A stretch of 64,000 nucleotides of DNA from Methanolobus sp. WCC5. GTDB taxonomy: Archaea; Halobacteriota; Methanosarcinia; Methanosarcinales; Methanosarcinaceae. The DNA is taken from contig NZ_CP146981.1 in assembly GCF_045690325.1 (NCBI RefSeq), positions 1,044,853 through 1,108,852 of the forward strand. Direction: 5' to 3'. Numbering within the stretch: position 1 is the first letter of the stretch; each line of letters begins with the position of its first letter. Both the position numbers and the translations under genes were made by a program. The notes under the pieces are model-generated. The model was not told where the DNA came from, made no database searches, and saw nothing but the letters and a program-made list of their open reading frames with translations. This document shows positions 1 through 64,000 of the stretch, one piece after another.

Positions 1-135
1 AGTATCACAGATATTGTAATTCAAATGTCCTCAGACAATGCAGAAGATTCTGAAGCCATTAATGCAACTATTTCCAGTGCTATCCTGTCTTCACTTGATG
101 GAAACTGTAGCATAACAGGGAAAACAGTGGCATAA
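1..135 (+). CDS. 3' end of an unidentified CDS; partial, runs off the window start
   Basis: Frame 1 is open from the window edge to a TAA at 133-135 (...SITDIVIQMSSDNAEDSEAINATISSAILSSLDGNCSITGKTVA*). No family was recognised. Confidence 0.3.
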   Translation, partial: SITDIVIQMSSDNAEDSEAINATISSAILSSLDGNCSITGKTVA

Positions 136-799
136 TAGCTTTTAAATAATTCTCTGACTTTCTCGATAGCATGGTCCACCCAACCATTTTACTATTTTTG
201 ATATGAACAAATGGCATTAAGCAATATTGACATCCTTCAGGATAAATCTATGAATCTCAATCTGATCTTTATTTATCGTACCGTATAATATCTCCATATT
301 GGATGATATTGCAATGTAATAGACATTACTATTAAATATAGGTATCCCTATATAACAACGATTATTTCAGTCTATCATAGATTAGAAGATCCGGACATGA
401 AACATTAGGAATTTCAGTGCCACTCTACAAGACTTCTTTCTAGCAGGGCAAATAATGATTCTGGCTTGCTCTGCGTATTATATTCATTTGTGCAGAGCCA
501 TAGATAATACGAAACTTTATATACAATGCAATATTTAGTAGGTATATCTACTAAAAATAGGACATATTAAACCATAACAGAACCGAAGAAACGGAATGCA
601 ACCGATTAAGAGAAACAATCAAAGTTCCTATAAAAATGGAGTCAGTATAATGGAATGGAAACTATCGAGAAGGACACACCAGCGTTTCAGACATTTAAGA
701 GTGTGGCGTGATGTGAATACTTCAAGAGAATCCGAAAGAGAAGACTGATATAAAGCAAAATGATCGCATGGGAGATTAGTACCAGACAGGAGAATATTC

Positions 800-1243
800 A
801 TGAAAAAGACAATAATCGTATACGGAACAACTACAGGGAATACACTGGTAATGGCAGAGGAAATTGAAGGCATCTTCAAAGAACAAAACGCAGATGTTAA
901 ACTGGCAGAAGTAACGGATGTCCAGCCAGGTGACCTGGCAGACTATGACCTGATAATTCTTGGTTGTCCTACATGGGGTGAGGGCGAATTACAGGATGAT
1001 TTCATTTCTTTTGAAAAGGAGATGAACAAAATAGACCTGAAAGGAAAACAAGCCGCATGTTTTGGTCCGGGAGACAGTTCCTACGTGTTTTTCTGCGAGG
1101 CAGTGGATATTCTGGAAGCAAGACTTGAAAGCTGTGGTGCAAAGATGATCATAGAGGGACTGAAGATTGACGGAGATGTGGACGAACACATGGACGCAAC
1201 CAGAGAATGGGCAGAGAAGATCCTGGCAATAACAGATAATTGA
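800..1243 (+). CDS. Short-chain flavodoxin
   Basis: 147 aa. N-terminal MKKTIIVYGTTTGNT phosphate-binding loop typical of flavodoxin, and a GCPTWGEG FMN-binding motif. Confidence 0.85.
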   Translation: MKKTIIVYGTTTGNTLVMAEEIEGIFKEQNADVKLAEVTDVQPGDLADYDLIILGCPTWGEGELQDDFISFEKEMNKIDLKGKQAACFGPGDSSYVFFCEAVDILEARLESCGAKMIIEGLKIDGDVDEHMDATREWAEKILAITDN

Positions 1244-1674
1244 CAAAAAATAAGAAAACGGCAGGTGTAATTGAATTGGACGGGATAACAGAGGAGCATT
1301 TCATACTTAAAGCATCTTTTGATGGCAATATGCAGGTCCTAAGGCATCATATCTATGAATATCAGAAAGGACTAAGGCATCTGATACTGCATACTGCCAA
1401 TATTTATCAAGAAGATGAGATAATAGACCTGCTTGAAAGGAAAGGAGTAAATTATCTTATCCGGCAGGCTTCAGAACAAAAGATAAATGTGTTCTTTGGA
1501 GACAAAAGATGCATAAATGTAGTCAGGGAGATCGGAGATAAATGTCTTTCAGACTATACGGAGGAGGAAGACTTCATACTTGGGATAATGCTTGGATATG
1601 ACAGATTAAAACAATGTGACCGTTACCTTAAAAGAAAAAACAAGCTGGGAAATAAACTGATGGTAAAATGCTGA
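1240..1674 (+). CDS. Conserved hypothetical protein downstream of flavodoxin; start uncertain
   Basis: 144-aa ORF. The track start is a TTG overlapping the flavodoxin stop. The first in-frame ATG (MQVLRHH) is near 1330. No family was recognised with confidence. Confidence 0.45.
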   Translation: MTKNKKTAGVIELDGITEEHFILKASFDGNMQVLRHHIYEYQKGLRHLILHTANIYQEDEIIDLLERKGVNYLIRQASEQKINVFFGDKRCINVVREIGDKCLSDYTEEEDFILGIMLGYDRLKQCDRYLKRKNKLGNKLMVKC

Positions 1675-1865
1675 TATGATCAGCAAAAGACCATTATTTG
1701 TATTTTGCTCTTTTGTTTATCTTCAGGGCTATTATTGATACAATTATTCGATAAATCATTCATTGTCTGACAGGATCCATAGGGAAGATTTCGTTATTCT
1801 TTACAAATGGAAGCTTTTTCATGTTTTTGCGACAGGTTCAAATCCGTTCAAAATAATTCATTTTT

Positions 1866-2606
1866 ATGCACTTAGAAGAAATCGTTACCGTACTTGAAGA
1901 GATAGCACCTCCTGAACTTGCCGAAGATTTCGATATTGGAAGAATAGGTCTTACACTGGACCTTCAAAATGATGTAAACAAGATAGCAGTAGCTCTTGAC
2001 CCTACAGACTATGTGCTCAACCGGGCTGCGATGATCGGTGCTGATCTGCTGATCACACATCACACCCGGATATTCCATGCTGTGAACTGTATCAGTAAGG
2101 AACTGGCAGATAGTCTTAAGATAGCACTTGATAACGGCATATCACTCTATTCAATGCACACCAATTTCGATAAGGCAAAAGGTGGAATAAACGATGCACT
2201 GGCAAAGAGGCTCGGACTGTCGCAGATCATGGAAGTGCCTATCGGAAGGATAGGCAAGATAACCCCTTGTTCGACAGAGACTTTCGTGAACCACGTTGCA
2301 AAGTGCCTGAACACTCACGTCCAATACACCGGCAACCGGGAAGAGATAAGTACCGTTATGGTATTCGGGGGCAGTGGGTTCAGGACCCAATACATTGAAG
2401 CGGCAAGGGAATATGGTGCTGATGCTTACGTTTCATCCGAGATCAAACATGATGTGATACGCTCTTACAGTGACATGGTACTGGTGGATGCAACACATTA
2501 TGCCACAGAGAATCCCGGCATGCAGGATCTATGTCCTGTAATTGCTGAGCGGCTGAAACTTGATGTGGAATTCATAGACCATGATCCGCTTATAAGAACG
2601 CTGTGA
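1866..2606 (+). CDS. Nif3-family dinuclear metal-centre protein (YqfO/GTP cyclohydrolase 1 type 2 homolog)
   Basis: 246 aa with a DLLITHH motif. Overall Nif3/DUF34 architecture. Confidence 0.8.
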   Translation: MHLEEIVTVLEEIAPPELAEDFDIGRIGLTLDLQNDVNKIAVALDPTDYVLNRAAMIGADLLITHHTRIFHAVNCISKELADSLKIALDNGISLYSMHTNFDKAKGGINDALAKRLGLSQIMEVPIGRIGKITPCSTETFVNHVAKCLNTHVQYTGNREEISTVMVFGGSGFRTQYIEAAREYGADAYVSSEIKHDVIRSYSDMVLVDATHYATENPGMQDLCPVIAERLKLDVEFIDHDPLIRTL

Positions 2607-2835
2607 TATAATGACGGCCGATGATAAAAGAACAGACGGGATAAATGAAGGTGAGACTGCAGAAGAAGAACTTGAAGAATTGCTTGAAAAGGAATTCAGA
2701 AAAAAAACAGATCCCAAACACAGGGGATATGGGGACTATGAAAGAAAAAGAATATACAGAGGACCTTCAGTCAGAAGGGATCATGAATGAACATTTCCAG
2801 GGAAAATATGACCATCCGGCTATTGCACGCTAATA

Positions 2836-3405
2836 TTACCCATTGTTCCCGTCGTTACTGCCAGACCGGTTGTCGATGACCTTCTTCCCGCATTTCTCGG
2901 GCACTATTGTCAGCTCACCGCCCTGGAATTCATTTCTCAGGGGATCTGTTGTTGCTATCCTGTCAAGGGTGACCGCCACAGCAGCAACTTCAGAATGAGG
3001 CTGGTTACCCACTGCAACATTCCAGTCTGCCAGCTCGTATATCTCAAATGGCACCTTTTCCGCACCAACTACTATCATAAGCTTTTCGCACTGGCTGATC
3101 TGGGCAACAGCATCCGGAAGATTGACCCCGTACATGGAAAGATGGCAGACCTTCCCGCCTTCATCCTTCCACTTCCTTATCTCGGATTTCCAGTTAACGT
3201 CGTTCTTCACGTAGAAATCACCTCCCCACCTTTCAGAGACATCGTTTATGTTCTCCGCAAGTTTGCTGTCCTCTGATGCCAGAAGCATGCCTTCGGCACC
3301 AAAGGCCCTTGCTGTCAGGCCCACATGAGTGGTTATTCTCTTATCCCTCTGGGGACGGTGACCCAGCCTCAATATCACTATCTTCTTTGCCGGCATGCTT
3401 ATCAC
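2836..3405 (-). CDS. trm56: tRNA (cytidine56-2'-O)-methyltransferase aTrm56 (SPOUT)
   Basis: 189 aa. N-terminus VILRLGHRPQRDKRITTHVGLTARAFGA is characteristic of archaeal Trm56. Confidence 0.8.
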   Translation of the reverse strand: MISMPAKKIVILRLGHRPQRDKRITTHVGLTARAFGAEGMLLASEDSKLAENINDVSERWGGDFYVKNDVNWKSEIRKWKDEGGKVCHLSMYGVNLPDAVAQISQCEKLMIVVGAEKVPFEIYELADWNVAVGNQPHSEVAAVAVTLDRIATTDPLRNEFQGGELTIVPEKCGKKVIDNRSGSNDGNNG

Positions 3406-4922
3406 AGTTCAGTGATATCCGCAACTTTTTCCAGGAGCATGCCTTCAACAACTATCGGGAGGAATTCTCTTGCACTTTTGATGGCTTCTTTCAGTTTTTC
3501 CTCTTTTTCCGCATATATGGTCAGGACAGGCTGTCCCTCCTGCACTGCTTCCCCGCGTTTTTTGTGGATCATGACACCTGCACCTTTGTCGTTAGGAGCT
3601 CCTGCAAGCCTTGCTATCTGGACAATGCGCTTGTTGTAGAACTCAAGTATGTATCCGTTTGTCGGAGCTGTAAGTTCTGCAGTGAACTTGCCCACCGCAA
3701 TATCCCTGTAGGTCACATTCGGATTTCCGCCCTGTACCTCTATTATCTCCCTGAGCTTTTCCAGGGCTTTACCGTTCTTGAGTGTTTCAAGTGCCAGCTG
3801 GCGACCCTGGCCCTTTGCAGCAACACCGCCCATCTCAAGCAGCATGCCTGCAAGGACGATACTCTTTTCTATAAGGCTGTTAGGACCTTCCATTGTTTCA
3901 AGGACCTTGAGAGCTTCTATGACCTCAAGGGCCGGGCCGATGGTCCTGCCAACCGGGGATGCACCGTAAGTGAGTGCACAATCCACATCCATACCCAGAC
4001 GTTCTCCCAGATTTATCAGGTCCCTTGCAAGCTTTCTTCCGGTCTTTACATCAGGTATCTTCGTGCCTGAACCGGTCGGAATGTCAATGACCACTTTCTG
4101 AGCACCCACAGCACCTTTTTTAGCCATTATGGAAGCCAGTAACTGGCAATGAGGATCAATGGAAAGGGGATATTCTATCCTTATCAGCTTGTCATCGGCA
4201 GGTGCGATATTTGTAGCACCACCCCATACAATGACACCACCGACCTTTTCGGTCATTTCCTTGATCTGCTTAGCTGTGAATTCGACCGGAGCCAGTATCT
4301 CCATCAGATCGGCAGTTCCGCCTGCACCGGTTATTGCACGGGAGCTGGTTTTGGGTATCAGCAGGCCATTTGCCGCTACTATAGGGACGATGAGCAGCGA
4401 GATCTTATTGCCAGGCACACCGCCTATGGAATGTTTGTCCATTATAGGGGATGTGCTGAACTCTATACGCTCACCTGTCTCTATCATTGCTTTGGTGAGC
4501 CACTCTGTCTCATCCTCGCTAAGATCCTTGATGTAAGTCGCGGTAAGGAAAGCAGCAAGCTCGATATCATCCAGGTTCTCCTCGACTATATCCTTTACAA
4601 GCTCGTTTATCTCATCCCTTTCAAGCTTACGGCCATCCATGATTTTGCGGATTATACGGGTAGATTTTGGTTTTTCCGCAGGTTCAACTTCCACGGTCTC
4701 GGTCCATTCTTTGTGCAGCTGCTCCTGTACCTCATGATACAAGCCGATCATTCCCGGAGCTATCATATCCTCTGTAAAATCAACAATTGCCGTCAGAACA
4801 GTATGGTTCTTTATCCTTACTCTGTCCCCTTCATGAACTCCCAGTTCTTTGGCATCGATCGTGTTCAACACCACTTTATACTTTCCGACTTTGATATCAA
4901 TAGGCTGTACTTTTAGCTGCAT
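3402..4922 (-). CDS. deoA: AMP phosphorylase / thymidine phosphorylase family (archaeal DeoA type)
   Basis: 506 aa. The N-terminal extension followed by a pyrimidine-nucleoside phosphorylase fold (GGVPGNKISL..., TGSGT) matches the archaeal AMP phosphorylase length. Confidence 0.85.
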   Translation of the reverse strand: MQLKVQPIDIKVGKYKVVLNTIDAKELGVHEGDRVRIKNHTVLTAIVDFTEDMIAPGMIGLYHEVQEQLHKEWTETVEVEPAEKPKSTRIIRKIMDGRKLERDEINELVKDIVEENLDDIELAAFLTATYIKDLSEDETEWLTKAMIETGERIEFSTSPIMDKHSIGGVPGNKISLLIVPIVAANGLLIPKTSSRAITGAGGTADLMEILAPVEFTAKQIKEMTEKVGGVIVWGGATNIAPADDKLIRIEYPLSIDPHCQLLASIMAKKGAVGAQKVVIDIPTGSGTKIPDVKTGRKLARDLINLGERLGMDVDCALTYGASPVGRTIGPALEVIEALKVLETMEGPNSLIEKSIVLAGMLLEMGGVAAKGQGRQLALETLKNGKALEKLREIIEVQGGNPNVTYRDIAVGKFTAELTAPTNGYILEFYNKRIVQIARLAGAPNDKGAGVMIHKKRGEAVQEGQPVLTIYAEKEEKLKEAIKSAREFLPIVVEGMLLEKVADITEL

Positions 4923-5149
4923 TATTCCACCTTTTATATACAGAAGATTGCATCAAGGGATAAATAGGTTTAGTACCAGGGAAAATGAGTGAATTATTTA
5001 GACATAGATGGCCTTAAAGATCATGGACCATGGTCATGCAATATGCCGGCAGGATGCTATCCTCCAACTGCGCAGGTGTCAGCAAAGACCTCTCTTCTAA
5101 ATGATACATACATATATAAAAAAATAAAAGGGTTTTATTGATCAAATAT

Positions 5150-5446
5150 TTATCTGCCGCCCTCATCCAGACAGTAATACACCTTTGTGAGGTTGTTCTC
5201 TTTGTACACTGCACATTCAGGACATACACATCCTTTATCATCTGTGATGCAGTTGCTTTTTCCAAAGGCACAGAACACCCCCTCGATGTGATCTGTTTTT
5301 GAAAGGTCCCCTTTGACTGCTCCTTTCAGGAGCTCAGCTGTATTGGATGGCATCGATTTCACCTTGCAGGCAAAAGTATAGCTTGGACATTTCTTCATAC
5401 AGATGCATTTCATGAGATTCTCTTTGTTCTTTTCCACTCTTTCCAC
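5150..5446 (-). CDS. Small Cys-rich hypothetical protein
   Basis: 98 aa with multiple Cys pairs (CICMKKCP..., CVCPEC). Good coding look and a plausible start. No confident family. Confidence 0.4.
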   Translation of the reverse strand: MERVEKNKENLMKCICMKKCPSYTFACKVKSMPSNTAELLKGAVKGDLSKTDHIEGVFCAFGKSNCITDDKGCVCPECAVYKENNLTKVYYCLDEGGR

Positions 5447-5644
5447 TTAAATCACCCTCTTATGATCTTTCCCAGACGTTCTTAAAATTAACCTGTACGC
5501 GCAATTGCATACTAATATAAATGAGGTTAGAGATGCTATTTAATTGTTTTTACTTGCTATTGTATTGTTCAATATGATTTCTGTAATCGAAACCACCTTA
5601 TCCCTTAAAGGAGATTATTATTCAGGACCTTATTCAGGACCGCT

Positions 5645-5893
5645 ATGAGGTTTGGTAAAATGGCCGATCAAACAAATAAGGCGTCTGAAAATATTCCAGG
5701 CAGGTACTATGTTGATGACAATTGTATAATGTGTAAGGTTTGTTTGACCATTGCCCCTGAAATTTTTGCGATTTCAGACGATGGTACGCATGCCTACGTT
5801 CAAAAACAGCCGGAGAACGAAGATGAAACAGCTGCCTGCGAAGATGCACTGTTGAGCTGTCCGGTGGAGGCTATCGGAAGCAATGGGGAATAA
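5645..5893 (+). CDS. Small single-cluster ferredoxin
   Basis: The spacing of CIMCKVC ... C ... CP fits mono-cluster [3Fe/4Fe-4S] ferredoxins. An alternative start lies at ATG 5660, preceded by a GAGGT Shine-Dalgarno-like motif. Confidence 0.75.
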   Translation: MRFGKMADQTNKASENIPGRYYVDDNCIMCKVCLTIAPEIFAISDDGTHAYVQKQPENEDETAACEDALLSCPVEAIGSNGE

Positions 5894-6198
5894 AGAATGA
5901 ATGTACAGAATGGTCGTTGACATTTAAGGAACAAAACCAACGTTTGCAAAACAATCCATAAAGCTAAGAACTGGAAATTGCAATAGATATATTGATGGAT
6001 GACGATCCTGCCATTCTCCTCCTTTTTATATGTATGTAAACATTGGAATGGTATCCGAAGGCATATTTTATCCACTGGCTACGCGATTGGTAAAGATCAC
6101 CCTTGTGCCAGGAATCTCGAGAGCCCAAAGAGGCTGTATTTAAAACATATAGATACAGTACCACCGGACTTAAAAACAATCAATAATTATACTGCCTC

Positions 6199-6663
6199 AT
6201 GAATGCCTTTATGCAAACAGCCATAGATGAAGCACGTCATGGCATGGAGCACGATCACGGAGGACCTTTCGGGGCAGTGATCGTCAAAGACGGGGAAGTA
6301 GTGTCCAGTGCCCATAATGAAGTACTGATGAGCAATGACCCCACAGCCCATGCAGAGATCCTGGCAATCAGGCAGGCATCTGCCATCCTGGGAAGGTTTG
6401 ACCTTTCAGACTGTGAGATATATACAAGCTCACAACCCTGTCCTATGTGCCTTGCGGCTATCTACTGGGCGCGCATAAAGACAGTATATTACGGCTCCGA
6501 TAAAGATGATGTTGCAGCAGTTGGTTTTGATGACAGTCTTTTTTACAGTTATATAAGAGGAGACTTAAAGGACCCGGGTATGGAACTTATTAATCTTGAA
6601 CGGAAGGACTGCCTTGAACTGCTCAGGGAATGGATGGAAAAAACTGATAGAAAGATGTACTGA
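6199..6663 (+). CDS. CDA-fold nucleoside/nucleotide deaminase (guanine deaminase / tRNA adenosine deaminase-like)
   Basis: HAEILAI and PCPMC zinc-binding motifs of the cytidine/deoxycytidylate deaminase superfamily. 154 aa. Confidence 0.8.
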   Translation: MNAFMQTAIDEARHGMEHDHGGPFGAVIVKDGEVVSSAHNEVLMSNDPTAHAEILAIRQASAILGRFDLSDCEIYTSSQPCPMCLAAIYWARIKTVYYGSDKDDVAAVGFDDSLFYSYIRGDLKDPGMELINLERKDCLELLREWMEKTDRKMY

Positions 6664-6706
6664 CAAGAATAACACTGTCAGATGCGTTAGTATTCATGAC
6701 ATATAT

Positions 6707-6728
6707 ATGTATATATACATGTATATAT
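6707..6728. repeat. Overlapping perfect AT palindromes (ATGTATATATACAT and TATATACATGTATATA)
   Basis: Seen directly in the intergenic region between the deaminase and MscS genes. Confidence 0.6.
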
Positions 6729-6894
6729 AAACATCAATGATGCATACAATAGGACTACTCTATAAATGATAAATATATATTAGGCCTAGTCATTATTGAC
6801 ATATTATTGTTAAACCCAGGCATCACATCTGTGATATATATCATGAGATAGTCATTATTAGCCTGAATTAAAAAAATCATCCTGGAGGGAGGAC

Positions 6895-8082
6895 GTGGTC
6901 TTAGATCAATTCATACCAAGCATGATAATATTGCTGGTTACTTTCCTGCTTATCGTTCTTTTCAATTTCCTTTTCAAGAAAAGGAATATCTTCTCAAGGG
7001 ACAAGATAATACAGCAAATGATATTTGTCGTTATACTTGTCACGGGATTACTGTTTGTCATATTCTCCCTTCCAATAGATATTGAGAACAAGAACCTGAT
7101 ACTCACATTCGTAAGTATAGTCATTGGTGCCATAATTGCATTCTCATCCACAACATTTGTGGCAAATGCAATGGCCGGAATAATGCTTCGACTCATACAT
7201 CCGTTCAGGGTGGGGGATTTCATAAAGGCGGATGAGACATTTGGAAGGGTTACCGAAATATATTTCCTCCACACCCAGATCCAGTCCATGGACAGGGATC
7301 TGATAACCATACCCAATATGACCCTTGTTTCAAAACCCCTCAAGACCATACGTTCATCGGGGACAATAATAAAAGTAACCGTGTCCCTTGGATATGATAT
7401 TTCCAGGAAGAAAATAGAAACAAGTCTTCTAAAGGCTGCTGAGACCACGGGTCTTGACAATCCTTTTGTGCATATTGAAAAACTTGGGGATTTCTCCGTG
7501 ACCTACAAAGTAGGAGGGCTTCTGAAAAACGTAGAAGGGCTGATAACTGCAAGATCCGATTTCAAAAAGAACGTTATGGATGCACTGCATGATTCGGACA
7601 TAGAGATCGTTTCCCCCACGTTCATGAACCAGAGGGTTTTCAGTGAAGATTACGTATGTATGCCACCAAAGGAAACTGCAGCGGAAAAGATGAAGAACAA
7701 AGAACCAGAACCCAGGGTCATGACCGAGGAGATAGTCTTTGACAAGGCTATCCTGGCGCAGATGCTTGACAGGATATATACAACAGCAGACGGTCTGGCT
7801 CCACGCAGGAAGGAAATAGAGGAAAAGCTTAAAGAGATAGGTGATGAGGCTCTGAAAGAGAAACTTAAAGATCAGCTGAACCTCCTTGCCCAAAGGGAAG
7901 AAGAGATCAGACCTGCGATACAGGCTCTCAGGGACTTTCCGGATATAACTGCTCTTCCCGATGACCAGCATGATGTGTATGTCAGGTCACTTATAGAAAC
8001 GGAGAAGGACATCACCCTGCTGAGTAACAGGCATATGGACATTGAAAGGAAAACAGATACGGCCCTGGAAAAACAGCAATGA
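6895..8082 (+). CDS. Mechanosensitive ion channel, MscS family, with a C-terminal coiled-coil extension
   Basis: N-terminal TM helices followed by an MscS beta-domain (GDFIKADETFGRVTEIYFLHTQIQSMDRDLITIPN). The track start is GTG 6895. An in-frame ATG lies at 6922. Confidence 0.75.
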   Translation: MVLDQFIPSMIILLVTFLLIVLFNFLFKKRNIFSRDKIIQQMIFVVILVTGLLFVIFSLPIDIENKNLILTFVSIVIGAIIAFSSTTFVANAMAGIMLRLIHPFRVGDFIKADETFGRVTEIYFLHTQIQSMDRDLITIPNMTLVSKPLKTIRSSGTIIKVTVSLGYDISRKKIETSLLKAAETTGLDNPFVHIEKLGDFSVTYKVGGLLKNVEGLITARSDFKKNVMDALHDSDIEIVSPTFMNQRVFSEDYVCMPPKETAAEKMKNKEPEPRVMTEEIVFDKAILAQMLDRIYTTADGLAPRRKEIEEKLKEIGDEALKEKLKDQLNLLAQREEEIRPAIQALRDFPDITALPDDQHDVYVRSLIETEKDITLLSNRHMDIERKTDTALEKQQ

Positions 8083-8106
8083 AAAGATTTTTTTAATTTA
8101 TGCTCA

Positions 8107-9027
8107 TTGAGGAACAGAATGATAATAGGTGTACTTGGGCTTAAGGGGTCCTACTCTGAAAAGGCTGCAATGCAGTGGATAGAAAAGAACGGAACTAATA
8201 ACGCACATATCCTTGAATACTGCGGGGACATCCAGGATGTGTTCGTCCTGCTGAAAAATGGGTCATGCGATATAGGAGTGGTACCACTGGAAAATTCAAT
8301 CGAGGGATCTGTAGGTGTCACACTGGACATGCTTCTTGAAAATGATATGACCGTTATCGGAGAGACCATTGTTGCTATTGAGCATTGCCTGCTGTCCAGA
8401 GGTAAAAAAGAAGACATCAAAGTTATACTTTCACATCCTCAGGGTCTGGGACAATGCCGTCACTTCCTGAAGGAGCATTTCCCTGAAGCCGAACTGAGGA
8501 CCACAGGAAGCACATCCCATGCAGCAAAGCTTGCTACTGAATTTGAGGAGATGGCTGCCATTGCCTCACCTGATACTGCCGGGTTATATGACCTCAATAT
8601 AATCATGCCGGATATCCAGGACATGAAACAGAATCATACTCGCTTCATCATCATCACAAAACCCGACTCTCCGGCAGCCAGGAGCCTTATGATGAAGGAT
8701 GGACAGGAAGAGGCCTGCAAAACCTCCATAATAGTATATCTTGACAGGGACCGTCCTGGCGCCCTGTATGAGATTCTTGGCGAATTTGCCAGAAACGAGA
8801 TCAACCTTACAAGAATAGAGTCCAGGCCCTCAAAGAAAGTGCTTGGTGATTATATTTTCTACATTGACCTTGAGGGATGCATAAGCGATGCAATTATAAA
8901 AGATGCAATATATAATATAAGGTCGAAAGTCGGGATGTTAAAAATGCTTGGTTCATATCCTATGTTTGACCCTTATTGTGAGTCCAACCGGGTGTATATG
9001 GAAAAAAGTATGCCTTCTACAGATTAA
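8107..9027 (+). CDS. pheA: Prephenate dehydratase (PDT + ACT domains)
   Basis: PDT domain followed by an ACT domain carrying the hallmark ESRP motif (TRIESRPSKK). Confidence 0.85.
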   Translation: MRNRMIIGVLGLKGSYSEKAAMQWIEKNGTNNAHILEYCGDIQDVFVLLKNGSCDIGVVPLENSIEGSVGVTLDMLLENDMTVIGETIVAIEHCLLSRGKKEDIKVILSHPQGLGQCRHFLKEHFPEAELRTTGSTSHAAKLATEFEEMAAIASPDTAGLYDLNIIMPDIQDMKQNHTRFIIITKPDSPAARSLMMKDGQEEACKTSIIVYLDRDRPGALYEILGEFARNEINLTRIESRPSKKVLGDYIFYIDLEGCISDAIIKDAIYNIRSKVGMLKMLGSYPMFDPYCESNRVYMEKSMPSTD

Positions 9028-9042
9028 ATAAGCGGTGCAGCC

Positions 9043-9942
9043 ATGGATGTAAGGGATTTTGTAAGAAAGCAGGAAGCAGCACTTAAAAGATATCGCAGGA
9101 TATATAAGCTTCTGGACTTTAGTGCGATAACCCTTATCCTGTATCTATTGCTCTTCTATTTGAAAATTGACCTGGTTTTCCCTTTATTGAGCAGCTTTGA
9201 GGTCAGGGCCGAAACATCATACGACATACTGGGAATAAGCATTGCATTTGGAACTGCTGCCCTGATCCTGATAGCAGCTTTCTTTTCACTGATAATTACC
9301 TTCATACTGCATTTGCGTGATGACAGGACAAAAGCGTTGTTACTGCTGGAGAATAAACACCCTGAACTGCGTGAGAGACTGCGCACGGCATATGACAACG
9401 CAAATATCAATAACCTGATAGTATCGGACCTGCTGGACTCGGTATCCTCCGGAATAAAAAAGATCACTTCGTCTTCATTACTTATAAAGGGTAAAGTGCT
9501 CTTCGGGATGATCCTTATATTGGTTTCTAGTACCACAATGGTCTATGTTGTCCAGAACGATATTCGAACGGACCTTATCTCCCCGGATGATATAAAAGAT
9601 ATCATTGATGAACTTCCGTTCATGAACGGGAATGAAGACGTTTCAGGCGACCTTTTTGAGATAGATGATCCGGGTAGTGAAGATAGAAACCCGGGTAATG
9701 AGGACCTGACAGGTGAGACCGCTGTAATTGTAGTTGAAGGGAAGGAAGTAGACCTTACGCTTCCACCAGGTGCAGGTTCCGGTTTCACGAACCAGGAAGA
9801 AGCTGATCAGGCAGATGAGGACTTTGATCAGTCATCACCCTATGAGATAAGCATTATTTCATCCCCCACATATAATGAGAAGCTTCCCGAAGGTTATGAA
9901 AGCATTATCAGATCATATTTTGAGGAAATGGCAAATAAATAA
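9043..9942 (+). CDS. Hypothetical membrane protein immediately upstream of the MoxR operon
   Basis: 299 aa with several hydrophobic helices and an acidic C-terminal tail. No confident family. Its position suggests it is part of the Bat-like cluster. Confidence 0.45.
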   Translation: MDVRDFVRKQEAALKRYRRIYKLLDFSAITLILYLLLFYLKIDLVFPLLSSFEVRAETSYDILGISIAFGTAALILIAAFFSLIITFILHLRDDRTKALLLLENKHPELRERLRTAYDNANINNLIVSDLLDSVSSGIKKITSSSLLIKGKVLFGMILILVSSTTMVYVVQNDIRTDLISPDDIKDIIDELPFMNGNEDVSGDLFEIDDPGSEDRNPGNEDLTGETAVIVVEGKEVDLTLPPGAGSGFTNQEEADQADEDFDQSSPYEISIISSPTYNEKLPEGYESIIRSYFEEMANK

Positions 9943-10041
9943 CCCAGGGTGAGTGCAATAAAGATAATACTTTAAGCATATGATAAAACTATACAATATT
10001 CATGACTATACATCACAGGACAAAGACAGAGGAGATAACAG

Positions 10042-11013
10042 ATGGCTAGCGACCTGAATTCAAGGGACCTGTCGCAAACGTACAAAATGGCCGGCGATAT
10101 GTTTGCAACGCTTTTCAATGAGATCGGAAAGGTAGTTGTCGGCCAGAAAGCTTCAGTGGAACAGATAATCATTGCAATACTCTGTAACGGGCATGCACTG
10201 GTAGAGAGTAACCCCGGTCTTGGAAAGACACTGACAATTTCCACAATATCTAAATCAATGGACCTGAACTTCAGCAGGATACAGTGTACTCCGGACCTCA
10301 TGCCTGCGGATATTACCGGAACACACATCATAGAGGAAAGTAACGGACACAAAGAGTTCAAGTTTGAGCCCGGGCCCATATTTGCAAACATAGTGCTTGC
10401 CGATGAGATCAACCGTGCCTCCCCAAAGACACAATCAGCATTACTTGAGGCGATGCAGGAGAAGCAGATAACTGTGGGCAACGACACTTTCATGCTTGAA
10501 CAGCCTTTCTTCATTCTGGCAACCCAGAACCCCATTGAAATGGAAGGTACCTTCCCGCTTCCTGAAGCGCAGCTTGACAGGTTCCTGCTCAAGATCCTTG
10601 TGGATTATCCAAGCTATGAGGATGAGATAGAGATAGTGAACCGCTACACACGGTCCATTATGCCTTCTGTCGCAAAGGTGGTCAATAAGAACACGCTCCT
10701 GGACCTGCAGAAACTGACAAGGGATGTGCCTGTGGCAGAGGACATAAGGAACAGGGCTATCAAGATAGTCATGTCAACGCGTATAAAAAGTGAGTTCATA
10801 GAATATGGTGCTTCCCCAAGGGCATCAATAGGTATCATTCTTGCGGCAAAGGCGCGTGCATTGATACAGGGACGCAATTATGTAAGTGCAGAGGATATTG
10901 ATGCCATGGCATACCCGGTGCTCAGACACAGGATAGTACTTACCTTTGAGGCTGAAAGAAGGGGAATAAGCACTGACCAGGTCATAAAGAGCATCGTTGA
11001 GAAGATAAGGTAA
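10042..11013 (+). CDS. MoxR-family AAA+ ATPase
   Basis: Walker A SNPGLGKT, Walker B LADEINRA, and overall MoxR length and architecture. Confidence 0.9.
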   Translation: MASDLNSRDLSQTYKMAGDMFATLFNEIGKVVVGQKASVEQIIIAILCNGHALVESNPGLGKTLTISTISKSMDLNFSRIQCTPDLMPADITGTHIIEESNGHKEFKFEPGPIFANIVLADEINRASPKTQSALLEAMQEKQITVGNDTFMLEQPFFILATQNPIEMEGTFPLPEAQLDRFLLKILVDYPSYEDEIEIVNRYTRSIMPSVAKVVNKNTLLDLQKLTRDVPVAEDIRNRAIKIVMSTRIKSEFIEYGASPRASIGIILAAKARALIQGRNYVSAEDIDAMAYPVLRHRIVLTFEAERRGISTDQVIKSIVEKIR

Positions 11014-11058
11014 AAATAAAAAGGCAGCATTGCCCGCAAACTCATACAGGCACTTGCA

Positions 11059-11943
11059 ATGAGCGATAAGAGACATAACATCGATATCGATTTCTTCAGG
11101 CAGCTTGACCGCTTCACCTTTATGGTAAGGAAAAGAGTGTCAACTGCGTATGCCGGCAGCAGACGCTCTGTCCATAGCGGAAAAGGACTTGATACCATCG
11201 GCTACCGGGAATACAACCCTGGAGATGAACTAAGGTCTGTGGACTGGAAAGCCTATGCCCGGTCGGAGAAACTCTATGTGCGCCAGTTCGAGGAAGATAA
11301 GTCCCTGACAACACATATACTGCTGGATTCCAGCAAAAGTATGGATTATAGCGGAGGGGAGGACCCCAGCAAGTTCGAGTATGCAACAATGCTTGCAGCC
11401 GGTTTTGCATATCTTGTTACCAAGGACAACGACAAGTTCGCCATATCCACCTTTGCAGAGGATATCGACATAAAAAAACCCAGGAGAGGAAGGAAGTACC
11501 TCCTCAAAACCATAGAAAGTCTTGAAACTGTTAAGGTAGGAGGGAAGACGGCCATCAATGAGTGCACCATCCAGTACGGCAAAGCCATTCATTCACGTTC
11601 GCTTGTTATCATTATCTCGGATTTCCTCCAGGATCAAAAAGAGATAGAATCTGCAATCTTCCGTTTTGCTGATCATGACCTGATACTTATCCAGGTACTT
11701 GACAGGACTGAAAGTTCCCTTGTAATTCACGGCCACAGCAGGCTAATAGACCTTGAGTCCGGGGTCAAGCTGGACACCTACATCAGTGAAGACCTCAAAA
11801 ACGAATACAAGGACAAACTCACAGAGCATATCAACCACATCAGCGATACCTGCAGCAGGGTTGGGGCCGAATTCTATACGTTCACAACAGACATCCCTGT
11901 CTTTGATGCGTTCTTCAACACAATAAGCAGGAGGAGATGGTAA
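11059..11943 (+). CDS. DUF58 domain protein (MoxR partner, vWA-like)
   Basis: Region G..GxEF..REY.PGDExR.VDW...AR..K..V..FEE is typical of DUF58. Located directly downstream of MoxR. Confidence 0.85.
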   Translation: MSDKRHNIDIDFFRQLDRFTFMVRKRVSTAYAGSRRSVHSGKGLDTIGYREYNPGDELRSVDWKAYARSEKLYVRQFEEDKSLTTHILLDSSKSMDYSGGEDPSKFEYATMLAAGFAYLVTKDNDKFAISTFAEDIDIKKPRRGRKYLLKTIESLETVKVGGKTAINECTIQYGKAIHSRSLVIIISDFLQDQKEIESAIFRFADHDLILIQVLDRTESSLVIHGHSRLIDLESGVKLDTYISEDLKNEYKDKLTEHINHISDTCSRVGAEFYTFTTDIPVFDAFFNTISRRRW

Positions 11944-13814
11944 TGCCCTTTGATAATCCTCTTGCCCTTGCTGCACTTGCAAGCGTCATACCACTGATAA
12001 TACTCTACCTCCTCAGGCCAAAGCCGTTGCAGGTCCGTATTCCCTCACTTATGTTCCTGCTGGATATAAAGGAGGAAAATAAACGTTTCTACACATCTAT
12101 TACAAAGCTTATCAAGGATCCGCTTTTCCTCATACAGCTACTGGTACTCATCCTGCTCGCCCTTGCAGCAGCTTCGCCCTACTTGCAGACACAGGAAGCA
12201 CTTAGCGGGGAGCACACGGTCCTTATCATTGACGGCTCTGCAAGTATGCAGACCGACAACAGGTTCAGTGAAGCGGTTTCAAAGGCAGAGGATTATGTAA
12301 GCAGGAAGAACAGCATAATCCTTGCCCAGAGTACTCCTGTAACGGTCCTGGAGAGCGAAAGTGCCCAGGTTGCCTATGAAACCCTTGCTTTAATGCAAGC
12401 AAAGGCAACCGTTGCAGACCTGTCCGGTGCAATTTCAGCAGGTATGAGAATGCTCTCTGAAGAGGGAGGGAATATAGTTTTAATATCTGACCTTGCCAGC
12501 TGGAGCGGTGATGACCCGGTCAATGCCATGAAACTGGCAGAATCATATGGCCTTACAGTCCAGTTCATCCTTGTTGGCAGGGAAGCTGACAATGTAGGTT
12601 TTATCCAGGGGAGCATTGAGGCAATCAATGGCAGTTATAACTACACCGCAGTTGTGAAGAACTATCAGAGCAGCAGGCAGATAATTGATATTGAGATAGA
12701 GAACCTTGATAGCGGTAAGAAGAATACGGTCCAGCCGAACATTCCTGCACGCTCCACAAAACAGATCACGCTTGGGAATCTGGGATCCGGCATAACCGAG
12801 GTGAGGATACTGGATGAAGACAGCCTGGCGGCAGATAACATCGCATACATATCGATTCCCAGGATATCCGACAGGAGATTGCTCTATGTCAGTGATGTTG
12901 ACAACCTGCCTTCACAGGTGGCGCTGTCACTGATACCCAATATCAACCTCAATAAGCTTGAAGGAGTGCCTGAGGACGTATCAGGGTACAGTATCGTGGT
13001 CATTGCCAATAAGGAAAGATCACTTGCAAGCAATGAGATATCCACACTCAAAAGCTATCTGGACATGGGCGGAAGGGCGATATTCATAGGCAGTGATGCA
13101 CTTTTAACGGCAAATACAAATCAGGAACTTGCAGAACTGCTCCCGGTCAGGCCGGTTTCCGTTGAGGATACCAGGGGTGTGACCCTGGAAGTTGTCCAGC
13201 AGACAAGGCTGAGTGAGGATATAGAATTCAACGAGGTTGCCATGTACCAGTTCCTTAACGTCACATCAAGGATGGATTCCGCAACCCTTGTTTCCACTGA
13301 AGAGGATATTCCCGTACTCACATATGGTTCTGTGGGTGACGGGACCGTGGTGTATTTCGGGATAAATGATATTACAGGAGAGGAGGCCTGGAACAATTTC
13401 CACAACCTTCCTGAATATCCGGTATTCTGGTTCAAGCTGGCCGGATGGCTTGGAGGCACCGGCGGCGTGCAGGACTATAACCTTAAGACCGGAACGGTCT
13501 CTGTACTGGCAAAAGAACAGGAGATAAAAACCCCTGGCAGCATCCGGACAGTGGGTCGGGTCCTTTATGATGAAGTTGGCGTCTACCAGGTAGCCGGGAA
13601 GGAGATAGCTGTGAACATCTATAATGACAGGGAATCCGACACTACCCTGATAGGCAATAACGTAATAGAACGCTCACAGACACAGGACGGGCCAAAGATA
13701 GTACGTGCCAGTTCCTATACTGCAAAGGAATACCTGGACAATTACATGATAATCATTGTTTTTGCACTTGTCATACTTGAACTGCTCATCATACGCAAGA
13801 GAGGTGAGCTCTGA
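11937..13814 (+). CDS. BatA-like membrane protein with vWA domain
   Basis: N-terminal aerotolerance-regulator-type TM segment (LIILYLLRPKP), a vWA DxSxS-type motif (LIIDGSASMQ), and a C-terminal TM helix. Confidence 0.7.
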   Translation: MVMPFDNPLALAALASVIPLIILYLLRPKPLQVRIPSLMFLLDIKEENKRFYTSITKLIKDPLFLIQLLVLILLALAAASPYLQTQEALSGEHTVLIIDGSASMQTDNRFSEAVSKAEDYVSRKNSIILAQSTPVTVLESESAQVAYETLALMQAKATVADLSGAISAGMRMLSEEGGNIVLISDLASWSGDDPVNAMKLAESYGLTVQFILVGREADNVGFIQGSIEAINGSYNYTAVVKNYQSSRQIIDIEIENLDSGKKNTVQPNIPARSTKQITLGNLGSGITEVRILDEDSLAADNIAYISIPRISDRRLLYVSDVDNLPSQVALSLIPNINLNKLEGVPEDVSGYSIVVIANKERSLASNEISTLKSYLDMGGRAIFIGSDALLTANTNQELAELLPVRPVSVEDTRGVTLEVVQQTRLSEDIEFNEVAMYQFLNVTSRMDSATLVSTEEDIPVLTYGSVGDGTVVYFGINDITGEEAWNNFHNLPEYPVFWFKLAGWLGGTGGVQDYNLKTGTVSVLAKEQEIKTPGSIRTVGRVLYDEVGVYQVAGKEIAVNIYNDRESDTTLIGNNVIERSQTQDGPKIVRASSYTAKEYLDNYMIIIVFALVILELLIIRKRGEL

Positions 13815-16261
13815 TGGTCAGGTTCGAGAGTCCCGAGTTACTGTGGCTGATAGTTCCCGCGATTATCGCAGGTCTTTACCTGATGAGAAAAAAGAAACAG
13901 AAGATGCTTATCCTTTCACGCATAATTGTTGCTGTGCTTCTCATCGTAGCCCTGGCATCCCCCTTCACCATCGTTCCAAGGATCACTACCGATGAAAATC
14001 CCAACCTTGTTATAATCTCTGATGAAACAGACAGCATGAACCTCTTCAGGAACGGCACCGCATCGGAACTTTACGAGGCCATGACCGCAAGGACCCCAAC
14101 ATCACTTGTCAGGCTCACCGGGGATAGCACTGCACTTGGGGATGCCATTGTGCAGTATTCCACAGGGGATAACCAGATAGTACTCGTCACCGACGGTAAC
14201 AGCAACCGCGGAGAGGATCTTGAGGATGCCCTGAAGTTTTCAAAAGAGACAGGTACCACCGTGTACTATGTACAGCCCGAACTGGAGGCAAACGATCTGA
14301 GCGTGAGGATCGAAGGTGATAAGACCGTAATTTTAAACAATGAGAACCAGTTCGAGATAGTAGTCTCACAGGCCATGGAGCAGACTGTGACATACAGTTA
14401 CGAATTATACCTGGATGACACCCTCTACAGTAGTCGCACTATCACCCAGGAGGAACGAGAGAGAAGAATAACAGTGCCCCAGATCAGATTCTCCAGACTT
14501 GGAGCTCACACCCTGAAAGCTGTCATCAGACCTTCCGGCTCAGATACCGATGAGATAAATAATGTGTTCTATAAATCCATCTATGCGATCCCAAAACCCA
14601 GGATACGTGCAATAGGCCTGGAAACCAATTCCCCGCTGGCAAATATTCTCCAGAACCTCTACGATGTATCTGCTTCAGGAAAATTTGAGAATATAGATAG
14701 CAGAAAAGCAATAGTAATAGATAACACACATGCCAACTCGTTCACACAGCAAGACGTGGAACTGCTAAGGAACTATCTCAATGACGGAAAAGGGATTGTA
14801 GTAGTGGGAGGCGATCGCTCCTACAACTTCGGGGACTATCTGGATTCACCCATTGAAGAGATACTGCCTGTCTATTCAAGGCCCACAGACTGGAGTGGCG
14901 GCAGGAATGTCGTGCTTGTACTGGACATATCACAAAGTACCACTGCCCACGGGACAATTGGAGATATACTGGGAAACGCCATCAATATACTTTACGATGA
15001 GAATCTCCGGGATGCTTATCTGGGAGTGATCGCTTTTGGAAGTGAAGGGACCGATGTATCCGATGGTCTGCAGTTCCTTGGAACTGCATCAAATATCGAA
15101 TCCCTGAGGTCCGAACTGGAGTCACTTGCCCCCACAGCCACAAGTGAGACCTCTCTTGACCAGGGACTTGCAATTGCAGAAGAGTGGCTGGAAAATGAAG
15201 TAGGGGAACTTGAAATAATAATAATATCCGACGGTGGTATAGAACAATCATATGACCAGAGTCTTGATATCGCTGAAAAAATTGTTGGCAGCGGGGTCAA
15301 TCTTTATTACATACACATCCGGTCAAGTGCACCTTCCCAATATGACCAGTATGGGAACAGATATGCTGAAGTGTTAATGGATGAAGTCGGTGGTGTATAT
15401 TTCCATCTGCAACAGGGGGAAAGGGCGAACATAGAATTCGAGAACATCCAGCAGACACCTGACGAAGAAACTTCAGAGCCTGGAACTTATCCGCTAATTG
15501 AGCTCAATACCAGGCACTTCATCACACAGAACATTGACATAGAGGGAAGTATCACCGGCTACAATGACGTCACACCAAAGGCAGGGGCAGACCGGGTCAT
15601 AATCACCAGTACCGGGAAACCTGTGCTTACAACATGGAGATACGGGCTTGGAAGAGTGGCCGCCCTGACAACGGATAACGGTCAGGGAGGAGAGAATATG
15701 TGGGCCACACAGCTGTACTCGGGAAATAATTCAAGGCTCATATCCTCAACCATTAACTGGGCTATCGGCAATCCCAGGGAAGAGACAGGAGCTGTTGTGG
15801 AAGCACCTGACACATGGTACGGTACGCCTGTCACCATCGAACTGACCATGTATGACCAGGGCATACCCACCCTGCGACTTAATGGCGATGAGCTTGACCT
15901 GTCACTTACAGGAACAAATGTCTATGAAGCCGTGATAGATCCAAGCCCCATAGGCATCCATGACCTTTCCGGATATCCGGTGGCTGTGAACTATGCCCTG
16001 GAATACAGGGACCCGGGTCTTAACGGGAACCTTCCGGGCCTGATCAAAGCATACGGAGGGAACACCTATTCAGTAAATGAAGCAAGGGCCCTTCTGTTTG
16101 AGGAAGCAAAGGGAAATTCCGAAAAACTTGTGCGTGACAGGGTAAGCCAGAAGATATACTTCCTGCTTGCCGCCCTTCTGATATTCCTTGGAGAGGTGAT
16201 CATCAGGAGGATAAAAGAGATCAGGGAAATGAAGAAACTGGAGCAGGAGATCAGGACGTGA
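13814..16261 (+). CDS. BatB-like vWA-domain membrane protein
   Basis: N-terminal TM/LLR-type segment, a vWA motif (VLVLDISQSTT), and a C-terminal TM helix. Start codon overlaps the upstream stop. Confidence 0.65.
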   Translation: MVRFESPELLWLIVPAIIAGLYLMRKKKQKMLILSRIIVAVLLIVALASPFTIVPRITTDENPNLVIISDETDSMNLFRNGTASELYEAMTARTPTSLVRLTGDSTALGDAIVQYSTGDNQIVLVTDGNSNRGEDLEDALKFSKETGTTVYYVQPELEANDLSVRIEGDKTVILNNENQFEIVVSQAMEQTVTYSYELYLDDTLYSSRTITQEERERRITVPQIRFSRLGAHTLKAVIRPSGSDTDEINNVFYKSIYAIPKPRIRAIGLETNSPLANILQNLYDVSASGKFENIDSRKAIVIDNTHANSFTQQDVELLRNYLNDGKGIVVVGGDRSYNFGDYLDSPIEEILPVYSRPTDWSGGRNVVLVLDISQSTTAHGTIGDILGNAINILYDENLRDAYLGVIAFGSEGTDVSDGLQFLGTASNIESLRSELESLAPTATSETSLDQGLAIAEEWLENEVGELEIIIISDGGIEQSYDQSLDIAEKIVGSGVNLYYIHIRSSAPSQYDQYGNRYAEVLMDEVGGVYFHLQQGERANIEFENIQQTPDEETSEPGTYPLIELNTRHFITQNIDIEGSITGYNDVTPKAGADRVIITSTGKPVLTTWRYGLGRVAALTTDNGQGGENMWATQLYSGNNSRLISSTINWAIGNPREETGAVVEAPDTWYGTPVTIELTMYDQGIPTLRLNGDELDLSLTGTNVYEAVIDPSPIGIHDLSGYPVAVNYALEYRDPGLNGNLPGLIKAYGGNTYSVNEARALLFEEAKGNSEKLVRDRVSQKIYFLLAALLIFLGEVIIRRIKEIREMKKLEQEIRT

Positions 16262-16539
16262 ACTCTTTTAGAATATGTACCAAGCAACGAGGCAATGGAC
16301 AAGTGACAGAACTGTGTCCATCCCTGTGCTTCCAGGAAAAATCAAATTAAGATTCTGGCAGGTTTTTCTACCTTTTCAAATCAATGACATTATCCTGATC
16401 TTGTGCGCTTTTAAACTGATTAAGCGAAGATTGCACATAGTATTCATCCCAGGAACCGCATTACCCCACATATAACTTGCAGTAATATTAATCACTGCAG
16501 ATATGCAAAACTTTATATAAAACTACACCAATTAGATAA

Positions 16540-19394
<2,855 letters not shown>

Positions 19395-19426
19395 TGCTGT
19401 TGATACATAATCTCCTTTTGTAACCG

Positions 19427-19463
19427 TTTTCTTTCTTTCTTTCTTTCTTTCTTTCTTTTTTAT
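19427..19463. repeat. (CTTT)n / (TTTC)n microsatellite, about 8 units
   Basis: The string ttttctttctttctttctttctttctttctttttt is directly visible, immediately downstream of metX. Confidence 0.9.
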
Positions 19464-19624
19464 CCACTTTTGATCATGCATGTAGCCTTTTTTATCTTGC
19501 TTGTAACCTTTTGATCTGTTTTTAGCACGGTACTTTCATTATTTTATGCTAAACGTCAGTACTTACAATCCTTTATATACAGCTGACATATAACTACAGT
19601 ACTGCCAAATAATAGAGGTATCAT

Positions 19625-19984
19625 ATGGTAGATTTTGCGTGTAAAGAGTTTGAGATCGAAGCTGTAATCAAGTGTGGCCTGAACCTTACAAAGGCTGAAC
19701 TTCATATATTGAAATACTTCCTTCAATATGGACAGGAATGGCTCACAACAGAAGCTATTGCAGAAGAGCTTGAACTGAACCTTTCAACTGTGCAGCGAAG
19801 CGTTAAGAAACTCTATGAAAGAAAGATACTCATCCGTTCCCAGAACAACATGGATGGAGGAGGATACTTCTTTGTCTACAGGATCCGAAGCAAGAAGGAC
19901 ATCCATGCACTTATAATGGAGATCGTGAACAGCTGGGTCAAAAGGGTGGACAGCGAACTGCAGTCATGGGCAGATGAAAACTAA
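19625..19984 (+). CDS. Putative winged-HTH transcriptional regulator
   Basis: 119 aa. The TEAIAEELELNLSTVQRSVKKLYERKILIR segment resembles MarR/TrmB-type wHTH. Confidence 0.5.
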   Translation: MVDFACKEFEIEAVIKCGLNLTKAELHILKYFLQYGQEWLTTEAIAEELELNLSTVQRSVKKLYERKILIRSQNNMDGGGYFFVYRIRSKKDIHALIMEIVNSWVKRVDSELQSWADEN

Positions 19985-20143
19985 TGACATTAACAGTTGA
20001 AATGCCAAAGAGCTATCTGAGGCCATATAGATACAAAATGCACATACATGTAAATGCCAGTCAATAACCGATAATTCATTCCGATAATGCATTTTATTTA
20101 TCAGGACAAAATATCAAAATCACGATCTAAAGAGGAAAATCAT

Positions 20144-20758
20144 ATGCTAAGGATCACACCATATATTGGAATACTTGTCATTATCGTATCAATTGCAGGA
20201 CTCTGGTTCCCGTTGCTTGGATATTTCCTGTTGCTTGTGTTTGCAACACTGCTTATTACAAGCTTCTTCAGAGGGAGATGGTTCTGTGGTAATCTCTGTC
20301 CCAGAGGAAGTTTCAACGATTTCTGGGTAGGGAAGATCACACGAAACAGGAAGATACCGCCAATATTCAGGAGCTTCTGGGTCAGGATTCCCCTGTTTAT
20401 TATGATGATGGGATTTATGGGATACAGACTTCTCAGCACACAGGGACTCATAAACCAGATAGGCATGGTTTTTGTTATAATGTGTCTTGTAACAACGACA
20501 ATTGCACTGATTGCCGGTGCAAGTATCAGTCCGCGCACATGGTGTACATTCTGCCCTATGGGAACCGTACAGAACCTGATAGGCGGACATAAATATCAGC
20601 TGCAGGTTGAAGGATCGAAGTGCATTGACTGTAACAAATGTGAAAAGAGCTGTCCCATGCAGCTTGATGTCCATACCAATAGCATCAGGCCGGACTGTAT
20701 CAAATGCGGAAGATGTATTACAGCATGCCCCACAAATGCACTGTCTTTTAAGGCCTGA
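20144..20758 (+). CDS. Membrane protein with two C-terminal 4Fe-4S ferredoxin-type motifs
   Basis: Several TM helices followed by CIDCNKCEKSCP and CIKCGRCITACP. The ATG at 20144 is preceded by an AGAGGA SD. The track ORF begins earlier at 20087. Confidence 0.6.
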   Translation: MLRITPYIGILVIIVSIAGLWFPLLGYFLLLVFATLLITSFFRGRWFCGNLCPRGSFNDFWVGKITRNRKIPPIFRSFWVRIPLFIMMMGFMGYRLLSTQGLINQIGMVFVIMCLVTTTIALIAGASISPRTWCTFCPMGTVQNLIGGHKYQLQVEGSKCIDCNKCEKSCPMQLDVHTNSIRPDCIKCGRCITACPTNALSFKA

Positions 20759-20816
20759 ATAAGTCCCCTAAAAATTCAGGATATTCCTCTTTTTCCTTTT
20801 TATTATGAATATCGGG

Positions 20817-21392
20817 TCATTTTAGTTCTTCACTGTCCCGGCATATACAAAACTCACAAAATGATATACCGCTTTCTGACTGTTTATCTTTGACAGGACA
20901 ATAGTATTCACTGCCATCCTCACTTATCTTCAACCCTCCCGGAAAGACCATTCCCACCGGATGCAGTGGTTTTCTCAGTATGAATGTGAGATAGATGTGA
21001 ACAATACTGATGAAACGGTTCATAGCATCTTTTTTAGTGTCAGCTGAATCGTTTTTTTCCCGGATTCTGAAAAGAGCTCTCTTATATGCATCACAATCTA
21101 TTTCCTGCTTTACAATTAGTGCATCAGGACAGCGTTTTTTAAGCTCCAGGAAGCTTTCATAAAGAAAAGTAAAATAATCCGATGAATAGATGGTCTTGTA
21201 AGGTTCAGGAACATAGCTCACAGCTTCCATGGCATAAGCCCTTGCAAGACTAATGTCTGCATTGCTGATACCCCTGCTTTCTTTTTGAAGAGCAGTGAGC
21301 AATTCTGATGCGTACATTTCAGAAGACTGGTTCCATCTGATAGTACATAAGTTTTTATCCATCTTTCCCTGATCAGTTGAATTTGTTATCAC
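20817..21392 (-). CDS. Hypothetical Cys-containing protein
   Basis: 191-aa ORF with a C-terminal CPV...CEFCIC cluster. Divergent from the neighbouring genes. No confident family. Confidence 0.4.
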   Translation of the reverse strand: MITNSTDQGKMDKNLCTIRWNQSSEMYASELLTALQKESRGISNADISLARAYAMEAVSYVPEPYKTIYSSDYFTFLYESFLELKKRCPDALIVKQEIDCDAYKRALFRIREKNDSADTKKDAMNRFISIVHIYLTFILRKPLHPVGMVFPGGLKISEDGSEYYCPVKDKQSESGISFCEFCICRDSEELK

Positions 21393-21433
21393 ACAAACAT
21401 TTAATCCATCAGTACCATAGATATTTAACGTAA

Positions 21434-22558
21434 GTGAGAAAGGGATACTACATGAAAATCAGCTTACGGTTATTAACACATTCACTGTTATTGTTTTTAT
21501 TTTTAATGGTATTCATCAACACAGCGGCAGCATTCACCATCGTAGAAAGCGGGGATACGGTTGTCATTGATGGTATTATTGATGATGATGTGATCGTTAC
21601 CGGTGCAAAGGTCATAATTGAAGGAATTGTAAGAGGTGACGTGATAGCTGCCGGTGGCACGGTCCAAGTCAAAGGAACCATAGAAGAAGACCTGATCGTT
21701 GCCGCAGGGAATGTTATTATCAGCGGCACTGTCGGTGACGATATCAGGATTGCAGCAGGCACACTCATAATTGAGGGAGGCGTGCAGGATGATGTGATAG
21801 CAATTGCCGGTGAAACCGTGCTTTCCAATTCAGGGAACATCTCCGGGGACCTTTTAGCCACCACCGGTAAACTCACAATGGAAGGTAAAGTAGGAGAAGA
21901 TCTCACAGGGTCTGCGAAAGAGATCGATATTAAAGGCAGTGTAGGAGGAAATGCGGACCTGAATGCAGAGAAAATAACAATATCGCCAAAAGCCAGTATT
22001 GCTGGCAATCTGGAATACCGAAGCTCTTCCGAAGTTAATATCAAGGAAGGAACTGTTGGAAAGGAGCTTCATTATTACCAGACGGATTACCATGAGAATG
22101 GAGGAATTGCCTCATCCATGATCCGTGGGCTTATTTCCTACCTTGCCCTGGTCCTTATAGGACTCATTGGACTGGCAATATGGCCAAACTACCTGGAGGA
22201 TATTGCTGCAAAGACATCGGAATCACCGGGAAAGGCATTTCTTACCGGACTGCTGGTTACAATAGTCTCGGTCATGATCACATTGCTGCTATTTGTTACC
22301 TTGATAGGTATCCCACTGGGACTCATCCTGCTGATAATTCTGTTAATAATGCTTTATGTTGCAAGGATAATCGCCTCCATATGGATCGGAAGGTACTTGC
22401 TGCTGAAAATAGGCAAGACCTCAAAAACTGTGAATGAAATGGCCTTTGGTCTTCTGGTATTACTTCTTGTCAGTGCGATACCTATAATAGGCGGACTCGT
22501 GTATATTGTTGCAACGCTGATACCTGTGGGTAATATCTACATGAAAGCAAGGCATTGA
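21434..22558 (+). CDS. Bactofilin-like beta-helical repeat protein fused to a C-terminal multi-TM domain
   Basis: Signal/TM segment, then about 8 tandem short repeats (G(D/E)V(I/V).(A/V).G.V.I.G.V.(G/E)D) reminiscent of bactofilin, then 3-4 TM helices. Confidence 0.5.
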   Translation: MRKGYYMKISLRLLTHSLLLFLFLMVFINTAAAFTIVESGDTVVIDGIIDDDVIVTGAKVIIEGIVRGDVIAAGGTVQVKGTIEEDLIVAAGNVIISGTVGDDIRIAAGTLIIEGGVQDDVIAIAGETVLSNSGNISGDLLATTGKLTMEGKVGEDLTGSAKEIDIKGSVGGNADLNAEKITISPKASIAGNLEYRSSSEVNIKEGTVGKELHYYQTDYHENGGIASSMIRGLISYLALVLIGLIGLAIWPNYLEDIAAKTSESPGKAFLTGLLVTIVSVMITLLLFVTLIGIPLGLILLIILLIMLYVARIIASIWIGRYLLLKIGKTSKTVNEMAFGLLVLLLVSAIPIIGGLVYIVATLIPVGNIYMKARH

Positions 22559-22705
22559 CTGTCAATCTTTATTTAAACTTATTTAATCGGAATTATATAA
22601 ACATTTAATAAGCATGAATACATATTAGATGCCGGATGTTTTAGATAAAATAAGAAACGAGAGATGTAAAACAGATATTTCTTAGGCTGTATTCTGAGGG
22701 ACTGA

Positions 22706-24685
<1,980 letters not shown>

Positions 24686-24696
24686 GGTGAGGAAAA

Positions 24697-27213
24697 ATGG
24701 CAGATAATATTGATAATGACAATGTTCAGGGCAATGACCGGAACACCCCGGAAGATGAACTTCCTTTTGATATCCAGCCAACTGATACCGGTGAAAAGAT
24801 CGTTCCAATCCTGATCGAGGACGAGATGAAGAAATCCTTCATGGATTATGCCATGAGTGTAATTGTGAGCCGTGCCTTACCGGATGCAAAGGATGGCCTC
24901 AAGCCTGTCCACCGAAGGATACTCTATGCCATGAAGGAAGCAGGTATCTCCTATGACAAAGCCTACAAGAAGTCTGCCCGTGTAGTGGGAGACGTTCTTG
25001 GTAAGTACCATCCGCATGGTGACACTGCTGTGTACGATTCCCTTGTCAGGATGGTACAGGACTTCTCATTGAGATATCCATTCATAGACGGACAGGGTAA
25101 CTTCGGTTCAATTGACGGAGATGCTGCTGCTGCAATGCGTTACACAGAAGTGCGTATGGATAAGATCTGCGACGAGATGCTTGCTGACATCGAGAAGGAA
25201 ACTGTTCCCACACGTCCCAACTATGATGGTTCTCTGCAGGAACCGGTAGTACTTCCGGCAAAGCTCCCAAGTCTGCTAATTAATGGTTCCACAGGTATTG
25301 CTGTAGGTATGGCAACCAACATGGCACCCCACAACCTTACCGAGGTCATCAACGCAACGTTGATGATGATCGACAATCCGGAAGTGTCAATTCCTCAGTT
25401 AATGACTGCTATCAAAGGACCTGACTTCCCCACGGGCGGTGTAATACTTGGATCCCACGGGATAAAGGAAGCTTATGAAACAGGCCGTGGCAGGGTACAG
25501 GTGAGAGCAGTCGCTGAGATAGAAGAAATGAAAAAGGATAAGTTCAGGATAGTTGTTTCAGAACTTCCCTACCAGGTCAATAAGGCAAAGCTGGTAGAGG
25601 ATATTGCAGGCCTTGTAAGAGAAAAGAAAGTGACCGGAGTTTCGGATCTGCGTGACGAATCCGACCGTGACGGGATAAGGGTTGTGGTTGAACTGAGTCG
25701 CGGTACGAATGCAAATGTCGTACTGAACCAGCTCTACAAACACACACAGATGCAGACAACCTTTGGTATAATCAACCTCGCACTTGTGGACGATGTACCC
25801 CGGGAACTGAACCTCAAACAGATACTTCGCATCTACCTGGAGCACCGCATCGATGTTATACAGAAGCGTACCCGGTTCCTTTTGAAGAAGGCTGAGGACA
25901 GGGCTCACATACTGAAAGGCTTAAAGATCGCTCTTGACCATCTGGACGAAGTAATTTCACTCATACGCTCCTCAGCTAACGTGGATGAAGCAAGGGAAGG
26001 TCTCATTTCCAAATTCGGACTGGATGAAATACAGGCAAAGGCAATCCTTGACATGCGCCTGCAGAAACTCACCGGTCTGGAAAGACAGAAGATCGATGAT
26101 GAATATGAGGAGCTCCTCAGGCAGATTGCAGACTACATGGAGATAATCGCAAGTGATGAAAAGAAATACGGTATCATCAGGGAAGAACTTGCTGATCTGA
26201 AAGACCGTTTTGGTGATGAGCGCAGGACAGCCATCAGGTCATCTATTGATGAACTTGAGACCGAGGACCTTATCCCTGAGGAAGATATGGTGGTCACCAT
26301 CACCAACAGTGGCTACATCAAGAGGCTTCCTGTGGATACATACTCCCAGCAGCACAGAGGCGGAAAAGGGGTCATCGGAATGGATACCAAGGAGGAGGAT
26401 TTCGTTGTGGACATATTTGTTGCATCAACCCACGATTATATCATGTTCTTCACCAATCAGGGACGTGTTCACTGGCGCAAGGTATATGAGATACCCGAGG
26501 GGAGCAGGCAGTCCCGTGGCAAGGCCATTGTGAACCTGCTTGAACTTGGAGAAGGGGAGCTGGTAACTGCAATGATACCTGTAAGCGAGTTCAAGGAAGA
26601 TGAGTTCCTCTTCATGGCTACAAGTATGGGTACTGTTAAGAAGAGCCAGCTTTCCGATTTCAGCAATCCTCGCAAAAAAGGGATAATCGCTATAAGCCTG
26701 GCCGATGAGGATGAGCTTGTGAACGTGGCCCTTACTGATGGATCAAGGGATGTTGTCATGGTCTCGATGCATGGCAAAGCAATAAGGTTCCATGAGAGTG
26801 AGGTCCGTGTGATGGGACGCAGTGCCAGAGGTGTCCGTGGTATGAACCTGGAATCCGGTGATATGGTGGTAAGCCTTGATGTGGTAGATGAGACTGCATC
26901 ACTGCTCACTGTGACAGAGAATGGGTTCGGTAAGAGGACTCAGTTCGATGAGTACAGGGCCATGCACAGAGGAGGCAGGGGTGTCATTACCATAGTCACA
27001 AGCCTGCGTAACGGACCGGTGATCAATGTGAAGGCGGTCCACGACGAAGATGATATCATGCTCACAAGTTCTGAGGGTATCATCATCCGTATCCCTGTGA
27101 AAGATGTCCGCGTACAGGGCAGGAACACCCAGGGAGTCAGGATAATGAATGTCCGGTCCAGCGATAAGGTTGTTGGTGTTGCAAGGATAAGGACGGATGA
27201 AAAGCAGATGTAA
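24697..27213 (+). CDS. gyrA: DNA gyrase subunit A
   Basis: 838 aa. HRRILYAM, the active-site Tyr region and the GyrA-box C-terminal beta-pinwheel repeats. Confidence 0.9.
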
Positions 27214-27228
27214 ATGCTTTAAAGCATT
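27213..27228. terminator. Perfect 16-bp palindrome AATGCTTTAAAGCATT overlapping the gyrA stop codon
   Basis: Self-complementary sequence seen directly. Possible transcription termination or processing hairpin. Confidence 0.3.
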
Positions 27229-27336
27229 AACTATATGTAGTAGGCTGAGTAGCTAGGCATAAAAAATCGTATGACCAAATTTGTATAACCAGATCTAGTC
27301 TGACAAAACTTAGTATAACCAATTCAGGATGATATT

Positions 27337-28233
27337 ATGGAACTTGAAAAATTAAGACACGGTACTGAGCTTATTAAGCGCGGCTTTGCAAAGATGCAGA
27401 AAGGCGGTGTAATCATGGATGTGACCACACCGGAGCAGGCAAAGATAGCAGAGGAAGCAGGTGCTGTTGCAGTCATGGCATTACAGGCAGTACCGGCAGA
27501 TATCAGGAAAGAGGGCGGTGTTGCCAGAATGGCTGACCCGCAGATGGTAGCTGAGATCATTGACACTGTTACAATCCCTGTTATGGCTAAGGCACGTATC
27601 GGCCACTTCGTAGAAGGCGAGATCCTGCAGGCCCTTGGTGCTGACATGGTGGACGAGTCAGAAGTGCTCACACCTGCTGACCATAAGTACCACATTGATA
27701 AAACCCAGTTCACTGTTCCTTTTGTCTGTGGCGCAAGGAACCTTGGTGAAGCACTTCGCAGAATAAACGAAGGTGCAGCCATGATACGCACAAAGGGTGA
27801 GGCAGGAACCGGAGATGTCAGCGAGGCTGTAAAGCATATGAAACAGATCATGGGGGAGATCCGTGCCCTTAAGGGTATGACAAAGGAAGAGATGATAGCC
27901 GTTGCCCGCGAAATAGAAGCACCCATAGAGCTTGTGCTGGAAACTGCCCAGATGCAGCGTCTTCCTGTTGTCAACTTTGCAGCAGGCGGTGTTGCAACAC
28001 CTGCAGATGCAGCCCTTATGATGCGCCTTGGTGCTGACGGTGTTTTTGTCGGATCAGGAATCTTTAAGGCAGAGAACCCTGAGAAGATGGCAAAGGCAAT
28101 CGTTGAGGCTGTTAACAACTACGACAACCCCGAAGTACTTGCGCAGATCTCAAAGGGGATCGGTTCAGGTATGAAGGGTATCAGCGTAGATACAATTCCA
28201 CAGGAGCAAGCCTTACAGACACGTGGATGGTAA
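27337..28233 (+). CDS. pdxS: Pyridoxal 5'-phosphate synthase lyase subunit PdxS
   Basis: Highly conserved PdxS/SNZ sequence ([26 protein letters not shown]). Confidence 0.9.
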
Positions 28234-28295
28234 ACCCATCCACAATCTTTTTTGATTTTATTTAATTTACTTCAAACCAACTAAAACGTGATCTT

Positions 28296-28889
28296 ATGAA
28301 GCTAGGTGTTATTGCTATTCAGGGAGATGTTTCCGAACACGTCGAAGCTCTTGAAAAGGCACTTGAGCAGCGTGGCGAAAAAGCCGAGATAGTAACCATC
28401 AAACACAAAGGAATTGTCCCTGGATGTGATGCACTTGTGCTTCCCGGGGGAGAAAGTACAACTCTTGGAAAACTGCTTATACGTGAGGGCATCGCAGATG
28501 AGATAAGGGACATGAACGAAGCCTGCAAGCCAATCATGGGAACCTGTGCAGGCCTTATCCTGCTGGCAACTGAAGGTGACGAGCAGGTAAGAAAAACACA
28601 TCAGCATCTTCTGGGCCTTATGGATACCAGAGTTAACAGGAATGCATTCGGAAGGCAGCGTGATTCCTTTGAGTTCCAACTTGAACTTCCGTTTCTGGAT
28701 ACACCATACAATGCAGTATTTATCAGGGCACCCGGGATTGTAGAGGCTGGAAAGGATGTTACAATCCTTGCAAGCATCGATGACATGATCGTGGCTGCAG
28801 AGCAGGAGAATATTCTGGCACTGGCTTTTCATCCCGAACTTACCGATGACCTGAGGGTTCACCAGTACTTCCTGGATAAATTGTTCTGA
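28296..28889 (+). CDS. pdxT: Pyridoxal 5'-phosphate synthase glutaminase subunit PdxT
   Basis: Class I glutamine amidotransferase with GTCAG nucleophile motif. Follows pdxS. Confidence 0.9.
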   Translation: MKLGVIAIQGDVSEHVEALEKALEQRGEKAEIVTIKHKGIVPGCDALVLPGGESTTLGKLLIREGIADEIRDMNEACKPIMGTCAGLILLATEGDEQVRKTHQHLLGLMDTRVNRNAFGRQRDSFEFQLELPFLDTPYNAVFIRAPGIVEAGKDVTILASIDDMIVAAEQENILALAFHPELTDDLRVHQYFLDKLF

Positions 28890-29008
28890 TCTCTTTTTTT
28901 GCCCGTTTGATATCATTGTTCTCTTAGTTTACCCGGGACCTACTGATGAAAAAGTTTAAACTTCATTGGTGTGTAAACTATTTGCTTTCCTAATTTTGAT
29001 ATGCAAAG

Positions 29009-29425
29009 GTGAAAACAATGGTAAAATTAACCGATGAGATGAAAACAGAATTTGCAAAGATGAAGATATTTCCGCTGGCAACAGCCTCCAAAGACGGTGT
29101 ACCAAACGTAATCCCCATCGGGATGTGTATGCTTCAGGAAGATGCTGAGACAATATGGATCGTCGACAACTACTTCCTCAAGACTATGGAGAACCTCAGG
29201 GAAAATCCAAAATGTGCAATATATGTATGGGGACCGGACATAAACGGTTGTTTCCAGATAAAAGGTGACATCAAGATCATTGACCGTGGAGAGGAATACG
29301 AGGAAATGCGCAAGATAGTAAAGGCAAAGAGTGACCGCTTCCCTGCAAGATACCTTGTCAAGATGAAGATAACCGATGTCTTTGAGTGCAAGAGCGGACC
29401 TGAAGCGGGAAAGAAGTTACTCTGA
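29009..29425 (+). CDS. Pyridoxamine 5'-phosphate oxidase-like FMN/F420-binding split-barrel protein
   Basis: 138 aa. The PLATASKDGVPNVIPIG pattern is typical of the PNPOx-like family. Confidence 0.65.
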   Translation: MKTMVKLTDEMKTEFAKMKIFPLATASKDGVPNVIPIGMCMLQEDAETIWIVDNYFLKTMENLRENPKCAIYVWGPDINGCFQIKGDIKIIDRGEEYEEMRKIVKAKSDRFPARYLVKMKITDVFECKSGPEAGKKLL

Positions 29426-29720
29426 TAACTTCGGTCTTTTTTATTACTTTTTTTATAAATACCCTATCCTTGTCTCAAATATCTGATAGACAAAATTAAA
29501 TAAAAAACAGCAAATACCGAATGTATGTTATGCTCTTTCGAGCACAACATCATTCCAAGTAGCAATGTTTGGAGTGTTATGTCTGCATAAACATAACGAG
29601 TCATCATATGAATCCCTCATATAAATAGATTGCCATCTCCAGGGCAATACTAACCAGCCAGCCGGAAAACGAAAAACAAGATACATGAGATTCCTAAAAA
29701 TGAGACCGGAAGTATGTGTT

Positions 29721-31244
29721 TCACTCTAATTTCTGTCCGCAGTTGCCACAGAACTTCTCGTCTGGTCCTGTGTCACGGCCGCACTTAGGACATTTCCTCT
29801 TTCCTGCACCTATGCTGGAACGCTGTATAATACTGTCCTGTATCGTGGTATTGCTTATATTGTACTGGGTCAGGGAATCATCGACAAATAGTTTGATATC
29901 CGTCCTTTTTTCGATCTCTTCAAGGATCTTGTGGTAGAAACCTGTTAGTGCTTCTTCCTTTTCGGCCCAGGCTTTGACGATCAGGCGGGATTTGCGTTTA
30001 CCCACAACCTCAATATATGCTGCATACTTAAGGCCTGCCACACCCTCTGCATAGAACCTTGCAACACCGGTGAACAGTTGCTGTGTTGAGGTTATCTCCG
30101 GTGTTATCATGTACATGTTCATATCTTTCAGTATGCGGGTTGCAATATCAAAGAGATTCTCTGCCGGTATCTCCAGATCCTTGCTATCCTCTTCTGCTAC
30201 CATCATAGAACTTATGTCCAGTCTCCAGGTTGCCTCATCAGTCTCTGTTACCCTGAGGACGGGACAGACAATATCCACCATCTTATTGCTCAGATCCAGC
30301 TGAACATGCTTTTTCTGGCTATAATCATAGTAGCGTATATTTCCTGCTATAATGCAATTACCGCATTCACCGGTGGGCCGGATAAAGAACGTTACGGTTT
30401 TACTTTCAGCCGGTTGCAGCATGGGTATGATCTTCTTACTTTCCTTGATAAGGAAGACCTCAGGAACAAAAATGTTTATGCTTATATCACCCATTGGCTC
30501 TTTTGACGTGTTCTCAACCTTGATCTTATAAAGTATACTGGCGCCTTTGTACTGGACAGCAGACCTGATAACAACAGGATCGTTTATAGGAGATGGTTGC
30601 AAAATCGAAGCTTCAAAAACAGATTTGGAAGCATTTTCATCTGCAGCCGGGGTTTTTTCAATAACAGGCACAGATGATGTCATGGATTTTTCATCCATTC
30701 CTTTTGGAGTCTTTTTATTTTTTTTCTTCTTTGAGATCTTGCGCAACACAAAAAAAGCAATTAGAACTATTACAACAGTACCGACCATTCCATAGAACTC
30801 ATCTTCTGCCGAAGTACCAGAATAGTCATAGGAGTCGGTATAGTATCCTGTCTGCTTCTCCCTGACCTCCGGCTCATCAGAGGTCACGGGATAGTCCGGA
30901 TATATGTATATGTCCGAGATATCAACATAATCGTAGTAATCATCATAGTATATATCATCGATCCTGAACTGAAGCGTAAGAGATCTGTCCTGATAATAAA
31001 AATAATCCCCTCTTGCATAATACTGATCCATGAGGACAGTATCATAATAGGAAACAGTGAACCTTACAATTTCGTTGTAGGTATCTATGTCCAATACATT
31101 CAGGTGATATCCGTCTCTGACCTCTGCAATCTCACCTTCCATGAGAGTAACCTCATAATCACTGGCAGATGCGGGGCATAAGCTCAGCATGATACTACAT
31201 GCCAGCAAGATCAGGACGAGGGGTTTAAGAGATCTCCGGGTCAA
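29721..31244 (-). CDS. Type-I membrane protein with Tyr/Asp-rich ectodomain and cytoplasmic C-terminal zinc ribbon
   Basis: N-terminal signal peptide and a single TM helix (VVIVLIAFFVL followed by a Lys-rich stretch). The C-terminus is CPKCG...CGNCG, preceded by the motif TIQDSIIQRS, which is shared with the protein at 34698-36440. Confidence 0.6.
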   Translation of the reverse strand: MTRRSLKPLVLILLACSIMLSLCPASASDYEVTLMEGEIAEVRDGYHLNVLDIDTYNEIVRFTVSYYDTVLMDQYYARGDYFYYQDRSLTLQFRIDDIYYDDYYDYVDISDIYIYPDYPVTSDEPEVREKQTGYYTDSYDYSGTSAEDEFYGMVGTVVIVLIAFFVLRKISKKKKNKKTPKGMDEKSMTSSVPVIEKTPAADENASKSVFEASILQPSPINDPVVIRSAVQYKGASILYKIKVENTSKEPMGDISINIFVPEVFLIKESKKIIPMLQPAESKTVTFFIRPTGECGNCIIAGNIRYYDYSQKKHVQLDLSNKMVDIVCPVLRVTETDEATWRLDISSMMVAEEDSKDLEIPAENLFDIATRILKDMNMYMITPEITSTQQLFTGVARFYAEGVAGLKYAAYIEVVGKRKSRLIVKAWAEKEEALTGFYHKILEEIEKRTDIKLFVDDSLTQYNISNTTIQDSIIQRSSIGAGKRKCPKCGRDTGPDEKFCGNCGQKLE

Positions 31245-31354
31245 TCCACCACCTTACAATTGTGCTTAATTACCGTTTTTCATTCAATATGATTTATATC
31301 TTTACAGATCTTTCCATTAATATATTATCATTGGATCTGACCTGTCCTGACATA

Positions 31355-32647
31355 TCAAACATCTGTGAGTCTTTTGCCACACTGGCTGCAAAAACTTGCC
31401 TCCGAAGGGATTGTTGACCCACATCCCGGACATTTTCTAACTGTGTGTGAAGTCCTGCCCACGGCAGCTCCCATCATAGCGGCATCAAGTTCCTGTCTGC
31501 GGTAAGAATCTGCACGTTCCCTGTCTTCGACTTCCATCATAAACCTGACACGATCTTCTTTTGCAAGAGCTTCTCCCTGTTTGATCTTTGCCAGGGCTTC
31601 GAGCTGCTCCGGTGTCATGCGACCATATTCGCGACCCTCGCTCACAGTCTTTGCAACATCGGCCCCTCCTGATCCAGTTATGTGTTTAAGGTATTCCATG
31701 TCACGTCCGTGTTCACGATCCCGCATGTCCTGTTCGACCTCAAGCTCAGCACGCATACCTTTTGCCTTTGCGATTTTTAGTTCCTCTTTGAGGCTTATAG
31801 CTTCCCTAGCTTCCCTTATATCAGCTTCATATTGCAGTCTTTCAGCCTCAAGTTCAGAGCTGACATCCTTCAATCTCTGATCACGATGGAAATCTTTTTC
31901 AGTTGCCACAGTTGCATGGCCTGCACGCAGACCTGCCACTTCTTCCCGGCCCCTGCGCTCAAGATCACCTTCCACTGACAGGGTCTCAAGTTCTGCAAGC
32001 TCTTCCTTTGTCTGCAGATCATTTGTGGCCTGCATTACCTTACCATAAGAACCAAGGTCCCACTGGATTGTGTATTTCAGGATTTCCAGCCCCCACATGG
32101 AAAAAGTGGAACGCAGCCGCATCTCAAGCTCATTCTCAAGGTTCAGGCGAAGGTCCCGGTTCCCGTAAATACTTTCAACATCTTCCTGTCTTATCCCGGG
32201 TTCAAGTACAAGTGTCAGTACCTCGCTTTCAATGCGCCCGTATATATCCTGCACTGAAAGGTCCCTGATCCCTTTCCTGTCTGGTGTCGCATAGGCATAC
32301 AACATCTGGAAGAAACGTTTCGGATCCTGTATCCTGAATCTCAGCAGACCGCCACAGGCTATTCTCTGGTCATCACTGGTCCACAGTTCTTCCTGTGTCC
32401 ATTGCATGTCCTTAGGAGATGTATCCATCAGCGCAACATCCACATCCTTTCCGATATTGCCAGGCTTTAGCAGGCCGCCAATTTGTAATTTACCACTGTC
32501 CACTATCTCTTCAACAACACCATTCTTTACCATGGCTGCCTTTTCATTGGGCGAGAGTATCACAGCTTTGCTGAAAAAGCCCCCGACCTCCTTTTTAGGA
32601 ACCACCCTGGCAATATCATCTGCTTCTCTTTTCCATTTGAATGCCAT
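31355..32647 (-). CDS. SPFH/band-7 (flotillin-like) protein with coiled-coil region and C-terminal zinc ribbon
   Basis: N-terminal ~200 aa match the SPFH pattern (…LLRFRIQDP…WGLEILKYTIQ). A long charged coiled coil follows, then a C-terminal CPGCG...CSQCG. Confidence 0.6.
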   Translation of the reverse strand: MAFKWKREADDIARVVPKKEVGGFFSKAVILSPNEKAAMVKNGVVEEIVDSGKLQIGGLLKPGNIGKDVDVALMDTSPKDMQWTQEELWTSDDQRIACGGLLRFRIQDPKRFFQMLYAYATPDRKGIRDLSVQDIYGRIESEVLTLVLEPGIRQEDVESIYGNRDLRLNLENELEMRLRSTFSMWGLEILKYTIQWDLGSYGKVMQATNDLQTKEELAELETLSVEGDLERRGREEVAGLRAGHATVATEKDFHRDQRLKDVSSELEAERLQYEADIREAREAISLKEELKIAKAKGMRAELEVEQDMRDREHGRDMEYLKHITGSGGADVAKTVSEGREYGRMTPEQLEALAKIKQGEALAKEDRVRFMMEVEDRERADSYRRQELDAAMMGAAVGRTSHTVRKCPGCGSTIPSEASFCSQCGKRLTDV

Positions 32648-32702
32648 TATCCTGACACCTTTGTTTTGTCAATCTTAAATTCTATTTATGTATTGGATAA
32701 GT

Positions 32703-32715
32703 ATTATATATATTG
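32703..32715 (+). promoter_or_regulatory. Candidate archaeal TATA box (TATTATATATATT) in the divergent intergenic region upstream of the RHH/ESCRT-III-like/Vps4-like operon
   Basis: AT-rich TATA-like motif about 55 bp upstream of the ATG at 32764. Also sits in the 116-bp divergent spacer shared with the SPFH gene. Confidence 0.3.
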
Positions 32716-32763
32716 TTTTCCATTGTATACATAAGAATACAAAAGGAATCAAGTTGGAATAAC

Positions 32764-32919
32764 ATGGTAAATTCTTATCCTGTAAGTGCAAGGATCTCAG
32801 AAGATAGTAAAGTATATCTGGACAAATTAGTAGAAATGGGAATAGCGATCAACCGATCAGAAGCCATGAAACTTTGTATCAGGTACGCAAAACAGAAAAA
32901 GATGGAGGAGGAATTGTAA
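32764..32919 (+). CDS. Small ribbon-helix-helix (CopG-like) DNA-binding protein
   Basis: 51 aa from ATG 32764, with a beta-strand (VSARISEDS) followed by two helices. Its stop codon overlaps the start of the next gene (TAATG). Confidence 0.5.
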   Translation: MVNSYPVSARISEDSKVYLDKLVEMGIAINRSEAMKLCIRYAKQKKMEEEL

Positions 32920-33488
32920 TGGGACTGACAAATCCATTTAAGAAGATATCACCCGAAGAGCTTAAGACAAAACTGGCAATTTCCGAGCAAAGGCTGACGG
33001 CACGGGAAAAAGAACTGATGAAAAAACAGATCAAATCCAGGGAAGAAGCAAAAGAAGCGCTTGCAAAAGGAAATGACAGGGAGTTCAGGGTTGCTTCAAG
33101 AAGATTTTCTCTTGTGGAGGGGCAGGTGAACACCATCAGCAGCATGGTAGAGATGGCACAATCCATGACAGATGTAATTGAAATGCAGACCGGGCTCAAA
33201 GAAGTCGTTGAGATAGGCCAGGACCTGGGAAAGTGGCAGAAACAACTTGGTTTTGACACTTCAAAACTAGAAGGTGCTGTAACTAACATAAGGACCTCCA
33301 TGGAAAAGGTTAACACAGCAACAAGTATGATGACAGCTTCCATGGATGCGGCAATGGGCGGTGGCACTGAACTTAGTGAGATGCAGGATTCGCTGCGATC
33401 AGAACTCCTTGCAGAACTCTCCAGTGAACAGCCTGCAAAGGATGAGCTTTCAAAGAAGATAGAATCAGAAATGGCAAACAGTGAATAA
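32919..33488 (+). CDS. ESCRT-III/Snf7-like (PspA/Vipp1 superfamily) helical protein
   Basis: 189 aa, all-helical. Basic N-terminal helix, then M/S/T/A-rich helices (SSMVEMAQSMTDVIEMQTG...AVTNIRTSMEKVNTATSMMTASMDAAMGG) matching the Snf7 pattern. Acidic C-terminus with a possible MIM-like helix (DSLRSELLAEL). Strong GGAGGAGG SD 5 nt upstream. Confidence 0.55.
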   Translation: MGLTNPFKKISPEELKTKLAISEQRLTAREKELMKKQIKSREEAKEALAKGNDREFRVASRRFSLVEGQVNTISSMVEMAQSMTDVIEMQTGLKEVVEIGQDLGKWQKQLGFDTSKLEGAVTNIRTSMEKVNTATSMMTASMDAAMGGGTELSEMQDSLRSELLAELSSEQPAKDELSKKIESEMANSE

Positions 33489-33540
33489 AAGAAACCAGAT
33501 TTCCCAAGAATTTAATTATTCATTATACTGAGGTGCCCAT

Positions 33541-34701
33541 TTGAACCCAGCAATCACTTTTGCCGCCCAGGCCCGCGGATATGCAAAAGCTGCAAAGGAT
33601 CTGGAAGACAGAGGAGAGAATGAACGTGCCCGTGAACTATACCTGAAAGCTGCCAAGCTCTATAATGATGCTTCAATGATGACAGATGAAGGCATTGACC
33701 GGAATACCCAGCGTGACCTGGCAGAACATCTTTTTGCTAAGGCTCAGTCGCTTAAAAATCCGACTGCACTGTCTTCAGGAAAAAACGCACATGGTAAAAA
33801 AGAAGCATCAAACAATGATGAGTCTTCCATTTCAAAGGATGATGTATTTCTCAAAGAGATACCAAATATCGGCTTTTCAGATATTGGCGGCCTTGAACAG
33901 GTGAAGGAGGAAATACGCAAAGCCATTATCTATCCTTTTACACATAAAGAACTTTACCAGATGTACGGACAGAAAGCCGGAGAAGGGATCTTGCTCTATG
34001 GCCCTCCTGGCTGTGGTAAGACAATGATGGCAAAGGCAGCGGCAAAAGAATGCGAAGCGGATTTCATCAGCGTCAAGACCAGCAGCATTGTAAGTAAATG
34101 GGTCGGTGCTTCGGAGAAGAATGTCAAACAGGTCTTTGACATTGCCCGCGGGGGGGAGAGATCCATCATCTTTTTTGACGAAATAGATTCCATAGCTTCA
34201 AGACGCAGTGAAAGCGAGGACTATGCAAAAAGAGTGGTCAATGAACTTCTTGCCCAGATGGATGGTGTGGATACTGCGTCTGACAACCTTCTGGTGCTGG
34301 CAGCTACCAATGAACCATGGGCTATCGATCCGGCCCTGAGGCGTCCGGGGCGTTTCAGCAAACTTGTATTTGTCCCTGAACCAGACCAGGATGCAAGAAA
34401 AGCAATTCTGGGAATACATCTTCGAAAAAGGCCGGTAGACAGTGATGTGGACATAGATGCCCTTGCACGGCTAACAGAATCCTATTCCGGAGCAGACCTT
34501 GCAGCTATATGCAGGGAAGCAGCAGACATACCCCTGGGAGAAGCACTGAGGGGAGGGGAGCCAAGAAAAATACGGCTTCGTGATTTTGAAGCTGTTCTAA
34601 AGAAACGTAAACCTTCAATTGTTAGCTGGTACATAGAGGCCAGATCAGCAGTTCTGAAGACCGGAGAGGGAGAAGTGTTTGAGGAAATGCTGAAAAAGTG
34701 A
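33541..34701 (+). CDS. Vps4-like AAA+ ATPase with N-terminal MIT domain
   Basis: N-terminal three-helix MIT-like region (AQARGYAKAAKDLEDRGENERARELYLKAAKLY). Single AAA module with Walker A GPPGCGKT and Walker B IIFFDEID. The SRH region ATNEPWAIDPALRRPGRF belongs to the meiotic/Vps4 clade. TTG start with a GAGGTG SD. Confidence 0.8.
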   Translation: MNPAITFAAQARGYAKAAKDLEDRGENERARELYLKAAKLYNDASMMTDEGIDRNTQRDLAEHLFAKAQSLKNPTALSSGKNAHGKKEASNNDESSISKDDVFLKEIPNIGFSDIGGLEQVKEEIRKAIIYPFTHKELYQMYGQKAGEGILLYGPPGCGKTMMAKAAAKECEADFISVKTSSIVSKWVGASEKNVKQVFDIARGGERSIIFFDEIDSIASRRSESEDYAKRVVNELLAQMDGVDTASDNLLVLAATNEPWAIDPALRRPGRFSKLVFVPEPDQDARKAILGIHLRKRPVDSDVDIDALARLTESYSGADLAAICREAADIPLGEALRGGEPRKIRLRDFEAVLKKRKPSIVSWYIEARSAVLKTGEGEVFEEMLKK

Positions 34702-36440
34702 TACAAATGACATTCAAACTGTCACATTTAAATCCCCGGAATAATTTACGCATCGGCATTTATACCGGATTGGTTTTTGGTCTTGCAGAAGGATTCCCCG
34801 GTGCTATAAAAGGTGCAATTATCGGTTTGATACTTGCTTTTATTACTGCAATGATAGTTCAAAAAGTACTGAACAGAAGACTTGGGATGGAAAGACAGGA
34901 AGATAGCGTAATGTCCTATGCATTCTTCCTGGGAATGATCATCGCAATACCTGGAGCAGTGTTATTTGGTGCGTTCAAACCTGCACCAGTGATTTCACTG
35001 TTTGTGTGTACAATTGTAGCTCTTCGATCTGGCTCAAAAATAAAGAAAATCATGCAGGAAATCAATGCTGAAAAAGAAAATGAAATGCTAGAAAAACTTG
35101 AACTGGAAGAAGCGGCAAGTGATGCAGTTGAAATAACCGTAGAAGTGCAGCAACCACTTAGAACTGAAACTGAAAACCCGGTAAAAATAACCATCAAAAA
35201 TCCGTCTGACCTGCCCATAACTGACATTTCAATTATAGCTAAATGCACCCGTCTTATCCACTGTGACGAACCCGAAGTAAGCATAGATATAATACCACCT
35301 GGATCATCGAGTTATACTGCTATTTTCATCTACCCGAGAATTTCGGATGAAATTGATATCGGACAATTATTCATTGCATACAACATCAACGGAAACTATT
35401 ACGATAAAGACCCAATAGATATTGGAATTTATGAGGCAACAAACGGCCAGAATGTGAACAATGGTAGTATTGGGAATGTAGAAACCCATTTACAGATTAT
35501 CAGGGAAACTGAATTCTACCAGGGGTTTATTCGCCTGAAGATGGCAGTTAATAATAGATCACCTCTGGTTGTTAATGATGTAACACTTGAATTTGACTTT
35601 GATGAGCAGCTTTTCAGGATAGACAGGTTTGAACCTGCATATTCGGAAAAAAACAACCGCTTGATCCTCGGGAATATCCCCGGCAATAATTCAAAGTCAG
35701 TCATGGTTTATTTTGATCCCATGCTGTGCTCAAAGTCCTCAGAGATAAAATGTAGAATCTTTTATAAGGATGCACATGGTAAGCTCCTTAACACGGAAAT
35801 GAAGCCAAAAAGAATCGAAGTTACATGCCCCATCATGAAAACGGATTCCGATATTAATATAGGCATTCTCCGGGAACTTGTAGCATCACTTCCTTTCAGG
35901 GACAGTAAGGTTTACAGAATTAAGTCCGAGCTTGATATTGCAACCATTATGGCCATATGCCGCGAAATGGTACAACGCCATGATATCAGGCATGTGAGAA
36001 CATTGAAGACCATGGATGGAAAAAACTATGAGACCTGGTACTATGGAAAGACAAAAGTAAATGACCATGACCTGATACTCAAAATCACTGCTTCTGAAGA
36101 GACAGGATGTATAGAGATATTTGGTGCCACAAGGACCGCTGAATCACTTGTAGGCATGCTTGCTGAGTTTGGGCGTGAATTCTGCCGGGAGATGAAAACA
36201 AGCCCTGGTGGAAAAAATGATGTCACACCGATCGTCAACGTGACAATCAAAGACTCCATAATTCAGCGTAGCAATCTGTTGAATTCGTGTGACCTTCACG
36301 GAAATTGTACAGGAGATGTGGTCATTGAAGATAGTGTGGTGCAGAACACAGACATGGGAGCAAATTTTTGTACCTCGTGTGGTTCTAAAGTAAGTAAGGG
36401 GGCAAATTACTGCATAGAATGTGGCACCAGGATTATTTAA
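34698..36440 (+). CDS. Multi-TM membrane protein with Ig-like beta repeats and C-terminal zinc ribbon
   Basis: N-terminal TM helices, a coiled coil, and repeated beta-rich modules (…IDIGQLFIAYNINGNYYDKDPIDIG…). The C-terminus is TIKDSIIQRS…CTSCG…CIECG. The likely ATG start at 34707 lies 5 nt after the Vps4-like stop. Confidence 0.6.
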   Translation: MIQMTFKLSHLNPRNNLRIGIYTGLVFGLAEGFPGAIKGAIIGLILAFITAMIVQKVLNRRLGMERQEDSVMSYAFFLGMIIAIPGAVLFGAFKPAPVISLFVCTIVALRSGSKIKKIMQEINAEKENEMLEKLELEEAASDAVEITVEVQQPLRTETENPVKITIKNPSDLPITDISIIAKCTRLIHCDEPEVSIDIIPPGSSSYTAIFIYPRISDEIDIGQLFIAYNINGNYYDKDPIDIGIYEATNGQNVNNGSIGNVETHLQIIRETEFYQGFIRLKMAVNNRSPLVVNDVTLEFDFDEQLFRIDRFEPAYSEKNNRLILGNIPGNNSKSVMVYFDPMLCSKSSEIKCRIFYKDAHGKLLNTEMKPKRIEVTCPIMKTDSDINIGILRELVASLPFRDSKVYRIKSELDIATIMAICREMVQRHDIRHVRTLKTMDGKNYETWYYGKTKVNDHDLILKITASEETGCIEIFGATRTAESLVGMLAEFGREFCREMKTSPGGKNDVTPIVNVTIKDSIIQRSNLLNSCDLHGNCTGDVVIEDSVVQNTDMGANFCTSCGSKVSKGANYCIECGTRII

Positions 36441-36514
36441 GGCCATATTTTCACTAATATATTTATAATTTTAAATACATAAGATACTTGTTCATTCCTG
36501 TAAAGGTGGTTCAA

Positions 36515-37777
36515 ATGAAACTGGGACCTCTGGATGATATTATAAAATCACTTTCTTATGCCCTTCATAACGAGGCAGGTGCCAGGGTAGGATTGTTCTT
36601 TCAATTCTACGTCTTTTTTTGGATTGTGATGTCGTCATTCTTTGTTGTGACACGTATACTCTCAATTGACGAAAGACCAAATCCCATCTATGTTGCCAGT
36701 GCACCATTCTACATCCTGTTTCTTTATGTTCCGCTGTATGCTTTCTGGATATATGAAAAAAAGATCGGCATCGAAAAAAGAAGAGTCAAAGAGATGCAGT
36801 TAGTTTCTTCCGTAAATATAGAATACAGGTTTCCAGAGCCAGTGGATATCGGCATGGCTGCTATGCTGTATTTCAGGATCAATAACCCTACTGAAAAACC
36901 AATAGACAACATCTGGATACGGGCGGTTTTCCCGGCAACTGTTCGCTGTGACAGGCCTGTCCTGAGTCTTGGTTCCCTTGAACCAATGTCATCTTTATCT
37001 TCTTCTTTTTCTTTTATGCCACTCACATCAGGAAATTTGTCAATGGGCTATTGTGACCTTTACTTTGAGATCAACAGGCATAAACACCAGAGACCACCGT
37101 TATTTTTCGGGAACATTGATATTATCCATTCATATCTTGGATTGGATGTTCAAATGCCAAAGACACTCCGATTCGGGCACAGCTCTGTGATATCCATCAG
37201 AATATGGAACCACTCGAATCAGAATCTGGAAAAACTGCACACTAAATGTAATTTCCAAAAAGGAATACAATATGATACAGCTTTTTCCGATACAAGAACT
37301 GTACCCCAGGGTGCCTTATTTGAAGTGACACATCAGATAACCCCAACAACTGCAGGTACAATTGACCTGGGATATTTTGAAATCATATTTGACATTGAAG
37401 ATAACAAATGTAAAATAGGACCGGTGAATTTCGGTGAATATATGATCCGTGTTCCTGAAATCGATGTTAAGATCAATATCCCGGAAACATTATATAGCAC
37501 GGTTGGAAATACCATTGGAATATACGTTGAGAACAAATCTGAGGAAGTAATCCATAACATCTGTTTCAATAGCTGTTTTTCTTCATTTATAGAATGCCAT
37601 AGGCCAAACGTTTGTATCACTGACATCCTCCCATATTCATCCGGATATACTTCACTGATGATAAAACCCGTAAATGCAGGTCAGATCGACCTGGGCAACC
37701 TTAATATTTCCTTTGAAGTGAATGATATAACATTACAGAAAGAACCCATAGACATGGGCACACATGGGGTTGTGTAA
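36515..37777 (+). CDS. Membrane-anchored hypothetical protein with Ig-like beta repeats (paralogous to the domains of the upstream gene)
   Basis: N-terminal TM helices. Repeated motifs (GTIDLGYFEIIFDIEDNKCKIGPVNFG, GQIDLGNLNISFEVNDITLQKEPIDMG) resemble those in 34698-36440. AAGGTGG SD before the ATG at 36515. The track ORF starts with TTG at 36488. Confidence 0.55.
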   Translation: MKLGPLDDIIKSLSYALHNEAGARVGLFFQFYVFFWIVMSSFFVVTRILSIDERPNPIYVASAPFYILFLYVPLYAFWIYEKKIGIEKRRVKEMQLVSSVNIEYRFPEPVDIGMAAMLYFRINNPTEKPIDNIWIRAVFPATVRCDRPVLSLGSLEPMSSLSSSFSFMPLTSGNLSMGYCDLYFEINRHKHQRPPLFFGNIDIIHSYLGLDVQMPKTLRFGHSSVISIRIWNHSNQNLEKLHTKCNFQKGIQYDTAFSDTRTVPQGALFEVTHQITPTTAGTIDLGYFEIIFDIEDNKCKIGPVNFGEYMIRVPEIDVKINIPETLYSTVGNTIGIYVENKSEEVIHNICFNSCFSSFIECHRPNVCITDILPYSSGYTSLMIKPVNAGQIDLGNLNISFEVNDITLQKEPIDMGTHGVV

Positions 37778-37851
37778 AAAGAAAGAGGATTGATATGTAG
37801 AAATGATAATACATCTGTTATCTGTCACCTGGTAAAAATGGAAGAGGTACA

Positions 37852-39123
37852 ATGGAAACACTTAAAGATCCAAAAGAGCTGGAAGCGGTCAACAGGCAAA
37901 CCGTAATCGATAATCTTAATGAGGTTTATAATGCTGTTGAAAAGCTGATCCAAAGAGCCTATGCAAAGAAAGAAAGCGAACTTAATTCCCGGCTTCGCAA
38001 CATAAGGACTGATGTGTCACAGCTCCTATCAGACATCAGGAATAAAAGCATAGATGGTTTTTCCGGAAAGAAAGGAACACTTGATGATTTCTATAGAACG
38101 GGAGAAGAATTGTTGAAGGATTCATACAAAATGAGAGATACATTCTCTTCTTTAACAGGTTCAATGGAGAAGATAGATATCTTTTTACTGGAGGACCTAA
38201 TCGATAATTTTAAAAAGGAATATAATAACCGCATCATAGTAGACCAGAATATTCTCAAAGAGTTCAGGTTAAAACAAATGGAAGCAGCGAGTGCGCAACG
38301 CGTTATGGCAGGTGGCAACGATCTTGCGGTAAAAAAACAAACTCCGATACCTGACCCCAAACCCTGGAATGAAAGGGATAAAATCACAAGCTCTTTTGTA
38401 ATCTCAAAAGAAAGCCCCGGGTCTTCTACACCAGCTTTCTGGACAATGCCAAAGAACAGCAAAGAAGCAGATGTAAAGGAAGATATTGAGACAAATGTGC
38501 TTTCAAAGATCTACAATTACATGAACGTACTGGAGAACAAATATTCAACATACCAGCCGGAAGTATCATTTGCCGGTGAATATATAGGGAACCGAAAATG
38601 GAAAAAGAAAGTATCTGACAAATTCATTTCAGGCAGTGTTGTGGACAGCTTTTTGAAACCCATTCTGACCTTTGAAACCTGTTGGCGTCCATTTGATGAA
38701 CTGAGAACTGTCATGCAATTCGTTCAGAATGAAGCAAGCACAGTTCCGGAAGGAAAATACAAGAGCATATGCCTGCTGAATTTTAACTGGGATGAGGATA
38801 TCGTGGAATGGGCAGAAAACTATGTTCATCCGCGCCTGATATTATATCTTTATGACCTTAAATCAGACAGTATATGGTTCAATGAAAAAATTGAACTTGC
38901 CGGAAAGCTGAAGGTATGGCACAATACGGATACTTATGTAACTCTTCAAAGTGAGCTTGAGGCGCTGACAGAACAGGATGAAGGCTTTAATGCAGCTGAT
39001 GTGATGAAAGTTACAGGATTGAACATTGAAGGTGCCAACAATTATATTTCAGAAATGCTTAAAAGTAAAACTATTATAGATCTGGGATTTGGTACTTCCC
39101 GATATAAAGGAATGAAAAAGTAG
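37852..39123 (+). CDS. Hypothetical soluble protein (N-terminal coiled coil, C-terminal HTH-like segment)
   Basis: 423-aa ORF in the same orientation, 75 bp after the previous gene. No family recognised. Confidence 0.5.
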   Translation: METLKDPKELEAVNRQTVIDNLNEVYNAVEKLIQRAYAKKESELNSRLRNIRTDVSQLLSDIRNKSIDGFSGKKGTLDDFYRTGEELLKDSYKMRDTFSSLTGSMEKIDIFLLEDLIDNFKKEYNNRIIVDQNILKEFRLKQMEAASAQRVMAGGNDLAVKKQTPIPDPKPWNERDKITSSFVISKESPGSSTPAFWTMPKNSKEADVKEDIETNVLSKIYNYMNVLENKYSTYQPEVSFAGEYIGNRKWKKKVSDKFISGSVVDSFLKPILTFETCWRPFDELRTVMQFVQNEASTVPEGKYKSICLLNFNWDEDIVEWAENYVHPRLILYLYDLKSDSIWFNEKIELAGKLKVWHNTDTYVTLQSELEALTEQDEGFNAADVMKVTGLNIEGANNYISEMLKSKTIIDLGFGTSRYKGMKK

Positions 39124-39148
39124 GAAAGGGAACCAGAGAGTGAGAAAC

Positions 39149-39559
39149 TCACTCTTCTGCTGCTTCCTCAGCCGGCTCTTCATCGCCGCCAAGGATCTTT
39201 TCTATAGTCTTGTCACCGTATTCTGCAACAACCGTGTTTATCTGCACGATGTCAGGAGCAATCTCCTTTCCACGCATCATTTTTCTGCGGCGTACTCCAT
39301 TTGAGACCGGGGAATAACCGGTCCCTCCGGCAACGAGCAATTTCTGCCTTCTTGGTCCTGGGATGTCTGACCTCATGACCATTCCACTCTTGTCGCTTCC
39401 TCCCGTTATTTTCAGTGTATAACCAGGCAAGCCTACTGTTGCACCGTCAACGGTCTGTCCTATTGATTTTCCTATAAATTTGTTGGCTTCAGCGCCTGTG
39501 ACATTGAACTGATATGACTTTGTCTTAGGATCTGCAACCACTACCTTGAAATCTGCCAT
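39149..39559 (-). CDS. rps6e: 30S ribosomal protein S6e
   Basis: [17 protein letters not shown]… [13 protein letters not shown] is classic S6e. Confidence 0.9.
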
Positions 39560-39624
39560 ATTTTTTCCTCCTTAATAGTTTATTGTTCCTGTTTGTTATG
39601 ATCTGTCTAATGAATATGCAAACC

Positions 39625-41406
39625 TTATTTTGCCCAGAAGGGGTTGTCCCTTCGTTTTATTGCAAGGAATGCATCCAGAGTTTCTAATTCATCTGCCGTC
39701 ATTGAGTCGTAAATTTCATGTTCCATTTTCTTTGCGTGCCTTTCAGGGACATTTACAAATAGAGTATCCTCTTCCTTGATCTGTCTTCCGACAGTAGGTC
39801 CTTCGATGGCCATTGCAACTTCCATTCCAATGCGCGCCTCTGAGATATTCTCTCCCCTTGACTGAAGACCCTTGATCTTGCCTACAACCTCACCATCGGT
39901 GTTCACGACATCTACATTTGTCCTGACCATACCACCAATTATCTTCACACCTACAACAGCAGGCTTGCTCTGACGGAAAGTGCAGTCAGGCATGATCTGG
40001 AACCTTCCCGGTTTGATGATGGTATCGGATATCTCTTTCTCTGCAAGCTCTTTCTGCTTTTTGACCCAGTCCTTGTAATCATCTATCAGACGATATATCA
40101 CATCGTTCATGAACAATTTCACATCTGTGGACTGAATCTTTTCCTTAGCATCAGGAAGCAGTTTTACATTGAATCCCACAACGACCGAGTAGAAAGGATC
40201 CTCAATGGCTGAAACTTCCACGATGTCCCTGTGACTGATATCACCGACATCGGCTTTTCTTATAGGGATCTCTTCCTTCTTGAGTTCGTTAACAAGAGCC
40301 TCCAGGGAACCTATCGTATCGGCCTTTATGTAAATACCGACGGAATCCGTATCAATCTGGACCTCTTCTATCTCACTCTTTATCTGTTCAGTAATCGTAT
40401 CAATTGTTTCCGGGCTAACAACCCTTACAGGTGAGCCTGCCAGTGCACCTTCGAGATTAGGAGCTGATATCTTCACACCTACAGCGGCTGTGACCTCGTC
40501 GACTTTCTGGAACCTTTCTTCGGACTTGATCTCTGAGAGGGGACGTGGTTTCAACAATGCTCTGACCTTGGTCTGAATGGGATTACCAAGACACCCCACA
40601 ACTATAGTATCACCTTTTCTTATGGTTCCGTCATACAATATAGTGTCTATCGTAGTTCCAAGGCCTTTCTCCTCTTTTACCTCAAGCACAGTTCCAATAC
40701 CGGGACCTGTTGCATCATAATGCAGGCTGCCCTCAAGGAATCTCTGGGCAAGCCCCAGAAGTATCATGAGCACATCAGGAATACCTTCACCTGTTACTGC
40801 ACTAATTGGGATTATACCTATATTTCGCTGGAAATCGCTTACCCGGTCATATCTCTCAGAATTAAAGCCTATATTATAAAGTTCACCGACTACCTGATAC
40901 AGTTTGTTATCAAGGTCTGCCTTTACACGCTCACTCTGTTTTTTGTAAGTGGCCAGGAAAGGGACGTTCTTGTCAGGTGTCCAGCCATGTATCCTGTCTA
41001 TCTTGTTTGCAACAACTACAAAAGGAGTCTTGAATCTCTTGAGAATATGAAGACTTTCAATGGTCTGGGGCATAAACCCTTCATTCACGTCAACAATAAC
41101 AATAGCAAGGTCCGCAAGTGCACCTCCTCTGCTTCTCAGGGAAGTGAATGCATGGTGACCGGGGGTGTCTATGAACAGAAGTCCGGGGACTATGAACTTA
41201 TCCTTAAGCGAAGGATCCCCACATTTGTTCACTATATTCTCAATAGGAACCTCAGTTGCACCTATGTGCTGAGTAATGGCTCCTGCCTCTCCTTCGGCAA
41301 CGGCGCTTCCCCTTATCCTATCAAGCAGGGTCGTCTTTCCGTGATCGACATGTCCCATTACAGAAACAATTGGTGTACGTAGATTTTCTTTTACAGCCAT
41401 GTACAA
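39625..41406 (-). CDS. infB: Translation initiation factor aIF5B (IF-2)
   Basis: G domain VMGHVDHGKTTLLD and DTPGH, followed by beta-barrel domains. 593 aa. Confidence 0.9.
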   Translation of the reverse strand: MYMAVKENLRTPIVSVMGHVDHGKTTLLDRIRGSAVAEGEAGAITQHIGATEVPIENIVNKCGDPSLKDKFIVPGLLFIDTPGHHAFTSLRSRGGALADLAIVIVDVNEGFMPQTIESLHILKRFKTPFVVVANKIDRIHGWTPDKNVPFLATYKKQSERVKADLDNKLYQVVGELYNIGFNSERYDRVSDFQRNIGIIPISAVTGEGIPDVLMILLGLAQRFLEGSLHYDATGPGIGTVLEVKEEKGLGTTIDTILYDGTIRKGDTIVVGCLGNPIQTKVRALLKPRPLSEIKSEERFQKVDEVTAAVGVKISAPNLEGALAGSPVRVVSPETIDTITEQIKSEIEEVQIDTDSVGIYIKADTIGSLEALVNELKKEEIPIRKADVGDISHRDIVEVSAIEDPFYSVVVGFNVKLLPDAKEKIQSTDVKLFMNDVIYRLIDDYKDWVKKQKELAEKEISDTIIKPGRFQIMPDCTFRQSKPAVVGVKIIGGMVRTNVDVVNTDGEVVGKIKGLQSRGENISEARIGMEVAMAIEGPTVGRQIKEEDTLFVNVPERHAKKMEHEIYDSMTADELETLDAFLAIKRRDNPFWAK

Positions 41407-41508
41407 ACCCCTTCAAAGATCATTCAGATAGCCGGAAATGATTTTCGGTAAAGGATATTTCAGGATGCCTGCTTAATATAAGTTTGCAAACATCCCAACT
41501 GCTTCTAC

Positions 41509-41958
41509 TTACTCGTAGAGGCAGACCTCATCTATCTTAGAATAATTAACTATCTCCTGATCCCCGAAGTGGATAGATATCTCACGCTGTGCGGATTCCT
41601 GTGAATCAGATGCATGCACCACATTCCTGCCTGTCTCGATTGCAAGATCTCCCCTTATAGTACCGGGAAGTGCATCCACGGGGTTTGTGGCACCGTTCAC
41701 TGCGCGCATGATAGCAATGGCATTCTTTCCTTCCACTACCATGGAAACAGAGGGTCCGGAAGTCACATACTCTATAAGTGAAGCAAAGAAAGGCCTTGCT
41801 TCATGTTCCTTATAGTGTTCCTTCGCATTCTCTTCACTCATGACACATAATTTCATGGCCGCGATCTTAAGGCCACGCCTCTCGATCCTTGAGATGATCT
41901 CTCCCATCAGTCCACGCTGTACAGCGTCAGGTTTGATCATTATGTATGTCTGTTCCAT
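41509..41958 (-). CDS. ndk: Nucleoside diphosphate kinase
   Basis: [14 protein letters not shown] … the NxxHASD active-site His region. Confidence 0.9.
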
Positions 41959-41971
41959 TTAGAGCACCCGA

Positions 41972-42169
41972 TCATGCTTTCTTCAGGTATATCCTTCCCT
42001 GTTCGGTCCAGATGGTACGTCTTGGCAACCTTCCAAGATCAAAGTTGCTTTCGCATTTGGATGAGCAGAAATAATAAGTTGACCCATCCTTCTTTACAAA
42101 GAGCTTACCTGTTCCCGGCTCAAGAAGTTCACCACAAAAAGAACATTTCCTTTGTTCCATTTTAGTCAC
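41972..42169 (-). CDS. rpl24e: 50S ribosomal protein L24e
   Basis: C4 zinc motif CSFCG…CSSKC. 65 aa. Confidence 0.9.
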
Positions 42170-42170
42170 C

Positions 42171-42386
42171 TCACCTGGTAGTCAGTTTCTTGGCCTCTCT
42201 GGAAGTCTCGATCAACATCAGGATGTCACCGATCCTTACAGGACCAACACAATTACGGGTGATTATACGGCCCTTGTCACGTCCTTCCAGCACACGGCAC
42301 TGGATCTGGCTGGCTTCACCATGCATACCGGTGTTACCGATAATATCGATGACTTCAGCCGCATAGCCTGTATCTTCATCTGCCAT
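42171..42386 (-). CDS. rps28e: 30S ribosomal protein S28e
   Basis: [47 protein letters not shown] is canonical S28e. Confidence 0.9.
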
Positions 42387-42408
42387 AGCGATACCTCACG
42401 TATCAGTA

Positions 42409-42767
42409 TTATTTAAGTGCACTGACTTTCTGTGCAATGTCTTCAACAAGCTCGCCACCCTTACCGGCATCGATAATCGCGACAGCGGAGCAAGCAACAC
42501 CTATTCCACAGGCTGCACCGAGCTCTTTCTGCTCTTTCACATAGATGTATGCAGTGTTCTTCTCTTCACAGAGTGGTGCAATGTGTGCAATTACTTCTGC
42601 AGGATCGACATCCTCTGCAATTACCGCAAGTTTTGTGATGCCTCTCTCAATAGCTTTTGTCACTTCGTTTATCCCTTTCTTTACTTTGCCTGTGTCTCTT
42701 GCAAGTTCTACACTCTCAAGTGCCTTGTTCACGAGTTCTTCCGGAACATCAAATTTAGCTGCCATAT
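42409..42767 (-). CDS. rpl7ae: 50S ribosomal protein L7Ae (K-turn binding)
   Basis: [28 protein letters not shown]… is the L7Ae/L30e fold. The start is likely the internal [10 protein letters not shown] (42767). The track ORF extends to 42801. Confidence 0.9.
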
Positions 42768-43037
42768 TATAATCTCCTTCGAAACCATGATGTGTGCTCA
42801 TGGTTTTTCATTATTCATTGTACGCCGGAAAGCCGGCTAATTTGGCCAATTACGATTGTAATGATATTACCAATAATTAACTGACACAAAGATATATGCC
42901 AAACAATGGCTGCGAATTACTGCATGCTCCTGTATGGTTCACTGCAGAATGCGCGACTGGAGTCAGTAAATAACCTGTTAAGGTATAAACCTTGTGGCAG
43001 GTGAAAAGAAGAAAAAAGGTGAGACGGGTTATGCGCC

Positions 43038-43898
43038 TTACCTGAATTGTTCCATTGCAAGATTGAAGAAATTAGATGCCTCGGTAGTAATAACTACTTT
43101 CATGATCCTTCCTTCATCCTCAACCGTTACGTTGTAGAGCAGATCCCTTTCACTACTTGTAGCCTCAAGATCAGATATTGCAGCAACAGTGGTATCTGCA
43201 GGATCAACGAATATCTCGGTCCGCGAATAATTACCGTCACCCATATTTCTGAATTCCAGATAGTGCAGTTCTGCAACTTCATCAGAAGAGCTTACCCATT
43301 GATATTCGGCACCAGGTACCACATAAACCATTATTTCGTTGAAATCTGTCGATGCCTGGCCGGTTCCTGAATTTACATCTATGACCTTTTCAAGGGTGTT
43401 CCTGTCACCTAACAGGGTAGGGGTCCCTATTATATTATATATATTGGTTCCCCTCTGCAACAGAGAATAACCATTATACATATCTGCGACTGCATAATCA
43501 AAGTTAACGACCTCAGGTGTCAGTATATGTGCCTCGAATCCGAAATTTGATGAAACATCATATGCAGAGAACCTTTTTACCATCAACGTATTGTAATAAG
43601 CATAAAGATCCGTTATATTGTAATCCTGAAGTGGTGTCCCGTAGGTTCTGGAATAATCCACATATATGGCATTAGATACTCCTTGCGGACTGAACGCAAG
43701 ACCGTCTGAAAGCGAATTCATCTCAGCGCTAAAGTGTGTTCCGCTTATGACCTCAAAACCCGGTGCATCCTCAGGATCTGTAACATCTCCGTCTTTGCTG
43801 GAACTGTTCCCACTGCCGCCGAAAAAAAGTGCCATGACCGATGTCACCATGATTAGCGCCAGAAAAATCCCTATTATCCTAACATATTTCTGTTCCAT
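43038..43898 (-). CDS. Hypothetical secreted/membrane-anchored protein
   Basis: 286 aa with an N-terminal signal/TM helix (IIGIFLALIMVTSVMALFF). No family recognised. Confidence 0.5.
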   Translation of the reverse strand: MEQKYVRIIGIFLALIMVTSVMALFFGGSGNSSSKDGDVTDPEDAPGFEVISGTHFSAEMNSLSDGLAFSPQGVSNAIYVDYSRTYGTPLQDYNITDLYAYYNTLMVKRFSAYDVSSNFGFEAHILTPEVVNFDYAVADMYNGYSLLQRGTNIYNIIGTPTLLGDRNTLEKVIDVNSGTGQASTDFNEIMVYVVPGAEYQWVSSSDEVAELHYLEFRNMGDGNYSRTEIFVDPADTTVAAISDLEATSSERDLLYNVTVEDEGRIMKVVITTEASNFFNLAMEQFR

Positions 43899-43951
43899 TC
43901 ATTCATTCTCCTCAATCATAAGTGTGAAAAAAGTAATATAAGAAAGCAATA

Positions 43952-45160
43952 TCAGATTGCATTCTCTCCTATCTTTGCTATAGTAGCATCGATATCGGCT
44001 TTTAATTCATCAGGTATGCCCTGGATACCAACATCCAAAAATCCCCGAACTATCATACCTACAGCATCCTCTTCCGTAAGACCTCTTGCCATGAGATACT
44101 CGATCTGCTCACGTGCTATCCGTCCCACAGCAGCCTCATGTGACAGTTCTATATCTTCAACATTTGCCTCAAGTATCGGGATAGCCCGCTGCATTCCACC
44201 TTTACCAAGCACCAGCCCGTGACATTCCAGATGACCTTTTGCCTTATCAGCATTTCCTATCATCTCACCCCTGGCAATAACCTTACCTCCCGTGGTAATG
44301 GTCCTTGAGATGAGCTCAGCCTTTGTATCTTCTGCATCGAATATGACCCTGCTTCCAAGATCAAGCTCAGAACCAGGATGTGCCACACCAATTGAATTCA
44401 ACCTCGCAAAAGCTCCCTTTCCTTCAAGGATGACCGTTGGATAGGTCTGTATTGATTTAACAGGTTTCAGGGTAACGTAATTACTGATATATGTCCCGCC
44501 TTCTTCCACATGGACAACCGTCCTTGGCCTGACACCTATCTGCTGAGCCCAATTGTGTATCATTGTGAAGTTCAGGGTTGCACCTTTCTTTACATACATC
44601 TCTGATATTCCAAGATGAAGACCCTTTTCAACCCCATGCCTTGTAGAGCAGCCGGTAATCACGTCAAGCTGTGCCCCTTCTTCAACGATCACAATATTAT
44701 GAACTGTCTGGGAAACCTGCTTTGAACCCAGGAGCAAACATGTCTGGACAGGCATCTTTGACTTCTTCCCCTGAGGTGCCCTGATGAAATAACCATCTGC
44801 CTCCTGAAGATAGCTCATTGCAGTATACTTGTCCGCATCCGGCTTGACCAGCTTCCAGACATAATCCTTGACCCATTCATGGGTCTTCATTGCATCTTTC
44901 AGGGACATCAGTTCCACGACATCCTTATCACGCAGTGAAGTGTGGGAAATGGCATTATCAAGCATGATGAGACTGCCGGCCCTGTTCTCTTCGGATGGTG
45001 TGAAACCCACATTAAGAAGAGTCCTCTGGTCCTCTTCACTGAGCTCAGAGAGAACTTCGGCCTGTTCGACATCCGTTGGTGCGATACCATATTCATCAAG
45101 ATCAAAGTCTTCCCCGTAAGGAGCATTCTTGTGAAGGGCATCCTCTACCTTTTTTCTCAT
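43952..45160 (-). CDS. sufB: Fe-S cluster assembly protein SufB/SufD family
   Basis: SufBD beta-helix core (…GVAHPGSELDLGSRVIFDAEDT…). The ATG at 45160 overlaps the sufC stop (ATGA). The track ORF extends to 45187. Confidence 0.8.
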   Translation of the reverse strand: MRKKVEDALHKNAPYGEDFDLDEYGIAPTDVEQAEVLSELSEEDQRTLLNVGFTPSEENRAGSLIMLDNAISHTSLRDKDVVELMSLKDAMKTHEWVKDYVWKLVKPDADKYTAMSYLQEADGYFIRAPQGKKSKMPVQTCLLLGSKQVSQTVHNIVIVEEGAQLDVITGCSTRHGVEKGLHLGISEMYVKKGATLNFTMIHNWAQQIGVRPRTVVHVEEGGTYISNYVTLKPVKSIQTYPTVILEGKGAFARLNSIGVAHPGSELDLGSRVIFDAEDTKAELISRTITTGGKVIARGEMIGNADKAKGHLECHGLVLGKGGMQRAIPILEANVEDIELSHEAAVGRIAREQIEYLMARGLTEEDAVGMIVRGFLDVGIQGIPDELKADIDATIAKIGENAI

Positions 45161-45903
45161 ATCTTCATCAGTTTGCATTTGATACACTCCTCATATCCCT
45201 GTTCTTTGATCTCTGTGAGCATCTCGCGGGGGTTTCCGGAACACATGACCGTTCCGTTGCACAGGATATATCCCCTGTCAGCTTCGACATAGTCAAGGAC
45301 CTGACCTGTATGTGTGATAACAAGTGCGGATTTTCCATGCTTGCACCTGTCTCCGGCACATTTACAGTCTTTTTGCAACAGTTCATTGATGGTACGGCCA
45401 AGCTGTTCAATGCTCACGAGGTCTACACCGGATTCCGGTTCATCCAGGAGGAGAAAATCCGGATTCTGTGCAGAAAGCTGAAGAAGCTCCGACCTCTTTA
45501 TCTCACCACCTGAAAAACCAACATTGATATCCCTGTCAAAGAACCTGACCATGTCCAGTGTCTCAGCAAGGCTTTCAGTATCCTTGGAGTCCCTGGAAAT
45601 AACCTTCAGAAGGTCATAAAGCTTGACACCACTCATATTTGGTGGCCTCTGGGTCATAATACCCATCCCCATCTGCGCCCTTTCATAGACCGACATATGA
45701 GTGATATCTTCACCTTTGAATATTATTTCTCCCTCTACTACATTATACCCGCTAAATCCCATCAACGTCATTAGAAGTGCGGATTTACCTGCTCCGTTTG
45801 GTCCGAAAAGAACGTTAGTATAACCGGCCTCAACATTAAGGTCAACGCCTTTTAATATCCTTCGGCCGCCGATTTCAACTGTCAGATTATTGATCTCCAG
45901 CAT
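45157..45903 (-). CDS. sufC: Fe-S cluster assembly ATPase SufC
   Basis: ABC ATPase with Walker A GPNGAGKS, signature FSGGE and Walker B LLLDEPESG. Confidence 0.9.
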   Translation of the reverse strand: MLEINNLTVEIGGRRILKGVDLNVEAGYTNVLFGPNGAGKSALLMTLMGFSGYNVVEGEIIFKGEDITHMSVYERAQMGMGIMTQRPPNMSGVKLYDLLKVISRDSKDTESLAETLDMVRFFDRDINVGFSGGEIKRSELLQLSAQNPDFLLLDEPESGVDLVSIEQLGRTINELLQKDCKCAGDRCKHGKSALVITHTGQVLDYVEADRGYILCNGTVMCSGNPREMLTEIKEQGYEECIKCKLMKI

Positions 45904-46117
45904 AATATGGCCTCTTTTTATGATAATTAAACTCCATGAAATGTAAAATTCATGAAAATCCTGCTTTATTATACGGTTTATCGGTTAAAAACCTATTGAA
46001 TTTTAATGAGAACAGAATTCCAATTCGAGTCCTTGCTAAAGATATAAAATGTATAGTGTATGGAAACAATATACATAATGACCACATGAACATAAACTGA
46101 GATCGATCAATATAAAT

Positions 46118-46306
46118 TCACATACCAAGCTCCCTGGCAATATTCTGAAACTCCCGGCCCTTTTCGGTAGTTATGTATAGATTACCATTCTGCTCGATCA
46201 AACCTTTTTCTTTTAAAAGGTATAAGTACCTGTTAACAACATCAAAATTAAGGTTTGCACGATAAACGATGTGCGTCTTCTTTGCCCCCTCCAGCGCAGC
46301 CCTCAA
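46118..46306 (-). CDS. Mini winged-HTH protein (paralog of 59740-59937)
   Basis: 62 aa, ALEGAKKTHIVYRANLNFDVVNRYLYLLKEKGLIE…, about 70% identical to the second copy. Non-ATG (TTG) start. A conserved leader lies upstream. Confidence 0.5.
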   Translation of the reverse strand: MRAALEGAKKTHIVYRANLNFDVVNRYLYLLKEKGLIEQNGNLYITTEKGREFQNIARELGM

Positions 46307-46553
46307 TATGTCTACACTTATGGCAGTTCTGCTTCTCCTGCTTATACTATCACATCCCCCACTCAGATAGAACTGAAATAGATTAATCCTGTTTTTGGCC
46401 TAACAACGACATGGCACCCGGTTTTGAACATCCCTTTATTCCAAACCAAATGTCTCTGATAGTCCACTATCCTATCATCTCGTTGTTCATTCAGCCATTC
46501 ATTTGCTTTGCCATTACTTTATCTGATCAATTATGTTTACTCAATTATGTTTA

Positions 46554-47147
46554 TCAATTGCTTGTGTTTTTGACTATCTTTTCTATCCACAGCAGTACGA
46601 ACATCACTATGAGGAAAATGAACGTTACCTGCCATAGATAATAATGAACATAACTGAAAAGTGCAGGGTACACCATTCCCACAAAGGAAAGGAATACCAA
46701 CCTCAGCATGTTAACTATTATCATTGCCGGTACCCCCAGTGCTATGCCAAGGAACTTGTTACGCAGTGTGGTAGGATATGCAAGCACGCATCCGGCATAG
46801 ACCAGCAGCTCATACATTCCGGTACACTCATCTATTATCATCACGGAAAAACCATTCATATAAACAGACTGGCCATAGGATGAACTATCCACACCAAAAA
46901 CAGACAATACTCCTGAAAGAGCATTGGCAGTCATGGTACTCAGAAAAGTGAACCTATCCTGAAAGAAAACGTATACTCCTGTAAAAAGTACAATATAGAA
47001 CAGATATGTTCCCAGGAACTTTATTACACGCCTGTTCCTTTCAAGAAAAGGAAAAAAGTCATACCTGCTGAAGAAAGAATTACTATCTGCCTTTTCTATA
47101 GTTTTATGTTTCCTGGCACCTTTTAAAGACCTGCTTTTTTTAGCCAT
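46554..47147 (-). CDS. Exosortase/archaeosortase-family membrane protein (short form)
   Basis: 197 aa, polytopic. Contains a C-x-G motif (IIDECTGMYE) and an N-x-x-R motif (VNMLRLVF), which as I recall are the conserved Cys/Arg signature of the family. Lies next to two proteins ending in VPxxxP-type sorting signals. Confidence 0.5.
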   Translation of the reverse strand: MAKKSRSLKGARKHKTIEKADSNSFFSRYDFFPFLERNRRVIKFLGTYLFYIVLFTGVYVFFQDRFTFLSTMTANALSGVLSVFGVDSSSYGQSVYMNGFSVMIIDECTGMYELLVYAGCVLAYPTTLRNKFLGIALGVPAMIIVNMLRLVFLSFVGMVYPALFSYVHYYLWQVTFIFLIVMFVLLWIEKIVKNTSN

Positions 47148-47189
47148 ATTCCCTCCAAGAAAAAAGAAACTATGAAAAAGGGAAAGGAA

Positions 47190-48770
47190 TTAGTCACGGC
47201 GTCTAAGCGTGACAATTCCAAGTGCAGCCAGTATTCCTATCATCATCACCATACCCAGTGGCGTCAGCAATGGAACAACCGGCTGGCAGTGGTAATGGCT
47301 TGGATCCTCGTCGTTTACAGTGTTACCTGCATCGTCCTCTCCTGTCACCGTAGCAATGTTCTTGTAGAGCGGGACACATTCCTCAACTGTGGCAGTGACC
47401 TCATAGGTCCAGGTCTCCCCAACATCCAGAATGTCATCAGCATTCATGCTCTTTGAGATGATATTGGCAGCAGGGATAACTCCAAGCTTGTCATCGACAA
47501 CAACAATGTCCTTCAAAGGCACATTTCCTGTATTGGTGACAAAGTACTCCCATGTTACAGTTTCACCCACATCTATCTTAGGGCCGCTTGGGAAATCAGC
47601 ATCAAAGCCATTTGTATGCTTCTCTATATCGATATCCGGCTCACACCTTACTATATAGTGGCTTGGATCACTGTCTGTTACGGGAATTCCCAGCCAGTCC
47701 GCATCGACCTCACCGATGTTGGCATACTGTCCGCAGTCTGCTATACCTGTCATCTGGTACACCCACAGCTCACCTACATCCAGAACATCGTCATTGTTAA
47801 TGCTCTTGGAGATTATGTTTGCAGCCGGTACGCCTCCAAGCTTGTTGTCAGTAACTACCACGTTGCTAAGTGGCACATTCCCAACGTTGGTTACTCTGTA
47901 TGTCCAGGTAACTGCCTGTCCGGGAGCAAGGCTTGGACCTGTAGGTGTATCTGCATCAAAACCATTGGTCCATTTCTCTATATCTACATCCGGATTGGGT
48001 ATGGTCACAAATACATCTGCAATATCCTCACCTATAAGGCCACCGGTTATGGGGTCCCTATCGTCTTGTGCACCTGCTGTAACACGTATTAGTAGTGTTG
48101 CACCTGGGCTTAGATCAAAACTATTACCAAGATTTAGAATCTTGATCTCATAGACAAGTCCGTTCGCTGCATCTACATCAGCTGCTGTCAAAGTGGTTGT
48201 TCCGTCCCCCACATCCGCAACAGTCCAGTCATTGTTTTGAATGCTTATTCTTGTCGCTTTTGAGCCTTGCATTATCCTTATGTTGAAGAACTCATCTGCG
48301 CCAATACCATCCACATTATTTGGAGTGATTGCTCCCCTTGTATCGGAGAATTCCAGGCTATTATAAGGATCTCCATCCCCATCAAGATCACCGGGCAGAC
48401 CATATACAGTACAGAGACCGTATAGTGTATCAGTCATAAAATCATAGCGTGCATATATTCCTTCTATATCATAGCCACTTTCATCTGGCCCTACTGTAGC
48501 CATGTTCTCATTGAAACCAGTACCTGAGTCGCTCACCCGATCTTCATCGTACCACATCCCATTCTGGAAAATCACCATTTTGTCCCCGAATGGACCATCA
48601 GGGTTATAGGTTGATCCTTCCGTCTGACCATAACTCCAGTTCCCGTTCCACTCCCCAACTCCACGCACCCCATCAACGGTTATTGCCATGGCACTGGGGG
48701 TGGCGAACAAAACTATCAATATTGCGAACATTACATGTAATATGTTCATTATTTTCAACTCCCATCTCAT
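47190..48770 (-). CDS. Secreted surface protein: conserved N-terminal head domain, DUF11-type repeats and VPxxxP-type C-terminal sorting signal
   Basis: Signal peptide. Head domain about 80% identical to that of the giant neighbour. Three DUF11-like modules (D.D.EK.TNG.DAD…TW.Y.VTNTGNV). C-terminus is VVPLLTPLG followed by a TM helix and RRRD. Confidence 0.75.
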   Translation of the reverse strand: MRWELKIMNILHVMFAILIVLFATPSAMAITVDGVRGVGEWNGNWSYGQTEGSTYNPDGPFGDKMVIFQNGMWYDEDRVSDSGTGFNENMATVGPDESGYDIEGIYARYDFMTDTLYGLCTVYGLPGDLDGDGDPYNSLEFSDTRGAITPNNVDGIGADEFFNIRIMQGSKATRISIQNNDWTVADVGDGTTTLTAADVDAANGLVYEIKILNLGNSFDLSPGATLLIRVTAGAQDDRDPITGGLIGEDIADVFVTIPNPDVDIEKWTNGFDADTPTGPSLAPGQAVTWTYRVTNVGNVPLSNVVVTDNKLGGVPAANIISKSINNDDVLDVGELWVYQMTGIADCGQYANIGEVDADWLGIPVTDSDPSHYIVRCEPDIDIEKHTNGFDADFPSGPKIDVGETVTWEYFVTNTGNVPLKDIVVVDDKLGVIPAANIISKSMNADDILDVGETWTYEVTATVEECVPLYKNIATVTGEDDAGNTVNDEDPSHYHCQPVVPLLTPLGMVMMIGILAALGIVTLRRRD

Positions 48771-49001
48771 GAAGAATATACTTATTAATTATGAATTGGT
48801 CACCACGATATATAGCGATGCAGCAAACAAAGTTCGTTATCATTGTTAAGAAACTCAGCTCAGTAAAAAAGTCCTTTTCTCAGAACAATGTAAAAGCAGA
48901 ATAAAAACAACCAAAAAAATAATTTTGGTTTTTTTCCAATGATAAAAAAATCATTCTAGAAAAAACAATAAGACATGTTCTAAGAAAAAGAAAAGGAGGA
49001 A

Positions 49002-52000
49002 TTAGTCCCTCCTTCTTAGATAGAACGCACCTGCAAGTCCAAGGACTGAGATCAATATCATCATTCCGACAGGACTTAGCAGTGGAACGACCGGCTGGCA
49101 GTAGTAGTGAGCCACATCCTCATCTGATACCTCAGTTCCTTCAAACTCACCTGTGACAATTGCAGTGTTCTTATGCTGGGGCACGCATTCGGTTACAGTG
49201 CCCTTCAGTTCGTAGGTCCACACCTCGCCTGGGTCCAGTATGTCGTCATTGTTTATGCTCTTTGAAATGATACTAGATGCAGGTATCGTACCAAGTTTGT
49301 CATCAACAACAACTACATCATCCAGAGGGACATTACCGGTGTTCTTAACAACGAATTTCCAGGTAATGCTATCGCCCACTGCAAGGAGGATACCAGGTGC
49401 CTGATCAGCATCATTTCCATTGATATATTTCTCAATGTCAATGTCTGGTACACAGTTCACTCTGTAGTGGCTTGGGTCAGAGTCTGTTACCGGAATGGAA
49501 CCAAAGTGACCTACTACATCGCCCACATTTGCGTACTGACCACATTCTGCTGTTCCTGTTGACTGATAGATCCAGACCTCACCTGGCATGAGTGTATCGT
49601 CGCCATTGCCTTTGTCAACTATGTTGCTTATAGTTCCAAGCTGGTCATCTGTAACGGTTATGTTTGTCAGATGTACATTACCTGTATTCCTGACAACATA
49701 TTCCCAGGTAACTTCCGCACCATAGGCAAGTGTAGGTCCGGGTGCACTGTCAGCATCGAAACCATTTGTCGACTTCTCTATATCGATATTTGGTGCACAA
49801 ACCACATTATAATGGCTTGGATCACTGTCATTGACTGTGGTAGATCCATAATCACCTGTCACCGTACCAAGGTTAGCATATTGTCCGCATGAAGCACTGC
49901 CCGTAGCCTGGTAAGTCCAAGTCTCACCGACGGAAAGTATGCCGTCACCATCTCCGTTGTTCACAATGTTACCAATCACACCCAGTTTATCGTCGGTTAC
50001 AACGATATTGCTGAGGTTGACATTTCCAGTGTTGGTCACAACATAGGTCCAGGTAACAGCATCACCAATTCCCAGTGATGGACCAGGTGCACTGTCAGCA
50101 TCCTCACCATTGGTTGCCTTCTCGATATCAATTGAGGGAGAAGCACCGAAGTAGTGGCTTGGATCCTCGTCAGTGACAGTGATACCGTTGTAATCACCTG
50201 TAACATTACCGATATTGGCGTACTGGCCTGCAACTGCAACACCGTTGGCTGAGACCTCGGTGCTCGCACCGACTGCAAGGTCACCGATAACTGAGATAAC
50301 CCCAAGGATATTATCAGTTACAGTGACGTTGACAAGATCAACATTACCCGTATTGGTGACGTTATAAGTCCAGGTGACACTGTCTCCCACAGGGATGAAA
50401 GGTCCGGTAGGATCATCAGCATCCGCGCCATTGGTTGCCTTCTCAATATCAATTGATGGAGAGGCACCGAAGTAGTGGCTTGGATCCTCATCAGTGACCG
50501 TGATACCGTTGTAATCACCTGTTACATTACCGATGTTGGCGTACTGGCCTGCAACTGCAACACCGTTGGCTGAGACCTCAGTGCTCGCACCGACTGCAAG
50601 GTCACCGATAACTGAGATAAGTCCAAGAATATTATCAGTTACAGTGACGTTGACAAGATCAACATTACCCGTATTGGTGACGTTATAAGTCCAGGTGACA
50701 CTGTCTCCCACAGGGATGAAAGGTCCGGTAGGATCATCAGCATCCGCGCCATTGGTTGCCTTCTCAATATCAATTGATGGAGAGGCACCGAAGTAGTGGC
50801 TTGGATCCTCATCAGTGACCGTGATACCGTTGTAATCACCTGTTACATTACCGATGTTGGCGTACTGGCCTGCAACTGCAACACCGTTGGCTGAGACCTC
50901 AGTGCTCGCACCGACTGCAAGGTCACCGATAACTGAGATAAGTCCAAGAATATTATCAGTTACAGTGACGTTGACAAGATCAACATTACCCGTATTGGTG
51001 ACGTTATAAGTCCAGGTGACACTGTCTCCCACAGGGATGAAAGGTCCGGTAGGATCATCAGCATCCGCGCCATTGGTTGCCTTCTCAATATCAATTGATG
51101 GAGAGGCACCGAAGTAGTGGCTTGGATCCTCATCAGTGACCGTGATACCGTTGTAATCACCTGTTACATTACCGATGTTGGCGTACTGGCCTGCAACTGC
51201 AACACCGTTGGCTGAGACCTCAGTGCTCGCACCAACTGCAAGGTCACCTATCACAGATATCTCACCAAGAATATTATCAGTTACAGTGACGTTGACAAGA
51301 TCAACATTACCCGTATTGGTGACGTTATACGTCCAGGTGACACTGTCTCCCACAGGGATGAAAGGTCCGGTAGGATCATCAGCATCCTCACCGTTGGTGG
51401 CCTTCTCGATATCAATTGAGGGAGAGGCACCGAAGTAGTGGCTTGGATCCTCGTCAGTGACAGTGATACCGTTGTAATCACCTGTAACATTACCGATGTT
51501 GGCGTACTGGCCTACAACTGCAACACCGTTGGCTGACACCTCGGTACTCTCACCGGCTGCAAGGTCACCGATAACTGAGATGACTCCAAGGATATTGTCA
51601 GTTACAGTGACGTTGACAAGATCAACATTACCGGTATTGGTGACGTTATAAGTCCAGGTGACACTGTCTCCCACAGGAATGAAAGGTCCGGTTGGAATGT
51701 CAGCATCCTCACCATTGGTGGCCTTCTCAATATCAATTGAGGGAGAGGCACCGAAGTAGTGGCTTGGATCCTCATCAGTGACAGTGATACCGTTGTAATC
51801 ACCTGTAACATTACCGATGTTGGCATACTGGCCTGCAACTGCAACACCGTTGGCTGACACCTCGGTACTCTCACCGGCTGCAAGGTCACCTATCACAGAT
51901 ATCTCACCAAGAAGGTTGTCAGTTACAGTGACGTTGACAAGATCAACATTACCCGTATTGGTGACGTTATAAGTCCAGGTGACACTGTCTCCTACAGGAA

Positions 52001-55000
52001 TGAAAGGTCCGGTAGGACTGTCAGCATCCTCGCCATTGGTGGCCTTCTCAATATCAATTGAAGGAGAGGCACCGAAGTAGTGGCTTGGATCCTCATCAGT
52101 GACCGTGATACCGTTGTAATCACCTGTAACATTACCGATGTTGGCGTACTGGCCTGCAACTGCAATGCCGTTGGCTGACACTTCAGTGCTCGCACCGACC
52201 GCAAGGTCACCTATCACAGATATCTCACCAAGAAGGTTGTCAGTTACAGTGACGTTGACAAGATCAACATTACCCGTATTGGTGACGTTATAAGTCCAGG
52301 TGACACTGTCTCCTACAGGAATGAAAGGTCCGGTAGGACTGTCAGCATCCTCGCCATTGGTGGCCTTCTCAATATCAATTGAAGGAGAGGCACCGAAGTA
52401 GTGGCTTGGATCCTCATCAGTGACCGTGATACCGTTGTAATCACCTGTAACATTACCGATGTTGGCGTACTGGCCTGCAACTGCAACTCCGTTGGCTGAG
52501 ACCTCGGTGCTCGCACCAACTGCAAGGTCACCTATCACAGATATCTCACCAAGGATATTGTCAGTTACAGTGACGTTGACAAGATCAACATTACCCGTAT
52601 TGGTGACGTTATACGTCCAGGTAACACTGTCTCCCACAGGAATGAAAGGTCCGGTTGGAATGTCAGCATCCTCACCATTGGTTGCCTTCTCGATATCAAT
52701 TGAGGGAGAGGCACCGAAGTAATGGCTCGGATCCTCATCAGTGACCGTGATACCGTTGTAATCACCTGTCACATTACCGATATTGGCGTACTGGCCTGCT
52801 GCTGCAATGCCGTTGGCTGACACTTCAGTGCTCGCACCGACTGCAAGGTCACCGATAACAGAGATCACACCAAGGATATTGTCAGTTACAGTGACGTTGA
52901 CAAGATCAACATTACCCGTATTGGTGACGTTATACGTCCAGGTAACACTGTCTCCCACAGGGATGAAAGGTCCGGTAGGATCATCAGCATCCTCACCATT
53001 GGTTGTCTTCTCAATATCAATTGATGGAGAGGCACCGAAGTAGTGGCTCGGATCCTCATCAGTGACCGTGATACCGTTGTAATCACCTGTTACATTACCG
53101 ATATTGGCGTACTGGCCTGCAACTGCAACACCGTTGGCTGACACCTCGGTACTCTCACCGGCTGCAAGGTCACCGATAACTGAGATAACTCCAAGGATAT
53201 TGTCAGTTACAGTGACGTTGACAAGATCAACATTACCGGTATTGGTGACGTTATAAGTCCAGGTGACACTGTCTCCCACAGGGATGAAAGGTCCGGTAGG
53301 ATCGTCAGCATCCTCACCATTGGTAGCCTTCTCGATATCAATTGAGGGAGAGGCACCGAAGTAGTGGCTTGGATCCTCATCAGTGACCGTGATACCGTTG
53401 TAATCACCTGTAACATTACCGATGTTGGCGTACTGGCCTGCAACTGCAACTCCGTTGGCTGAGACCTCAGTGCTCGCACCGACTGCAAGGTCACCGATAA
53501 CTGAGATGACTCCAAGGATATTGTCAGTTACAGTGACGTTGACAAGATCAACATTACCGGTATTGGTGACGTTATACGTCCAGGTGACACTGTCTCCCAC
53601 AGGGATGAAAGGTCCGGTTGGATCGTCAGCATCCTCGCCGTTTGTGGCTTTCTCGATATCAATTGATGGACATTCGCCGAAGTAGTGGCTTGGGTCCTCA
53701 TCGGTTACAATTACCGCTTTATATTCCCCGGTAACTGTAGCGTTGTTGGCATACTGACCGCACTCGGCAATTCCTGTAGCTTCATAAACCCAGATCTCAT
53801 CAACATCAAGAATAGCATCTTCGTTGACATCACCACTCTGGTAAACAGGTATGACACCCTGATCATCTATCACTGATATATTGCTGAGCGGCACATTACC
53901 GGTGTTGTTCACCACATAGGTCCACGTGACGGTAGCACCCTGCAGGATACCAGGACCTGGTGCTTCATCAGCATCCTCACCATTGGTTGCCTTCTCAATA
54001 TCAATGTCAGGACATTCACCGAAGTAGTGGCTTGGATCCGTGTCAAATACTGGGATCACGTCGAAGAAACCAACTGCTGTTGCGTTGTTCACATACTGAC
54101 CACATTCAGCGATGCCTGTAGCTTCAAAGATCCATGATTCACCTATCGAAAGGATATCGTCCCCATCACCCTGATCAATGATATTGGTAATAGGACCAAG
54201 TTTGTCATCAATGACACTTATATTTAGCAGAGGAACATCACCTGTGTTTGTTACAACATAAGTCCACGTGACATTCTCACCTTCGGGTATCCCCGGGCCT
54301 GGTGCATTATCTGCATCCTCGCCATTGGTTGATTTCTCAAGATCAATGTCAGGACTTGGTATGGTTACAAATACATCTGCAATATCTTCTCCTATAAGAC
54401 CACCAGTTATGGGATCCCTATCGTCTTGTGCACCTGCTGTAACACGTACAATTAATGTTGCACCCGGACTTATATCGAAATTATTGTTAATACCATTAAT
54501 TTTTATCTCATAGACAAACTGATCAAGATCACCCTCATAATCGTTAATTGGATGATATGCAATACCGCATGCTGCATCTATATCTGTTGCTGTCAGAGTG
54601 GTTGTCCCATCCCCCACATCCACAACATCCCAGGCATTATTTTGAATACTTATTCTTGTGGCCTTATCACCTTGTATTAGCCTGATGTTAAAGAACTCAT
54701 CTGCACCAATACCATCCACATTATTTGGAGTGATTGCCCCCCTGGTATCGGAGAATTCCACGCTATTATATGGATCCCCATCCCCGTCAAGATCACCGGG
54801 AAGACCATATACCGTACACAAACCATATAGTGTATCGGTCATAAAATCATAACGCGCATATATTCCTTTAATATCATAGCCACTTTCATAAGGTCCTACA
54901 GTAGCCATATTCTCATTGAAACCAGTTCCTGAATCCCTCATCGGATCTTCATCAGACCAGTTCCCCGCTTGAAAAATCACCATTTTGTCCCCGAAAGGAC

Positions 55001-55199
55001 CATTTTGTTTATAGTCTGTACCGTTGAACTGACCATAAGCCCAACTTTCGTTCCATTCATCAACACTTCTTATACCATCTATAGTAACAGCTACAGATGT
55101 TCCAGAAATTGTAATCAATATCAACGTAATAACAACAAGTAAACTATATTTTGTCATGTTTGCCCCACCCTTTATAACTAAAAGAGGTATTCTTACCAA
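49002..55199 (-). CDS. Giant (2065 aa) surface protein with about 16 DUF11-type domains, including 11 near-identical 107-aa tandem units, and a VPxxxP-type C-terminal sorting signal
   Basis: Signal peptide and paralogous head domain. Repeats begin SPSIDIEKATNGEDAD…TWTYNVTNTGNV…DPSHYFGA. C-terminus is VVPLLSPVG followed by a TM helix and RRRD. One uninterrupted ORF of 6.2 kb. Confidence 0.85.
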   Translation of the reverse strand: MVRIPLLVIKGGANMTKYSLLVVITLILITISGTSVAVTIDGIRSVDEWNESWAYGQFNGTDYKQNGPFGDKMVIFQAGNWSDEDPMRDSGTGFNENMATVGPYESGYDIKGIYARYDFMTDTLYGLCTVYGLPGDLDGDGDPYNSVEFSDTRGAITPNNVDGIGADEFFNIRLIQGDKATRISIQNNAWDVVDVGDGTTTLTATDIDAACGIAYHPINDYEGDLDQFVYEIKINGINNNFDISPGATLIVRVTAGAQDDRDPITGGLIGEDIADVFVTIPSPDIDLEKSTNGEDADNAPGPGIPEGENVTWTYVVTNTGDVPLLNISVIDDKLGPITNIIDQGDGDDILSIGESWIFEATGIAECGQYVNNATAVGFFDVIPVFDTDPSHYFGECPDIDIEKATNGEDADEAPGPGILQGATVTWTYVVNNTGNVPLSNISVIDDQGVIPVYQSGDVNEDAILDVDEIWVYEATGIAECGQYANNATVTGEYKAVIVTDEDPSHYFGECPSIDIEKATNGEDADDPTGPFIPVGDSVTWTYNVTNTGNVDLVNVTVTDNILGVISVIGDLAVGASTEVSANGVAVAGQYANIGNVTGDYNGITVTDEDPSHYFGASPSIDIEKATNGEDADDPTGPFIPVGDSVTWTYNVTNTGNVDLVNVTVTDNILGVISVIGDLAAGESTEVSANGVAVAGQYANIGNVTGDYNGITVTDEDPSHYFGASPSIDIEKTTNGEDADDPTGPFIPVGDSVTWTYNVTNTGNVDLVNVTVTDNILGVISVIGDLAVGASTEVSANGIAAAGQYANIGNVTGDYNGITVTDEDPSHYFGASPSIDIEKATNGEDADIPTGPFIPVGDSVTWTYNVTNTGNVDLVNVTVTDNILGEISVIGDLAVGASTEVSANGVAVAGQYANIGNVTGDYNGITVTDEDPSHYFGASPSIDIEKATNGEDADSPTGPFIPVGDSVTWTYNVTNTGNVDLVNVTVTDNLLGEISVIGDLAVGASTEVSANGIAVAGQYANIGNVTGDYNGITVTDEDPSHYFGASPSIDIEKATNGEDADSPTGPFIPVGDSVTWTYNVTNTGNVDLVNVTVTDNLLGEISVIGDLAAGESTEVSANGVAVAGQYANIGNVTGDYNGITVTDEDPSHYFGASPSIDIEKATNGEDADIPTGPFIPVGDSVTWTYNVTNTGNVDLVNVTVTDNILGVISVIGDLAAGESTEVSANGVAVVGQYANIGNVTGDYNGITVTDEDPSHYFGASPSIDIEKATNGEDADDPTGPFIPVGDSVTWTYNVTNTGNVDLVNVTVTDNILGEISVIGDLAVGASTEVSANGVAVAGQYANIGNVTGDYNGITVTDEDPSHYFGASPSIDIEKATNGADADDPTGPFIPVGDSVTWTYNVTNTGNVDLVNVTVTDNILGLISVIGDLAVGASTEVSANGVAVAGQYANIGNVTGDYNGITVTDEDPSHYFGASPSIDIEKATNGADADDPTGPFIPVGDSVTWTYNVTNTGNVDLVNVTVTDNILGLISVIGDLAVGASTEVSANGVAVAGQYANIGNVTGDYNGITVTDEDPSHYFGASPSIDIEKATNGADADDPTGPFIPVGDSVTWTYNVTNTGNVDLVNVTVTDNILGVISVIGDLAVGASTEVSANGVAVAGQYANIGNVTGDYNGITVTDEDPSHYFGASPSIDIEKATNGEDADSAPGPSLGIGDAVTWTYVVTNTGNVNLSNIVVTDDKLGVIGNIVNNGDGDGILSVGETWTYQATGSASCGQYANLGTVTGDYGSTTVNDSDPSHYNVVCAPNIDIEKSTNGFDADSAPGPTLAYGAEVTWEYVVRNTGNVHLTNITVTDDQLGTISNIVDKGNGDDTLMPGEVWIYQSTGTAECGQYANVGDVVGHFGSIPVTDSDPSHYRVNCVPDIDIEKYINGNDADQAPGILLAVGDSITWKFVVKNTGNVPLDDVVVVDDKLGTIPASSIISKSINNDDILDPGEVWTYELKGTVTECVPQHKNTAIVTGEFEGTEVSDEDVAHYYCQPVVPLLSPVGMMILISVLGLAGAFYLRRRD
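50140..53672. repeat. Tandem array of about 11 near-identical 321-bp coding repeats (approximate bounds)
   Basis: The period of 321 bp is shown by identical antisense ORFs at 50318, 50639 and 50960, and by the repeating protein units. Several consecutive units appear 100% identical. Confidence 0.85.
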
Positions 55200-55403
55200 G
55201 AAATAAATTGTATACGTATGTATTTATTAGTACAACAAACAATCATAAGTAGGAATATTAAGTAACATAGATACAGTACTTCACTAATTTTTGAATCCAG
55301 CTGTTTAAACTTATATTGAAATCGGATGAAAATAGAAATTGATTCATGTGAAAGGCCTTTAAATGAATAAAAGGGAACTGAAAATCTATGGACATGGTCT
55401 ATA

Positions 55404-56495
55404 CGACAATTATAGTTAATAACTTAACTTTTCTAACTTATTATCCAGAAACTTCTCAATCCATTTTCTTGCGAAGCTAAGCTTTGATGAACAACTAATA
55501 AACGTCTCAGCAATCAGATTCCTCATATGATCAAGATCTTTGACAAAATTGCAGGAAATAACTCTTTTAACGCTCTTCCATATGAATTCAATAGGATTCA
55601 AGTCTGGTGAATACGGAGGCAAATAGACCAATTCGATATCATTTGCCATTGCAAAATCTACTGTGTATTTTGCCCGATGTGACCTGAAGTTGTCAAGAAT
55701 GATAACTATTCTCTTTCCAATGTTGCTGTTTTTGATAGTTGATAGAAACGAACATACGTCCTCTTTAGTTGAATGTTCTTTAAAATCGATTACTGAAGTA
55801 CCATTCAATGCATAAAATCCAAACGAGTTTGCTTTAATTCTAGTTGAATTTTTGAACATAACGGGTTTATTGAAAGACCATAAACGAACTGTATTTGATG
55901 TGGTTTGTGGGGATGATTCATCAAGAAAACCGATTACGTAATCATTATTGATTACTGGTAAGTTTTTTTTAAACGATCTTCTGCATCATCTGGTCTTCGA
56001 TAATCATGCGCATAGGGTTTGGCATGATACATGCCAAACTTCTTCAAGATAACCAATATTTGCTTAATGGTGTATTGAACCGTAAATTCATTATGGATAA
56101 GTTCCTGAACTTCTTTTGTAGACCAATCATTTCTTTCATGCAGCATAGCCTTTAGTTCTTCTTTTTGGTCATCAGTGAGTTTTGAAGGACAACCTCCTGA
56201 AAACCTGGGAATCAATCCTTCATACCCGTCTTGATTCCATCGTTCTTGCCATTGATATGCAACTGGTGTAGATATGCCAACAAGTTTAGCTGCTTCGTTA
56301 ACAGAAGCACCTTCATAACGATGTTTAATAAAATACAAACGTTGTAGGACTCGTGTATCTTTCTCTAATGACTTGATACGTTTAAGCAATTCTTCTGATG
56401 ATAGATGATGCTCTATCGTAATTTGTTCAGGTCTAGCCATAAAGTATAGTTGCATTTGATTAATAATAAATGTTTGGTTAAGAACTATAATTCCG
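55404..56495. mobile_element. IS630/Tc1-mariner-family insertion sequence, about 1.09 kb (approximate ends)
   Basis: Imperfect terminal inverted repeats CGACAATTATAGTT..CTTAAC (55404-55428) and GTTAAG..AACTATAATTCCG (56477-56495). Encodes an HTH N-terminal part and a DDE_3 C-terminal part of a transposase. Confidence 0.7.
55416..56455 (-). CDS. IS630-family transposase in two frames (orfA 55952-56455 HTH; orfB 55416-55859 plus upstream extension, DDE), probably joined by a -1 frameshift
   Basis: orfA ends …DRLKKTYQ* across an A8 run (55963-55970, T8 on the + strand). The -1 frame is open from just upstream of the A-run (…NLPVINNDYVIGFLDESSPQTT…) into orfB, which carries LDNFRSHRA … LPPYSPDLNPIEFIWK. 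The fused length is about 340 aa. Confidence 0.7.
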
Positions 56496-56684
56496 ATTAT
56501 AATTCATCCGCTTGTTTCTCTATTTAAAAGCAGCAAATAAATTCTTATTATCATCTTCTTGTAAAATTGAATTATAGTACAACATTTTTAAACGTGGGCA
56601 ATTGACTAATACAATCAATCATTAATTTAAAAATGAGGATTTATTCTGTTCTGTGGGATAGAAACAGATAAAAGGAGATATTAT

Positions 56685-57467
56685 ATGAGATACAAACTAT
56701 TAAAAAGGGCTCTAGTGCTCCTTCTAGGAGTAGCACTTGCAATGGCATCTGGATGTGCCAACATTACAGATTCACAAAAGACATCTGGGGACTTAATAGA
56801 TAATGATATGGAAGAATCATCAAGTGAATCTAACCCCTATTCTGCCATAATACCAACTGATTTTGCAATTCCGATTGAAAATCCGTATTTTCCCTTAAAC
56901 ATTGGTACAATCTACATATATGATGGTGAATCAGATGAAAAAGATATTAAAGTTGAAATATATGTCAGTGACCAGACAAAGGAAATAATGGGTGTGGAGA
57001 CTACAGTTGTCAGACAACAAAAATGGAAAGATGGAGAGCTTATTGAACACACTCTGGACTGGTATGCCAATGATAACAAAGGAAATGTTTGGTATTTCGG
57101 TTCAGATTCCAAAGAATACGATTATGATGCAGTTGATATAGTGAGCACAGTAGCTTCCTGGGAGGCGGGGGTTGATGGTGCAGAACCAAGAATCTTTATG
57201 GGAAATTATTCTCAGGTCGGAGATGTTTACCGCCAGGAATACTACGAACGAGGAGGTGAAAAAGAATTAGAAGTGCTAAGTATCGATGCGCCTGTTTCCG
57301 TTGAATATGGGCCATTTGAAAATTGTATACAAATAAAGGAATTGATTCCATTTAACCCCGAAATAGAAAAATACAAATATTATGCCAGTGGCGTGGGGCT
57401 TGTTCTAGAAGAGTCTGTTATGGAAGGAAATGATAGAATTGAACTTGCAGAAATAATAAATAGATAA
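56685..57467 (+). CDS. Secreted hypothetical protein with lipoprotein-like signal peptide
   Basis: The MRYKLLKRALVLLLGVALAMASGC signal has a Cys directly after the hydrophobic core. GGAGAT SD upstream. No family recognised. Confidence 0.5.
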   Translation: MRYKLLKRALVLLLGVALAMASGCANITDSQKTSGDLIDNDMEESSSESNPYSAIIPTDFAIPIENPYFPLNIGTIYIYDGESDEKDIKVEIYVSDQTKEIMGVETTVVRQQKWKDGELIEHTLDWYANDNKGNVWYFGSDSKEYDYDAVDIVSTVASWEAGVDGAEPRIFMGNYSQVGDVYRQEYYERGGEKELEVLSIDAPVSVEYGPFENCIQIKELIPFNPEIEKYKYYASGVGLVLEESVMEGNDRIELAEIINR

Positions 57468-57573
57468 AGGAAGGCATTTTCCTTTATTTTATGTTTAAAC
57501 TCGTCTAACATTGAATGATTTAAACAGAGTTGTATCCAAAGCAGCTATACAACCAATAAAACAATTTATAATC

Positions 57574-58161
57574 TCATTCAAATTTCAGATCAATTTCACC
57601 GGCCAGTATATCTTCAATAATCTTTAAAGATTCATTACTGATCTTTGTTCTTTTTCCTTTGTCACGCTTTTCCATATTATTGTAATCAAAGAAATGCTTG
57701 CACACACCATGGGCTTTGTCCAGAGGATCATTGTCCTGCAGAAAAACAACACAACCTTCCAGACCGATCACCTTTTGAACATAATTTAATGCATAAGATA
57801 CCCCATAGTGGCATCCTACACCGGGAAGAAAATATTTGTATCCTTCATTCTTTTTCTGCTTAAGCCACGGGAAAAGATTGGAATCACTATCAATTATGAA
57901 TATCCTGTCCTTTGTGAATCCTCTTTCCTTCAGGATGTCTATCATGTCACCAAGAGAACAGGGCACATTACAGGTTCTGTCCTCAAGTTTCAAACAGCTC
58001 TGATTCTTCCTTGACTTTTGTTTGCATGATACCGGACAAGCATAATATCCCAAAGGTTTGGCACAGTAAGGGAGAAAAGCAATACAACTGTCAAGCTCAT
58101 CTGTGACTATAGTTTGTATATCCAGGGATGGGGATGAAATAGCTATACTGCAGTTAAGCAA
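57574..58161 (-). CDS. Cys-rich hypothetical protein, paralog 1 (possibly DUF116-like)
   Basis: Shares FLPYCAKP.G…CNVPCSLG…IFIID.DSNLFPWL…GVCK… with paralog 2. Homology continues in-frame upstream to about 58300 without an ATG. Confidence 0.5.
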   Translation of the reverse strand: MLNCSIAISSPSLDIQTIVTDELDSCIAFLPYCAKPLGYYACPVSCKQKSRKNQSCLKLEDRTCNVPCSLGDMIDILKERGFTKDRIFIIDSDSNLFPWLKQKKNEGYKYFLPGVGCHYGVSYALNYVQKVIGLEGCVVFLQDNDPLDKAHGVCKHFFDYNNMEKRDKGKRTKISNESLKIIEDILAGEIDLKFE

Positions 58162-58421
58162 ACTTTTATTGATATGATTGTAACTTAGTTTTTTCTCGAT
58201 CAGCTTTTTGTTTAACGAATACGGAACAAATGAGTATAGCTTCTCTAAAATCGATACTCTCGTTATTAACCCCCCTTGAATGCTCTTTCAGCAAACACTT
58301 ATTCCACAAACAACTATAGCTGAATTCTCGTTCTAAAAGCTTGGCGTTAAAACAAAATGCGGCATTATATGTCTTTTTTTCCAGAAATCGTGAAATATAA
58401 AAACATAATCGTAAAATAAAC

Positions 58422-58615
58422 GTAACTATTCAGCCTACCCATTTCAGCCGATTGATGCGGATTTCATCAAATTCAAGGTGTTGAGTCCTAAATTAATTCA
58501 AAACAAAAAAAGCAATCAATCGGCACATTTAAAATAAATTAGTCATACAATATTTACATATCATTTTTTTAACACAACGGCGACAGGTGTTGATTCTATC
58601 AGGCTGAATAGTTAC
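58422..58615. repeat. Nested perfect inverted repeats: outer 15 bp (GTAACTATTCAGCCT / AGGCTGAATAGTTAC), inner 10 bp (GCCGATTGAT / ATCAATCGGC)
   Basis: Outer arms lie at 58422-58436 and 58601-58615. Inner arms lie at 58447-58456 and 58514-58523. The element sits in the AT-rich spacer between the two Cys-rich paralogs. Confidence 0.6.
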
Positions 58616-58687
58616 AAATAAACAAAATAAATAAACAGAAGAAAAAATGGTTAAATGAAAATTAATACCAGCTATAAAAATAGATAA

Positions 58688-59422
58688 TCACATACTGGAA
58701 GGGACTTCATTTGAATGCGGGGATTTATGAGGTACTTCCTCAACGCTTTCGTTTTGATAATTACCTGAAAGGATCCGGTCCATCAATATTATCGTCTCTT
58801 TGTGAACCTTGGTGCGTTTTCCCTTATCTATGCCCTCCATTCCAAGATAATCGTTCATGCATTTGCAGACGCCGTTTTCTTTGTCATCAGGGCAAAAATC
58901 ATCTACAAAGGCTATGCACCCTTTGTAGCCAAGCTTCTTACCTATGTAATCAATGGCATAGGATACACCGTATTTGCATCCGGTACCCGGCATAAAATAT
59001 TCATAGCCTTCCTTCCTTTTCTGCACAAGCCATGGGAAAAGATTGGAATCCCTGTCTATTATGAAAATCTGTTCCTTTTTAAAACCATGTTTTGTGAGAA
59101 CATCCACCATCTCACCAAGAGAACAGGGCACATTACACTTGCCACCGGATACCTTGACACATTTCTGGTTCTTCCTGTTATTGATCTTGTCCGATACAGG
59201 ACACTCATGTTCCCCCATCGGTTTGGCACAATATGGCAAAAAGGCAACACATTTATCAAGATCATCTCTTACTACTTTGTTTATATCAAGGGAATGAGGA
59301 TATAAGGCAAGGTGATTTTTTATAAGCAGATCATCCTGTTTTTTGAATTTGCACTTCCATCTTACTATCTTTTGATGGATCGAATAAGGAACCAATCCAT
59401 ATATTAATTCTCGGGTCAGCAT
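58688..59422 (-). CDS. Cys-rich hypothetical protein, paralog 2 (possibly DUF116-like)
   Basis: 244 aa, about 55% identical to paralog 1 over the Cys-rich core. Has an N-terminal extension of about 50 aa. Confidence 0.5.
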   Translation of the reverse strand: MLTRELIYGLVPYSIHQKIVRWKCKFKKQDDLLIKNHLALYPHSLDINKVVRDDLDKCVAFLPYCAKPMGEHECPVSDKINNRKNQKCVKVSGGKCNVPCSLGEMVDVLTKHGFKKEQIFIIDRDSNLFPWLVQKRKEGYEYFMPGTGCKYGVSYAIDYIGKKLGYKGCIAFVDDFCPDDKENGVCKCMNDYLGMEGIDKGKRTKVHKETIILMDRILSGNYQNESVEEVPHKSPHSNEVPSSM

Positions 59423-59739
59423 TTTTTTCCTCCATTGACGTTTGGGGCTGTACTTCTTTGGAGTTGTCCAGAGTAAACCTATGTCCCAATTTTTTAACTT
59501 TATCTCATAGGTAGCTTGGTCATCCGTATAAATATCATGACCCTATATACATTTATCCATGTACATAAACTATACATAGAATAAATACTGTGAACATGCT
59601 TATAATTAATTAAGACAGATACTGTACAAAATGCCTGTATTTTATGTACAAGTTTCAGTATTGAACAAAATATTTTTGTATATTAAACCGATTTACAAAA
59701 TTATATTCAGAGTCAGGTACATATAAACAAAGGAAAGGA

Positions 59740-59937
59740 CTAAAGACCCAGTTCTTCTGCAATCTCCTGGAACTCTTTTCCCTTTGCAGTTGTTACATAC
59801 AGATTTCCTTTATGTTCTATCAGTCCTTTTTCCTCCAGCATTGTAAGATACCTGTTAACCATGTCAAAATTCAGATTTGCATTGTAAACTATGTGTGTCT
59901 TTTTAGCCCCCTCCAATGCAGCTTTTAATATCTCCAC
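59740..59937 (-). CDS. Mini winged-HTH protein (paralog of 46118-46306)
   Basis: 65 aa, …ALEGAKKTHIVYNANLNFDMVNRYLTMLEEKGLIE…. GTG start. The same 20-nt upstream element as the first copy. Confidence 0.5.
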   Translation of the reverse strand: MEILKAALEGAKKTHIVYNANLNFDMVNRYLTMLEEKGLIEHKGNLYVTTAKGKEFQEIAEELGL

Positions 59938-60062
59938 ACTAATGGCAGTTCTGCTTCTCCTAATATGATCACATCCATAGCTACAGTCTTTTCTACCACG
60001 CCAGGTACCCCACCATGAATAAAAGTTGGAAAGAGTCCATTCAATCCAACATCAATACACTG

Positions 60063-60716
60063 TTATTTCCTGGACCTGTATCCATACAGACCAATAACAA
60101 CTCCTCCAAGGACAAGACCTATTAGAAGGATCATGCTGTTGGTCCCGGATGTGCTTACAGGAAGGTATCCTTCATCTGCAACCTCTGACTCTGCATTTTC
60201 CTGAGTGCTGGGAAGTGAGGATTCTGCTTCCGTGTCCATGGATGACTCAGTAGTTATTTCATCTGCAATTTCTGTGGTATCAGCTCCACCAGAGCCAAAG
60301 CCTCCACCTCCTCCACCGGCAACCTGGGAAGAGGGTTTTTCTGTATTCGCTGCTGGCTGGCTTGTTGCACTGATTTCAAATGACACTGCCTCCCCACTAT
60401 GATAATTTCTAAGATCCAGGGTCTGTGATTCCACTCCGTCCACATAAACCTTGACAAGATCATAGCCTGTGGGTATTCCCAGCCTGTTGCTGCGCTTATC
60501 GCCGATAATACCTTCTGTGGTCACAGTCGTCTCACCTATAACCTTCCCATCAACAACTATCGCTACCTCTGTCCCTACAACTGCCGGCTTCCCATCTACC
60601 AGCAGATTACCTTCCAGGACCAATGGAGGTTCGTTAGCTGCAGCAGGTACGACCATGAATGCAAATAACACTATAAATACTTGTAATAAAGCTCTTTTTT
60701 TATCACCACTTATCAT
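60063..60716 (-). CDS. Secreted protein with beta-rich N-domain, Gly/acidic linker and C-terminal TM anchor
   Basis: Signal peptide from MISGDKKRALLQVFIVLFAFMVVPAAA. C-terminus is …SMILLIGLVLGGVVIGLYGYRSRK. Located directly downstream of the cohesin protein. The track ORF starts at 60764. Confidence 0.5.
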   Translation of the reverse strand: MISGDKKRALLQVFIVLFAFMVVPAAANEPPLVLEGNLLVDGKPAVVGTEVAIVVDGKVIGETTVTTEGIIGDKRSNRLGIPTGYDLVKVYVDGVESQTLDLRNYHSGEAVSFEISATSQPAANTEKPSSQVAGGGGGGFGSGGADTTEIADEITTESSMDTEAESSLPSTQENAESEVADEGYLPVSTSGTNSMILLIGLVLGGVVIGLYGYRSRK

Positions 60717-60793
60717 ACGTCCCACCTTCGATAAATCAAAAATGCAGTGAGAAGATACTCCCACTGCGATGTATTTCTTGTTTCATTGAGCTG

Positions 60794-63043
60794 TCAGGCC
60801 AATATGCACTCCTCGTCTACGAATACATAGTATCCTTCGTATACGTTCATGCTAAAGACATCGGTACCTACCTGGTTACCATTGATGACGCCTTCCACTC
60901 CGTTGTATCCCACATAGGCATACTCACTTGCAGAAGTTACCCAGGGTCCTTTGACCTTGATGTAGCTGTCATCGATGGTTGCAAGCCCGATCTCTGCAGA
61001 TAGCTCGACCTTTGCATTGTGGCCAATGGCGTTCCATCCCGGATAAAGCATCAGCGATGGTGGCGTGGATGGCACCTTCGGTGTCAGATAGTCCTCAAGA
61101 ATGACAACCTCTCCACTCATGTTGTTGTGTACCCAGTATGCCTTCAATGGCTCGAAGGTGGTTGGTACAACCATCATTCCAACAGATGCATCATCATAGA
61201 ACACATAATCAACTTCTGTGTCGGTAAAGTCCTGGAGCACAAAGTCGATACTTGCATTCTCAAGTGTTTCTGGGAACGATATAAGGTTCCATCCCGGCAG
61301 GAGTATTATTCCTTCTGGGTTGTACACCTCAACACATACGATGTGGAATGCTGAATCCTGTCCGTCATCCAATGTTGCCTTGATCAGGTACTGGCCATCA
61401 GGTACACTGGTTGTGTCAAGCACAGCAGTCCAGCCATCAGAGCCGTCGTTGTCTGTTGCGAATACTGTCCAGACACCGCCTACCTCATCGTCAATACAGT
61501 TGCCATTGGTATCTGCAAAGACAGCAAAGGTTGCGGTAAGGATGTCATCCTGTCCGGAATTGTCCACAACTTCAACTATCTGTGTCTTTGAGACAACATC
61601 ACCATCTGCATGGGAGACGATCTCCGGACCTGGCACAACGTTTGGTACTGTGGAAACTTCAACAGTTCCATCGGTGACCACAACTCCCGGAATTGCTGCA
61701 TTGGCCTGGTCCTGAAGAACCACGTTCATCAGGTCAAGGTCGTAGACACCGTCTGCTGCACCTGCCTTCACTTCGAACTCAATGGTTAACATTGTTCCGG
61801 CTGTTGGCGCGTAGACCCCACCTGTGGCTGCAATACCATAGGTTATGGTACCTGCACCGTCGTCACCACTTCCTGGTGCTTCCAGTGCCCCGGCTCCAAG
61901 CAGGTTCTCATTGGTTATGCTGTTAACCATGAGTACTGAAGCATCGTAGCCCAGCTGCAGGCTCACAGCACGCAGGTTCTTGTCGGCTGAATCGACCATC
62001 ACTTCAACCTGGAATGTCTCACCGATATCCACAGGTCCGCTTGCAGCTGGAGATACCATTACCTCCGGCATTACAACAGGACCGTCAGCTACCTGTACGG
62101 TAGCATCAGTGACAACAACTCCGGCGATTGCCGTGTTGGTCTCGTCCATAAGTCCCACATTGTCCAGATCAAGGTTGTAGATGCCATTTGCAGCACCAGC
62201 CTTCACTTCGAATTCGATGGTCAGCATAGTACCGGCCTGCGGCGTGTAAGCCCCTGCGGTGGAGGCAATACCATATGTAATGGTACCTGCACCGTCGTCA
62301 CCACTGCCTGGTGCTACAAGTGCCCCTGCTCCAAGCAGGTTCTCGTTGGTCACACCATTTACCATGAGAACTGCAGCATCGTATTTCAGCTGCAGGTTCA
62401 CAGCACGGAGGTTCTCATCAGCAGAATCCACCTCTACCTCTACCTGGAACGTATCTCCCGGAGCAACCGGACCGCTCACTGCAGGAGTGATCTTCACTTC
62501 AGGATCATCGGTTGGCGGTATTACATCATCACCAACTTTTACTGTTCCGTCCATGACAGCCACCCCGGCAATAACCGTGCTGGTCTGGTCTAAGAGTACC
62601 ACATTCATTAGGTCAAGGTCATAGATACCATCAGCAGCCCCGGCTTTCACCTCGAAATCGATGGTTATCATGGTACCTGCTACTGGTGCATATGGACCGG
62701 ATGTGGCTGCAATACCATAGGTAATGGTTCCTGCCCCATCGTCACCACTGGCTGGCGCTACCAGAGCACCGGCACCAAGCAGGTTGTTGTTGGTTATGCT
62801 ATTGACCTGAAGTACCGCCGGATCATAGTCCAGCTGCAGGTTCACGGCACGTAGGTCAGAAGCATCGGAATCCACCAATATGCTGACCTGGAACGTATCA
62901 CCTGCATCGTACTCATTGGTTTGTGGATCTACTGACACCGATGGTGCAGCCGCTGCAAGTCCTACGCCTACCATGAAACATGCACAAAATATTAAAAGGA
63001 TGGCAGCAGATCCTGCCATTCCTTTCCATGTTACTTTTGTCAT
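60794..63043 (-). CDS. Secreted scaffoldin-like protein with three tandem cohesin-like domains plus a C-terminal domain
   Basis: Signal peptide MTKVTWKGMAGSAAILLIFCACFMVGVGLAAAA, with a GGTG SD before the ATG at 63043. Three modules of about 125-130 aa each (…GDTFQV.V.VDS…LRAVNLQL.YD..VL.VN…GTITYGIA…) match the cohesin pattern. Confidence 0.65.
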   Translation of the reverse strand: MTKVTWKGMAGSAAILLIFCACFMVGVGLAAAAPSVSVDPQTNEYDAGDTFQVSILVDSDASDLRAVNLQLDYDPAVLQVNSITNNNLLGAGALVAPASGDDGAGTITYGIAATSGPYAPVAGTMITIDFEVKAGAADGIYDLDLMNVVLLDQTSTVIAGVAVMDGTVKVGDDVIPPTDDPEVKITPAVSGPVAPGDTFQVEVEVDSADENLRAVNLQLKYDAAVLMVNGVTNENLLGAGALVAPGSGDDGAGTITYGIASTAGAYTPQAGTMLTIEFEVKAGAANGIYNLDLDNVGLMDETNTAIAGVVVTDATVQVADGPVVMPEVMVSPAASGPVDIGETFQVEVMVDSADKNLRAVSLQLGYDASVLMVNSITNENLLGAGALEAPGSGDDGAGTITYGIAATGGVYAPTAGTMLTIEFEVKAGAADGVYDLDLMNVVLQDQANAAIPGVVVTDGTVEVSTVPNVVPGPEIVSHADGDVVSKTQIVEVVDNSGQDDILTATFAVFADTNGNCIDDEVGGVWTVFATDNDGSDGWTAVLDTTSVPDGQYLIKATLDDGQDSAFHIVCVEVYNPEGIILLPGWNLISFPETLENASIDFVLQDFTDTEVDYVFYDDASVGMMVVPTTFEPLKAYWVHNNMSGEVVILEDYLTPKVPSTPPSLMLYPGWNAIGHNAKVELSAEIGLATIDDSYIKVKGPWVTSASEYAYVGYNGVEGVINGNQVGTDVFSMNVYEGYYVFVDEECILA

Positions 63044-63065
63044 GATTTCACCTCTTACATCAGGC

Positions 63066-64000
63066 TTAAGACTGATATACTCCTGCAAACTCTACAAAGT
63101 CAAAGAAGTCTATTACGCCATCATCATTGAAGTCGAAGATTGCGTTGTAGTTGCTGTCACCCATTACTGAGTTGTAGCAAGCTGCAAATTCAACGAAGTC
63201 AAAGAAGTTGACAACTTCATCACCGTTGTAGTCACCCTTCATCTCTTCAACCGGTGGTTCATTGTTGTTGCCAGCAGGTACACCGCCATTCATGTACAGT
63301 CCTGTACCATCCAGTGGGTTGTGCGTGAACATGAGCCTCTGCATTACATCTGGCTCTTCACATACCACAGAGTTCGGTGCAAGGAATGAACTGGTCAGCA
63401 GGTAGTCACCTGTTCCGCCTGCATTTGGTACATCCGGATAGACAAACTCCTTGTAGAAGTCAGGCATAGTCCTGATGTGCAGCCATACCCAGCTCTGAAC
63501 TGGTGATACAGAGTTGGATGAGGGTTGGATCATACCTTCACAAAGGATCTCCAGCAGGTTGGTGTGGAACCTTTCCTCAATGTCCTTACCGGTGAAGTAT
63601 ATCTCAAGGGCCGGGACAGTGAACATGCGCTCGGCAATGGTATCCCATGAACTGTCTATGTACATATCCTGATACCAGAGCAGATCATCAAATCCTGGTG
63701 TTCCTACTCCGGCAGCAAGTATCTGGCCATAGTAGCAGGTTGTGGTCTCATCTGGCACGGAGTGTGGCACATCGATGTCATCGATCATGACGTACTCGCG
63801 GTTGAATGGTGGCAGTACAGGAATGATCTCATAGTTATCGACCATCTTCTTAACGACTGAGAGGTCGTTCAGTGCAACATCCTGGTGTTCTGGTATCGGG
63901 TTCCTTATGGTAATGTACTTGACATTGTCCTCAGCACTACCAAAGATAGCTGCAACGTCATACTCGGCACCGTCAACGAAGAATGTCTCACCTGTGTGAA
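63066..64000 (-). CDS. Dockerin-containing protein; partial, N-terminus lies beyond the window
   Basis: The C-terminus has a duplicated Ca-binding dockerin repeat (GDYNGDEVVNFFDFVEFAACY … FDFNDDGVIDFFDFVEFAGVY). The frame stays open upstream of the M at 63845 through to the window edge. Confidence 0.7.
   Translation of the reverse strand, partial: HTGETFFVDGAEYDVAAIFGSAEDNVKYITIRNPIPEHQDVALNDLSVVKKMVDNYEIIPVLPPFNREYVMIDDIDVPHSVPDETTTCYYGQILAAGVGTPGFDDLLWYQDMYIDSSWDTIAERMFTVPALEIYFTGKDIEERFHTNLLEILCEGMIQPSSNSVSPVQSWVWLHIRTMPDFYKEFVYPDVPNAGGTGDYLLTSSFLAPNSVVCEEPDVMQRLMFTHNPLDGTGLYMNGGVPAGNNNEPPVEEMKGDYNGDEVVNFFDFVEFAACYNSVMGDSNYNAIFDFNDDGVIDFFDFVEFAGVYQS

What the first reader, a model, noticed from the sequence alone, without database searches (positions are those of the whole stretch)
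31355..32647. SPFH/flotillin-like protein fused to a C-terminal zinc ribbon, divergent from the ESCRT-III/Vps4 core
The N-terminus matches the SPFH/band-7 pattern, followed by about 180 aa of charged coiled coil and a terminal CPGCG…CSQCG. SPFH proteins scaffold membrane microdomains, and in bacteria they recruit PspA. The fusion with a zinc ribbon is unusual. Zinc ribbons recur in three proteins of this locus.
Basis: partly seen in the sequence, partly recalled or inferred. Interest (0 to 1): 0.55.

Follow-up and report, generated by a model that had tools for sequence, protein, structure and literature searches.

The report
SPFH–zinc-ribbon scaffold of an archaeal ESCRT locus
The gene really does encode a membrane-scaffold (SPFH) protein with a long coiled coil and a terminal zinc ribbon, and it always sits next to ESCRT-III/Vps4 genes in these methanogens. 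This protein family and its ESCRT link were already described in 2024, so the finding is correct but not new.

Summary
ORF 31355-32647(-) encodes a 430-aa protein, identical to WP_407356947.1 of Methanolobus sp. WCC5. It has an SPFH/Band_7 domain, about 195 aa of charged helix and an invariant C-terminal C4 zinc ribbon. It has no transmembrane segment.

In 34 of 34 genome loci and 13 of 13 metagenome contigs, its orthologues lie head-to-head with an RHH, ESCRT-III and (usually) Vps4 operon. In 29 of 30 genome loci with downstream DNA, a zinc-ribbon-tagged adaptin-like membrane protein follows.

The family is already published. It is arCOG15283, the SPFH + coiled-coil + zinc-ribbon component of the "Meth_adaptin" ESCRT system (Makarova et al. 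2024, mBio). Two of my hits are that paper's own listed proteins.

The claim that the fusion is unusual is wrong. Anchorless SPFH proteins with terminal zinc ribbons form a large superfamily that includes B. subtilis YdjI, which recruits PspA.

The most likely mechanism is a peripheral ring or cage scaffold. Membrane partners would dock it, and it would localise or nucleate ESCRT-III. This mechanism is inferred, not shown.

One side observation is not in that paper: a 51-aa RHH gene translationally coupled to ESCRT-III, and a nearly invariant 33-bp palindrome/BRE/TATA element in the divergent promoter.

The parts
31355..32647 (-). CDS of the SPFH + coiled-coil + zinc-ribbon protein, 430 aa. 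Identical to WP_407356947.1 of Methanolobus sp. WCC5. Orthologue of arCOG15283.
   Evidence: ORF; Pfam; 86 homologues; exact look-up
32057..32647 (-). Residues 1-197: conserved anchorless N-terminal segment (FKWK..IAR..PK..G) plus the SPFH/Band_7 alpha/beta domain.
   Evidence: Band_7 30.5 bits over residues 30-195. AF2 pLDDT 80-93 over residues 70-200. Foldseek hits to stomatin, HflK/C, flotillin, prohibitin and erlin, E 8e-9 to 1e-4. No transmembrane segment: maximum KD19 hydropathy 0.75.
31463..32047 (-). Residues 201-395: charged helical / coiled-coil region. One helix of about 100 residues (201-302) is followed by three helices. The motif EDRER (374-378) is conserved.
   Evidence: AF2 secondary structure; charge count; conservation profile
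31367..31441 (-). Residues 403-427: C-terminal C4 zinc ribbon (Cys406, 409, 420, 423).
   Evidence: Zn_Ribbon_1 26.4 bits; Cys invariant; 81 of 86 homologues
32699..32732 (.). Nearly invariant intergenic control element. On the SPFH-sense strand it reads (A/T)TGTATACAATGGAAAACAnTATATATAATAcTT: a TGTATACA palindrome, a BRE-like GGAAAACA and a TATA box. It lies between the divergent start codons.
   Evidence: Alignment of 22 loci. One match in the window against 0.04 expected. One copy, same place and orientation, in 32 of 35 family loci. All 13 metagenome contigs with the exact 25-mer carry it between the SPFH and RHH genes.
32764..32919 (+). 51-aa ribbon-helix-helix (CopG-like) protein. Its last codons (MEEE) form the Shine-Dalgarno sequence of the next gene, and its stop codon overlaps that gene's ATG (TAATG).
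   Evidence: RHH_1 E 0.0014; sequence; intact ORF in 47 of 47 loci
32919..33488 (+). ESCRT-III (Snf7/CdvB)-like protein, 189 aa. The true start is the ATG at 32919, not the TTG at 32874.
   Evidence: Weak Snf7 hits in 5 of 7 orthologues, best 9e-4. UniRef name 'Snf7 family protein'. AF2 predicts four long helices. Top Foldseek hits are Asgard ESCRT-IIIB, CdvB, Snf7 and CHMP2A/3. Orthologues are arCOG00454 in PMC10936438.
33541..34701 (+). Vps4/CdvC-like AAA+ ATPase with a weak N-terminal MIT-like domain.
   Evidence: AAA 148.8 bits. The NCBIfam CdvC model is matched end to end at 243 bits, below its equivalog cut-off. MIT E 0.036 over the whole MIT profile.
29721..31244 (-). 507-aa membrane protein: N-terminal hydrophobic segment, outer domain, transmembrane helix, adaptin-appendage-like region and C-terminal zinc ribbon. 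It lies 110 nt downstream of the SPFH gene with no T-run between them, so it is probably co-transcribed.
   Evidence: Zinc ribbon plus sub-threshold Coatamer_beta_C / GAE hints; transmembrane segments; sequence; downstream of SPFH in 29 of 30 loci
34698..36440 (+). 580-aa multi-transmembrane protein with an IG/adaptin-like region and a C-terminal zinc ribbon.
   Evidence: Zn_Ribbon_1 28.3 bits; transmembrane segments; Alpha_adaptinC2 hint
36488..37777 (+). 429-aa membrane protein with IG-like repeats.
   Evidence: Transmembrane segments; sub-threshold TRAPPC13_C, Transglut_C and Alpha_adaptinC2 hints
37852..39123 (+). 423-aa soluble coiled-coil protein with a probable C-terminal winged-helix domain.
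   Evidence: Weak hit to a wH-type domain. [quoted passage not shown] Conserved in most loci.

Best explanation
The gene encodes the SPFH component (arCOG15283) of the euryarchaeal 'Meth_adaptin' ESCRT system. The following are shown. It is a cytoplasmic SPFH protein with no membrane anchor, a coiled coil of flotillin-like length and an invariant C-terminal C4 zinc ribbon. Across Methanosarcinaceae, other Methanosarcinales and Methanoperedens it sits head-to-head with an RHH, ESCRT-III and (usually) Vps4 operon. The two arms share one nearly invariant promoter/operator element. An adaptin-like membrane protein with the same kind of zinc ribbon follows it. The following are inferred. Like other SPFH proteins it assembles through its coiled coil into a ring or dome on the inner face of the membrane. 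Because it has no anchor of its own, the zinc-ribbon-tagged membrane proteins of the locus dock it there, as YdjG/YdjH dock B. subtilis YdjI. The docked scaffold localises or nucleates the ESCRT-III polymer at a defined membrane patch, as YdjI does for PspA. Vps4 then recycles ESCRT-III. The output is membrane remodelling, either budding and sorting or repair. The RHH protein, bound to the TGTATACA palindrome, probably co-regulates both arms.
For: Domains and fold. No transmembrane segment. Orthology to the published exemplars: P0058 is WP_013898576.1 (56% identity) and P0054 is WP_048205008.1 (57%) (PMC10936438). Synteny: ESCRT-III and RHH adjacent in 34 of 34 genome loci, Vps4 in 28 of 31, adaptin-like zinc-ribbon protein downstream in 29 of 30; 13 of 13 metagenome contigs. 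Shared invariant control element. Homology to YdjI-type SPFH + zinc-ribbon proteins over residues 8-195: hhalign probability 98.3%, E 2e-14. YdjI is anchorless, carries a C-terminal zinc finger, needs YdjG/H for membrane binding and is required to localise PspA (PMC8581546; PMC11237479). The zinc ribbon is kept even in orthologues that lost about 100 aa of coiled coil (P0082, P0084). ESCRT-III identity of the neighbour.
Against: No interaction, oligomeric state or localisation was tested. AF2 confidence is moderate (pLDDT 73; below 55 over residues 290-340). The Band_7 score is modest and the protein is not a Pfam Band_7_1 (YdjI family) member. A related adaptin-like, ESCRT-III and Vps4 locus shows no SPFH gene among its Pfam-annotated neighbours, although two unannotated genes there could not be checked, so the protein looks accessory. 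More distant SPFH + zinc-ribbon relatives (24% identity) lie in loci with no recognisable ESCRT-III or Vps4. Three Methanoperedens-type loci (L027-L029) lack Vps4 nearby, and L027 carries a MIT-only protein instead. The role of the zinc ribbon is unknown.
Confidence: 0.6

Rival explanations
1. It is a generic SPFH microdomain or protease-regulating scaffold (HflK/C-, stomatin- or QmcA-like) that merely lies next to the ESCRT genes and has no functional coupling to them.
For: The best structural matches are stomatin, HflK/C, prohibitin, erlin and QmcA. Public annotations call homologues 'regulator of protease activity HflC'.
Against: It has no transmembrane anchor and is therefore cytoplasmic. 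No FtsH or NfeD partner is in the locus. Adjacency to ESCRT-III holds in 47 of 47 loci with upstream DNA across lineages with only about 50% protein identity, and the promoter element is shared and invariant.
Confidence: 0.08
2. The system is a Psp-like envelope-stress and membrane-repair module rather than a vesicle or cargo-sorting machine. The SPFH protein would sense or mark damaged membrane and chaperone ESCRT-III assembly there. Its scaffold role is the same, but the biological output differs.
For: The closest experimentally studied analogue is the stress-induced pspA-ydjGHI operon. Profile homology to YdjI-type proteins. The ESCRT-III superfamily includes PspA and Vipp1 repair proteins (PMC8281802, listed). 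A dedicated small repressor-type regulator fits an inducible response.
Against: The locus carries three adaptin/IG-like membrane proteins and a Vps4 with a MIT-like domain. These features point to cargo or adaptor logic, and PMC10936438 interprets them as protein sorting. No stress-sensor domain was recognised.
Confidence: 0.25
3. It is part of an anti-virus defence or abortive-infection module.
For: A close relative, P0087, fuses the same SPFH domain to a TIR domain. The Vps4-like ATPase gives generic hits to IetA/IteA AAA models.
Against: There are no PADLOC hits for the SPFH protein or the non-AAA neighbours. The locus sits in a conserved housekeeping neighbourhood (gyrB/gyrA, pdxS/pdxT, S6e, aIF5B) that is syntenic across genera. 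There are no relatives in viral contigs.
Confidence: 0.04

Closest known systems
arCOG15283, 'SPFH family protein, ESCRT system component', of the Meth_adaptin ESCRT system (Makarova et al. 2024, mBio, PMC10936438)
   Same: Same family. The published exemplars WP_013898576.1 (M. zhilinae) and WP_048205008.1 (Methanococcoides methylutens) are my hits P0058 and P0054, at 56-57% identity and 99% coverage. The architecture is the same (SPFH + coiled coil + zinc ribbon). The neighbours are the same (ESCRT-III, Vps4, coiled-coil/wH protein, adaptin-appendage proteins with zinc ribbons). The paper already proposes the YdjI/PspA analogy and the cage idea.
   Different: Nothing of substance. This is the Methanolobus orthologue. 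The window has no ProX gene, which the paper lists for the Meth_adaptin loci. The paper does not mention the RHH gene or the conserved promoter element.
Bacillus subtilis YdjI of the pspA-ydjGHI operon (Pfam Band_7_1 type; Scholz et al. 2021, PMC8581546; Ravi et al. 2024, PMC11237479)
   Same: An anchorless SPFH protein with a C-terminal zinc ribbon. It is encoded with an ESCRT-III-superfamily protein and with membrane proteins, one of which (YdjG) also carries zinc ribbons. The SPFH domain including the N-terminal segment is homologous (hhalign 98.3%).
   Different: The window protein is not a Band_7_1 member by Pfam. It has about 195 aa of coiled coil where YdjI has a short low-complexity linker. 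Its partner is Snf7/CdvB-like with a Vps4 ATPase, not PspA. The genes are divergent rather than in one operon. The partners are adaptin-like rather than YdjG/YdjH.
Cage-forming SPFH proteins: flotillin-1/2, HflK/C, stomatin, prohibitin, erlin, QmcA
   Same: An SPFH fold followed by a long wall-forming helix. The overall length (430 aa) is close to the flotillin chains. Foldseek E is 8e-9 to 1e-6, with alignments to flotillin 9bq2 spanning about 400-430 columns.
   Different: It has no transmembrane helix, hairpin or recognisable lipidation site. It has a terminal zinc ribbon. It gives no hit to a flotillin-specific Pfam model. Cage formation was not tested.

Membership tests
SPFH / Band 7 superfamily | Sequence match to the SPFH (Pfam Band_7) profile above the curated threshold | tested here: met
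   30.5 bits against a cut-off of 23.6, residues 30-195. 19 of 20 family members match, best 3e-11.
SPFH / Band 7 superfamily | Alpha/beta SPFH fold followed by a long helix | tested here: met
   AF2 model. All top Foldseek PDB hits are SPFH proteins, E down to 8e-9.
SPFH / Band 7 superfamily | N-terminal membrane anchor (transmembrane helix or hairpin), typical of stomatin, prohibitin, HflK/C and flotillin | tested here: not met
   Maximum 19-residue Kyte-Doolittle hydropathy is 0.75, with no window above 1.6. The same holds for 118 of 126 relatives. YdjI shares this exception (PMC8581546).
SPFH / Band 7 superfamily | Homo-oligomeric ring or cage on the membrane | not testable with these tools
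   Only monomer prediction was available.
arCOG15283 / Meth_adaptin ESCRT component (PMC10936438) | Orthology to the listed members | tested here: met
   WP_013898576.1 and WP_048205008.1 are hits P0058 and P0054, at E 1e-156 to 1e-159 and 99% coverage.
arCOG15283 / Meth_adaptin ESCRT component (PMC10936438) | SPFH + coiled-coil + zinc-ribbon architecture | tested here: met
arCOG15283 / Meth_adaptin ESCRT component (PMC10936438) | Neighbourhood with ESCRT-III, Vps4 and adaptin-appendage-like proteins | tested here: met
   Window; 34 of 34 genome loci and 13 of 13 metagenome contigs. The adaptin-like assignments in the window are sub-threshold by Pfam and rest on the paper's HHpred results for orthologues.
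YdjI / Pfam Band_7_1 (PF13421) family | Match to the Band_7_1 profile | tested here: not met
   No hit at E<=1 for the window protein. Only 2 of 20 orthologues match, weakly, at E 0.025. More distant relatives P0107 and P0176 do match.
YdjI / Pfam Band_7_1 (PF13421) family | Anchorless SPFH with a C-terminal zinc ribbon, and detectable homology | tested here: met
   hhalign against ten Band_7_1 + zinc-ribbon proteins gives probability 98.3%, E 2e-14.
YdjI / Pfam Band_7_1 (PF13421) family | Operon with PspA, YdjG and YdjH | tested here: not met
   The partner is Snf7/CdvB-like with Vps4, and no PspA_IM30 hit is in the locus.
YdjI / Pfam Band_7_1 (PF13421) family | Required to bring the ESCRT-III-superfamily partner to the membrane | not testable with these tools
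   This needs localisation or interaction experiments.
Flotillin | Flotillin-specific C-terminal domain and a hairpin or acylation anchor | tested here: not met
   Pfam returned only Band_7 and zinc-ribbon families. There is no hydrophobic hairpin. The structural similarity to 9bq2 is at the general SPFH + coiled-coil level.
ESCRT-III (for the neighbour at 32919-33488 on which the context rests) | Snf7-type helical hairpin core, and pairing with a Vps4 ATPase that has a MIT domain | tested here: inconclusive
   Snf7 is sub-threshold (13.8 bits; best orthologue 9e-4). Foldseek E values are weak (0.05-1), but the top hits are all ESCRT-III proteins. Vps4/CdvC-like is clear, but MIT is only E 0.036. 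Orthologues are assigned to arCOG00454 in PMC10936438.

The most novel reading that the evidence does not exclude
Two things together would make this a eukaryote-like coat, adaptor and ESCRT sorting pathway with its own switch in a methanogen. First, the overlooked 51-aa RHH protein and the invariant 33-bp palindrome/BRE/TATA element would form a dedicated bidirectional switch. It would control the SPFH/adaptin arm and the ESCRT-III/Vps4 arm together. Second, the C-terminal zinc ribbons shared by the SPFH scaffold and the adaptin-like membrane proteins would act as a common docking tag. That tag would assemble a flotillin-like cage with adaptor-like receptors at an ESCRT-III budding site.
Probability: 0.15. 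Interest if true: 0.7.

Novelty: already known. Interest (0 to 1): 0.3.

Why it matters
The SPFH/ESCRT-III pairing links two ancient membrane-organising systems. It recurs in bacteria (YdjI with PspA), in archaea (this locus) and in eukaryotes (flotillin with ESCRT-0/I). That recurrence bears on how early membrane-sorting machinery arose. The pairing has already been pointed out for this exact family, so the value here is confirmation plus practical detail for anyone who wants to test it. The details are: the protein has no anchor; the zinc ribbon is the most constrained C-terminal feature; the ESCRT-III start codon is 45 nt downstream of the mechanical ORF call; and a small RHH gene with a sharply defined operator/promoter offers handles for EMSA, reporter and induction experiments. 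No experimental work on this system was found in the searched library.

Tried and rejected
- Sequence searches of the SPFH protein against the PDB gave nothing as a single sequence. As a profile they gave only eL40 zinc-ribbon noise. Fold search was needed instead.
- A profile of distant relatives (A2) searched through the word-indexed database returned only 23 proteins, because zinc-ribbon words dominated the candidate selection. I therefore could not establish the taxonomy or context of the wider superfamily systematically.
- Three context look-ups of distant or bacterial relatives showed no ESCRT-III, Vps4 or PspA nearby. The ESCRT link therefore holds for the orthologous family only.
- The afdb50 fold library was unavailable.
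- The viral-contig scan found no relatives.
- The PADLOC search found no defence-family match apart from generic AAA hits. I rejected the defence reading.
- Sequence searches of the ESCRT-III neighbour against the PDB gave only noise.
- I looked by eye for a MIM-like Vps4-binding motif in the conserved C-terminal helices (EQLEALAKIK) and dropped it, because it does not fit the MIM1 spacing.
- I rejected the HflK/C-type protease-regulator annotation carried by some database entries, because there is no anchor and no FtsH or NfeD partner.
Full report
**Observation.** The window is from Methanolobus. The 430-aa product of ORF 31355-32647(-) is identical to WP_407356947.1, 'SPFH domain-containing protein [Methanolobus sp. 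WCC5]'. Pfam places a Band_7/SPFH domain at residues 30-195 (30.5 bits, cut-off 23.6). It places a Zn_Ribbon_1 domain at residues 405-427 (26.4 bits, cut-off 25).

AlphaFold2, run with a 20-sequence alignment, gave mean pLDDT 73, rising to 80-93 in the SPFH core. It predicts an alpha/beta domain over residues 11-197, a helix of about 100 residues (201-302), further helices to residue 395, and a small beta ribbon holding the four Cys. Foldseek against the PDB returns only SPFH proteins at the top: stomatin, HflK/C, flotillin, prohibitin, erlin, QmcA and major vault protein, at E 8e-9 to 1e-4. Residues 200-400 are 40% charged.

**The family.** A database search found 86 homologues. Every named one comes from Methanosarcinales or 'Ca. 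Methanoperedenaceae'. The four Cys are invariant in the alignment. 81 of 86 sequences end in CxxC-(8-14)-CxxC. The five exceptions are three truncated sequences, one CxC variant and one protein with a different C-terminus. Two orthologues that lost about 100 residues of coiled coil still keep the ribbon (P0082 and P0084). The ribbon is therefore under strong constraint.

The protein has no hydrophobic segment at all: its maximum 19-residue hydropathy is 0.75. It must be cytoplasmic and can bind the membrane only peripherally or through partners. The N-terminal segment (FKWK..IAR..PK..G, with W5 invariant) is conserved and belongs to the folded domain.

**Genomic context.** The gene is divergent from an operon at 32764-34701(+). 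The operon has three parts.
- A 51-aa ribbon-helix-helix protein (32764-32919).
- An ESCRT-III-like protein. Its real start is the ATG at 32919, which overlaps the RHH stop codon (TAATG).
- A Vps4/CdvC-like AAA+ ATPase. The NCBIfam CdvC model is matched end to end at 243 bits, below its equivalog cut-off. MIT is weak, at E 0.036.

The ESCRT-III assignment is weak by sequence: Snf7 is sub-threshold, found in 5 of 7 orthologues with a best E of 9e-4. Other evidence agrees with it. UniRef names orthologues 'Snf7 family protein'. AF2 predicts a four-helix architecture. The top fold matches are Asgard ESCRT-IIIB, Sulfolobus CdvB, Snf7 and CHMP2A/3.

Downstream of the operon lie three more genes: a 580-aa membrane protein with a C-terminal zinc ribbon, a 429-aa membrane protein with IG-like repeats, and a 423-aa coiled-coil protein with a winged-helix-like end. 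Downstream of the SPFH gene, 110 nt away with no T-run between them, is a 507-aa membrane protein with an adaptin-like region and a third zinc ribbon. T-runs follow that gene.

**Test of the proposed refutation.** I fetched 35 genome loci encoding relatives of the SPFH protein and mapped the window's proteins onto them.
- In all 34 loci that contain DNA upstream of the SPFH gene, RHH and ESCRT-III lie immediately upstream in divergent orientation.
- Vps4 is present in 28 of the 31 loci with enough upstream DNA. Three Methanoperedens-type loci (L027, L028, L029) lack it within 7-9 kb.
- An adaptin-like zinc-ribbon protein follows the SPFH gene in 29 of 30 loci with downstream DNA.

Thirteen further metagenome contigs, found through a non-coding motif, show the same arrangement. 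The orthologous fusions are not scattered, and the locus sits among housekeeping genes (gyrB/gyrA, pdxS/pdxT, S6e, aIF5B) in several genera.

**What is already known.** Makarova et al. 2024 (mBio, PMC10936438) define a 'Meth_adaptin' clade of euryarchaeal ESCRT systems. [quoted passage not shown] They connect it to B. subtilis YdjI/PspA and to the 24-mer cage of a bacterial SPFH protein. Their tables list the family as arCOG15283, with WP_013898576.1 (M. zhilinae) and WP_048205008.1 (Methanococcoides methylutens) as members. Those accessions are my hits P0058 and P0054, at 56-57% identity and 99% coverage. The term 'Meth_adaptin' occurs in no other paper of the library, so I found no experimental follow-up. 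The finding is therefore a correct rediscovery.

**Is the fusion unusual?** No. A full HMMER scan of 1.84 billion representative proteins with the family profile gave 1212 proteins at E<=1e-3 and 219 at E<=1e-10. Among the 126 SPFH-type proteins of at least 250 aa in the top 150, 89 carry a zinc ribbon at the C-terminus, the N-terminus or both, and 118 have no transmembrane segment. One caveat applies: the profile includes the ribbon, which favours such proteins in the ranking.

Some of these relatives also match Pfam Band_7_1. From my own knowledge, not tested here, Band_7_1 is the YdjI-type family. A profile-profile comparison with ten Band_7_1 + zinc-ribbon proteins gives 98.3% probability (E 2e-14) over residues 8-195. 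The window protein is not itself a Band_7_1 member. YdjI is described as lacking a membrane anchor, carrying a C-terminal zinc finger, depending on the membrane proteins YdjG/YdjH, and being required for PspA localisation (PMC8581546). Ravi et al. describe YdjG as carrying two zinc ribbons (PMC11237479).

**Limits of the ESCRT link.** It holds for the orthologous family, not for the whole superfamily.
- Two relatives at about 24% identity lie in loci with no recognisable ESCRT-III or Vps4. Their neighbours include membrane proteins that share a conserved C-terminal motif, which I judged SHOCT-like from memory.
- A Paenibacillus YdjI-like gene has no PspA within 6 kb.
- Conversely, an ESCRT-III relative at about 52% identity lies in an adaptin-like, ESCRT-III and Vps4 locus with no SPFH among its Pfam-annotated neighbours. 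Two unannotated neighbours there could not be checked.

The SPFH protein therefore looks like a lineage-specific accessory of this ESCRT type.

**Mechanism.** The following are shown: the domain architecture, the absence of an anchor, the strict linkage, and the shared promoter region. The rest is inferred by analogy with solved SPFH cages and with YdjI. The coiled coil would drive ring or dome assembly on the cytoplasmic face of the membrane. Membrane partners of the locus, most likely the co-transcribed 507-aa protein, would dock it. The scaffold would then localise or nucleate ESCRT-III, and Vps4 would recycle the polymer.

The zinc ribbon is the only module shared by the SPFH protein and the adaptin-like membrane proteins. 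In a Methanoperedens locus it occurs in five proteins. That suggests a common docking function, but nothing tested here shows what it binds. Whether the output is budding and sorting, as Makarova et al. propose, or Psp-like repair is open. I give the repair reading about one chance in four. I consider the defence reading and the HflK/C-like protease-regulator reading unlikely.

**Side finding.** The 118-nt region between the two divergent start codons contains a 33-bp element at window 32699-32732. On the SPFH-sense strand it reads (A/T)TGTATACAATGGAAAACAnTATATATAATAcTT. It stays almost invariant across 22 aligned loci whose flanks cannot be aligned and whose proteins are only 50-60% identical. 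It occurs once in the window, against 0.04 expected. It occurs once, in the same place and orientation, in 32 of 35 family loci. All 13 metagenome contigs that carry the exact 25-mer have it between the SPFH and RHH genes.

The element combines an 8-10-nt palindrome, a purine-rich BRE-like stretch and a TATA box. In the window, the TATA box is about 55-60 nt from each start codon. I read it as a shared core promoter with an operator for the RHH protein; this is inference.

The RHH ORF is intact in 47 of 47 loci. Its invariant C-terminal codons (MEEE) form the Shine-Dalgarno sequence of ESCRT-III, and its stop codon overlaps or abuts the ESCRT-III start. The published analysis does not mention an RHH gene. 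In the excerpts of its neighbourhood tables that I read, no gene is listed in the 266-335-nt gap where the RHH gene would lie. RHH regulators of ESCRT-based division genes are known in Sulfolobales (aCcr1, PMC9976878), which makes the analogy reasonable.

**Verdict.** Novelty is nil for the main claim, because it was published in 2024. The regulatory detail is a small addition. Interest is modest.

Noticed in passing
window 32699-32732 (intergenic, between the SPFH ATG at 32647 and the RHH ATG at 32764): A nearly invariant 33-bp element: a TGTATACA palindrome, a BRE-like GGAAAACA and a TATA box. It is conserved across Methanosarcinales and Methanoperedens while its flanks are unalignable. The exact 25-mer occurs in 13 metagenome contigs, always at this locus. 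It is probably a shared bidirectional promoter plus an operator.
   Followed up: yes
window 32764-32919 (+): A 51-aa ribbon-helix-helix gene, intact in 47 of 47 related loci. Its last codons (MEEE) form the Shine-Dalgarno sequence of ESCRT-III, and its stop codon overlaps or abuts the ESCRT-III start (TAATG, TGATG, TAAGTG, TAAATG). The published description of this ESCRT system does not mention it, and the table excerpts I read do not list it.
   Followed up: yes
window 32874-32921: The mechanical ORF call starts the ESCRT-III gene at TTG 32874. Conservation and the coupled ATG at 32919 show that the real protein is 189 aa, not 204 aa.
   Followed up: yes
L027 9066-20228 (Ca. Methanoperedens, JBAZOV010000021.1): A variant locus with no Vps4 or other AAA gene within 21 kb. 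It carries the SPFH + zinc-ribbon gene, three further C-terminal zinc-ribbon proteins, a 774-aa protein with a MIT domain but no ATPase, and a second SPFH protein with an N-terminal zinc ribbon.
   Followed up: partly
P0087 (792 aa, representative library; no locus): The second-best hit to the family profile (E 2.6e-126). It fuses a closely related SPFH domain to a C-terminal TIR domain with weak ThsB-like similarity. Its origin and context are unknown.
   Followed up: no
L036 3524-15743 and L037 3919-12700: SPFH + zinc-ribbon relatives at 24% identity lie in loci without recognisable ESCRT-III or Vps4. A conserved 150-170-aa helical protein lies next to the SPFH gene. Several proteins there, some of them membrane proteins, share a C-terminal motif (...DDLE.EKK.I.E.LW.LR..LFKEDYEKPF) that I judged SHOCT-like from memory. 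L036 also has a faint DO-GTPase-like hit.
   Followed up: partly
L039 949-2993 and the 117-kb contig: A related system with ESCRT-III at about 52% identity. A short soluble adaptin-appendage-like protein (238 aa, homologous to residues 226-474 of the 507-aa protein) precedes ESCRT-III and Vps4. No SPFH gene was recognised nearby.
   Followed up: partly
L006, L007, L008 (Methanolobus vulcani and M. bombayensis): The homologue of the 429-aa IG-repeat membrane protein has moved from the Vps4 side to the far side of the 507-aa gene, on the opposite strand. L006 and L007 also lack the 580-aa gene. The accessory genes are therefore shuffled between close species while the SPFH/RHH/ESCRT-III core stays fixed.
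   Followed up: no

Follow-up and report, generated by a model that had tools for sequence, protein, structure and literature searches.

[quoted passage not shown] The 64 kb window comes from Methanolobus and contains the ESCRT system that Makarova et al. 2024 (PMC10936438) call 'Meth_adaptin'; a resemblance of this system to the ancestral ESCRT machinery of archaea has been proposed. We consider it fairly probable that the ribbon-helix-helix (RHH) gene is the first cistron of the Meth_adaptin core operon and that it encodes a putative repressor acting at the block 32702–32731, with low production of the RHH protein and high production of ESCRT-III. This module of regulator and promoter adds something new, if modest, to a system already known. 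A small putative DNA-binding protein that is universally co-inherited, together with a nearly invariant 30 nt promoter element, provides a concrete handle for experiments in the form of a probe for binding assays, a promoter for reporters and a regulator through which the inducing condition and the phenotype may be found.

As in the published Meth_adaptin system (PMC10936438), the locus encodes a Vps4-like ATPase, ESCRT-III, an SPFH protein with a coiled coil and a zinc ribbon, and adaptin-appendage-like and CC-wHTH proteins. The combination of Vps4, ESCRT-III and SPFH genes that defines such loci is present in the window, and the layout and gene lengths match those of the published M. zhilinae locus. 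The text of that paper makes no mention of RHH, ribbon-helix, CopG or transcription, and its Table S2 has no gene between ESCRT-III and SPFH in either of two Meth_adaptin loci (M. zhilinae and M. methylutens MM1). In M. zhilinae, the 51-amino-acid RHH gene and a 111 bp spacer together occupy the 266 bp gap in the table exactly. The published parts list of the system is thus corrected by the RHH gene, and the conserved promoter block is likewise absent from the published description.

The SPFH gene (31355–32647, minus strand) is divergent from the RHH gene. Its product is a Band-7 protein with a coiled-coil region and a C-terminal zinc ribbon (Pfam Band_7, 30.5 bits with a gathering cutoff of 23.6; Zn_Ribbon_1, 26.4 bits with a cutoff of 25) and is the counterpart of arCOG15283 (PMC10936438). 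The gene is adjacent and divergent in 36 of 36 Methanosarcinales loci. A Shine–Dalgarno sequence, AGGTG on the minus strand (32656–32660), can be read 8 nt before its ATG, and the corresponding 'cacct' columns are conserved in the spacer alignment.

On the other side, the second cistron of the rightward arm (32919–33488, plus strand, 189 amino acids) encodes a protein of the ESCRT-III (Snf7/CdvB) superfamily, assigned to arCOG00454 (PMC10936438). It reaches 13.8 bits against Pfam Snf7, below the cutoff of 27.3; Snf7 is the family matched by the largest number of ESCRT-III orthologues, with sub-threshold matches in 16 of 20 (best E = 3.1e-5). A comparison with PDB sequences gave weak IST1 matches. 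The AF2 model (pLDDT 77) contains four long helices spanning residues 12–49, 53–110, 115–146 and 152–187, and shows the ESCRT-III arrangement of a long α1–α2 hairpin followed by shorter helices. The best Foldseek matches to this model are S. islandicus CdvB, Asgard ESCRT-IIIB and the Snf7 core, with a target-normalised TM score of 0.83 and an rmsd of 2.3 over 101 columns for 8wb6; the E-values are weak (0.07–0.9), as is usual for all-helical folds. The expected Vps4/CdvC-type partner is encoded next (33541–34701, plus strand, TTG start with GAGGTG ahead). This AAA+ ATPase matches Pfam AAA (148.8 bits) and AAA_lid_3, and aligns end to end, over residues 5–367, with NCBIfam CdvC at 243 bits (equivalog cutoff 650). 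The ATPase gene is adjacent in those Methanosarcinaceae loci that reach far enough downstream, is set apart by extra DNA in L030–L032 and is absent within 6 kb in the Methanoperedens loci.

The RHH gene itself (32764–32919, plus strand) is a real open reading frame that starts at ATG 32764–32766 and runs for 51 codons to the TAA at 32917–32919. It is present in all 36 Methanosarcinales/Methanoperedens loci, and the differences at codon positions 1, 2 and 3 (0.168, 0.093 and 0.517, respectively) indicate purifying selection. Even where the Vps4 gene is no longer adjacent, it keeps both its junction with ESCRT-III and its divergence from SPFH. An exhaustive profile search shows how narrow the family is: among 1.84 billion representatives it makes up only three clusters at 50% identity. 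The gene is absent from the four Thermoplasmata-type loci that were checked, in which ESCRT-III and Vps4 are kept. Both observations fit a system-specific part. Most of the non-orthologous matches in the profile search were large repeat proteins (Sel1-like and others), which were rejected as spurious after P0124, P0129 and P0132 had been read.

The sequence evidence supports a genuine and conserved protein of RHH type. The protein of the window scores 19.9 bits against Pfam RHH_1 (E = 7e-4), 0.6 bits under the gathering cutoff of 20.5, and RHH_1 is matched by 22 of 31 orthologues (best E = 4.4e-5). Two distant relatives from the exhaustive search exceed the gathering threshold of this family. 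The best NCBIfam match is the DNA-binding region of AbmR from M. tuberculosis (E = 2.9e-6). AbmR has been shown by experiment to be a DNA-binding factor, and the region in question was predicted by its authors to be nucleic-acid-binding and similar to CopG-type RHH domains (PMC6282994). Weak matches to the RHH orthologues are also found for the precomputed family PF27540 (Mb1296_C). In the AF2 model of the monomer, there are two helices (7–25 and 31–50), broken at the invariant G26...N30-x-S32. The N-terminal stretch SYPVSARIS shows an alternating pattern but is of low confidence in this model and has no strand; a monomer cannot form the two-stranded ribbon. A Foldseek search with the same model returned no usable match, which is uninformative since the query is a monomer model of an obligate dimer. 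At the other end, protein-level conservation is also seen in the C-terminal tail AKQKKMEEE(L/I).

The two genes are joined by a TAATG overlap of 1 nt (32917–32921), in which one A serves both as the last base of the RHH stop codon and as the first base of the ATG (32919–32921) that opens the 189-codon ESCRT-III frame ending at 33488. This overlap was correctly recognized in the first-pass annotation, as was the Shine–Dalgarno sequence of the downstream gene, GGAGGAGG; the latter lies at 32904–32911 within the Met-Glu-Glu-Glu codons of the RHH gene and is separated from the ATG by 7 nt (32912–32918) and not by five as had been proposed. A start at the upstream in-frame TTG 32874 was considered for the ESCRT-III gene and rejected: it is absent from most relatives, and the related proteins align from the MGL... 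start. The distance between the RHH stop and the ESCRT-III start is −1 or 0 nt in 37 of 37 sequences (TAATG in 20, TAAGTG in eight, TAAATG in six, and TGATG, TAGTG and TGAATG in one each), while the junction between ESCRT-III and Vps4 is anywhere between about 50 nt and more than 5 kb long or is lost together with the Vps4 gene. The RHH/ESCRT-III arrangement therefore goes beyond chance.

The Shine–Dalgarno sequence is selected at the nucleotide level. Glu codons 48 and 49 of the RHH gene, in which it resides, are GAG in 33 of 36 cases each; Glu codons 13, 24, 33 and 50 prefer GAA, and the background fraction of GAG is 0.39. Its duplex energy against the anti-SD is −10.1 kcal/mol in the window, with a mean of −10.6 kcal/mol; for comparison, −9 kcal/mol or lower is reached by only 3.5% of random 20-mers. 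The earlier description of the site as strong is thus borne out. A co-directional pair with a −1 nt junction and a Shine–Dalgarno sequence inside the upstream gene has the features of an overlapping coupled pair and resembles the termination–reinitiation pairs of Huber et al. (2019, 2023). Overlaps of this kind, with an internal Shine–Dalgarno sequence, rank among the commonest junctions between genes in both archaea and bacteria (PMC6728339, PMC10666635). The gene overlap by itself is ordinary, and translational coupling alone would be of no consequence. The difference from the Huber pairs is that the junction is unstructured here and would permit independent initiation; the mechanism is otherwise not unusual. 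The in silico fold of the junction mRNA has less structure than that of shuffled controls (z = +1.17) and contains no masking structure, so that the ESCRT-III AUG should be usable de novo and strict dependence on translation of the upstream gene is not predicted.

The start of the RHH gene is of a different quality. It has essentially no Shine–Dalgarno sequence in the window (−3.8 kcal/mol versus a background of −3.6), and in some lineages the gene lacks any ATG, GTG or TTG start. The stoichiometric co-expression of the two proteins that had been suggested earlier is not supported: the Shine–Dalgarno sequence of ESCRT-III is strong, that of the RHH start is weak or absent and the junction mRNA is unstructured. 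From these features together we predict much more ESCRT-III than RHH protein, an excess that would be expected for a regulator encoded beside a structural gene. With a start that shares the final base of the RHH stop codon and a Shine–Dalgarno sequence that is selected, strong and unmasked, ESCRT-III could be made both by ribosomes that re-initiate after terminating on the RHH gene and by ribosomes that initiate de novo. The weak RHH start would then yield little regulator and much filament subunit from each mRNA, and not a 1:1 ratio.

The divergent spacer between the SPFH start at 32647 (minus strand) and the RHH gene is 116 bp long (32648–32763), in agreement with the first-pass annotation. 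The TATA-like element reported in it, TATTATATATATT, is indeed present, at 32702–32714 and hence one base to the left of the position first given, and it proves to be the core of a nearly invariant block of 30 nt, TATTATATATATTGTTTTCCATTGTATACA (32702–32731). The TATA-like part is followed by GTTTTCC (32715–32721), which on the minus strand is possibly a BRE for the leftward promoter, and by the palindrome TGTATACA (32724–32731). The mean pairwise difference within the block is 0.067, compared with 0.43 and 0.49 for the 14 nt flanks and 0.517 for third codon positions of the RHH gene, which makes the block about sevenfold more conserved than its flanks and synonymous sites. In the 32 loci compared, 23 of the 30 positions are invariant, and the position of the block relative to both genes is kept. 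An invariant G 4 nt past the block and 21 nt after the TATA element marks the predicted transcription start site of the RHH operon (32735, plus strand). This spacing matches the promoter-to-start distance of 19–22 nt in Methanolobus psychrophilus (PMC5378194).

That one regulator could serve both arms had been raised in the first-pass annotation and is possible on the present sequence evidence. In L026, where an inserted gene parts the two arms, the whole block has been duplicated and one copy stands beside each arm, which fits a single element, and possibly a single regulator, for both. The block is single-copy in the window, and extra copies of the block or palindrome do not exceed the counts in shuffled controls over these 64 kb. 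When metagenomes were scanned with an 18-mer, 11 of the 120 matches listed were near RHH, ESCRT-III and/or SPFH genes, and all 11 had the TATA part directly upstream; the other 109 had unrelated flanks, and none of the matches listed was a full block outside an SPFH/RHH spacer. Relatives carry TTGTATACAA or CCATTGTATACAATGG as palindrome variants. Four Methanomethylovorans loci have a divergent palindrome (CCAAAGTATTAAATGG) but keep the putative DNA-reading strand of the RHH protein unaltered, so that the exact operator is uncertain. Part of the conservation could also stem from the needs of BRE, TATA and initiator instead of a repressor site. Longer imperfect inverted repeats (I1–I6) were dropped as candidates, as they are not conserved in the spacer alignment.

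In the mechanism that we infer, the core operon, in the order RHH, ESCRT-III, usually Vps4, and then the adaptin-like and CC-wHTH genes, would be transcribed together with the divergent SPFH arm from one compact bidirectional promoter with the block 32702–32731 as its core. RHH dimers would bind the palindromic part of the block (or its variants in relatives) and repress their own operon in the manner of archaeal repressors that bind between the TATA element and the start site. Binding may modulate the SPFH promoter as well.

The tight junction can also be read at the protein level. We regard it as rather unlikely that the RHH protein serves mainly to associate with ESCRT-III physically, either as a recruiter or adaptor like CdvA or the upstream wH proteins, with the junction serving co-translational complex formation, or in a partner switch of PspA–PspF type, in which free ESCRT-III would control DNA binding by the RHH protein. 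The junction conserved in all 37 sequences, also where Vps4 has moved away, is compatible with such a role, as is the conserved C-terminal tail; short overlaps are enriched among the subunits of heteromeric complexes (PMC10666635), and elsewhere in archaea the gene upstream of ESCRT-III encodes a wH protein that is a proposed interactor (PMC10936438). However, the weak or absent Shine–Dalgarno sequence and possible non-AUG starts of the RHH gene, set against the strong site of ESCRT-III, speak against equimolar production, 51 amino acids leave little besides a DNA-binding fold, and the ultra-conserved block next door is most simply a site for a DNA-binding protein. The two roles might be combined, with the RHH protein acting as operon repressor and as direct partner of unpolymerised ESCRT-III, such that free cytosolic subunits set ESCRT and SPFH transcription and their consumption at membranes lifts repression. 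We hold this to be improbable; if true, archaea would have an RHH-based equivalent of the PspA–PspF feedback loop of bacteria, and the ESCRT system a homeostat.

Equally slim is the prospect that the protein is a global regulator of cell cycle or division of the CdrS or aCcr1 type, with its main targets elsewhere and its place beside ESCRT-III serving co-expression only. CdrS, which is co-transcribed with ftsZ2, occupies 18 ChIP-seq sites genome-wide (PMC8406309), and aCcr1 represses 17 genes (PMC9976878). Similarity to the CdrS family (NCBIfam NF058555) is weak at 13.6 bits (E = 0.049), far from the cutoff of 100 for an equivalog. The narrowness of the RHH family, its absence from the Thermoplasmata-type loci and the scans of the window and metagenomes described above argue against a global role, with the proviso that members of a regulon might share only a short half-site. 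It is very improbable that the protein is instead a relative of a histone-fold fragment (loop L1 plus helix α2) with another nucleic-acid- or protein-binding role. An hhalign comparison of the family profile with the archaeal histone HMfB aligned 34 columns at 50% identity (pairwise E = 7e-4) and comparisons with Arc and CopG gave nothing. Among PDB sequences, a profile search turned up weak matches to NF-YB (E = 0.016–0.18) and HMfB (E = 0.8) only and no RHH protein of solved structure, and Pfam CBFD_NFYB_HMF is matched by six of 31 members. The hhalign probability is only 26%, though, and two gaps have to be placed in a stretch that would form a single unbroken helix; equivalents of α1 and α3 are lacking and the AF2 helix break at the invariant G26–N30 is as in RHH proteins. 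RHH_1 also matches far more members with better E-values, and the AbmR and Mb1296_C matches and the distant relatives are of RHH type.

The locus-specific autoregulator that we prefer can be compared with three known arrangements. In the haloarchaeal CdrS–FtsZ2 operon (Haloferax volcanii HVO_0582–0581; Halobacterium salinarum) a very small RHH protein is likewise encoded by the upstream cistron and a filament-forming division or membrane-remodelling protein by its partner, in an order conserved across related archaea (PMC8406309). Here, the partner is ESCRT-III and not the tubulin homologue FtsZ2, the RHH protein is not a member of the CdrS family, and the evidence points to one local site. 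The binding element of the RHH protein aCcr1, a repressor of cdvA in Sulfolobales, has the same geometry as the TGTATACA element. That repressor has its gene elsewhere in the genome and controls cdvA and further genes in trans in an ESCRT-dividing lineage, whereas the present gene lies in cis with its stop codon joined to ESCRT-III in FtsZ-type euryarchaea, and the homology seen between the two is confined to the fold. In bacteria, PspA, a member of the ESCRT-III superfamily, is encoded beside PspF, a dedicated transcription factor of its own operon, and PspA loci recurrently contain Band-7/SPFH partners (PMC11237479, PMC8281802). PspF is a σ54 AAA+ activator that is bound and inhibited by PspA, in contrast to the 51-amino-acid RHH factor, and the resemblance is one of functional analogy only.

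The outer genes complete the two arms; tRNA and Rfam searches of the window gave no match. At the end of the leftward arm, 29721–31244 (minus strand) encodes a 507-amino-acid protein with a C-terminal zinc ribbon (Pfam DZR/Zn_Ribbon_1) and faint adaptin/coatomer-appendage-like similarity (Coatamer_beta_C and GAE_BBS1), which is kept as the neighbour of SPFH in related loci. In the rightward arm a 580-amino-acid membrane protein with Ig/adaptin-like similarity and a zinc ribbon (34698–36440, plus strand) follows Vps4, its GTG start overlapping the Vps4 stop by 4 nt (GTGA), with an alternative ATG at 34707. The next gene (36488–37777, plus strand), conserved in Methanolobus loci, encodes a 429-amino-acid membrane protein with faint Ig-like matches (Pfam Transglut_C and TRAPPC13_C). 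The adaptin-appendage matches in the locus are all faint (Coatamer_beta_C, 17.4 bits; GAE_BBS1; Alpha_adaptinC2; TRAPPC13_C); arCOG15284 lists Methanolobus species (PMC10936438). The last gene of this arm (37852–39123, plus strand) encodes a 423-amino-acid helical/coiled-coil protein with no significant Pfam match, the C-terminus of which is possibly winged-helix-like as judged by eye from the translation; it resembles the entry 'coiled-coil fused to wHTH' in Table S2 of PMC10936438.

Makarova et al. (2024; PMC10936438) defined the Meth_adaptin ESCRT system, and the window locus is an instance of it. In the gene map, drawn from family searches, the rightward arm begins with the RHH gene (32764–32919) and the ESCRT-III-like gene (32919–33488), both on the plus strand, continues with a Vps4/CdvC-like AAA+ ATPase and two membrane proteins with Ig-like similarity, and ends with a coiled-coil protein with a possible winged-helix-like terminus. 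The TGA stop of the Vps4-like gene overlaps the GTG start of the next gene by 4 nt (GTGA, 34698–34701), making a second apparent coupling junction of the operon; an alternative in-frame ATG is present at 34707. The leftward arm encodes an SPFH/Band-7 protein with a zinc ribbon (minus strand, start at 32647) and a 507-amino-acid protein combining a zinc ribbon with faint adaptin/coatomer-appendage similarity. The flanks consist of housekeeping genes and show no sign of a mobile element: gyrB, gyrA, pdxS, pdxT and a PNPOx-like gene on the left (22724–29425), and the ribosomal S6e gene followed by aIF5B and nucleoside diphosphate kinase (NDK) on the right (39149–41958).

The ESCRT-III-like protein has 77 relatives, the named ones all from Methanolobus, Methanococcoides, Methanomethylovorans, Methanohalophilus, Methanosalsum or Methanoperedens; a Methanolobus MAG (L001) is 99% identical. 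The Pfam family matching most orthologues is Snf7 (16 of 20, best E = 3.1e-5, always under the curated threshold), a weak sequence signal for ESCRT-III identity that is consistent across orthologues. The AlphaFold model (pLDDT 77) contains four long helices, and among its Foldseek matches S. islandicus CdvB, Asgard ESCRT-IIIB and the Snf7 core rank highest (E = 0.07–0.9, target-normalised TM up to 0.83). Given these matches, the adjoining Vps4-like gene and the published assignment to arCOG00454 (PMC10936438), membership of the ESCRT-III superfamily is accepted. The upstream TTG at 32874, given as the start in the ORF list, is missing in the relatives, whose proteins all align from MGL. Near the C-terminus, residues ∼156–167 (QDSLRSELLAEL, 33384–33419) form an amphipathic helix in which Leu159, Glu162, Leu163 and Glu166 are invariant in 20 orthologues; this helix is a candidate for an MIT-interacting motif that would serve the adjacent Vps4-like ATPase.

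The RHH ORF, as read from the sequence, extends over 51 codons from the ATG at 32764 to the TAA at 32917–32919. The first-pass annotation had made its reading depend on conservation of this ORF in related loci, and tblastn places it directly upstream of ESCRT-III in 36 of 36 Methanosarcinales/Methanoperedens loci, with 69–98% amino-acid identity. Mean pairwise differences at codon positions 1, 2 and 3 are 0.168, 0.093 and 0.517, respectively, the hallmark of a protein under purifying selection. This small ORF is a real gene.

The window protein scores 19.9 bits against Pfam RHH_1 (cutoff 20.5), and this family matches 22 of 31 orthologues (best E = 4.4e-5). The top NCBIfam match (E = 2.9e-6) is a portion of M. 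tuberculosis AbmR, a demonstrated DNA-binding factor; its authors predicted this portion to bind nucleic acid and to be CopG RHH-like (PMC6282994). When 1.84 billion representatives were searched exhaustively with the family profile, only three orthologue clusters came up, along with a handful of small, distantly related proteins; two of the latter exceed the RHH_1 threshold. Among precomputed Pfam assignments, the orthologues carry PF27540 (Mb1296_C) as a weak match; we take this family to be the same AbmR domain, since Mb1296 is the M. bovis orthologue of Rv1265.

The AF2 monomer model consists of two helices parted at the invariant Gly26...Asn30 and contains no strand. A fold search with this model gave no matches, and a PDB sequence search with the family gave just weak NF-YB/histone matches. 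When the family was compared by hhalign with HMfB, Arc and CopG sequences, nothing aligned with Arc and CopG, while residues 9–44 (within 32764–32916) aligned with loop L1 and helix α2 of HMfB over 34 columns (50% identity, E = 7e-4, probability 26%). A histone-like non-RHH protein would agree with this pattern and is an alternative of low probability; we read the resemblance, unexpected for an RHH-type protein, as a common local motif in which an extended segment precedes an N-capped amphipathic helix. The lone cysteine of the second helix, Cys38 (32875–32877), is invariant in 31 of 31 orthologues. As the second helices of an RHH dimer pack against each other, a structural or redox role for this residue is conceivable.

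The final A of the RHH stop codon is the first base of the ESCRT-III ATG (32919–32921), in agreement with the TAATG overlap first described. The stop/start junction is −1 or 0 nt in 37 of 37 sequences (TAATG 20, TAAGTG 8, TAAATG 6, and TGATG, TAGTG and TGAATG one each), in contrast to the ESCRT-III to Vps4 distance, which ranges from ∼50 nt up to kilobases. The Shine–Dalgarno sequence GGAGGAGG is also present (32904–32911), at 7 nt from the ATG rather than the 5 nt initially assigned. It lies in the codons for Met-Glu-Glu in the RHH tail. GAG is used in 33 of 36 loci at each of Glu codons 48 and 49, whereas GAA is favoured three- to eightfold at Glu codons 13, 24, 33 and 50 (background GAG fraction 0.39) and the synonymous sites around codons 48 and 49 are freely variable; the nucleotide sequence is thus selected, as for a ribosome-binding site.

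Duplex energies were calculated against the 16S rRNA 3′ end, which we take to be GAUCACCUCCU. The window value for the ESCRT-III start is −10.1 kcal/mol (mean −10.6), and only 3.5% of random 20-mers of the window reach −9 kcal/mol or lower; for the RHH start it is −3.8 kcal/mol (mean −5.95, background mean −3.6). The junction mRNA folds more weakly than shuffled controls (z = +1.17). A strong Shine–Dalgarno sequence at one start, a background-like energy at the other and an unstructured junction together predict more ESCRT-III than RHH protein, which leaves the proposed stoichiometric co-expression unsupported. The arrangement allows termination–reinitiation, experimentally established at such overlaps in archaea (PMC6728339, PMC10666635), as well as independent initiation at the ESCRT-III start. 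Overlap and Shine–Dalgarno sequence are genuine, yet ordinary for archaeal operons.

Three loci (L030–L032) lack any ATG, GTG or TTG for RHH from the in-frame stop upstream down to the conserved strand, and the codon 6 nt past a strong Shine–Dalgarno sequence is ATC (L030 site at ∼270–300). The same position holds ATA in L034–L036 and ATG in L033; in the RHH frame of L034–L036 the sole ATG/GTG/TTG before the conserved strand lies within or directly against the Shine–Dalgarno sequence. The sequences of L030–L032 and L034–L036, all from Methanosarcinales/Methanoperedens MAGs, suggest near-cognate start codons and a deliberately weak translation of the regulator. In the Methanoperedens loci L033 and L035 the RHH/ESCRT-III pair is still divergent from SPFH, and no Vps4 gene is found within 6 kb downstream of ESCRT-III. 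Since ESCRT-III of L035 is followed by a ∼650 nt gap and then by an opposite-strand gene, RHH and ESCRT-III probably make up a unit of two genes in this locus.

The spacer shared with the divergent SPFH gene is indeed 116 bp long, and the TATA-like element TATTATATATATT is present at 32702–32714, one base to the left of its annotated position. Alignment of the spacers gives a single block, TATTATATATA-W-TGTTTTC-Y-ATTGTATACA (32702–32731), with 23 of 30 positions invariant in 32 loci and a mean pairwise difference of 0.067 versus 0.43 and 0.49 in the 14 nt flanks. This block is retained from Methanolobus through Methanoperedens, with a diverged version in four Methanomethylovorans loci. It comprises the TATA-like element and a palindrome, TGTATACA, which is longer in many loci (TTGTATACAA or the 16 bp CCATTGTATACAATGG). 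An invariant G at 32735, 4 nt past the block, lies 21 nt beyond the TATA element. This spacing matches the promoter-to-TSS distance of 19–22 nt measured in Methanolobus psychrophilus (PMC5378194), and the G would be the start site. The opposite strand reads GGAAAACA and then TATATATAAT, which resembles a BRE and TATA for SPFH; the Shine–Dalgarno sequence of that gene (AGGTG) is likewise conserved. A shared symmetric TATA element with direction-specific flanking elements is a reasonable reading. In L026 (region 4759–5845) a 207-amino-acid methyltransferase-like gene (4952–5575, minus strand) is inserted between SPFH and RHH, and the entire block including the palindrome occurs twice, once beside SPFH and once beside RHH. 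The block is unique in the 64 kb window. An 18-mer scan of metagenome contigs gave at least 120 matches; among those listed, 11 are near RHH, ESCRT-III and/or SPFH genes, all with the TATA part directly upstream, and the other 109 have unrelated flanks.

We propose that the RHH protein is the ESCRT system's own transcription factor; DNA binding, the site and the sign of regulation are all parts of this proposal. The divergent SPFH arm might also be tuned by it, as the first-pass annotation had supposed. The main weakness of this mechanism lies in Methanomethylovorans, where the palindrome is altered and the putative DNA-reading strand of RHH is not. A rival is that the RHH protein is a physical partner of ESCRT-III: gene overlaps are enriched among heteromeric complexes (PMC10666635), and a winged-helix protein is encoded upstream of ESCRT-III in other archaeal ESCRT loci (PMC10936438). 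Another is a global regulator similar to CdrS or aCcr1. The closest architectural precedent for the locus is CdrS–FtsZ2, where a small RHH gene and the gene for a filament-forming division protein share a transcript (PMC8406309); the window protein falls outside the CdrS family. As the proposed transcription factor of its own system, the RHH gene belongs among the small RHH regulators linked to archaeal genes for division or membrane remodelling.

The RHH gene, ESCRT-III, the divergent SPFH gene and the near-invariant promoter block are the most stable core of the ESCRT system, more stable than the adjacency of ESCRT-III and Vps4. In the Thermoplasmata-type loci (L037–L040) ESCRT-III and Vps4 are kept and no RHH gene lies upstream of ESCRT-III; an SPFH-like match, a distant one, occurs in L039 alone, ∼1.5 kb upstream and on the same strand. 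The RHH/promoter module appears to be confined to the Methanosarcinales version of the system. Within the literature collection searched, no paper joins ESCRT with Methanolobus or any of the related genera in its main text. The Meth_adaptin system is already published, and the RHH gene is absent from its description: the text never mentions RHH, ribbon-helix, CopG or transcription, and Table S2 lists no gene between ESCRT-III and SPFH in the two Meth_adaptin loci checked, M. zhilinae (1376799–1377064, 266 bp) and M. methylutens MM1 (823559–823893, 335 bp) (PMC10936438). It is this stable core, together with a regulator omitted from the published description, that is worth keeping. Both gaps hold the 51-amino-acid RHH gene; in M. 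zhilinae this gene, with a 1 nt ESCRT-III overlap, and a 111 nt spacer exactly fill the 266 bp. The gene carried the GenBank tag Mzhil_1284, as a 67-amino-acid call, and the RHH ORF is annotated as a CopG/Arc/MetJ-type regulator (CopG family) in some database/NCBI records.

What the first reader, a model, noticed from the sequence alone, without database searches (positions are those of the whole stretch)
49002..55199. 2065-aa surface protein built from eleven near-identical 321-bp tandem repeats
Eleven consecutive 107-aa DUF11-type units differ by only 0-4 residues. The three C-terminal-most identical units are 100% identical at the DNA level over at least 200 bp, as shown by identical antisense ORFs at 50318, 50639 and 50960. 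This implies very recent expansion or concerted evolution. It also implies high potential for recombinational length variation (antigenic or adhesive phase variation). Short-read assemblies could collapse or misassemble this region.
Basis: seen in the sequence. Interest (0 to 1): 0.6.

Follow-up and report, generated by a model that had tools for sequence, protein, structure and literature searches.

The report
Repeat-stalked archaeal surface protein with dedicated sortase
This is a real, giant cell-surface protein gene of a Methanolobus methanogen whose long stalk is built from eleven near-identical Ig-like repeats, an archaeal counterpart of the variable-length "fibrillar adhesins" known from bacteria and so a new example of a known kind.

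Summary
A 321-bp unit is repeated 11.2 times with no indels (50094-53702) inside one ORF on the minus strand. The likely start is the ATG at 55157, giving 2051 aa.

The protein has five parts: a signal peptide, a rare ~245-aa head domain, 16 DUF7507/CLIPPER_2 (DUF11-related) Ig-like units, a VPLLSP motif with a transmembrane helix, and a terminal RRRD. A 526-aa paralog follows (same head, two units), then archaeosortase B. This three-gene cassette is conserved across Methanolobus.

- **Concerted evolution:** Edge units are orthologous between species. Internal units cluster by genome and differ in number (8-13).
- **Age of the array:** "Very recent expansion" is only locally true. Units 11 and 12 are identical, within a 926-bp perfectly periodic tract. 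Across the array mean dS is 0.25 and dN/dS is 0.08, with a gene-conversion mosaic.
- **Unit type:** This genome amplified a 107-aa Cys-free unit. Relatives amplify a 114-aa two-Cys unit.
- **Assembly:** Three related draft assemblies break inside this array.
- **Phase variation:** Unit gain or loss is always in frame, so expect length variation, not on/off switching.

Verdict: a new member of a known kind, of moderate-to-low interest.

The parts
49002..55157 (-). Giant surface-protein gene (2051 aa from the ATG at 55157; the maximal ORF extends to a TTG at 55199)
   Evidence: Pfam DUF7507 x16, E 1.2e-159
55086..55157 (-). Signal peptide (MTKYSLLVVITLILITISGTSVAV)
   Evidence: Read from the sequence; the same N-terminus occurs in orthologues
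54348..55085 (-). Head domain, ~245 aa, with no Pfam family and an invariant YGLPGDLDGDG motif
   Evidence: Only 28 of 1.84e9 representatives match, always at the N-terminus; 5 hits; alignment A1; the AF2 model is only partly confident
53664..54347 (-). Stalk units 1-2 (114 aa each, two Cys each), orthologous to units in other Methanolobus
50133..53663 (-). Eleven tandem 321-bp / 107-aa Cys-free CLIPPER_2 units (units 3-13)
   Evidence: TRF; unit tables; dS/dN and mosaic tests; AF2 pLDDT 97.4 beta-sandwich
50308..51233 (-). Perfectly periodic 926-bp tract, the footprint of the most recent duplication or conversion; includes identical units 11 and 12
   Evidence: 605-bp exact repeat at offset 321 and 284 bp identical in three copies; 0 differences between units 11 and 12
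49098..50132 (-). Stalk units 14-16 (115 aa, Cys-containing), 93-94% identical to the orthologous units of the closest relative
49002..49097 (-). C-terminal sorting signal (QPVVPLLSP + hydrophobic helix + RRRD) and stop codon
   Evidence: TIGR04143 at 27.1 bits on the isolated tail, cutoff 30; 19.2 bits in the full protein; the motif is conserved in all orthologues
47190..48770 (-). 526-aa paralog: same head (81% aa identity), two CLIPPER_2 units and a VPLLTP C-terminal signal
46554..47147 (-). Archaeosortase B (ArtB), the predicted processing enzyme for both proteins
   Evidence: TIGR04144 at 189.2 bits, cutoff 150; DECTG, NMLR and VHYY motifs in the sequence

Best explanation
The gene encodes a ~207-kDa, very acidic, Sec-exported cell-surface protein of a Methanolobus species. 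It is built like a bacterial fibrillar adhesin or "Periscope" protein.

Architecture (shown):
- A rare N-terminal head domain sits on a rod of 16 Ig-like CLIPPER_2 (DUF7507) domains.
- The C-terminus carries a VPxxxP motif, a transmembrane helix and a basic tail.
- Archaeosortase B, encoded two genes downstream, is predicted to cleave this tail and anchor the protein to the membrane.
- Each stalk domain keeps the Lys/Asp/Asn triad of the family, so each is probably locked by an autocatalytic intramolecular isopeptide bond (inferred).

Evolution of the central 11 units (shown):
- They are kept alike by purifying selection and by intragenic homologous recombination (unequal crossing-over and gene conversion).
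- The same recombination adds or removes whole 107-aa units in frame. This alters how far the head projects, not whether the protein is made.
- In this lineage the amplified unit is a shorter, Cys-free variant. Relatives amplify a two-Cys unit.

Inferred steps: isopeptide formation, ArtB processing and lipid anchoring, the rod shape, and an adhesive or ligand-binding role for the head.
For: - **Array and ORF:**
- **Domain family:** PF24346 with 16 stretches, E 1.2e-159, and TIGR01451 with 16 stretches.
- **Triad:** K5, D47 and N80 are invariant in a 22-sequence unit alignment. My residue count on the sequences places the Asn at N87 in the 114-aa units. Spacing is +42/+82 there and +42/+75 in the 107-aa units. 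The DUF7507 reference triad is K72/D112/N152, i.e. +40/+80 (PMC12617251).
- **Sortase:** ArtB scores above its curated cutoff. Within the window only the giant and its paralog carry a VPxxxP C-terminus.
- **Synteny:** The order giant, small paralog, ArtB is conserved in six Methanolobus genomes.
- **Concerted evolution and copy number:**
- **Selection and recombination:** dS 0.25 and dN/dS 0.08. 280 of 561 site pairs fail the four-gamete test. Neighbouring sites are more compatible than shuffled ones, with none of 2000 permutations reaching the observed value.
- **Recent duplication:** the 926-bp perfectly periodic tract.
- **Periscope concept:** high DNA identity between repeats drives length variation by homologous recombination (PMC8201768, PMC9704523).
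Against: - No experimental data exist for any member of this cassette. The head domain has no known ligand and was poorly modelled (pLDDT below 50 for residues 14-94).
- The fold match to CLIPPER is no better than to many generic Ig-like domains such as transglutaminase, complement MG and CARDB.
- A profile search of PDB sequences did not reach 9IFR.
- The VPxxxP-CTERM HMM scores are below the curated cutoff: 27.1 and 11.4 bits against 30.
- Copy-number variation was seen only between species, not within this species. No same-species contig spanning the array was found.
Confidence: 0.72

Rival explanations
1. Assembly artefact: the number or order of the eleven units is wrong because near-identical repeats were collapsed, expanded or shuffled during assembly.
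For: Three related draft assemblies end inside the homologous array (L001, L005, L007). The M. vulcani N-terminal fragment is annotated as partial. The 926-bp perfectly periodic tract cannot be counted with reads shorter than about 1 kb, so the number of unit-11/12-type copies is uncertain if short reads were used.
Against: Apart from units 11 and 12, every unit has its own combination of the 51 variable sites. Exact repeats beyond offset 642 are 122 bp or shorter, so most junctions can be resolved. The reading frame is intact across 6.2 kb. Arrays of similar size occur on a complete chromosome (L004, ZRKC3) and on a 3.37-Mb contig (L002).
Confidence: 0.1
2. The array is simply a very recent burst of tandem duplication from a single unit that has not yet had time to diverge. 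Selection and ongoing homogenisation play no role.
For: Units 11 and 12 are identical and unit 13 differs from them by only 10 nt. In relative L002 the array has dS 0.009, so such bursts do occur in this gene family.
Against: Mean inter-unit dS is 0.25 (max 0.37), against 0.31-0.55 between this genome and its closest relative at orthologous units. dN/dS is 0.08. About 35 of the 51 variable columns are synonymous. Variants are shared in blocks among non-adjacent units, with half of the site pairs incompatible with a single tree.
Confidence: 0.08
3. It is not an adhesin. The protein is instead a structural envelope component or spacer: S-layer-associated, a cell-cell aggregation matrix, or a barrier or decoy against viruses. 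The head would then be a fast-evolving target, not a ligand binder.
For: The head's second half is only 40-55% identical between this genome and its closest relative, while the stalk and anchor are 90-93% identical. The protein carries 45 N-x-S/T sequons and has pI 4.05. DUF11 proteins of Methanothermobacter stabilise cell aggregates, and some archaeal DUF11 proteins are proposed S-layer porins (PMC12617251).
Against: The architecture of N-terminal unique domain, repeat rod and C-terminal anchor is that of fibrillar adhesins. Nothing distinguishes adhesion from these alternatives computationally. They overlap with the main explanation on everything except the role of the head.
Confidence: 0.25

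Closest known systems
CLIPPER_2 (DUF7507, PF24346) / CLIPPER (DUF11, PF01345) isopeptide-bond stalk domains of fibrillar adhesins (PMC12617251; PDB 9IFR)
   Same: All 16 units match PF24346. The Lys/Asp/Asn triad is conserved with the reference spacing. The units form a compact beta-sandwich, are tandemly arrayed between an N-terminal unique domain and a C-terminal sorting signal, and are found with archaeosortase signals in archaea.
   Different: The characterised example is a DUF11 domain from Acinetobacter with an OmpA-like anchor and a disulfide. Here the eleven amplified units have no Cys and a 7-residue shorter loop. No isopeptide bond has been shown for any DUF7507 domain or any archaeal protein.
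Periscope Proteins (SasG, Aap, Rib, Sgo_0707 SHIRT; PMC8201768, PMC9704523)
   Same: This is a surface-anchored monomer with an N-terminal functional domain and a stalk of tandem folded domains. The repeats are 91-100% identical at the DNA level, repeat number differs between relatives, and homologous recombination is the likely mechanism. Short reads fail to assemble it.
   Different: The class was defined in bacteria, and neither paper mentions archaea. Membership requires length variation between closely related strains, which could not be tested here. This array is less homogeneous at silent sites than classical examples. The genome also hard-wires a short (2-unit) paralog with the same head next to the long one.
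Archaeosortase B / VPXXXP-CTERM system (TIGR04144 / TIGR04143; Haft et al. 2012, cited in PMC9723798 and PMC12617251)
   Same: ArtB is present above its cutoff. Both adjacent proteins end in VPxxxP, a hydrophobic helix and a basic cluster. The system occurs in Methanosarcinales.
   Different: The sorting-signal HMM scores fall below the curated cutoff. ArtB function and its substrates have never been tested experimentally (my knowledge; only ArtA has been studied).

Membership tests
DUF7507 / CLIPPER_2 (PF24346) | Significant match to the family HMM above the gathering score | tested here: met
   520.7 bits against a cutoff of 27, with 16 matched stretches
DUF7507 / CLIPPER_2 (PF24346) | Conserved Lys-Asp-Asn isopeptide triad (reference K72/D112/N152) | tested here: met
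   K5, D47 and N80 are invariant in alignment A2. My residue count on the sequences puts the Asn at N87 in 114-aa units and shows the triad in all 16 units. Spacing agrees with PMC12617251.
DUF7507 / CLIPPER_2 (PF24346) | CnaA-like Ig beta-sandwich fold | tested here: inconclusive
DUF7507 / CLIPPER_2 (PF24346) | Actual formation of the intramolecular isopeptide bond | not testable with these tools
   Needs mass spectrometry or crystallography.
VPXXXP-CTERM / archaeosortase B substrates | Cognate archaeosortase B present | tested here: met
   TIGR04144 at 189.2 bits against a cutoff of 150, at 46554..47147, two genes downstream
VPXXXP-CTERM / archaeosortase B substrates | C-terminal tripartite signal matching TIGR04143 above the cutoff | tested here: inconclusive
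   27.1 bits (giant tail) and 11.4 bits (paralog tail) against a cutoff of 30. The motif VP[LV]L[ST]P + TM + RRR[DEN] is visibly conserved in all orthologues.
VPXXXP-CTERM / archaeosortase B substrates | Cleavage and anchoring by ArtB | not testable with these tools
   Needs genetics and proteomics.
Periscope Proteins | Surface-attached protein with a stalk of tandem folded domains of high DNA identity | tested here: met
   11 units, 94% matches, 0 indels; folded beta-sandwich
Periscope Proteins | Repeat-number variation between closely related strains or within a population | tested here: inconclusive
   Variation was seen between species: 8, 13, 13 and 11 internal units. No second complete allele from the same species was found.
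Periscope Proteins | Rod-like extended stalk | not tested
   Only a single-unit model was made, so the inter-domain geometry is not modelled.

The most novel reading that the evidence does not exclude
This may be the first archaeal Periscope-type system, with two features not described for the bacterial class.
1. A conserved three-gene module places a long-stalk and a short-stalk version of the same head domain next to a dedicated archaeosortase B. The two heads are co-homogenised: 81% identical to each other, but at most 60% identical to any other genome's.
2. The amplified stalk module switches between lineages. Here a Cys-free, short-loop unit replaced the two-Cys unit that relatives amplify, so the stalk's chemistry is turned over as well as its length.
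Probability: 0.3. Interest if true: 0.5.

Novelty: new member of a known kind. Interest (0 to 1): 0.3.

Why it matters
Fibrillar adhesins and Periscope proteins have been studied almost only in bacterial pathogens. This locus is a clean archaeal example with three useful properties.
- It has a dedicated, uncharacterised sortase (ArtB) and only two obvious substrates, which makes it a compact genetic system for finding out what ArtB does.
- It offers a natural comparison of stalk modules with and without the Cys pair.
- It shows that the gene is systematically broken in short-read Methanolobus assemblies, so surface-protein inventories of methanogens are probably undercounted.

The general phenomenon of concerted evolution of repeat stalks is well known.

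Tried and rejected
- **PDB sequence searches:** Searches with two units, the head, and a 22-sequence unit profile gave only chance-level hits such as Kv1.3, antibody light chains and nsp9.
- **Foldseek on the head + unit 1 model:** It returned only generic tandem Ig-like matches with TM about 0.2. The head fold stays unassigned.
- **Spurious Pfam hits on the full protein:** Translin, Polysacc_synt_C, DUF1573, HYDIN and similar families matched with 0 independent stretches. I treat them as score summed over repeats.
- **Antisense ORFs:** The 86-87-aa ORFs on the + strand inside the array (51175, 52459, 52783, 53422 and others) recur with the repeat period. They are by-products of the repeat, not genes.
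- **Rfam and tRNA scans:** No hits in the window.
- **Exact-sequence look-ups:** ArtB and the giant are not on record. SufC is found only on short metagenome contigs that stop before the cassette.
- **Metagenome scan with the head:** No relatives found.
- **Metagenome scan with the unit:** Only units of 68% identity or less, so no same-species allele was available to test copy-number variation.
- **On/off phase variation:** Rejected. Units are multiples of 3 nt, there are no indels, and there is no simple-sequence tract.
- **Haft et al. 2012 (PMC3256604):** Could not be read because it is not held.
Full report
**1. The observation**

The window holds one long ORF on the minus strand, 49002..55199 (2065 aa from a TTG). 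Tandem Repeats Finder reports a single array at 50094-53702 with period 321, 11.2 copies, 94% matches, no indels and score 6049.

Cutting the protein at the IDIEK motif gives 16 units:
- Two units of 114 aa.
- Eleven units of exactly 107 aa (window 53663..50133).
- Three units of 115 aa.

Two details need correcting.
- Pairwise, the eleven units differ by 0-8 residues and by 0-32 of 321 nucleotides. Against the consensus they differ by 0-5 residues, counted by me from the column table.
- Only units 11 and 12 are identical over a whole unit. Unit 13 differs from them by 10 nt and 1 aa.

A 284-bp stretch occurs three times (50308, 50629, 50950). A 605-bp exact repeat at offset 321 makes 50308-51233 (926 bp) perfectly periodic.

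The real start is probably the ATG at 55157. It has GGTGGGG 6-12 nt upstream, it opens a signal peptide (MTKYSLLVVITLILITISGTSVAV), and orthologues begin at the same place.

**2. What the protein is**

- **Domains:** Pfam assigns all 16 units to DUF7507 (PF24346; 520.7 bits, E 1.2e-159). Weaker overlapping hits go to DUF11, DUF7617 and CARDB. NCBIfam gives the DUF11-type repeat TIGR01451 sixteen times.
- **C-terminus:** The tail reads QPVVPLLSPVGMMILISVLGLAGAFYLRRRD, that is a VPxxxP motif, a hydrophobic helix and a basic cluster. The VPXXXP-CTERM model scores 27.1 bits on the isolated tail against a cutoff of 30.
- **Properties:** The mature protein is about 207 kDa with pI 4.05 and 45 N-x-S/T sequons, three per amplified unit. 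All 12 cysteines lie outside the amplified units.
- **Head:** The first ~245 mature residues match no Pfam family and no PDB sequence.

**3. Neighbourhood**

Directly downstream on the same strand lies a 526-aa paralog (47190..48770). It has the same head, two DUF7507 units and a VPLLTP C-terminal signal. Next comes archaeosortase B (46554..47147), with TIGR04144 at 189.2 bits against a cutoff of 150. Its sequence shows DECTG, NMLR and VHYY motifs. SufC and SufBD follow.

No other ORF in the window carries this type of C-terminus. Upstream of the giant is an IS630-like element.

**4. Organism and relatives**

ArtB-anchored loci from one genome per species place the window in Methanolobus. The best match is 85% identity, to MAG M17C-73-03 (L001). 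The source genome itself is not in that collection.

The order giant, small paralog, ArtB is conserved in L001-L005 and L007. Complete giants are:

| Locus | Source | Length (aa) | Units |
|---|---|---|---|
| L002 | 3.37-Mb contig | 2250 | 17 |
| L003 | M. bombayensis | 2241 | 17 |
| L004 | strain ZRKC3, complete chromosome | 1670 | 12 |

In L001, L005 (M. vulcani) and L007 (M. psychrotolerans) the contig ends inside the repeat array. The M. vulcani N-terminal piece appears elsewhere as a "partial" protein.

**5. Concerted evolution, and a switch of unit type**

In relatives the array has a 342-bp period:

| Locus | Copies | % matches |
|---|---|---|
| L002 | 13.8 | 98 |
| L003 | 14.0 | 84 |
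| L004 | 8.8 | 93 |

That period encodes a 114-aa unit with two Cys (..AECGQY.. and ..GECPD). The window instead amplifies a 107-aa Cys-free unit (..VAGQY....GASPS) that lacks a 7-residue acidic loop.

A tree of all 75 units shows two patterns.
- The first unit and the last three units group by position across species. For example, window units 14-16 are 93-94% identical to L001's.
- Internal units group by genome.

The window's eleven units form a long-branched clade whose best outside match is 67%. The first 19 residues of L001's contig end in GASPS, so the closest relative shares this unit type.

No closer copy of the unit exists elsewhere:
- Nothing above 66% full-length identity in 5.8 billion proteins.
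- Nothing above 68% identity in the metagenome contigs.

However, Cys-free or short-loop units do occur in other members of the head-bearing family (P0059, P0063). The variant is therefore not unique in kind.

**6. How old are the copies?**

Among the eleven units, mean dS is 0.25 (max 0.37), mean dN is 0.019 and the ratio is 0.08. Orthologous flanking units of the window and L001 have dS 0.31-0.55. Most copies have therefore diverged at silent sites for a time approaching the split from the nearest known relative, while the protein sequence is held by purifying selection.

Other arrays differ:

| Locus | Mean dS between internal units |
|---|---|
| L002 | 0.009 (truly recent homogenisation) |
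| L004 | 0.29 |
| L003 | 0.54 |

The 51 variable columns form a mosaic. Blocks such as codons 52-56 or 61-64 are shared among non-adjacent units. 280 of 561 informative site pairs fail the four-gamete test. Neighbouring sites are more compatible than shuffled ones, with 0 of 2000 permutations reaching the observed value. Adjacent units are more alike than units 3-6 apart, at 16.5 against about 24 nt differences.

This is the signature of repeated short gene-conversion and unequal-crossover events. The 926-bp periodic tract is the latest one.

All units are multiples of 3 nt with no indels. Such events therefore change length, not reading frame.

**7. Structure and probable chemistry**

One 107-aa unit, with a 36-row alignment, folds as an 8-strand beta-sandwich at pLDDT 97.4.
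- Foldseek gives only generic Ig-like hits.

A 2025 survey (PMC12617251) makes four relevant points:
- It renamed DUF11 as CLIPPER and DUF7507 as CLIPPER_2.
- It showed an intramolecular Lys-Asn isopeptide bond crystallographically for a DUF11 domain, and predicted one for DUF7507 with triad K72/D112/N152.
- It described these domains as stalks of fibrillar adhesins in bacteria and archaea, in archaea often with ArtA/B/C sorting signals.
- It noted that disulfides accompany the isopeptide in about 35% of CLIPPER_2 domains.

In my unit alignment K5, D47 and N80 are invariant. My residue count on the sequences places the Asn at N87 in the 114-aa units. The spacing fits the reference. I could not measure distances because model coordinates are not exposed. 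Bond formation is therefore inferred.

**8. The head**

A full HMMER pass over 1.84 billion representatives found only 28 matches, 17 of them at E of 1e-10 or better. In the 17 strong matches (E of 1e-10 or better) the aligned region begins within the first 45 residues. The full-length examples I read carry DUF7507 units and a VPxxxP-type tail. So the head, the CLIPPER_2 stalk and the ArtB signal form one small family.

The AF2 model of head plus unit 1 is confident for the unit (about 90) but not for head residues 14-94. Its fold search was uninformative.

The head evolves fast and in concert with its neighbour:
- The giant and small heads of the window are 81% identical to each other (85-95% DNA identity centrally), but only 47-60% identical to any other genome's head.
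- Between the window's and L001's small paralogs, stalk and anchor are 90-93% identical, while head residues ~121-270 drop to 40-55%.

**9. Comparison with known systems**

The architecture and the DNA-level repeat identity fit the Periscope Protein concept (PMC8201768, PMC9704523). In that concept, homologous recombination between near-identical repeats varies stalk length.
- Neither paper mentions archaea. A search for both terms together found only incidental co-mentions.
- The defining feature, length variation among close strains, could not be tested here.
- The ArtB/VPXXXP system is annotated but, to my knowledge, uncharacterised experimentally. It is mentioned only in genome surveys.

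**10. Verdict**

- The array is mostly not young. It is maintained by purifying selection with patchy conversion.
- The expected variation is in length, not in phase.

It is a new member of known kinds: a CLIPPER_2 fibrillar adhesin and an ArtB substrate. Three secondary points are modestly new:
- The lineage-specific switch to a Cys-free unit.
- The long/short paralog pair with co-converted heads.
- The systematic assembly breaks in Methanolobus drafts.

Interest: 0.3.

Noticed in passing
window 55408-56492 (-): An IS630-family insertion sequence lies about 250 bp upstream of the giant gene's start. It has 34-nt imperfect inverted repeats at 55408-55441 and 56459-56492. Its transposase is split into two ORFs, 55952..56455 (HTH part) and 55416..55859 (DDE part). 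This may be a frameshifted or decayed copy, and it could affect the giant gene's promoter region.
   Followed up: partly
window 60794-63088 (-) and 63066-63845 (-): A 764-aa protein with three cohesin domains (PF00963, E 1.9e-41) lies next to a 259-aa protein with a type I dockerin (PF00404, 24.1 bits, just above its cutoff). This looks like an archaeal cohesin-dockerin pair a few kb from the ArtB cassette, which would make the region rich in surface-protein genes.
   Followed up: no
window ~54000-60000: A low-GC stretch (0.355-0.373, against 0.42-0.49 elsewhere) covers the head-domain end of the giant gene, the IS630 element and three ORFs with no Pfam or NCBIfam match: 56685..57467 (+), 57574..58161 (-) and 58688..59422 (-). 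It may be a variable or acquired segment.
   Followed up: partly
window 54398-54938 vs 48050-48560: The head domains of the giant and of the 526-aa paralog share 85-95% DNA identity in their central parts. The same region of the paralog is only 43-54% identical to the closest relative's (L001). This points to gene conversion between the two adjacent paralogs, or joint replacement of a hypervariable head segment.
   Followed up: partly
L003 (M. bombayensis) 2554-7355: The M. bombayensis array interleaves two distinct 114-aa unit subtypes: an NLTNIQV...DQGDGD type and a VPLSNVVV...YQSGDTNVDG type. The second is orthologous to window unit 2 and to the L007 units. Arrays can therefore be homogenised as mixed two-type patterns.
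   Followed up: partly
window 43038-43898 (-): A 286-aa protein downstream of SufBD has only a weak halo_sig_pep hit. The identical-neighbourhood metagenome contig L093 carries a weak AF_2048_N Pfam note for it. Its function is unknown.
   Followed up: no
L093 / L094 (JGI metagenomes 3300042275 and 3300042276): SufC identical to the window's occurs on short metagenome contigs, so the same or a very close population is present in those samples. One contig ends exactly at the SufC start, just short of the ArtB cassette.
   Followed up: no

Follow-up and report, generated by a model that had tools for sequence, protein, structure and literature searches.

Three adjacent genes of the methanogenic archaeon Methanolobus sp. 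WCC5 encode a protein ending in a dockerin (the cargo), a scaffoldin with three cohesins, and a small secreted protein with a C-terminal transmembrane (TM) anchor (217 aa). We favor, with moderate confidence, the interpretation that they form a dedicated non-cellulosomal cohesin-dockerin display system on the Methanolobus cell surface, comprising a cognate dockerin-cohesin pair, attachment through a C-terminal "GWN" domain, and a candidate receptor in the 217-aa protein. Four observations underlie the proposal: the identities of the domains, the conserved gene order, the parallel divergence of dockerin and cohesins, and the existence, in other lineages, of proteins in which cargo and GWN domain are fused.

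Gene order and its conservation

The features found in the window (the whole 64,000-nt stretch of DNA analyzed) are listed in Table 1. The reading of the sequence alone that had placed the three minus-strand genes here was borne out, and their arrangement in 60063-64000 is no chance pattern. The intergenic gaps in the order dockerin gene, scaffoldin gene, third gene are 22 and 77 nt, the scaffoldin start being an ATG preceded by AGAGGTGA. A hairpin followed by a T-run may, judged by its consensus, be a partial terminator or processing site. The cluster does sit in a surface-protein island, as had been suggested: archaeosortase B and DUF7507 proteins of the VPXXXP type are encoded at 46.5-55.2 kb.

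Table 1. Features of the cohesin-dockerin gene cluster (window positions)
Feature	Position	Strand	Evidence or remark
Small winged-helix protein (HTH_45 / Sso10a family)	59740..59937	-	Pfam HTH_45 2e-23
217-aa type I membrane protein gene	60063..60716	-	Hydropathy and family alignment
Hairpin then T-run	60744..60767	-	Between scaffoldin stop and third-gene start; consensus scan only
Scaffoldin gene, 749 aa	60794..63043	-	Pfam Cohesin E 1.7e-41, three stretches
C-terminal double GWN domain	60797..61321	-	Two ~85-aa beta units, each opening L.PGWN.I
Ig/FN3-like spacer domain, aa 467-574	61322..61645	-	
Cohesin 3, aa 326-463	61655..62068	-	Pfam, local cohesin HMM, PDB profile
Cohesin 2, aa 181-318	62090..62503	-	Pfam, local cohesin HMM, PDB profile
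Cohesin 1, aa 34-170	62534..62944	-	Local cohesin HMM domain E about 6e-57; PDB profile
Dockerin (cargo) gene 3' end, 310 codons + stop	63066..64000	-	Frame open to window edge
Dockerin, two EF-hand-like 22-residue repeats GDYNGDEVVNFFDFVEFAACYN / DFNDDGVIDFFDFVEFAGVYQS	63069..63239	-	Pfam, PDB, alignment

Methanolobus and its relatives share the cluster. Among contigs long enough to cover it, the order cargo-dockerin, two to three cohesins plus GWN (usually with an Ig spacer), signal peptide-beta domain-linker-TM protein, and HTH_45 protein recurs in 14 distinct Methanolobus/Methanosarcinaceae places, with three copies in one genome. The winged-helix gene (NCBIfam Sso10a_fam, 82.8 bits, cutoff 60), a possible regulator, is syntenic in Methanolobus-type loci, and with it the conserved core cluster ends; it was called in L002, although BLAST showed no match in L002 or L010. 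The claim that the complete set is contiguous within the window did not stand, as most Methanolobus loci extend upstream with two further genes, one for a small membrane protein of four helices and one for a single-cohesin protein with a PGF-CTERM signal (APGF/QQAPGF, a hydrophobic segment, and KRK). NCBIfam returned nothing useful for these two proteins or for the three window proteins.

Outside Methanolobus, the ANME-2-type contigs L019 and L020 carry cargo-dockerin followed by cohesin(s)+Big_7+GWN and a small anchored protein, and in the Anaerolineae contigs L022 and L026 proteins with Pfam cohesins come after cargo-dockerin. In the ANME-1/Methanophagales-type contigs (L025, L027-L030) the dockerin gives way to a GWN domain, fused directly to the end of the cargo module; independent profiles of this fused domain and of GWN align at an hhalign probability of 96.3% (E 1.5e-9). 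The fusion is a clue that cargo and scaffoldin may work together.

The dockerin and the scaffoldin cohesins

The scaffoldin, 100% identical to a Methanolobus sp. WCC5 RefSeq "cohesin domain-containing protein", consists of a signal peptide, three cohesins, an Ig-like domain, and the double GWN domain, and its sole hydrophobic segment spans residues 6-38. Pfam Cohesin (PF00963) scores 142.1 bits (cutoff 24.1) over the three stretches. The 17 matches of the cohesin profile in PDB are cohesins only, from cellulosomal scaffoldin, adaptor, and anchoring proteins (best 1g1k_A, 1.2e-9). The three modules are mutually 67-76% identical; TRF found no tandem repeat in the cohesin-coding DNA, and the repeat is thus visible at the protein level only.

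The cargo C-terminus reads ...KGDYNGDEVVNFFDFVEFAACYNSVMGDSNYNAIFDFNDDGVIDFFDFVEFAGVYQS*, matching the residues quoted in the sequence-only reading. Its repeats lie 33 residues apart and are identical at 14 of 22 positions, with a helix after each loop. On alignment the calcium-binding positions are intact, with D/N at loop positions 1, 3, 5, 9, and 12 of both repeats in all 16 Methanolobus-type orthologues (here D-N-D-N-D in repeat 1 and D-N-D-D-D in repeat 2). Lineage variants occur in which both repeats shift together (FFDFVEFA, FDDFVEFA, FIDFVEFA, IIDFAAFA, LDDFRAFA, FTDLSAFG, and LKDLSAFA). Repeats kept alike in this way are shown by cellulosomal dockerins with a dual binding mode. We read the module as a symmetric dockerin with putative calcium binding.

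Pfam gave a marginal result: Dockerin_1 (PF00404) matched the window fragment at E 9.4e-5 and 23.0 bits, passing the cutoff of 22.9 by a narrow margin, while the near-identical full-length L001 orthologue scored 20.5 bits and no match was reported for the M. bombayensis / L002 orthologue. Weak Pfam EF-hand matches overlap the segment, and four members of the cargo family (P0002, P0004, P0012, and P0014) carry another tail, a single EF-hand plus helix. These results would fit a structural calcium-binding EF-hand pair that stabilizes the cargo and binds no cohesin, the adjacent cohesin-fold modules then binding other ligands such as glycans or the S-layer. We regard this as improbable, because the six best PDB matches are all dockerins (2y3n_B, 2b59_B, 3kcp_A, 5k39_B, 5g5d_B, and 4wi0_B): phmmer aligned 2y3n_B at E 8e-7 over 54 gapless columns spanning both repeats, the CipA type II dockerin 2b59_B followed at 3.5e-4, and generic EF-hand proteins appeared only from E 0.04. 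Adjacency to cohesin genes, moreover, recurs in archaea and Chloroflexota, and dockerin and adjacent cohesins co-diverge independently of the cargo module. When the 64-aa dockerin was used by itself as a homology query, there was one match.

The pairwise identities of dockerins and of the adjacent scaffoldin cohesins correlate with r of 0.95 and 0.97 in two comparisons, the pairs being drawn from 9-11 loci and phylogenetically non-independent, so that no p-value applies. After removal of cargo and GWN divergence the former value becomes a partial r of 0.89. Dockerin divergence thus tracks the adjacent cohesins and not the cargo module (r 0.45) or the upstream PGF-CTERM cohesin (r 0.55). Between L014 and L002 the cargo is 80% identical, the dockerin 48%, and the cohesins 44%. 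Joint replacement by recombination would yield the same pattern.

The upstream cohesin might itself be the true partner of the cargo dockerin. The three-cohesin protein would in that case recruit other dockerin proteins from elsewhere in the genome, and the true anchor, of the lipid-linked archaeosortase A type, would lie outside the window. Such a cohesin protein is encoded two genes upstream in most Methanolobus loci and passes Pfam at 2.7e-13, and Methanolobus genomes hold several dockerins (15 cohesins and 4 dockerins are given for M. tindarius in PMC5244752). Four clusters that are otherwise intact (L011, L012, L015, and L016) lack both the gene of this protein and the adjoining small membrane protein gene, and the upstream cohesin does not follow the dockerin: L003 and L004 have dockerins 98% identical and PGF-CTERM cohesins 42% identical. 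We therefore judge this partnership unlikely as the exclusive one. Both cohesin types may bind the dockerin, as the two readings are mutually compatible, and with other cohesins and dockerins in Methanolobus genomes cross-binding with the cluster modules is possible.

The dockerin and the scaffoldin cohesins are real, and they probably match as partners. In our preferred reading, the cargo would be secreted and its C-terminal dockerin would dock on the cohesins of the scaffoldin encoded next; with three cognate receptors, each scaffoldin could hold up to three cargo molecules non-covalently.

The GWN domain, the 217-aa protein, and the cargo

The scaffoldin would be held at the cell envelope through its C-terminal double GWN domain. 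This is the best-conserved part of the scaffoldin, with 72-75% identity where the cohesins drop to about 40%. The family comprises 5990 cluster representatives; in 145 of the 150 best the domain stands at the extreme C-terminus, and its passengers include cohesin, fasciclin, bMG10, PKD, DUF11, S-layer DUF1608, NosD, and S8 peptidase domains. No Pfam or NCBIfam model matched it. Since the fold search gave generic beta-sandwiches only, it is the architecture that speaks for a role: the C-terminal place on many Methanosarcinales surface proteins suggests that GWN probably attaches them to the cell surface. The family, with about 6000 clusters, may serve Methanosarcinales generally as a tag for surface attachment.

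The leading candidate for the GWN binding partner is the 217-aa protein, proposed as a receptor on the ground of conserved adjacency: its gene always directly follows the scaffoldin gene. Behind its signal peptide the protein has a beta-rich domain of ~95 aa, then GGGGGF and an acidic linker, and finally a C-terminal TM helix, with hydrophobic segments at residues 7-34 and 189-215 only and a C-terminus of YRSRK. The earlier view of it as a secreted, C-terminally anchored protein agrees with this topology; as the anchor of the scaffoldin it found no support, the scaffoldin having no dockerin and being likely attached by its own GWN domain. An anchoring role of the 217-aa protein is nevertheless plausible. 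ANME-2-type counterparts match an HMM made from Methanolobus proteins only (E 1e-4 to 4e-4), and the one in L020 ends in a PGF-CTERM (LPGFEAMF...RRRR). The window protein was rejected as a PGF-CTERM / archaeosortase A substrate, as it ends in ...GYLPVSTSGTNSMILLIGLVLGGVVIGLYGYRSRK and lacks the PGF motif; NCBIfam gave no sorting-signal match for it.

The window holds the C-terminal half of the second cargo module and the dockerin. The full N-terminus, for which the sequence-only reading had looked beyond position 64000, was supplied by the orthologue on the near-identical contig L001 (2059-5625): the complete cargo has about 1188-1190 aa and consists of a signal peptide, two tandem ~540-aa modules, and the dockerin. 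The 17 homologues found are all unnamed. The module has no Pfam or PDB match above threshold; its profile found nothing among PDB sequences at E<=10, and in Pfam only sub-threshold FG-GAP and EF-hand matches appeared. It represents a sizeable family that is also without an NCBIfam match. We take the cargo to be, most probably, a structural or adhesive constituent of the surface layer and not an enzyme.

A more far-reaching version of the display reading, which we put forward tentatively and regard as rather doubtful in its entirety, is that of a previously undescribed self-contained surface-assembly system. An ancestral or alternative cargo+GWN polypeptide, like that of the ANME-1-type archaea, would have been split into two proteins and rejoined by a private, co-evolving cohesin-dockerin pair with threefold display; GWN would be a general Methanosarcinales envelope signal, the 217-aa protein its receptor, and the cargo an outer lattice or adhesin for aggregation or consortium formation.

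Comparison with known systems

Like the bacterial cellulosome (CipA/CipC of C. thermocellum / C. cellulolyticum and their type I dockerin enzymes), the Methanolobus system has tandem cohesins on a non-catalytic secreted scaffoldin and a C-terminal two-repeat calcium-binding dockerin, with repeats kept alike, on the recruited protein, and in PDB both modules have cellulosomal proteins as their best relatives (1g1k_A, 2vn5_A, 2y3n_B, and 2b59_B). These modules, and the Ig/FN3-like matches to glycoside hydrolase modules, are what a cellulosome-like polysaccharide-degrading complex could claim. Such a complex is highly improbable here and was rejected, since no GH, CBM, or other CAZyme family rose above threshold in cargo, scaffoldin, or neighbors, and one cargo type is present rather than an enzyme set. 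The system differs from the cellulosome further in lacking SLH or sortase anchoring, in the single dedicated cargo gene adjoining the scaffoldin gene, in the Methanosarcinales-type domain that ends the scaffoldin, and in its host, an archaeon that does not degrade cellulose; members of the genus are methylotrophic methanogens.

Binding of non-cellulosomal archaeal modules has been verified experimentally for Archaeoglobus fulgidus (Bayer 1999, Haimovitz 2008, cited in PMC9012536), which shows that such modules can be functional in archaea. The archaea surveyed in a review quoted in PMC9012536 had no multi-cohesin scaffoldins; the Methanolobus system differs from A. fulgidus in its three cohesins, separate cargo gene, and conserved cluster. 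Closer in kind, from the same order-level neighborhood, are the multi-cohesin scaffoldin-like proteins of ANME archaea, with dockerins on surface proteins, which were proposed to organize the extracellular space (Chadwick et al. 2022, PMC9012536; Timmers et al. 2017, PMC5244752), and both the cargo family and the cohesin+Ig+GWN architecture are also found in L019 and L020. As described in the passages of these papers on the modules, ANME scaffoldins combine a dockerin with as many as five cohesins, and the cargos that typically bear a dockerin are ABC-transporter binding or S-layer proteins, whereas the Methanolobus scaffoldin lacks a dockerin and the cargo is a double module without annotation. 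The Methanosarcina S-layer protein MA0829 (PDB 3u2h) has tandem DUF1608 domains, a tether, and a C-terminal TM anchor; the cargo, in contrast, has no match to the Pfam S-layer profile PF07752 (DUF1608), the model is of low confidence, and the Methanolobus modules and anchor are on separate polypeptides linked by cohesin-dockerin.

The description of such modules as known in a few archaea falls short of the literature, which has them in abundance in ANME and also in related methanogens (PMC9012536, PMC5244752). The occurrence of cohesins and dockerins in archaea and the RefSeq name of the 749-aa protein are prior knowledge, while the conservation of the cluster, the full two-module cargo, the co-divergence of dockerin and cohesins, the ANME-1-type cargo-GWN fusion, and the GWN family are new. 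The passages of the same two papers that deal with these modules name neither a cognate pair nor a conserved gene cluster, and call for a pairing experiment. The locus predicts a 1:3 pair whose genes adjoin and whose specificity varies naturally from species to species, and since the genus has cultured isolates (M. bombayensis DSM 7082, M. vulcani PL 12/M) the question is directly testable. Should the pair bind tightly, protein engineering would gain a new orthogonal cohesin-dockerin pair.

Gene organization and identity of the cohesin and dockerin modules

Three tightly spaced genes on the minus strand (60063-64000 of the window) encode, in this order, the C-terminal part of a dockerin-ending secreted protein (hereafter the cargo), a scaffoldin and a small third protein (see Table). 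The scaffoldin start lies 22 bases downstream of the cargo gene and is preceded by a AGAGGTGA ribosome-binding site, while the third gene starts 77 bases beyond the scaffoldin gene. A hairpin with a 10-bp stem, followed by ATTTTTGATT, is found between the scaffoldin stop and the third-gene start, where expression of the two genes could be uncoupled. The G+C content is 48-50% in the cohesin-dockerin genes (60001-64000), as compared to 36-37% in the adjoining 6 kb (54001-60000: IS element, Cys-rich genes and HTH gene).

Table. Cohesin-dockerin cluster and adjoining features in the window
Feature	Position	Strand	Remarks
Cargo, 3' part	63066 to window edge	-	frame open at edge; 310 residues
Scaffoldin, 749 aa	63043..60794	-	N-terminal signal-like segment, three modules
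Scaffoldin GWN double domain	60797-61321	-	large family including P0051-P0197, very diverse Methanosarcinales surface proteins
Hairpin	60744-60767	-	
Third protein, 217 aa	60716..60063	-	hydrophobic segments at two ends only; YRSRK tail
HTH_45 genes	59740-59937 and 46118-46306	-	
Cys-rich paralogues	57574-58161 and 58688-59422	-	
IS630-type transposase	55416-57467		two overlapping ORFs; range shared with the lipoprotein-like gene
Lipoprotein-like gene, 260 aa	within 55416-57467	+	
Archaeosortase B and two DUF7507/CLIPPER genes	46554-55199	-	

The scaffoldin modules, 67-76% identical to one another, had been described as cohesin-like from the sequence alone, and database searches bear this out: Pfam Cohesin matched three stretches (E 1.7e-41), and a profile of the scaffoldin and related cohesins gave 17 matches in PDB, all of them cellulosomal scaffoldin, adaptor or anchoring proteins (best 1g1k_A, 1.2e-9). 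The cohesin annotation is already in RefSeq, since the Methanolobus sp. WCC5 "cohesin domain-containing protein" is 100% identical to the scaffoldin; this identity assigns the window to WCC5 or to a strain nearly identical to it.

The cargo C-terminus contains two near-identical 22-residue repeats (GDYNGDEVVNFFDFVEFAACYN... / DFNDDGVIDFFDFVEFAGVYQS). In Pfam Dockerin_1 searches (cutoff 22.9 bits) the window fragment was borderline at 23.0 bits, the full-length orthologue on the near-identical metagenome contig L001 scored 20.5 bits, and the M. bombayensis orthologue (locus L002) gave no match. We nevertheless accept the dockerin identity because Asp or Asn occupies loop positions 1, 3, 5, 9 and 12 of both repeats in 16/16 orthologues examined, and because dockerins headed a phmmer search of PDB: 2y3n_B (E 8e-7, both repeats aligned without a gap) was followed by the CipA type II dockerin, and generic EF-hand proteins appeared only from E 0.04. 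The sequence-only reading, which had proposed a duplicated calcium-binding repeat, named a missing cohesin profile match or absent calcium-binding residues as grounds for dropping the pair; neither was found.

Conservation of the locus and probable pairing of the dockerin with the scaffoldin cohesins

The locus beyond the window edge was read from contig L001 and M. bombayensis L002. Upstream of the cargo gene lie genes for a 136-aa four-helix membrane protein and for a protein of ~510 aa with one cohesin and a PGF-CTERM-like end (PGF-CTERM cohesin protein). The ligand, scaffold and anchor genes, earlier taken for a complete contiguous set, are indeed adjacent, but the locus is larger than that set and continues upstream. 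The two upstream genes are missing from four clusters (L011, L012, L015 and L016) and are therefore regarded as accessory. The four-helix protein, encoded between the PGF-CTERM cohesin and cargo genes (L001:1401-1817; L002:5713-6123), is highly conserved with the motif LLYIYAIGRIAFPFLLW; it is not considered an archaeosortase because it has neither a family match nor a conserved Cys.

When species-representative genomes were scanned with an alignment of the cargo module, 29 loci were obtained. Local BLAST and HMM tables show the order kept in the 14 distinct Methanolobus/Methanosarcinaceae places with long enough contigs: cargo with dockerin, scaffoldin with two to three cohesins, usually an Ig spacer, and a C-terminal double beta domain (GWN domain), then a protein composed of signal, beta domain, linker and TM helix, and HTH_45. 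The usual continuation consists of two Cys-rich paralogues, DUF7507 proteins and archaeosortase B. Methanolobus sp. ZRKC3 (NZ_CP146982.1) carries three cluster copies (L011, L012 and L014), all with the 'II' dockerin variant and a two-cohesin scaffoldin. One locus, L005 (PWNJ01000058.1), is labelled 'candidate division CSSED10-310 bacterium', yet its cargo gene and scaffoldin are 75-80% identical to Methanolobus genes; mis-binning of the contig is the probable cause. The label 'Gammaproteobacteria bacterium' on P0002, a fragment of the cargo family with 50% identity, is unexpected too, since the other members come from Methanosarcinales, ANME and Anaerolineae.

The association of cargo and cohesins recurs at large phylogenetic distance, which we take to support a partnership between the dockerin and the neighbouring cohesins. 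In two ANME-2-type loci (L019 and L020) the cargo-dockerin gene is followed by a gene for cohesin(s), Big_7 and GWN, and then by one for a small anchored protein; in the Anaerolineae loci L022 and L026 Pfam cohesin proteins are encoded after the cargo-dockerin gene, and in L023 and L031 a single polypeptide holds both cargo modules and cohesins. Pairwise identities of dockerin and scaffoldin cohesins across 11 clusters correlate with r 0.95 (partial r 0.89 after removal of cargo module and scaffoldin C-terminal domain divergence). Across the nine clusters with the PGF-CTERM cohesin, the dockerin correlates with the scaffoldin cohesins at r 0.97, with the PGF-CTERM cohesin at 0.55 and with the cargo module at 0.45. 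Between L014 and L002 the cargo module is 80% identical, the dockerin only 48% and the cohesins 44%. Because the pairs are phylogenetically non-independent, this co-divergence is supportive and not a statistical test. The two dockerin repeats vary jointly from one lineage to the next at positions 10, 11 and 13-18 (FFDFVEFA, FDDFVEFA, FIDFVEFA, IIDFAAFA, LDDFRAFA, FTDLSAFG and LKDLSAFA); WCC5 has the 'FF' variant and L013 the 'LD' variant. In cellulosomal dockerins (C. thermocellum type I), repeats that are kept alike are associated with dual-mode binding, and the residues at positions 10/11 mediate recognition.

The GWN domain, the cargo and the third protein

The last 175 residues of the scaffoldin form two units, each starting L.PGWN.I, and are its best-conserved part, with 72-75% identity where the cohesins fall to about 40%. 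A confident AF2 model of the last 283 residues (pLDDT 91) shows two small beta domains behind an Ig/FN3-like domain; fold searches gave generic beta-sandwich matches only, and no Pfam or NCBIfam model covers the GWN domain. In ANME-1/Methanophagales-type and related loci (L025 and L027-L030) the cargo has no dockerin and ends instead in a domain with the signature GWNL..G...GYW, which was also detected by an iterated local HMM and which matched the scaffoldin GWN domain in an independent profile-profile comparison (96.3% probability, E 1.5e-9, 94 columns). The cargo module is thus joined covalently to a GWN domain in those lineages, and in Methanolobus it is predicted to be joined to one via dockerin and cohesins. 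Nothing else argues as strongly for a scaffoldin dedicated to this cargo as the joining in both forms.

When 1.84 billion representatives were scanned in full with HMMER, 5990 GWN proteins were returned at E<=1e-3 (734 at E<=1e-10); named examples come from Methanolobus, Methanococcoides and Methanosarcina. In 145 of the best 150, no more than 15 residues separate the end of the domain from the C-terminus. Its N-terminal passengers are diverse and include cohesin, fasciclin, bMG10, PKD, DUF11, Big_7, S-layer DUF1608, NosD and S8 peptidase. Because the domain is promiscuous and strictly C-terminal on otherwise unrelated secreted proteins, this architecture suggests that it is likely an attachment or sorting module.

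The full cargo (~1188 aa in L001) comprises a signal peptide, two tandem modules of ~540 aa, which share about 54% identity, and the dockerin. Members of the module family are rare (17 matches among 5.8 billion clustered proteins, none named). In 14 diverse modules 43 positions are invariant, and searches gave no Pfam match and no PDB sequence match. Its tandem duplication, acidity (pI about 4), absent enzyme signatures and surface context lead us to propose, tentatively and with low confidence, a structural or adhesive surface-layer component.

The third protein had been read as secreted with a C-terminal TM anchor, and its hydrophobic segments and tail agree with this. Its conserved ectodomain (~95 aa, 40-92% identical to the window-type copy) leads into GGGGGF, an acidic linker and a TM helix. 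Its gene always comes next after the scaffoldin gene. An HMM built from Methanolobus sequences only also matched the counterparts at the corresponding place in L019 and L020 (E 1e-4 to 4e-4 in a set of 1860 ORFs). Of these counterparts, one ends in a clear PGF-CTERM; in the Methanolobus proteins, NCBIfam and the family alignment revealed no PGF motif and no sorting-signal match. Given the retained ectodomain and TM helix, the constant position and these counterparts, we place the third protein in the system as a conserved component anchored in the membrane, and regard it as a plausible candidate for the receptor of the GWN domain.

Known systems and neighbouring genes

The Methanolobus system appears to work like a minimal cellulosome scaffold, but no CAZyme and no CBM was found in the cargo, the scaffoldin or their neighbours, and it is therefore not assigned to the cellulosomes. 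Archaeal cohesin-dockerin binding was demonstrated in A. fulgidus, and multi-cohesin scaffoldin-like proteins were described in ANME (PMC9012536); 15 cohesins and 4 dockerins were published for Methanolobus tindarius (PMC5244752). All these sources give the function as unknown (PMC9012536; PMC5244752). In the archaeal cohesin-dockerin literature consulted we found no description of the conserved cluster and the cargo family dedicated to it, of a dockerin and cohesins that diverge together, of the cargo-GWN fusion or of the GWN C-terminal family. The cluster overturns nothing; it brings archaeal cohesin/dockerin pairing and purpose within direct reach of experiments, in a genus that has cultured isolates.

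Archaeosortase B (TIGR04144, 189 bits, cutoff 150) adjoins two surface proteins of the DUF7507/CLIPPER type (526 aa, and 2065 aa with 16 repeats). The C-terminal ends of both read PVVPLL[TS]P...RRRD and resemble a VPXXXP-CTERM signal, though with only a weak NCBIfam match (E 0.1). The IS630-type transposase (HTH domains, then DDE_3) and the lipoprotein-like gene are missing from L001, which suggests that the stretch separating the Cys-rich genes from the DUF7507 gene is a strain-specific insertion. The Cys-rich paralogues, about 56% identical and sharing the motif C..FLPYCAKP.G...CP, belong to no Pfam or NCBIfam family and lack a signal peptide; their synteny with the surface cluster holds for most of the Methanolobus loci. 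The two HTH_45/Sso10a-family small DNA-binding proteins are 77% identical; each gene closes a sub-cluster of surface-protein genes on its downstream side, and they may therefore be dedicated regulators.
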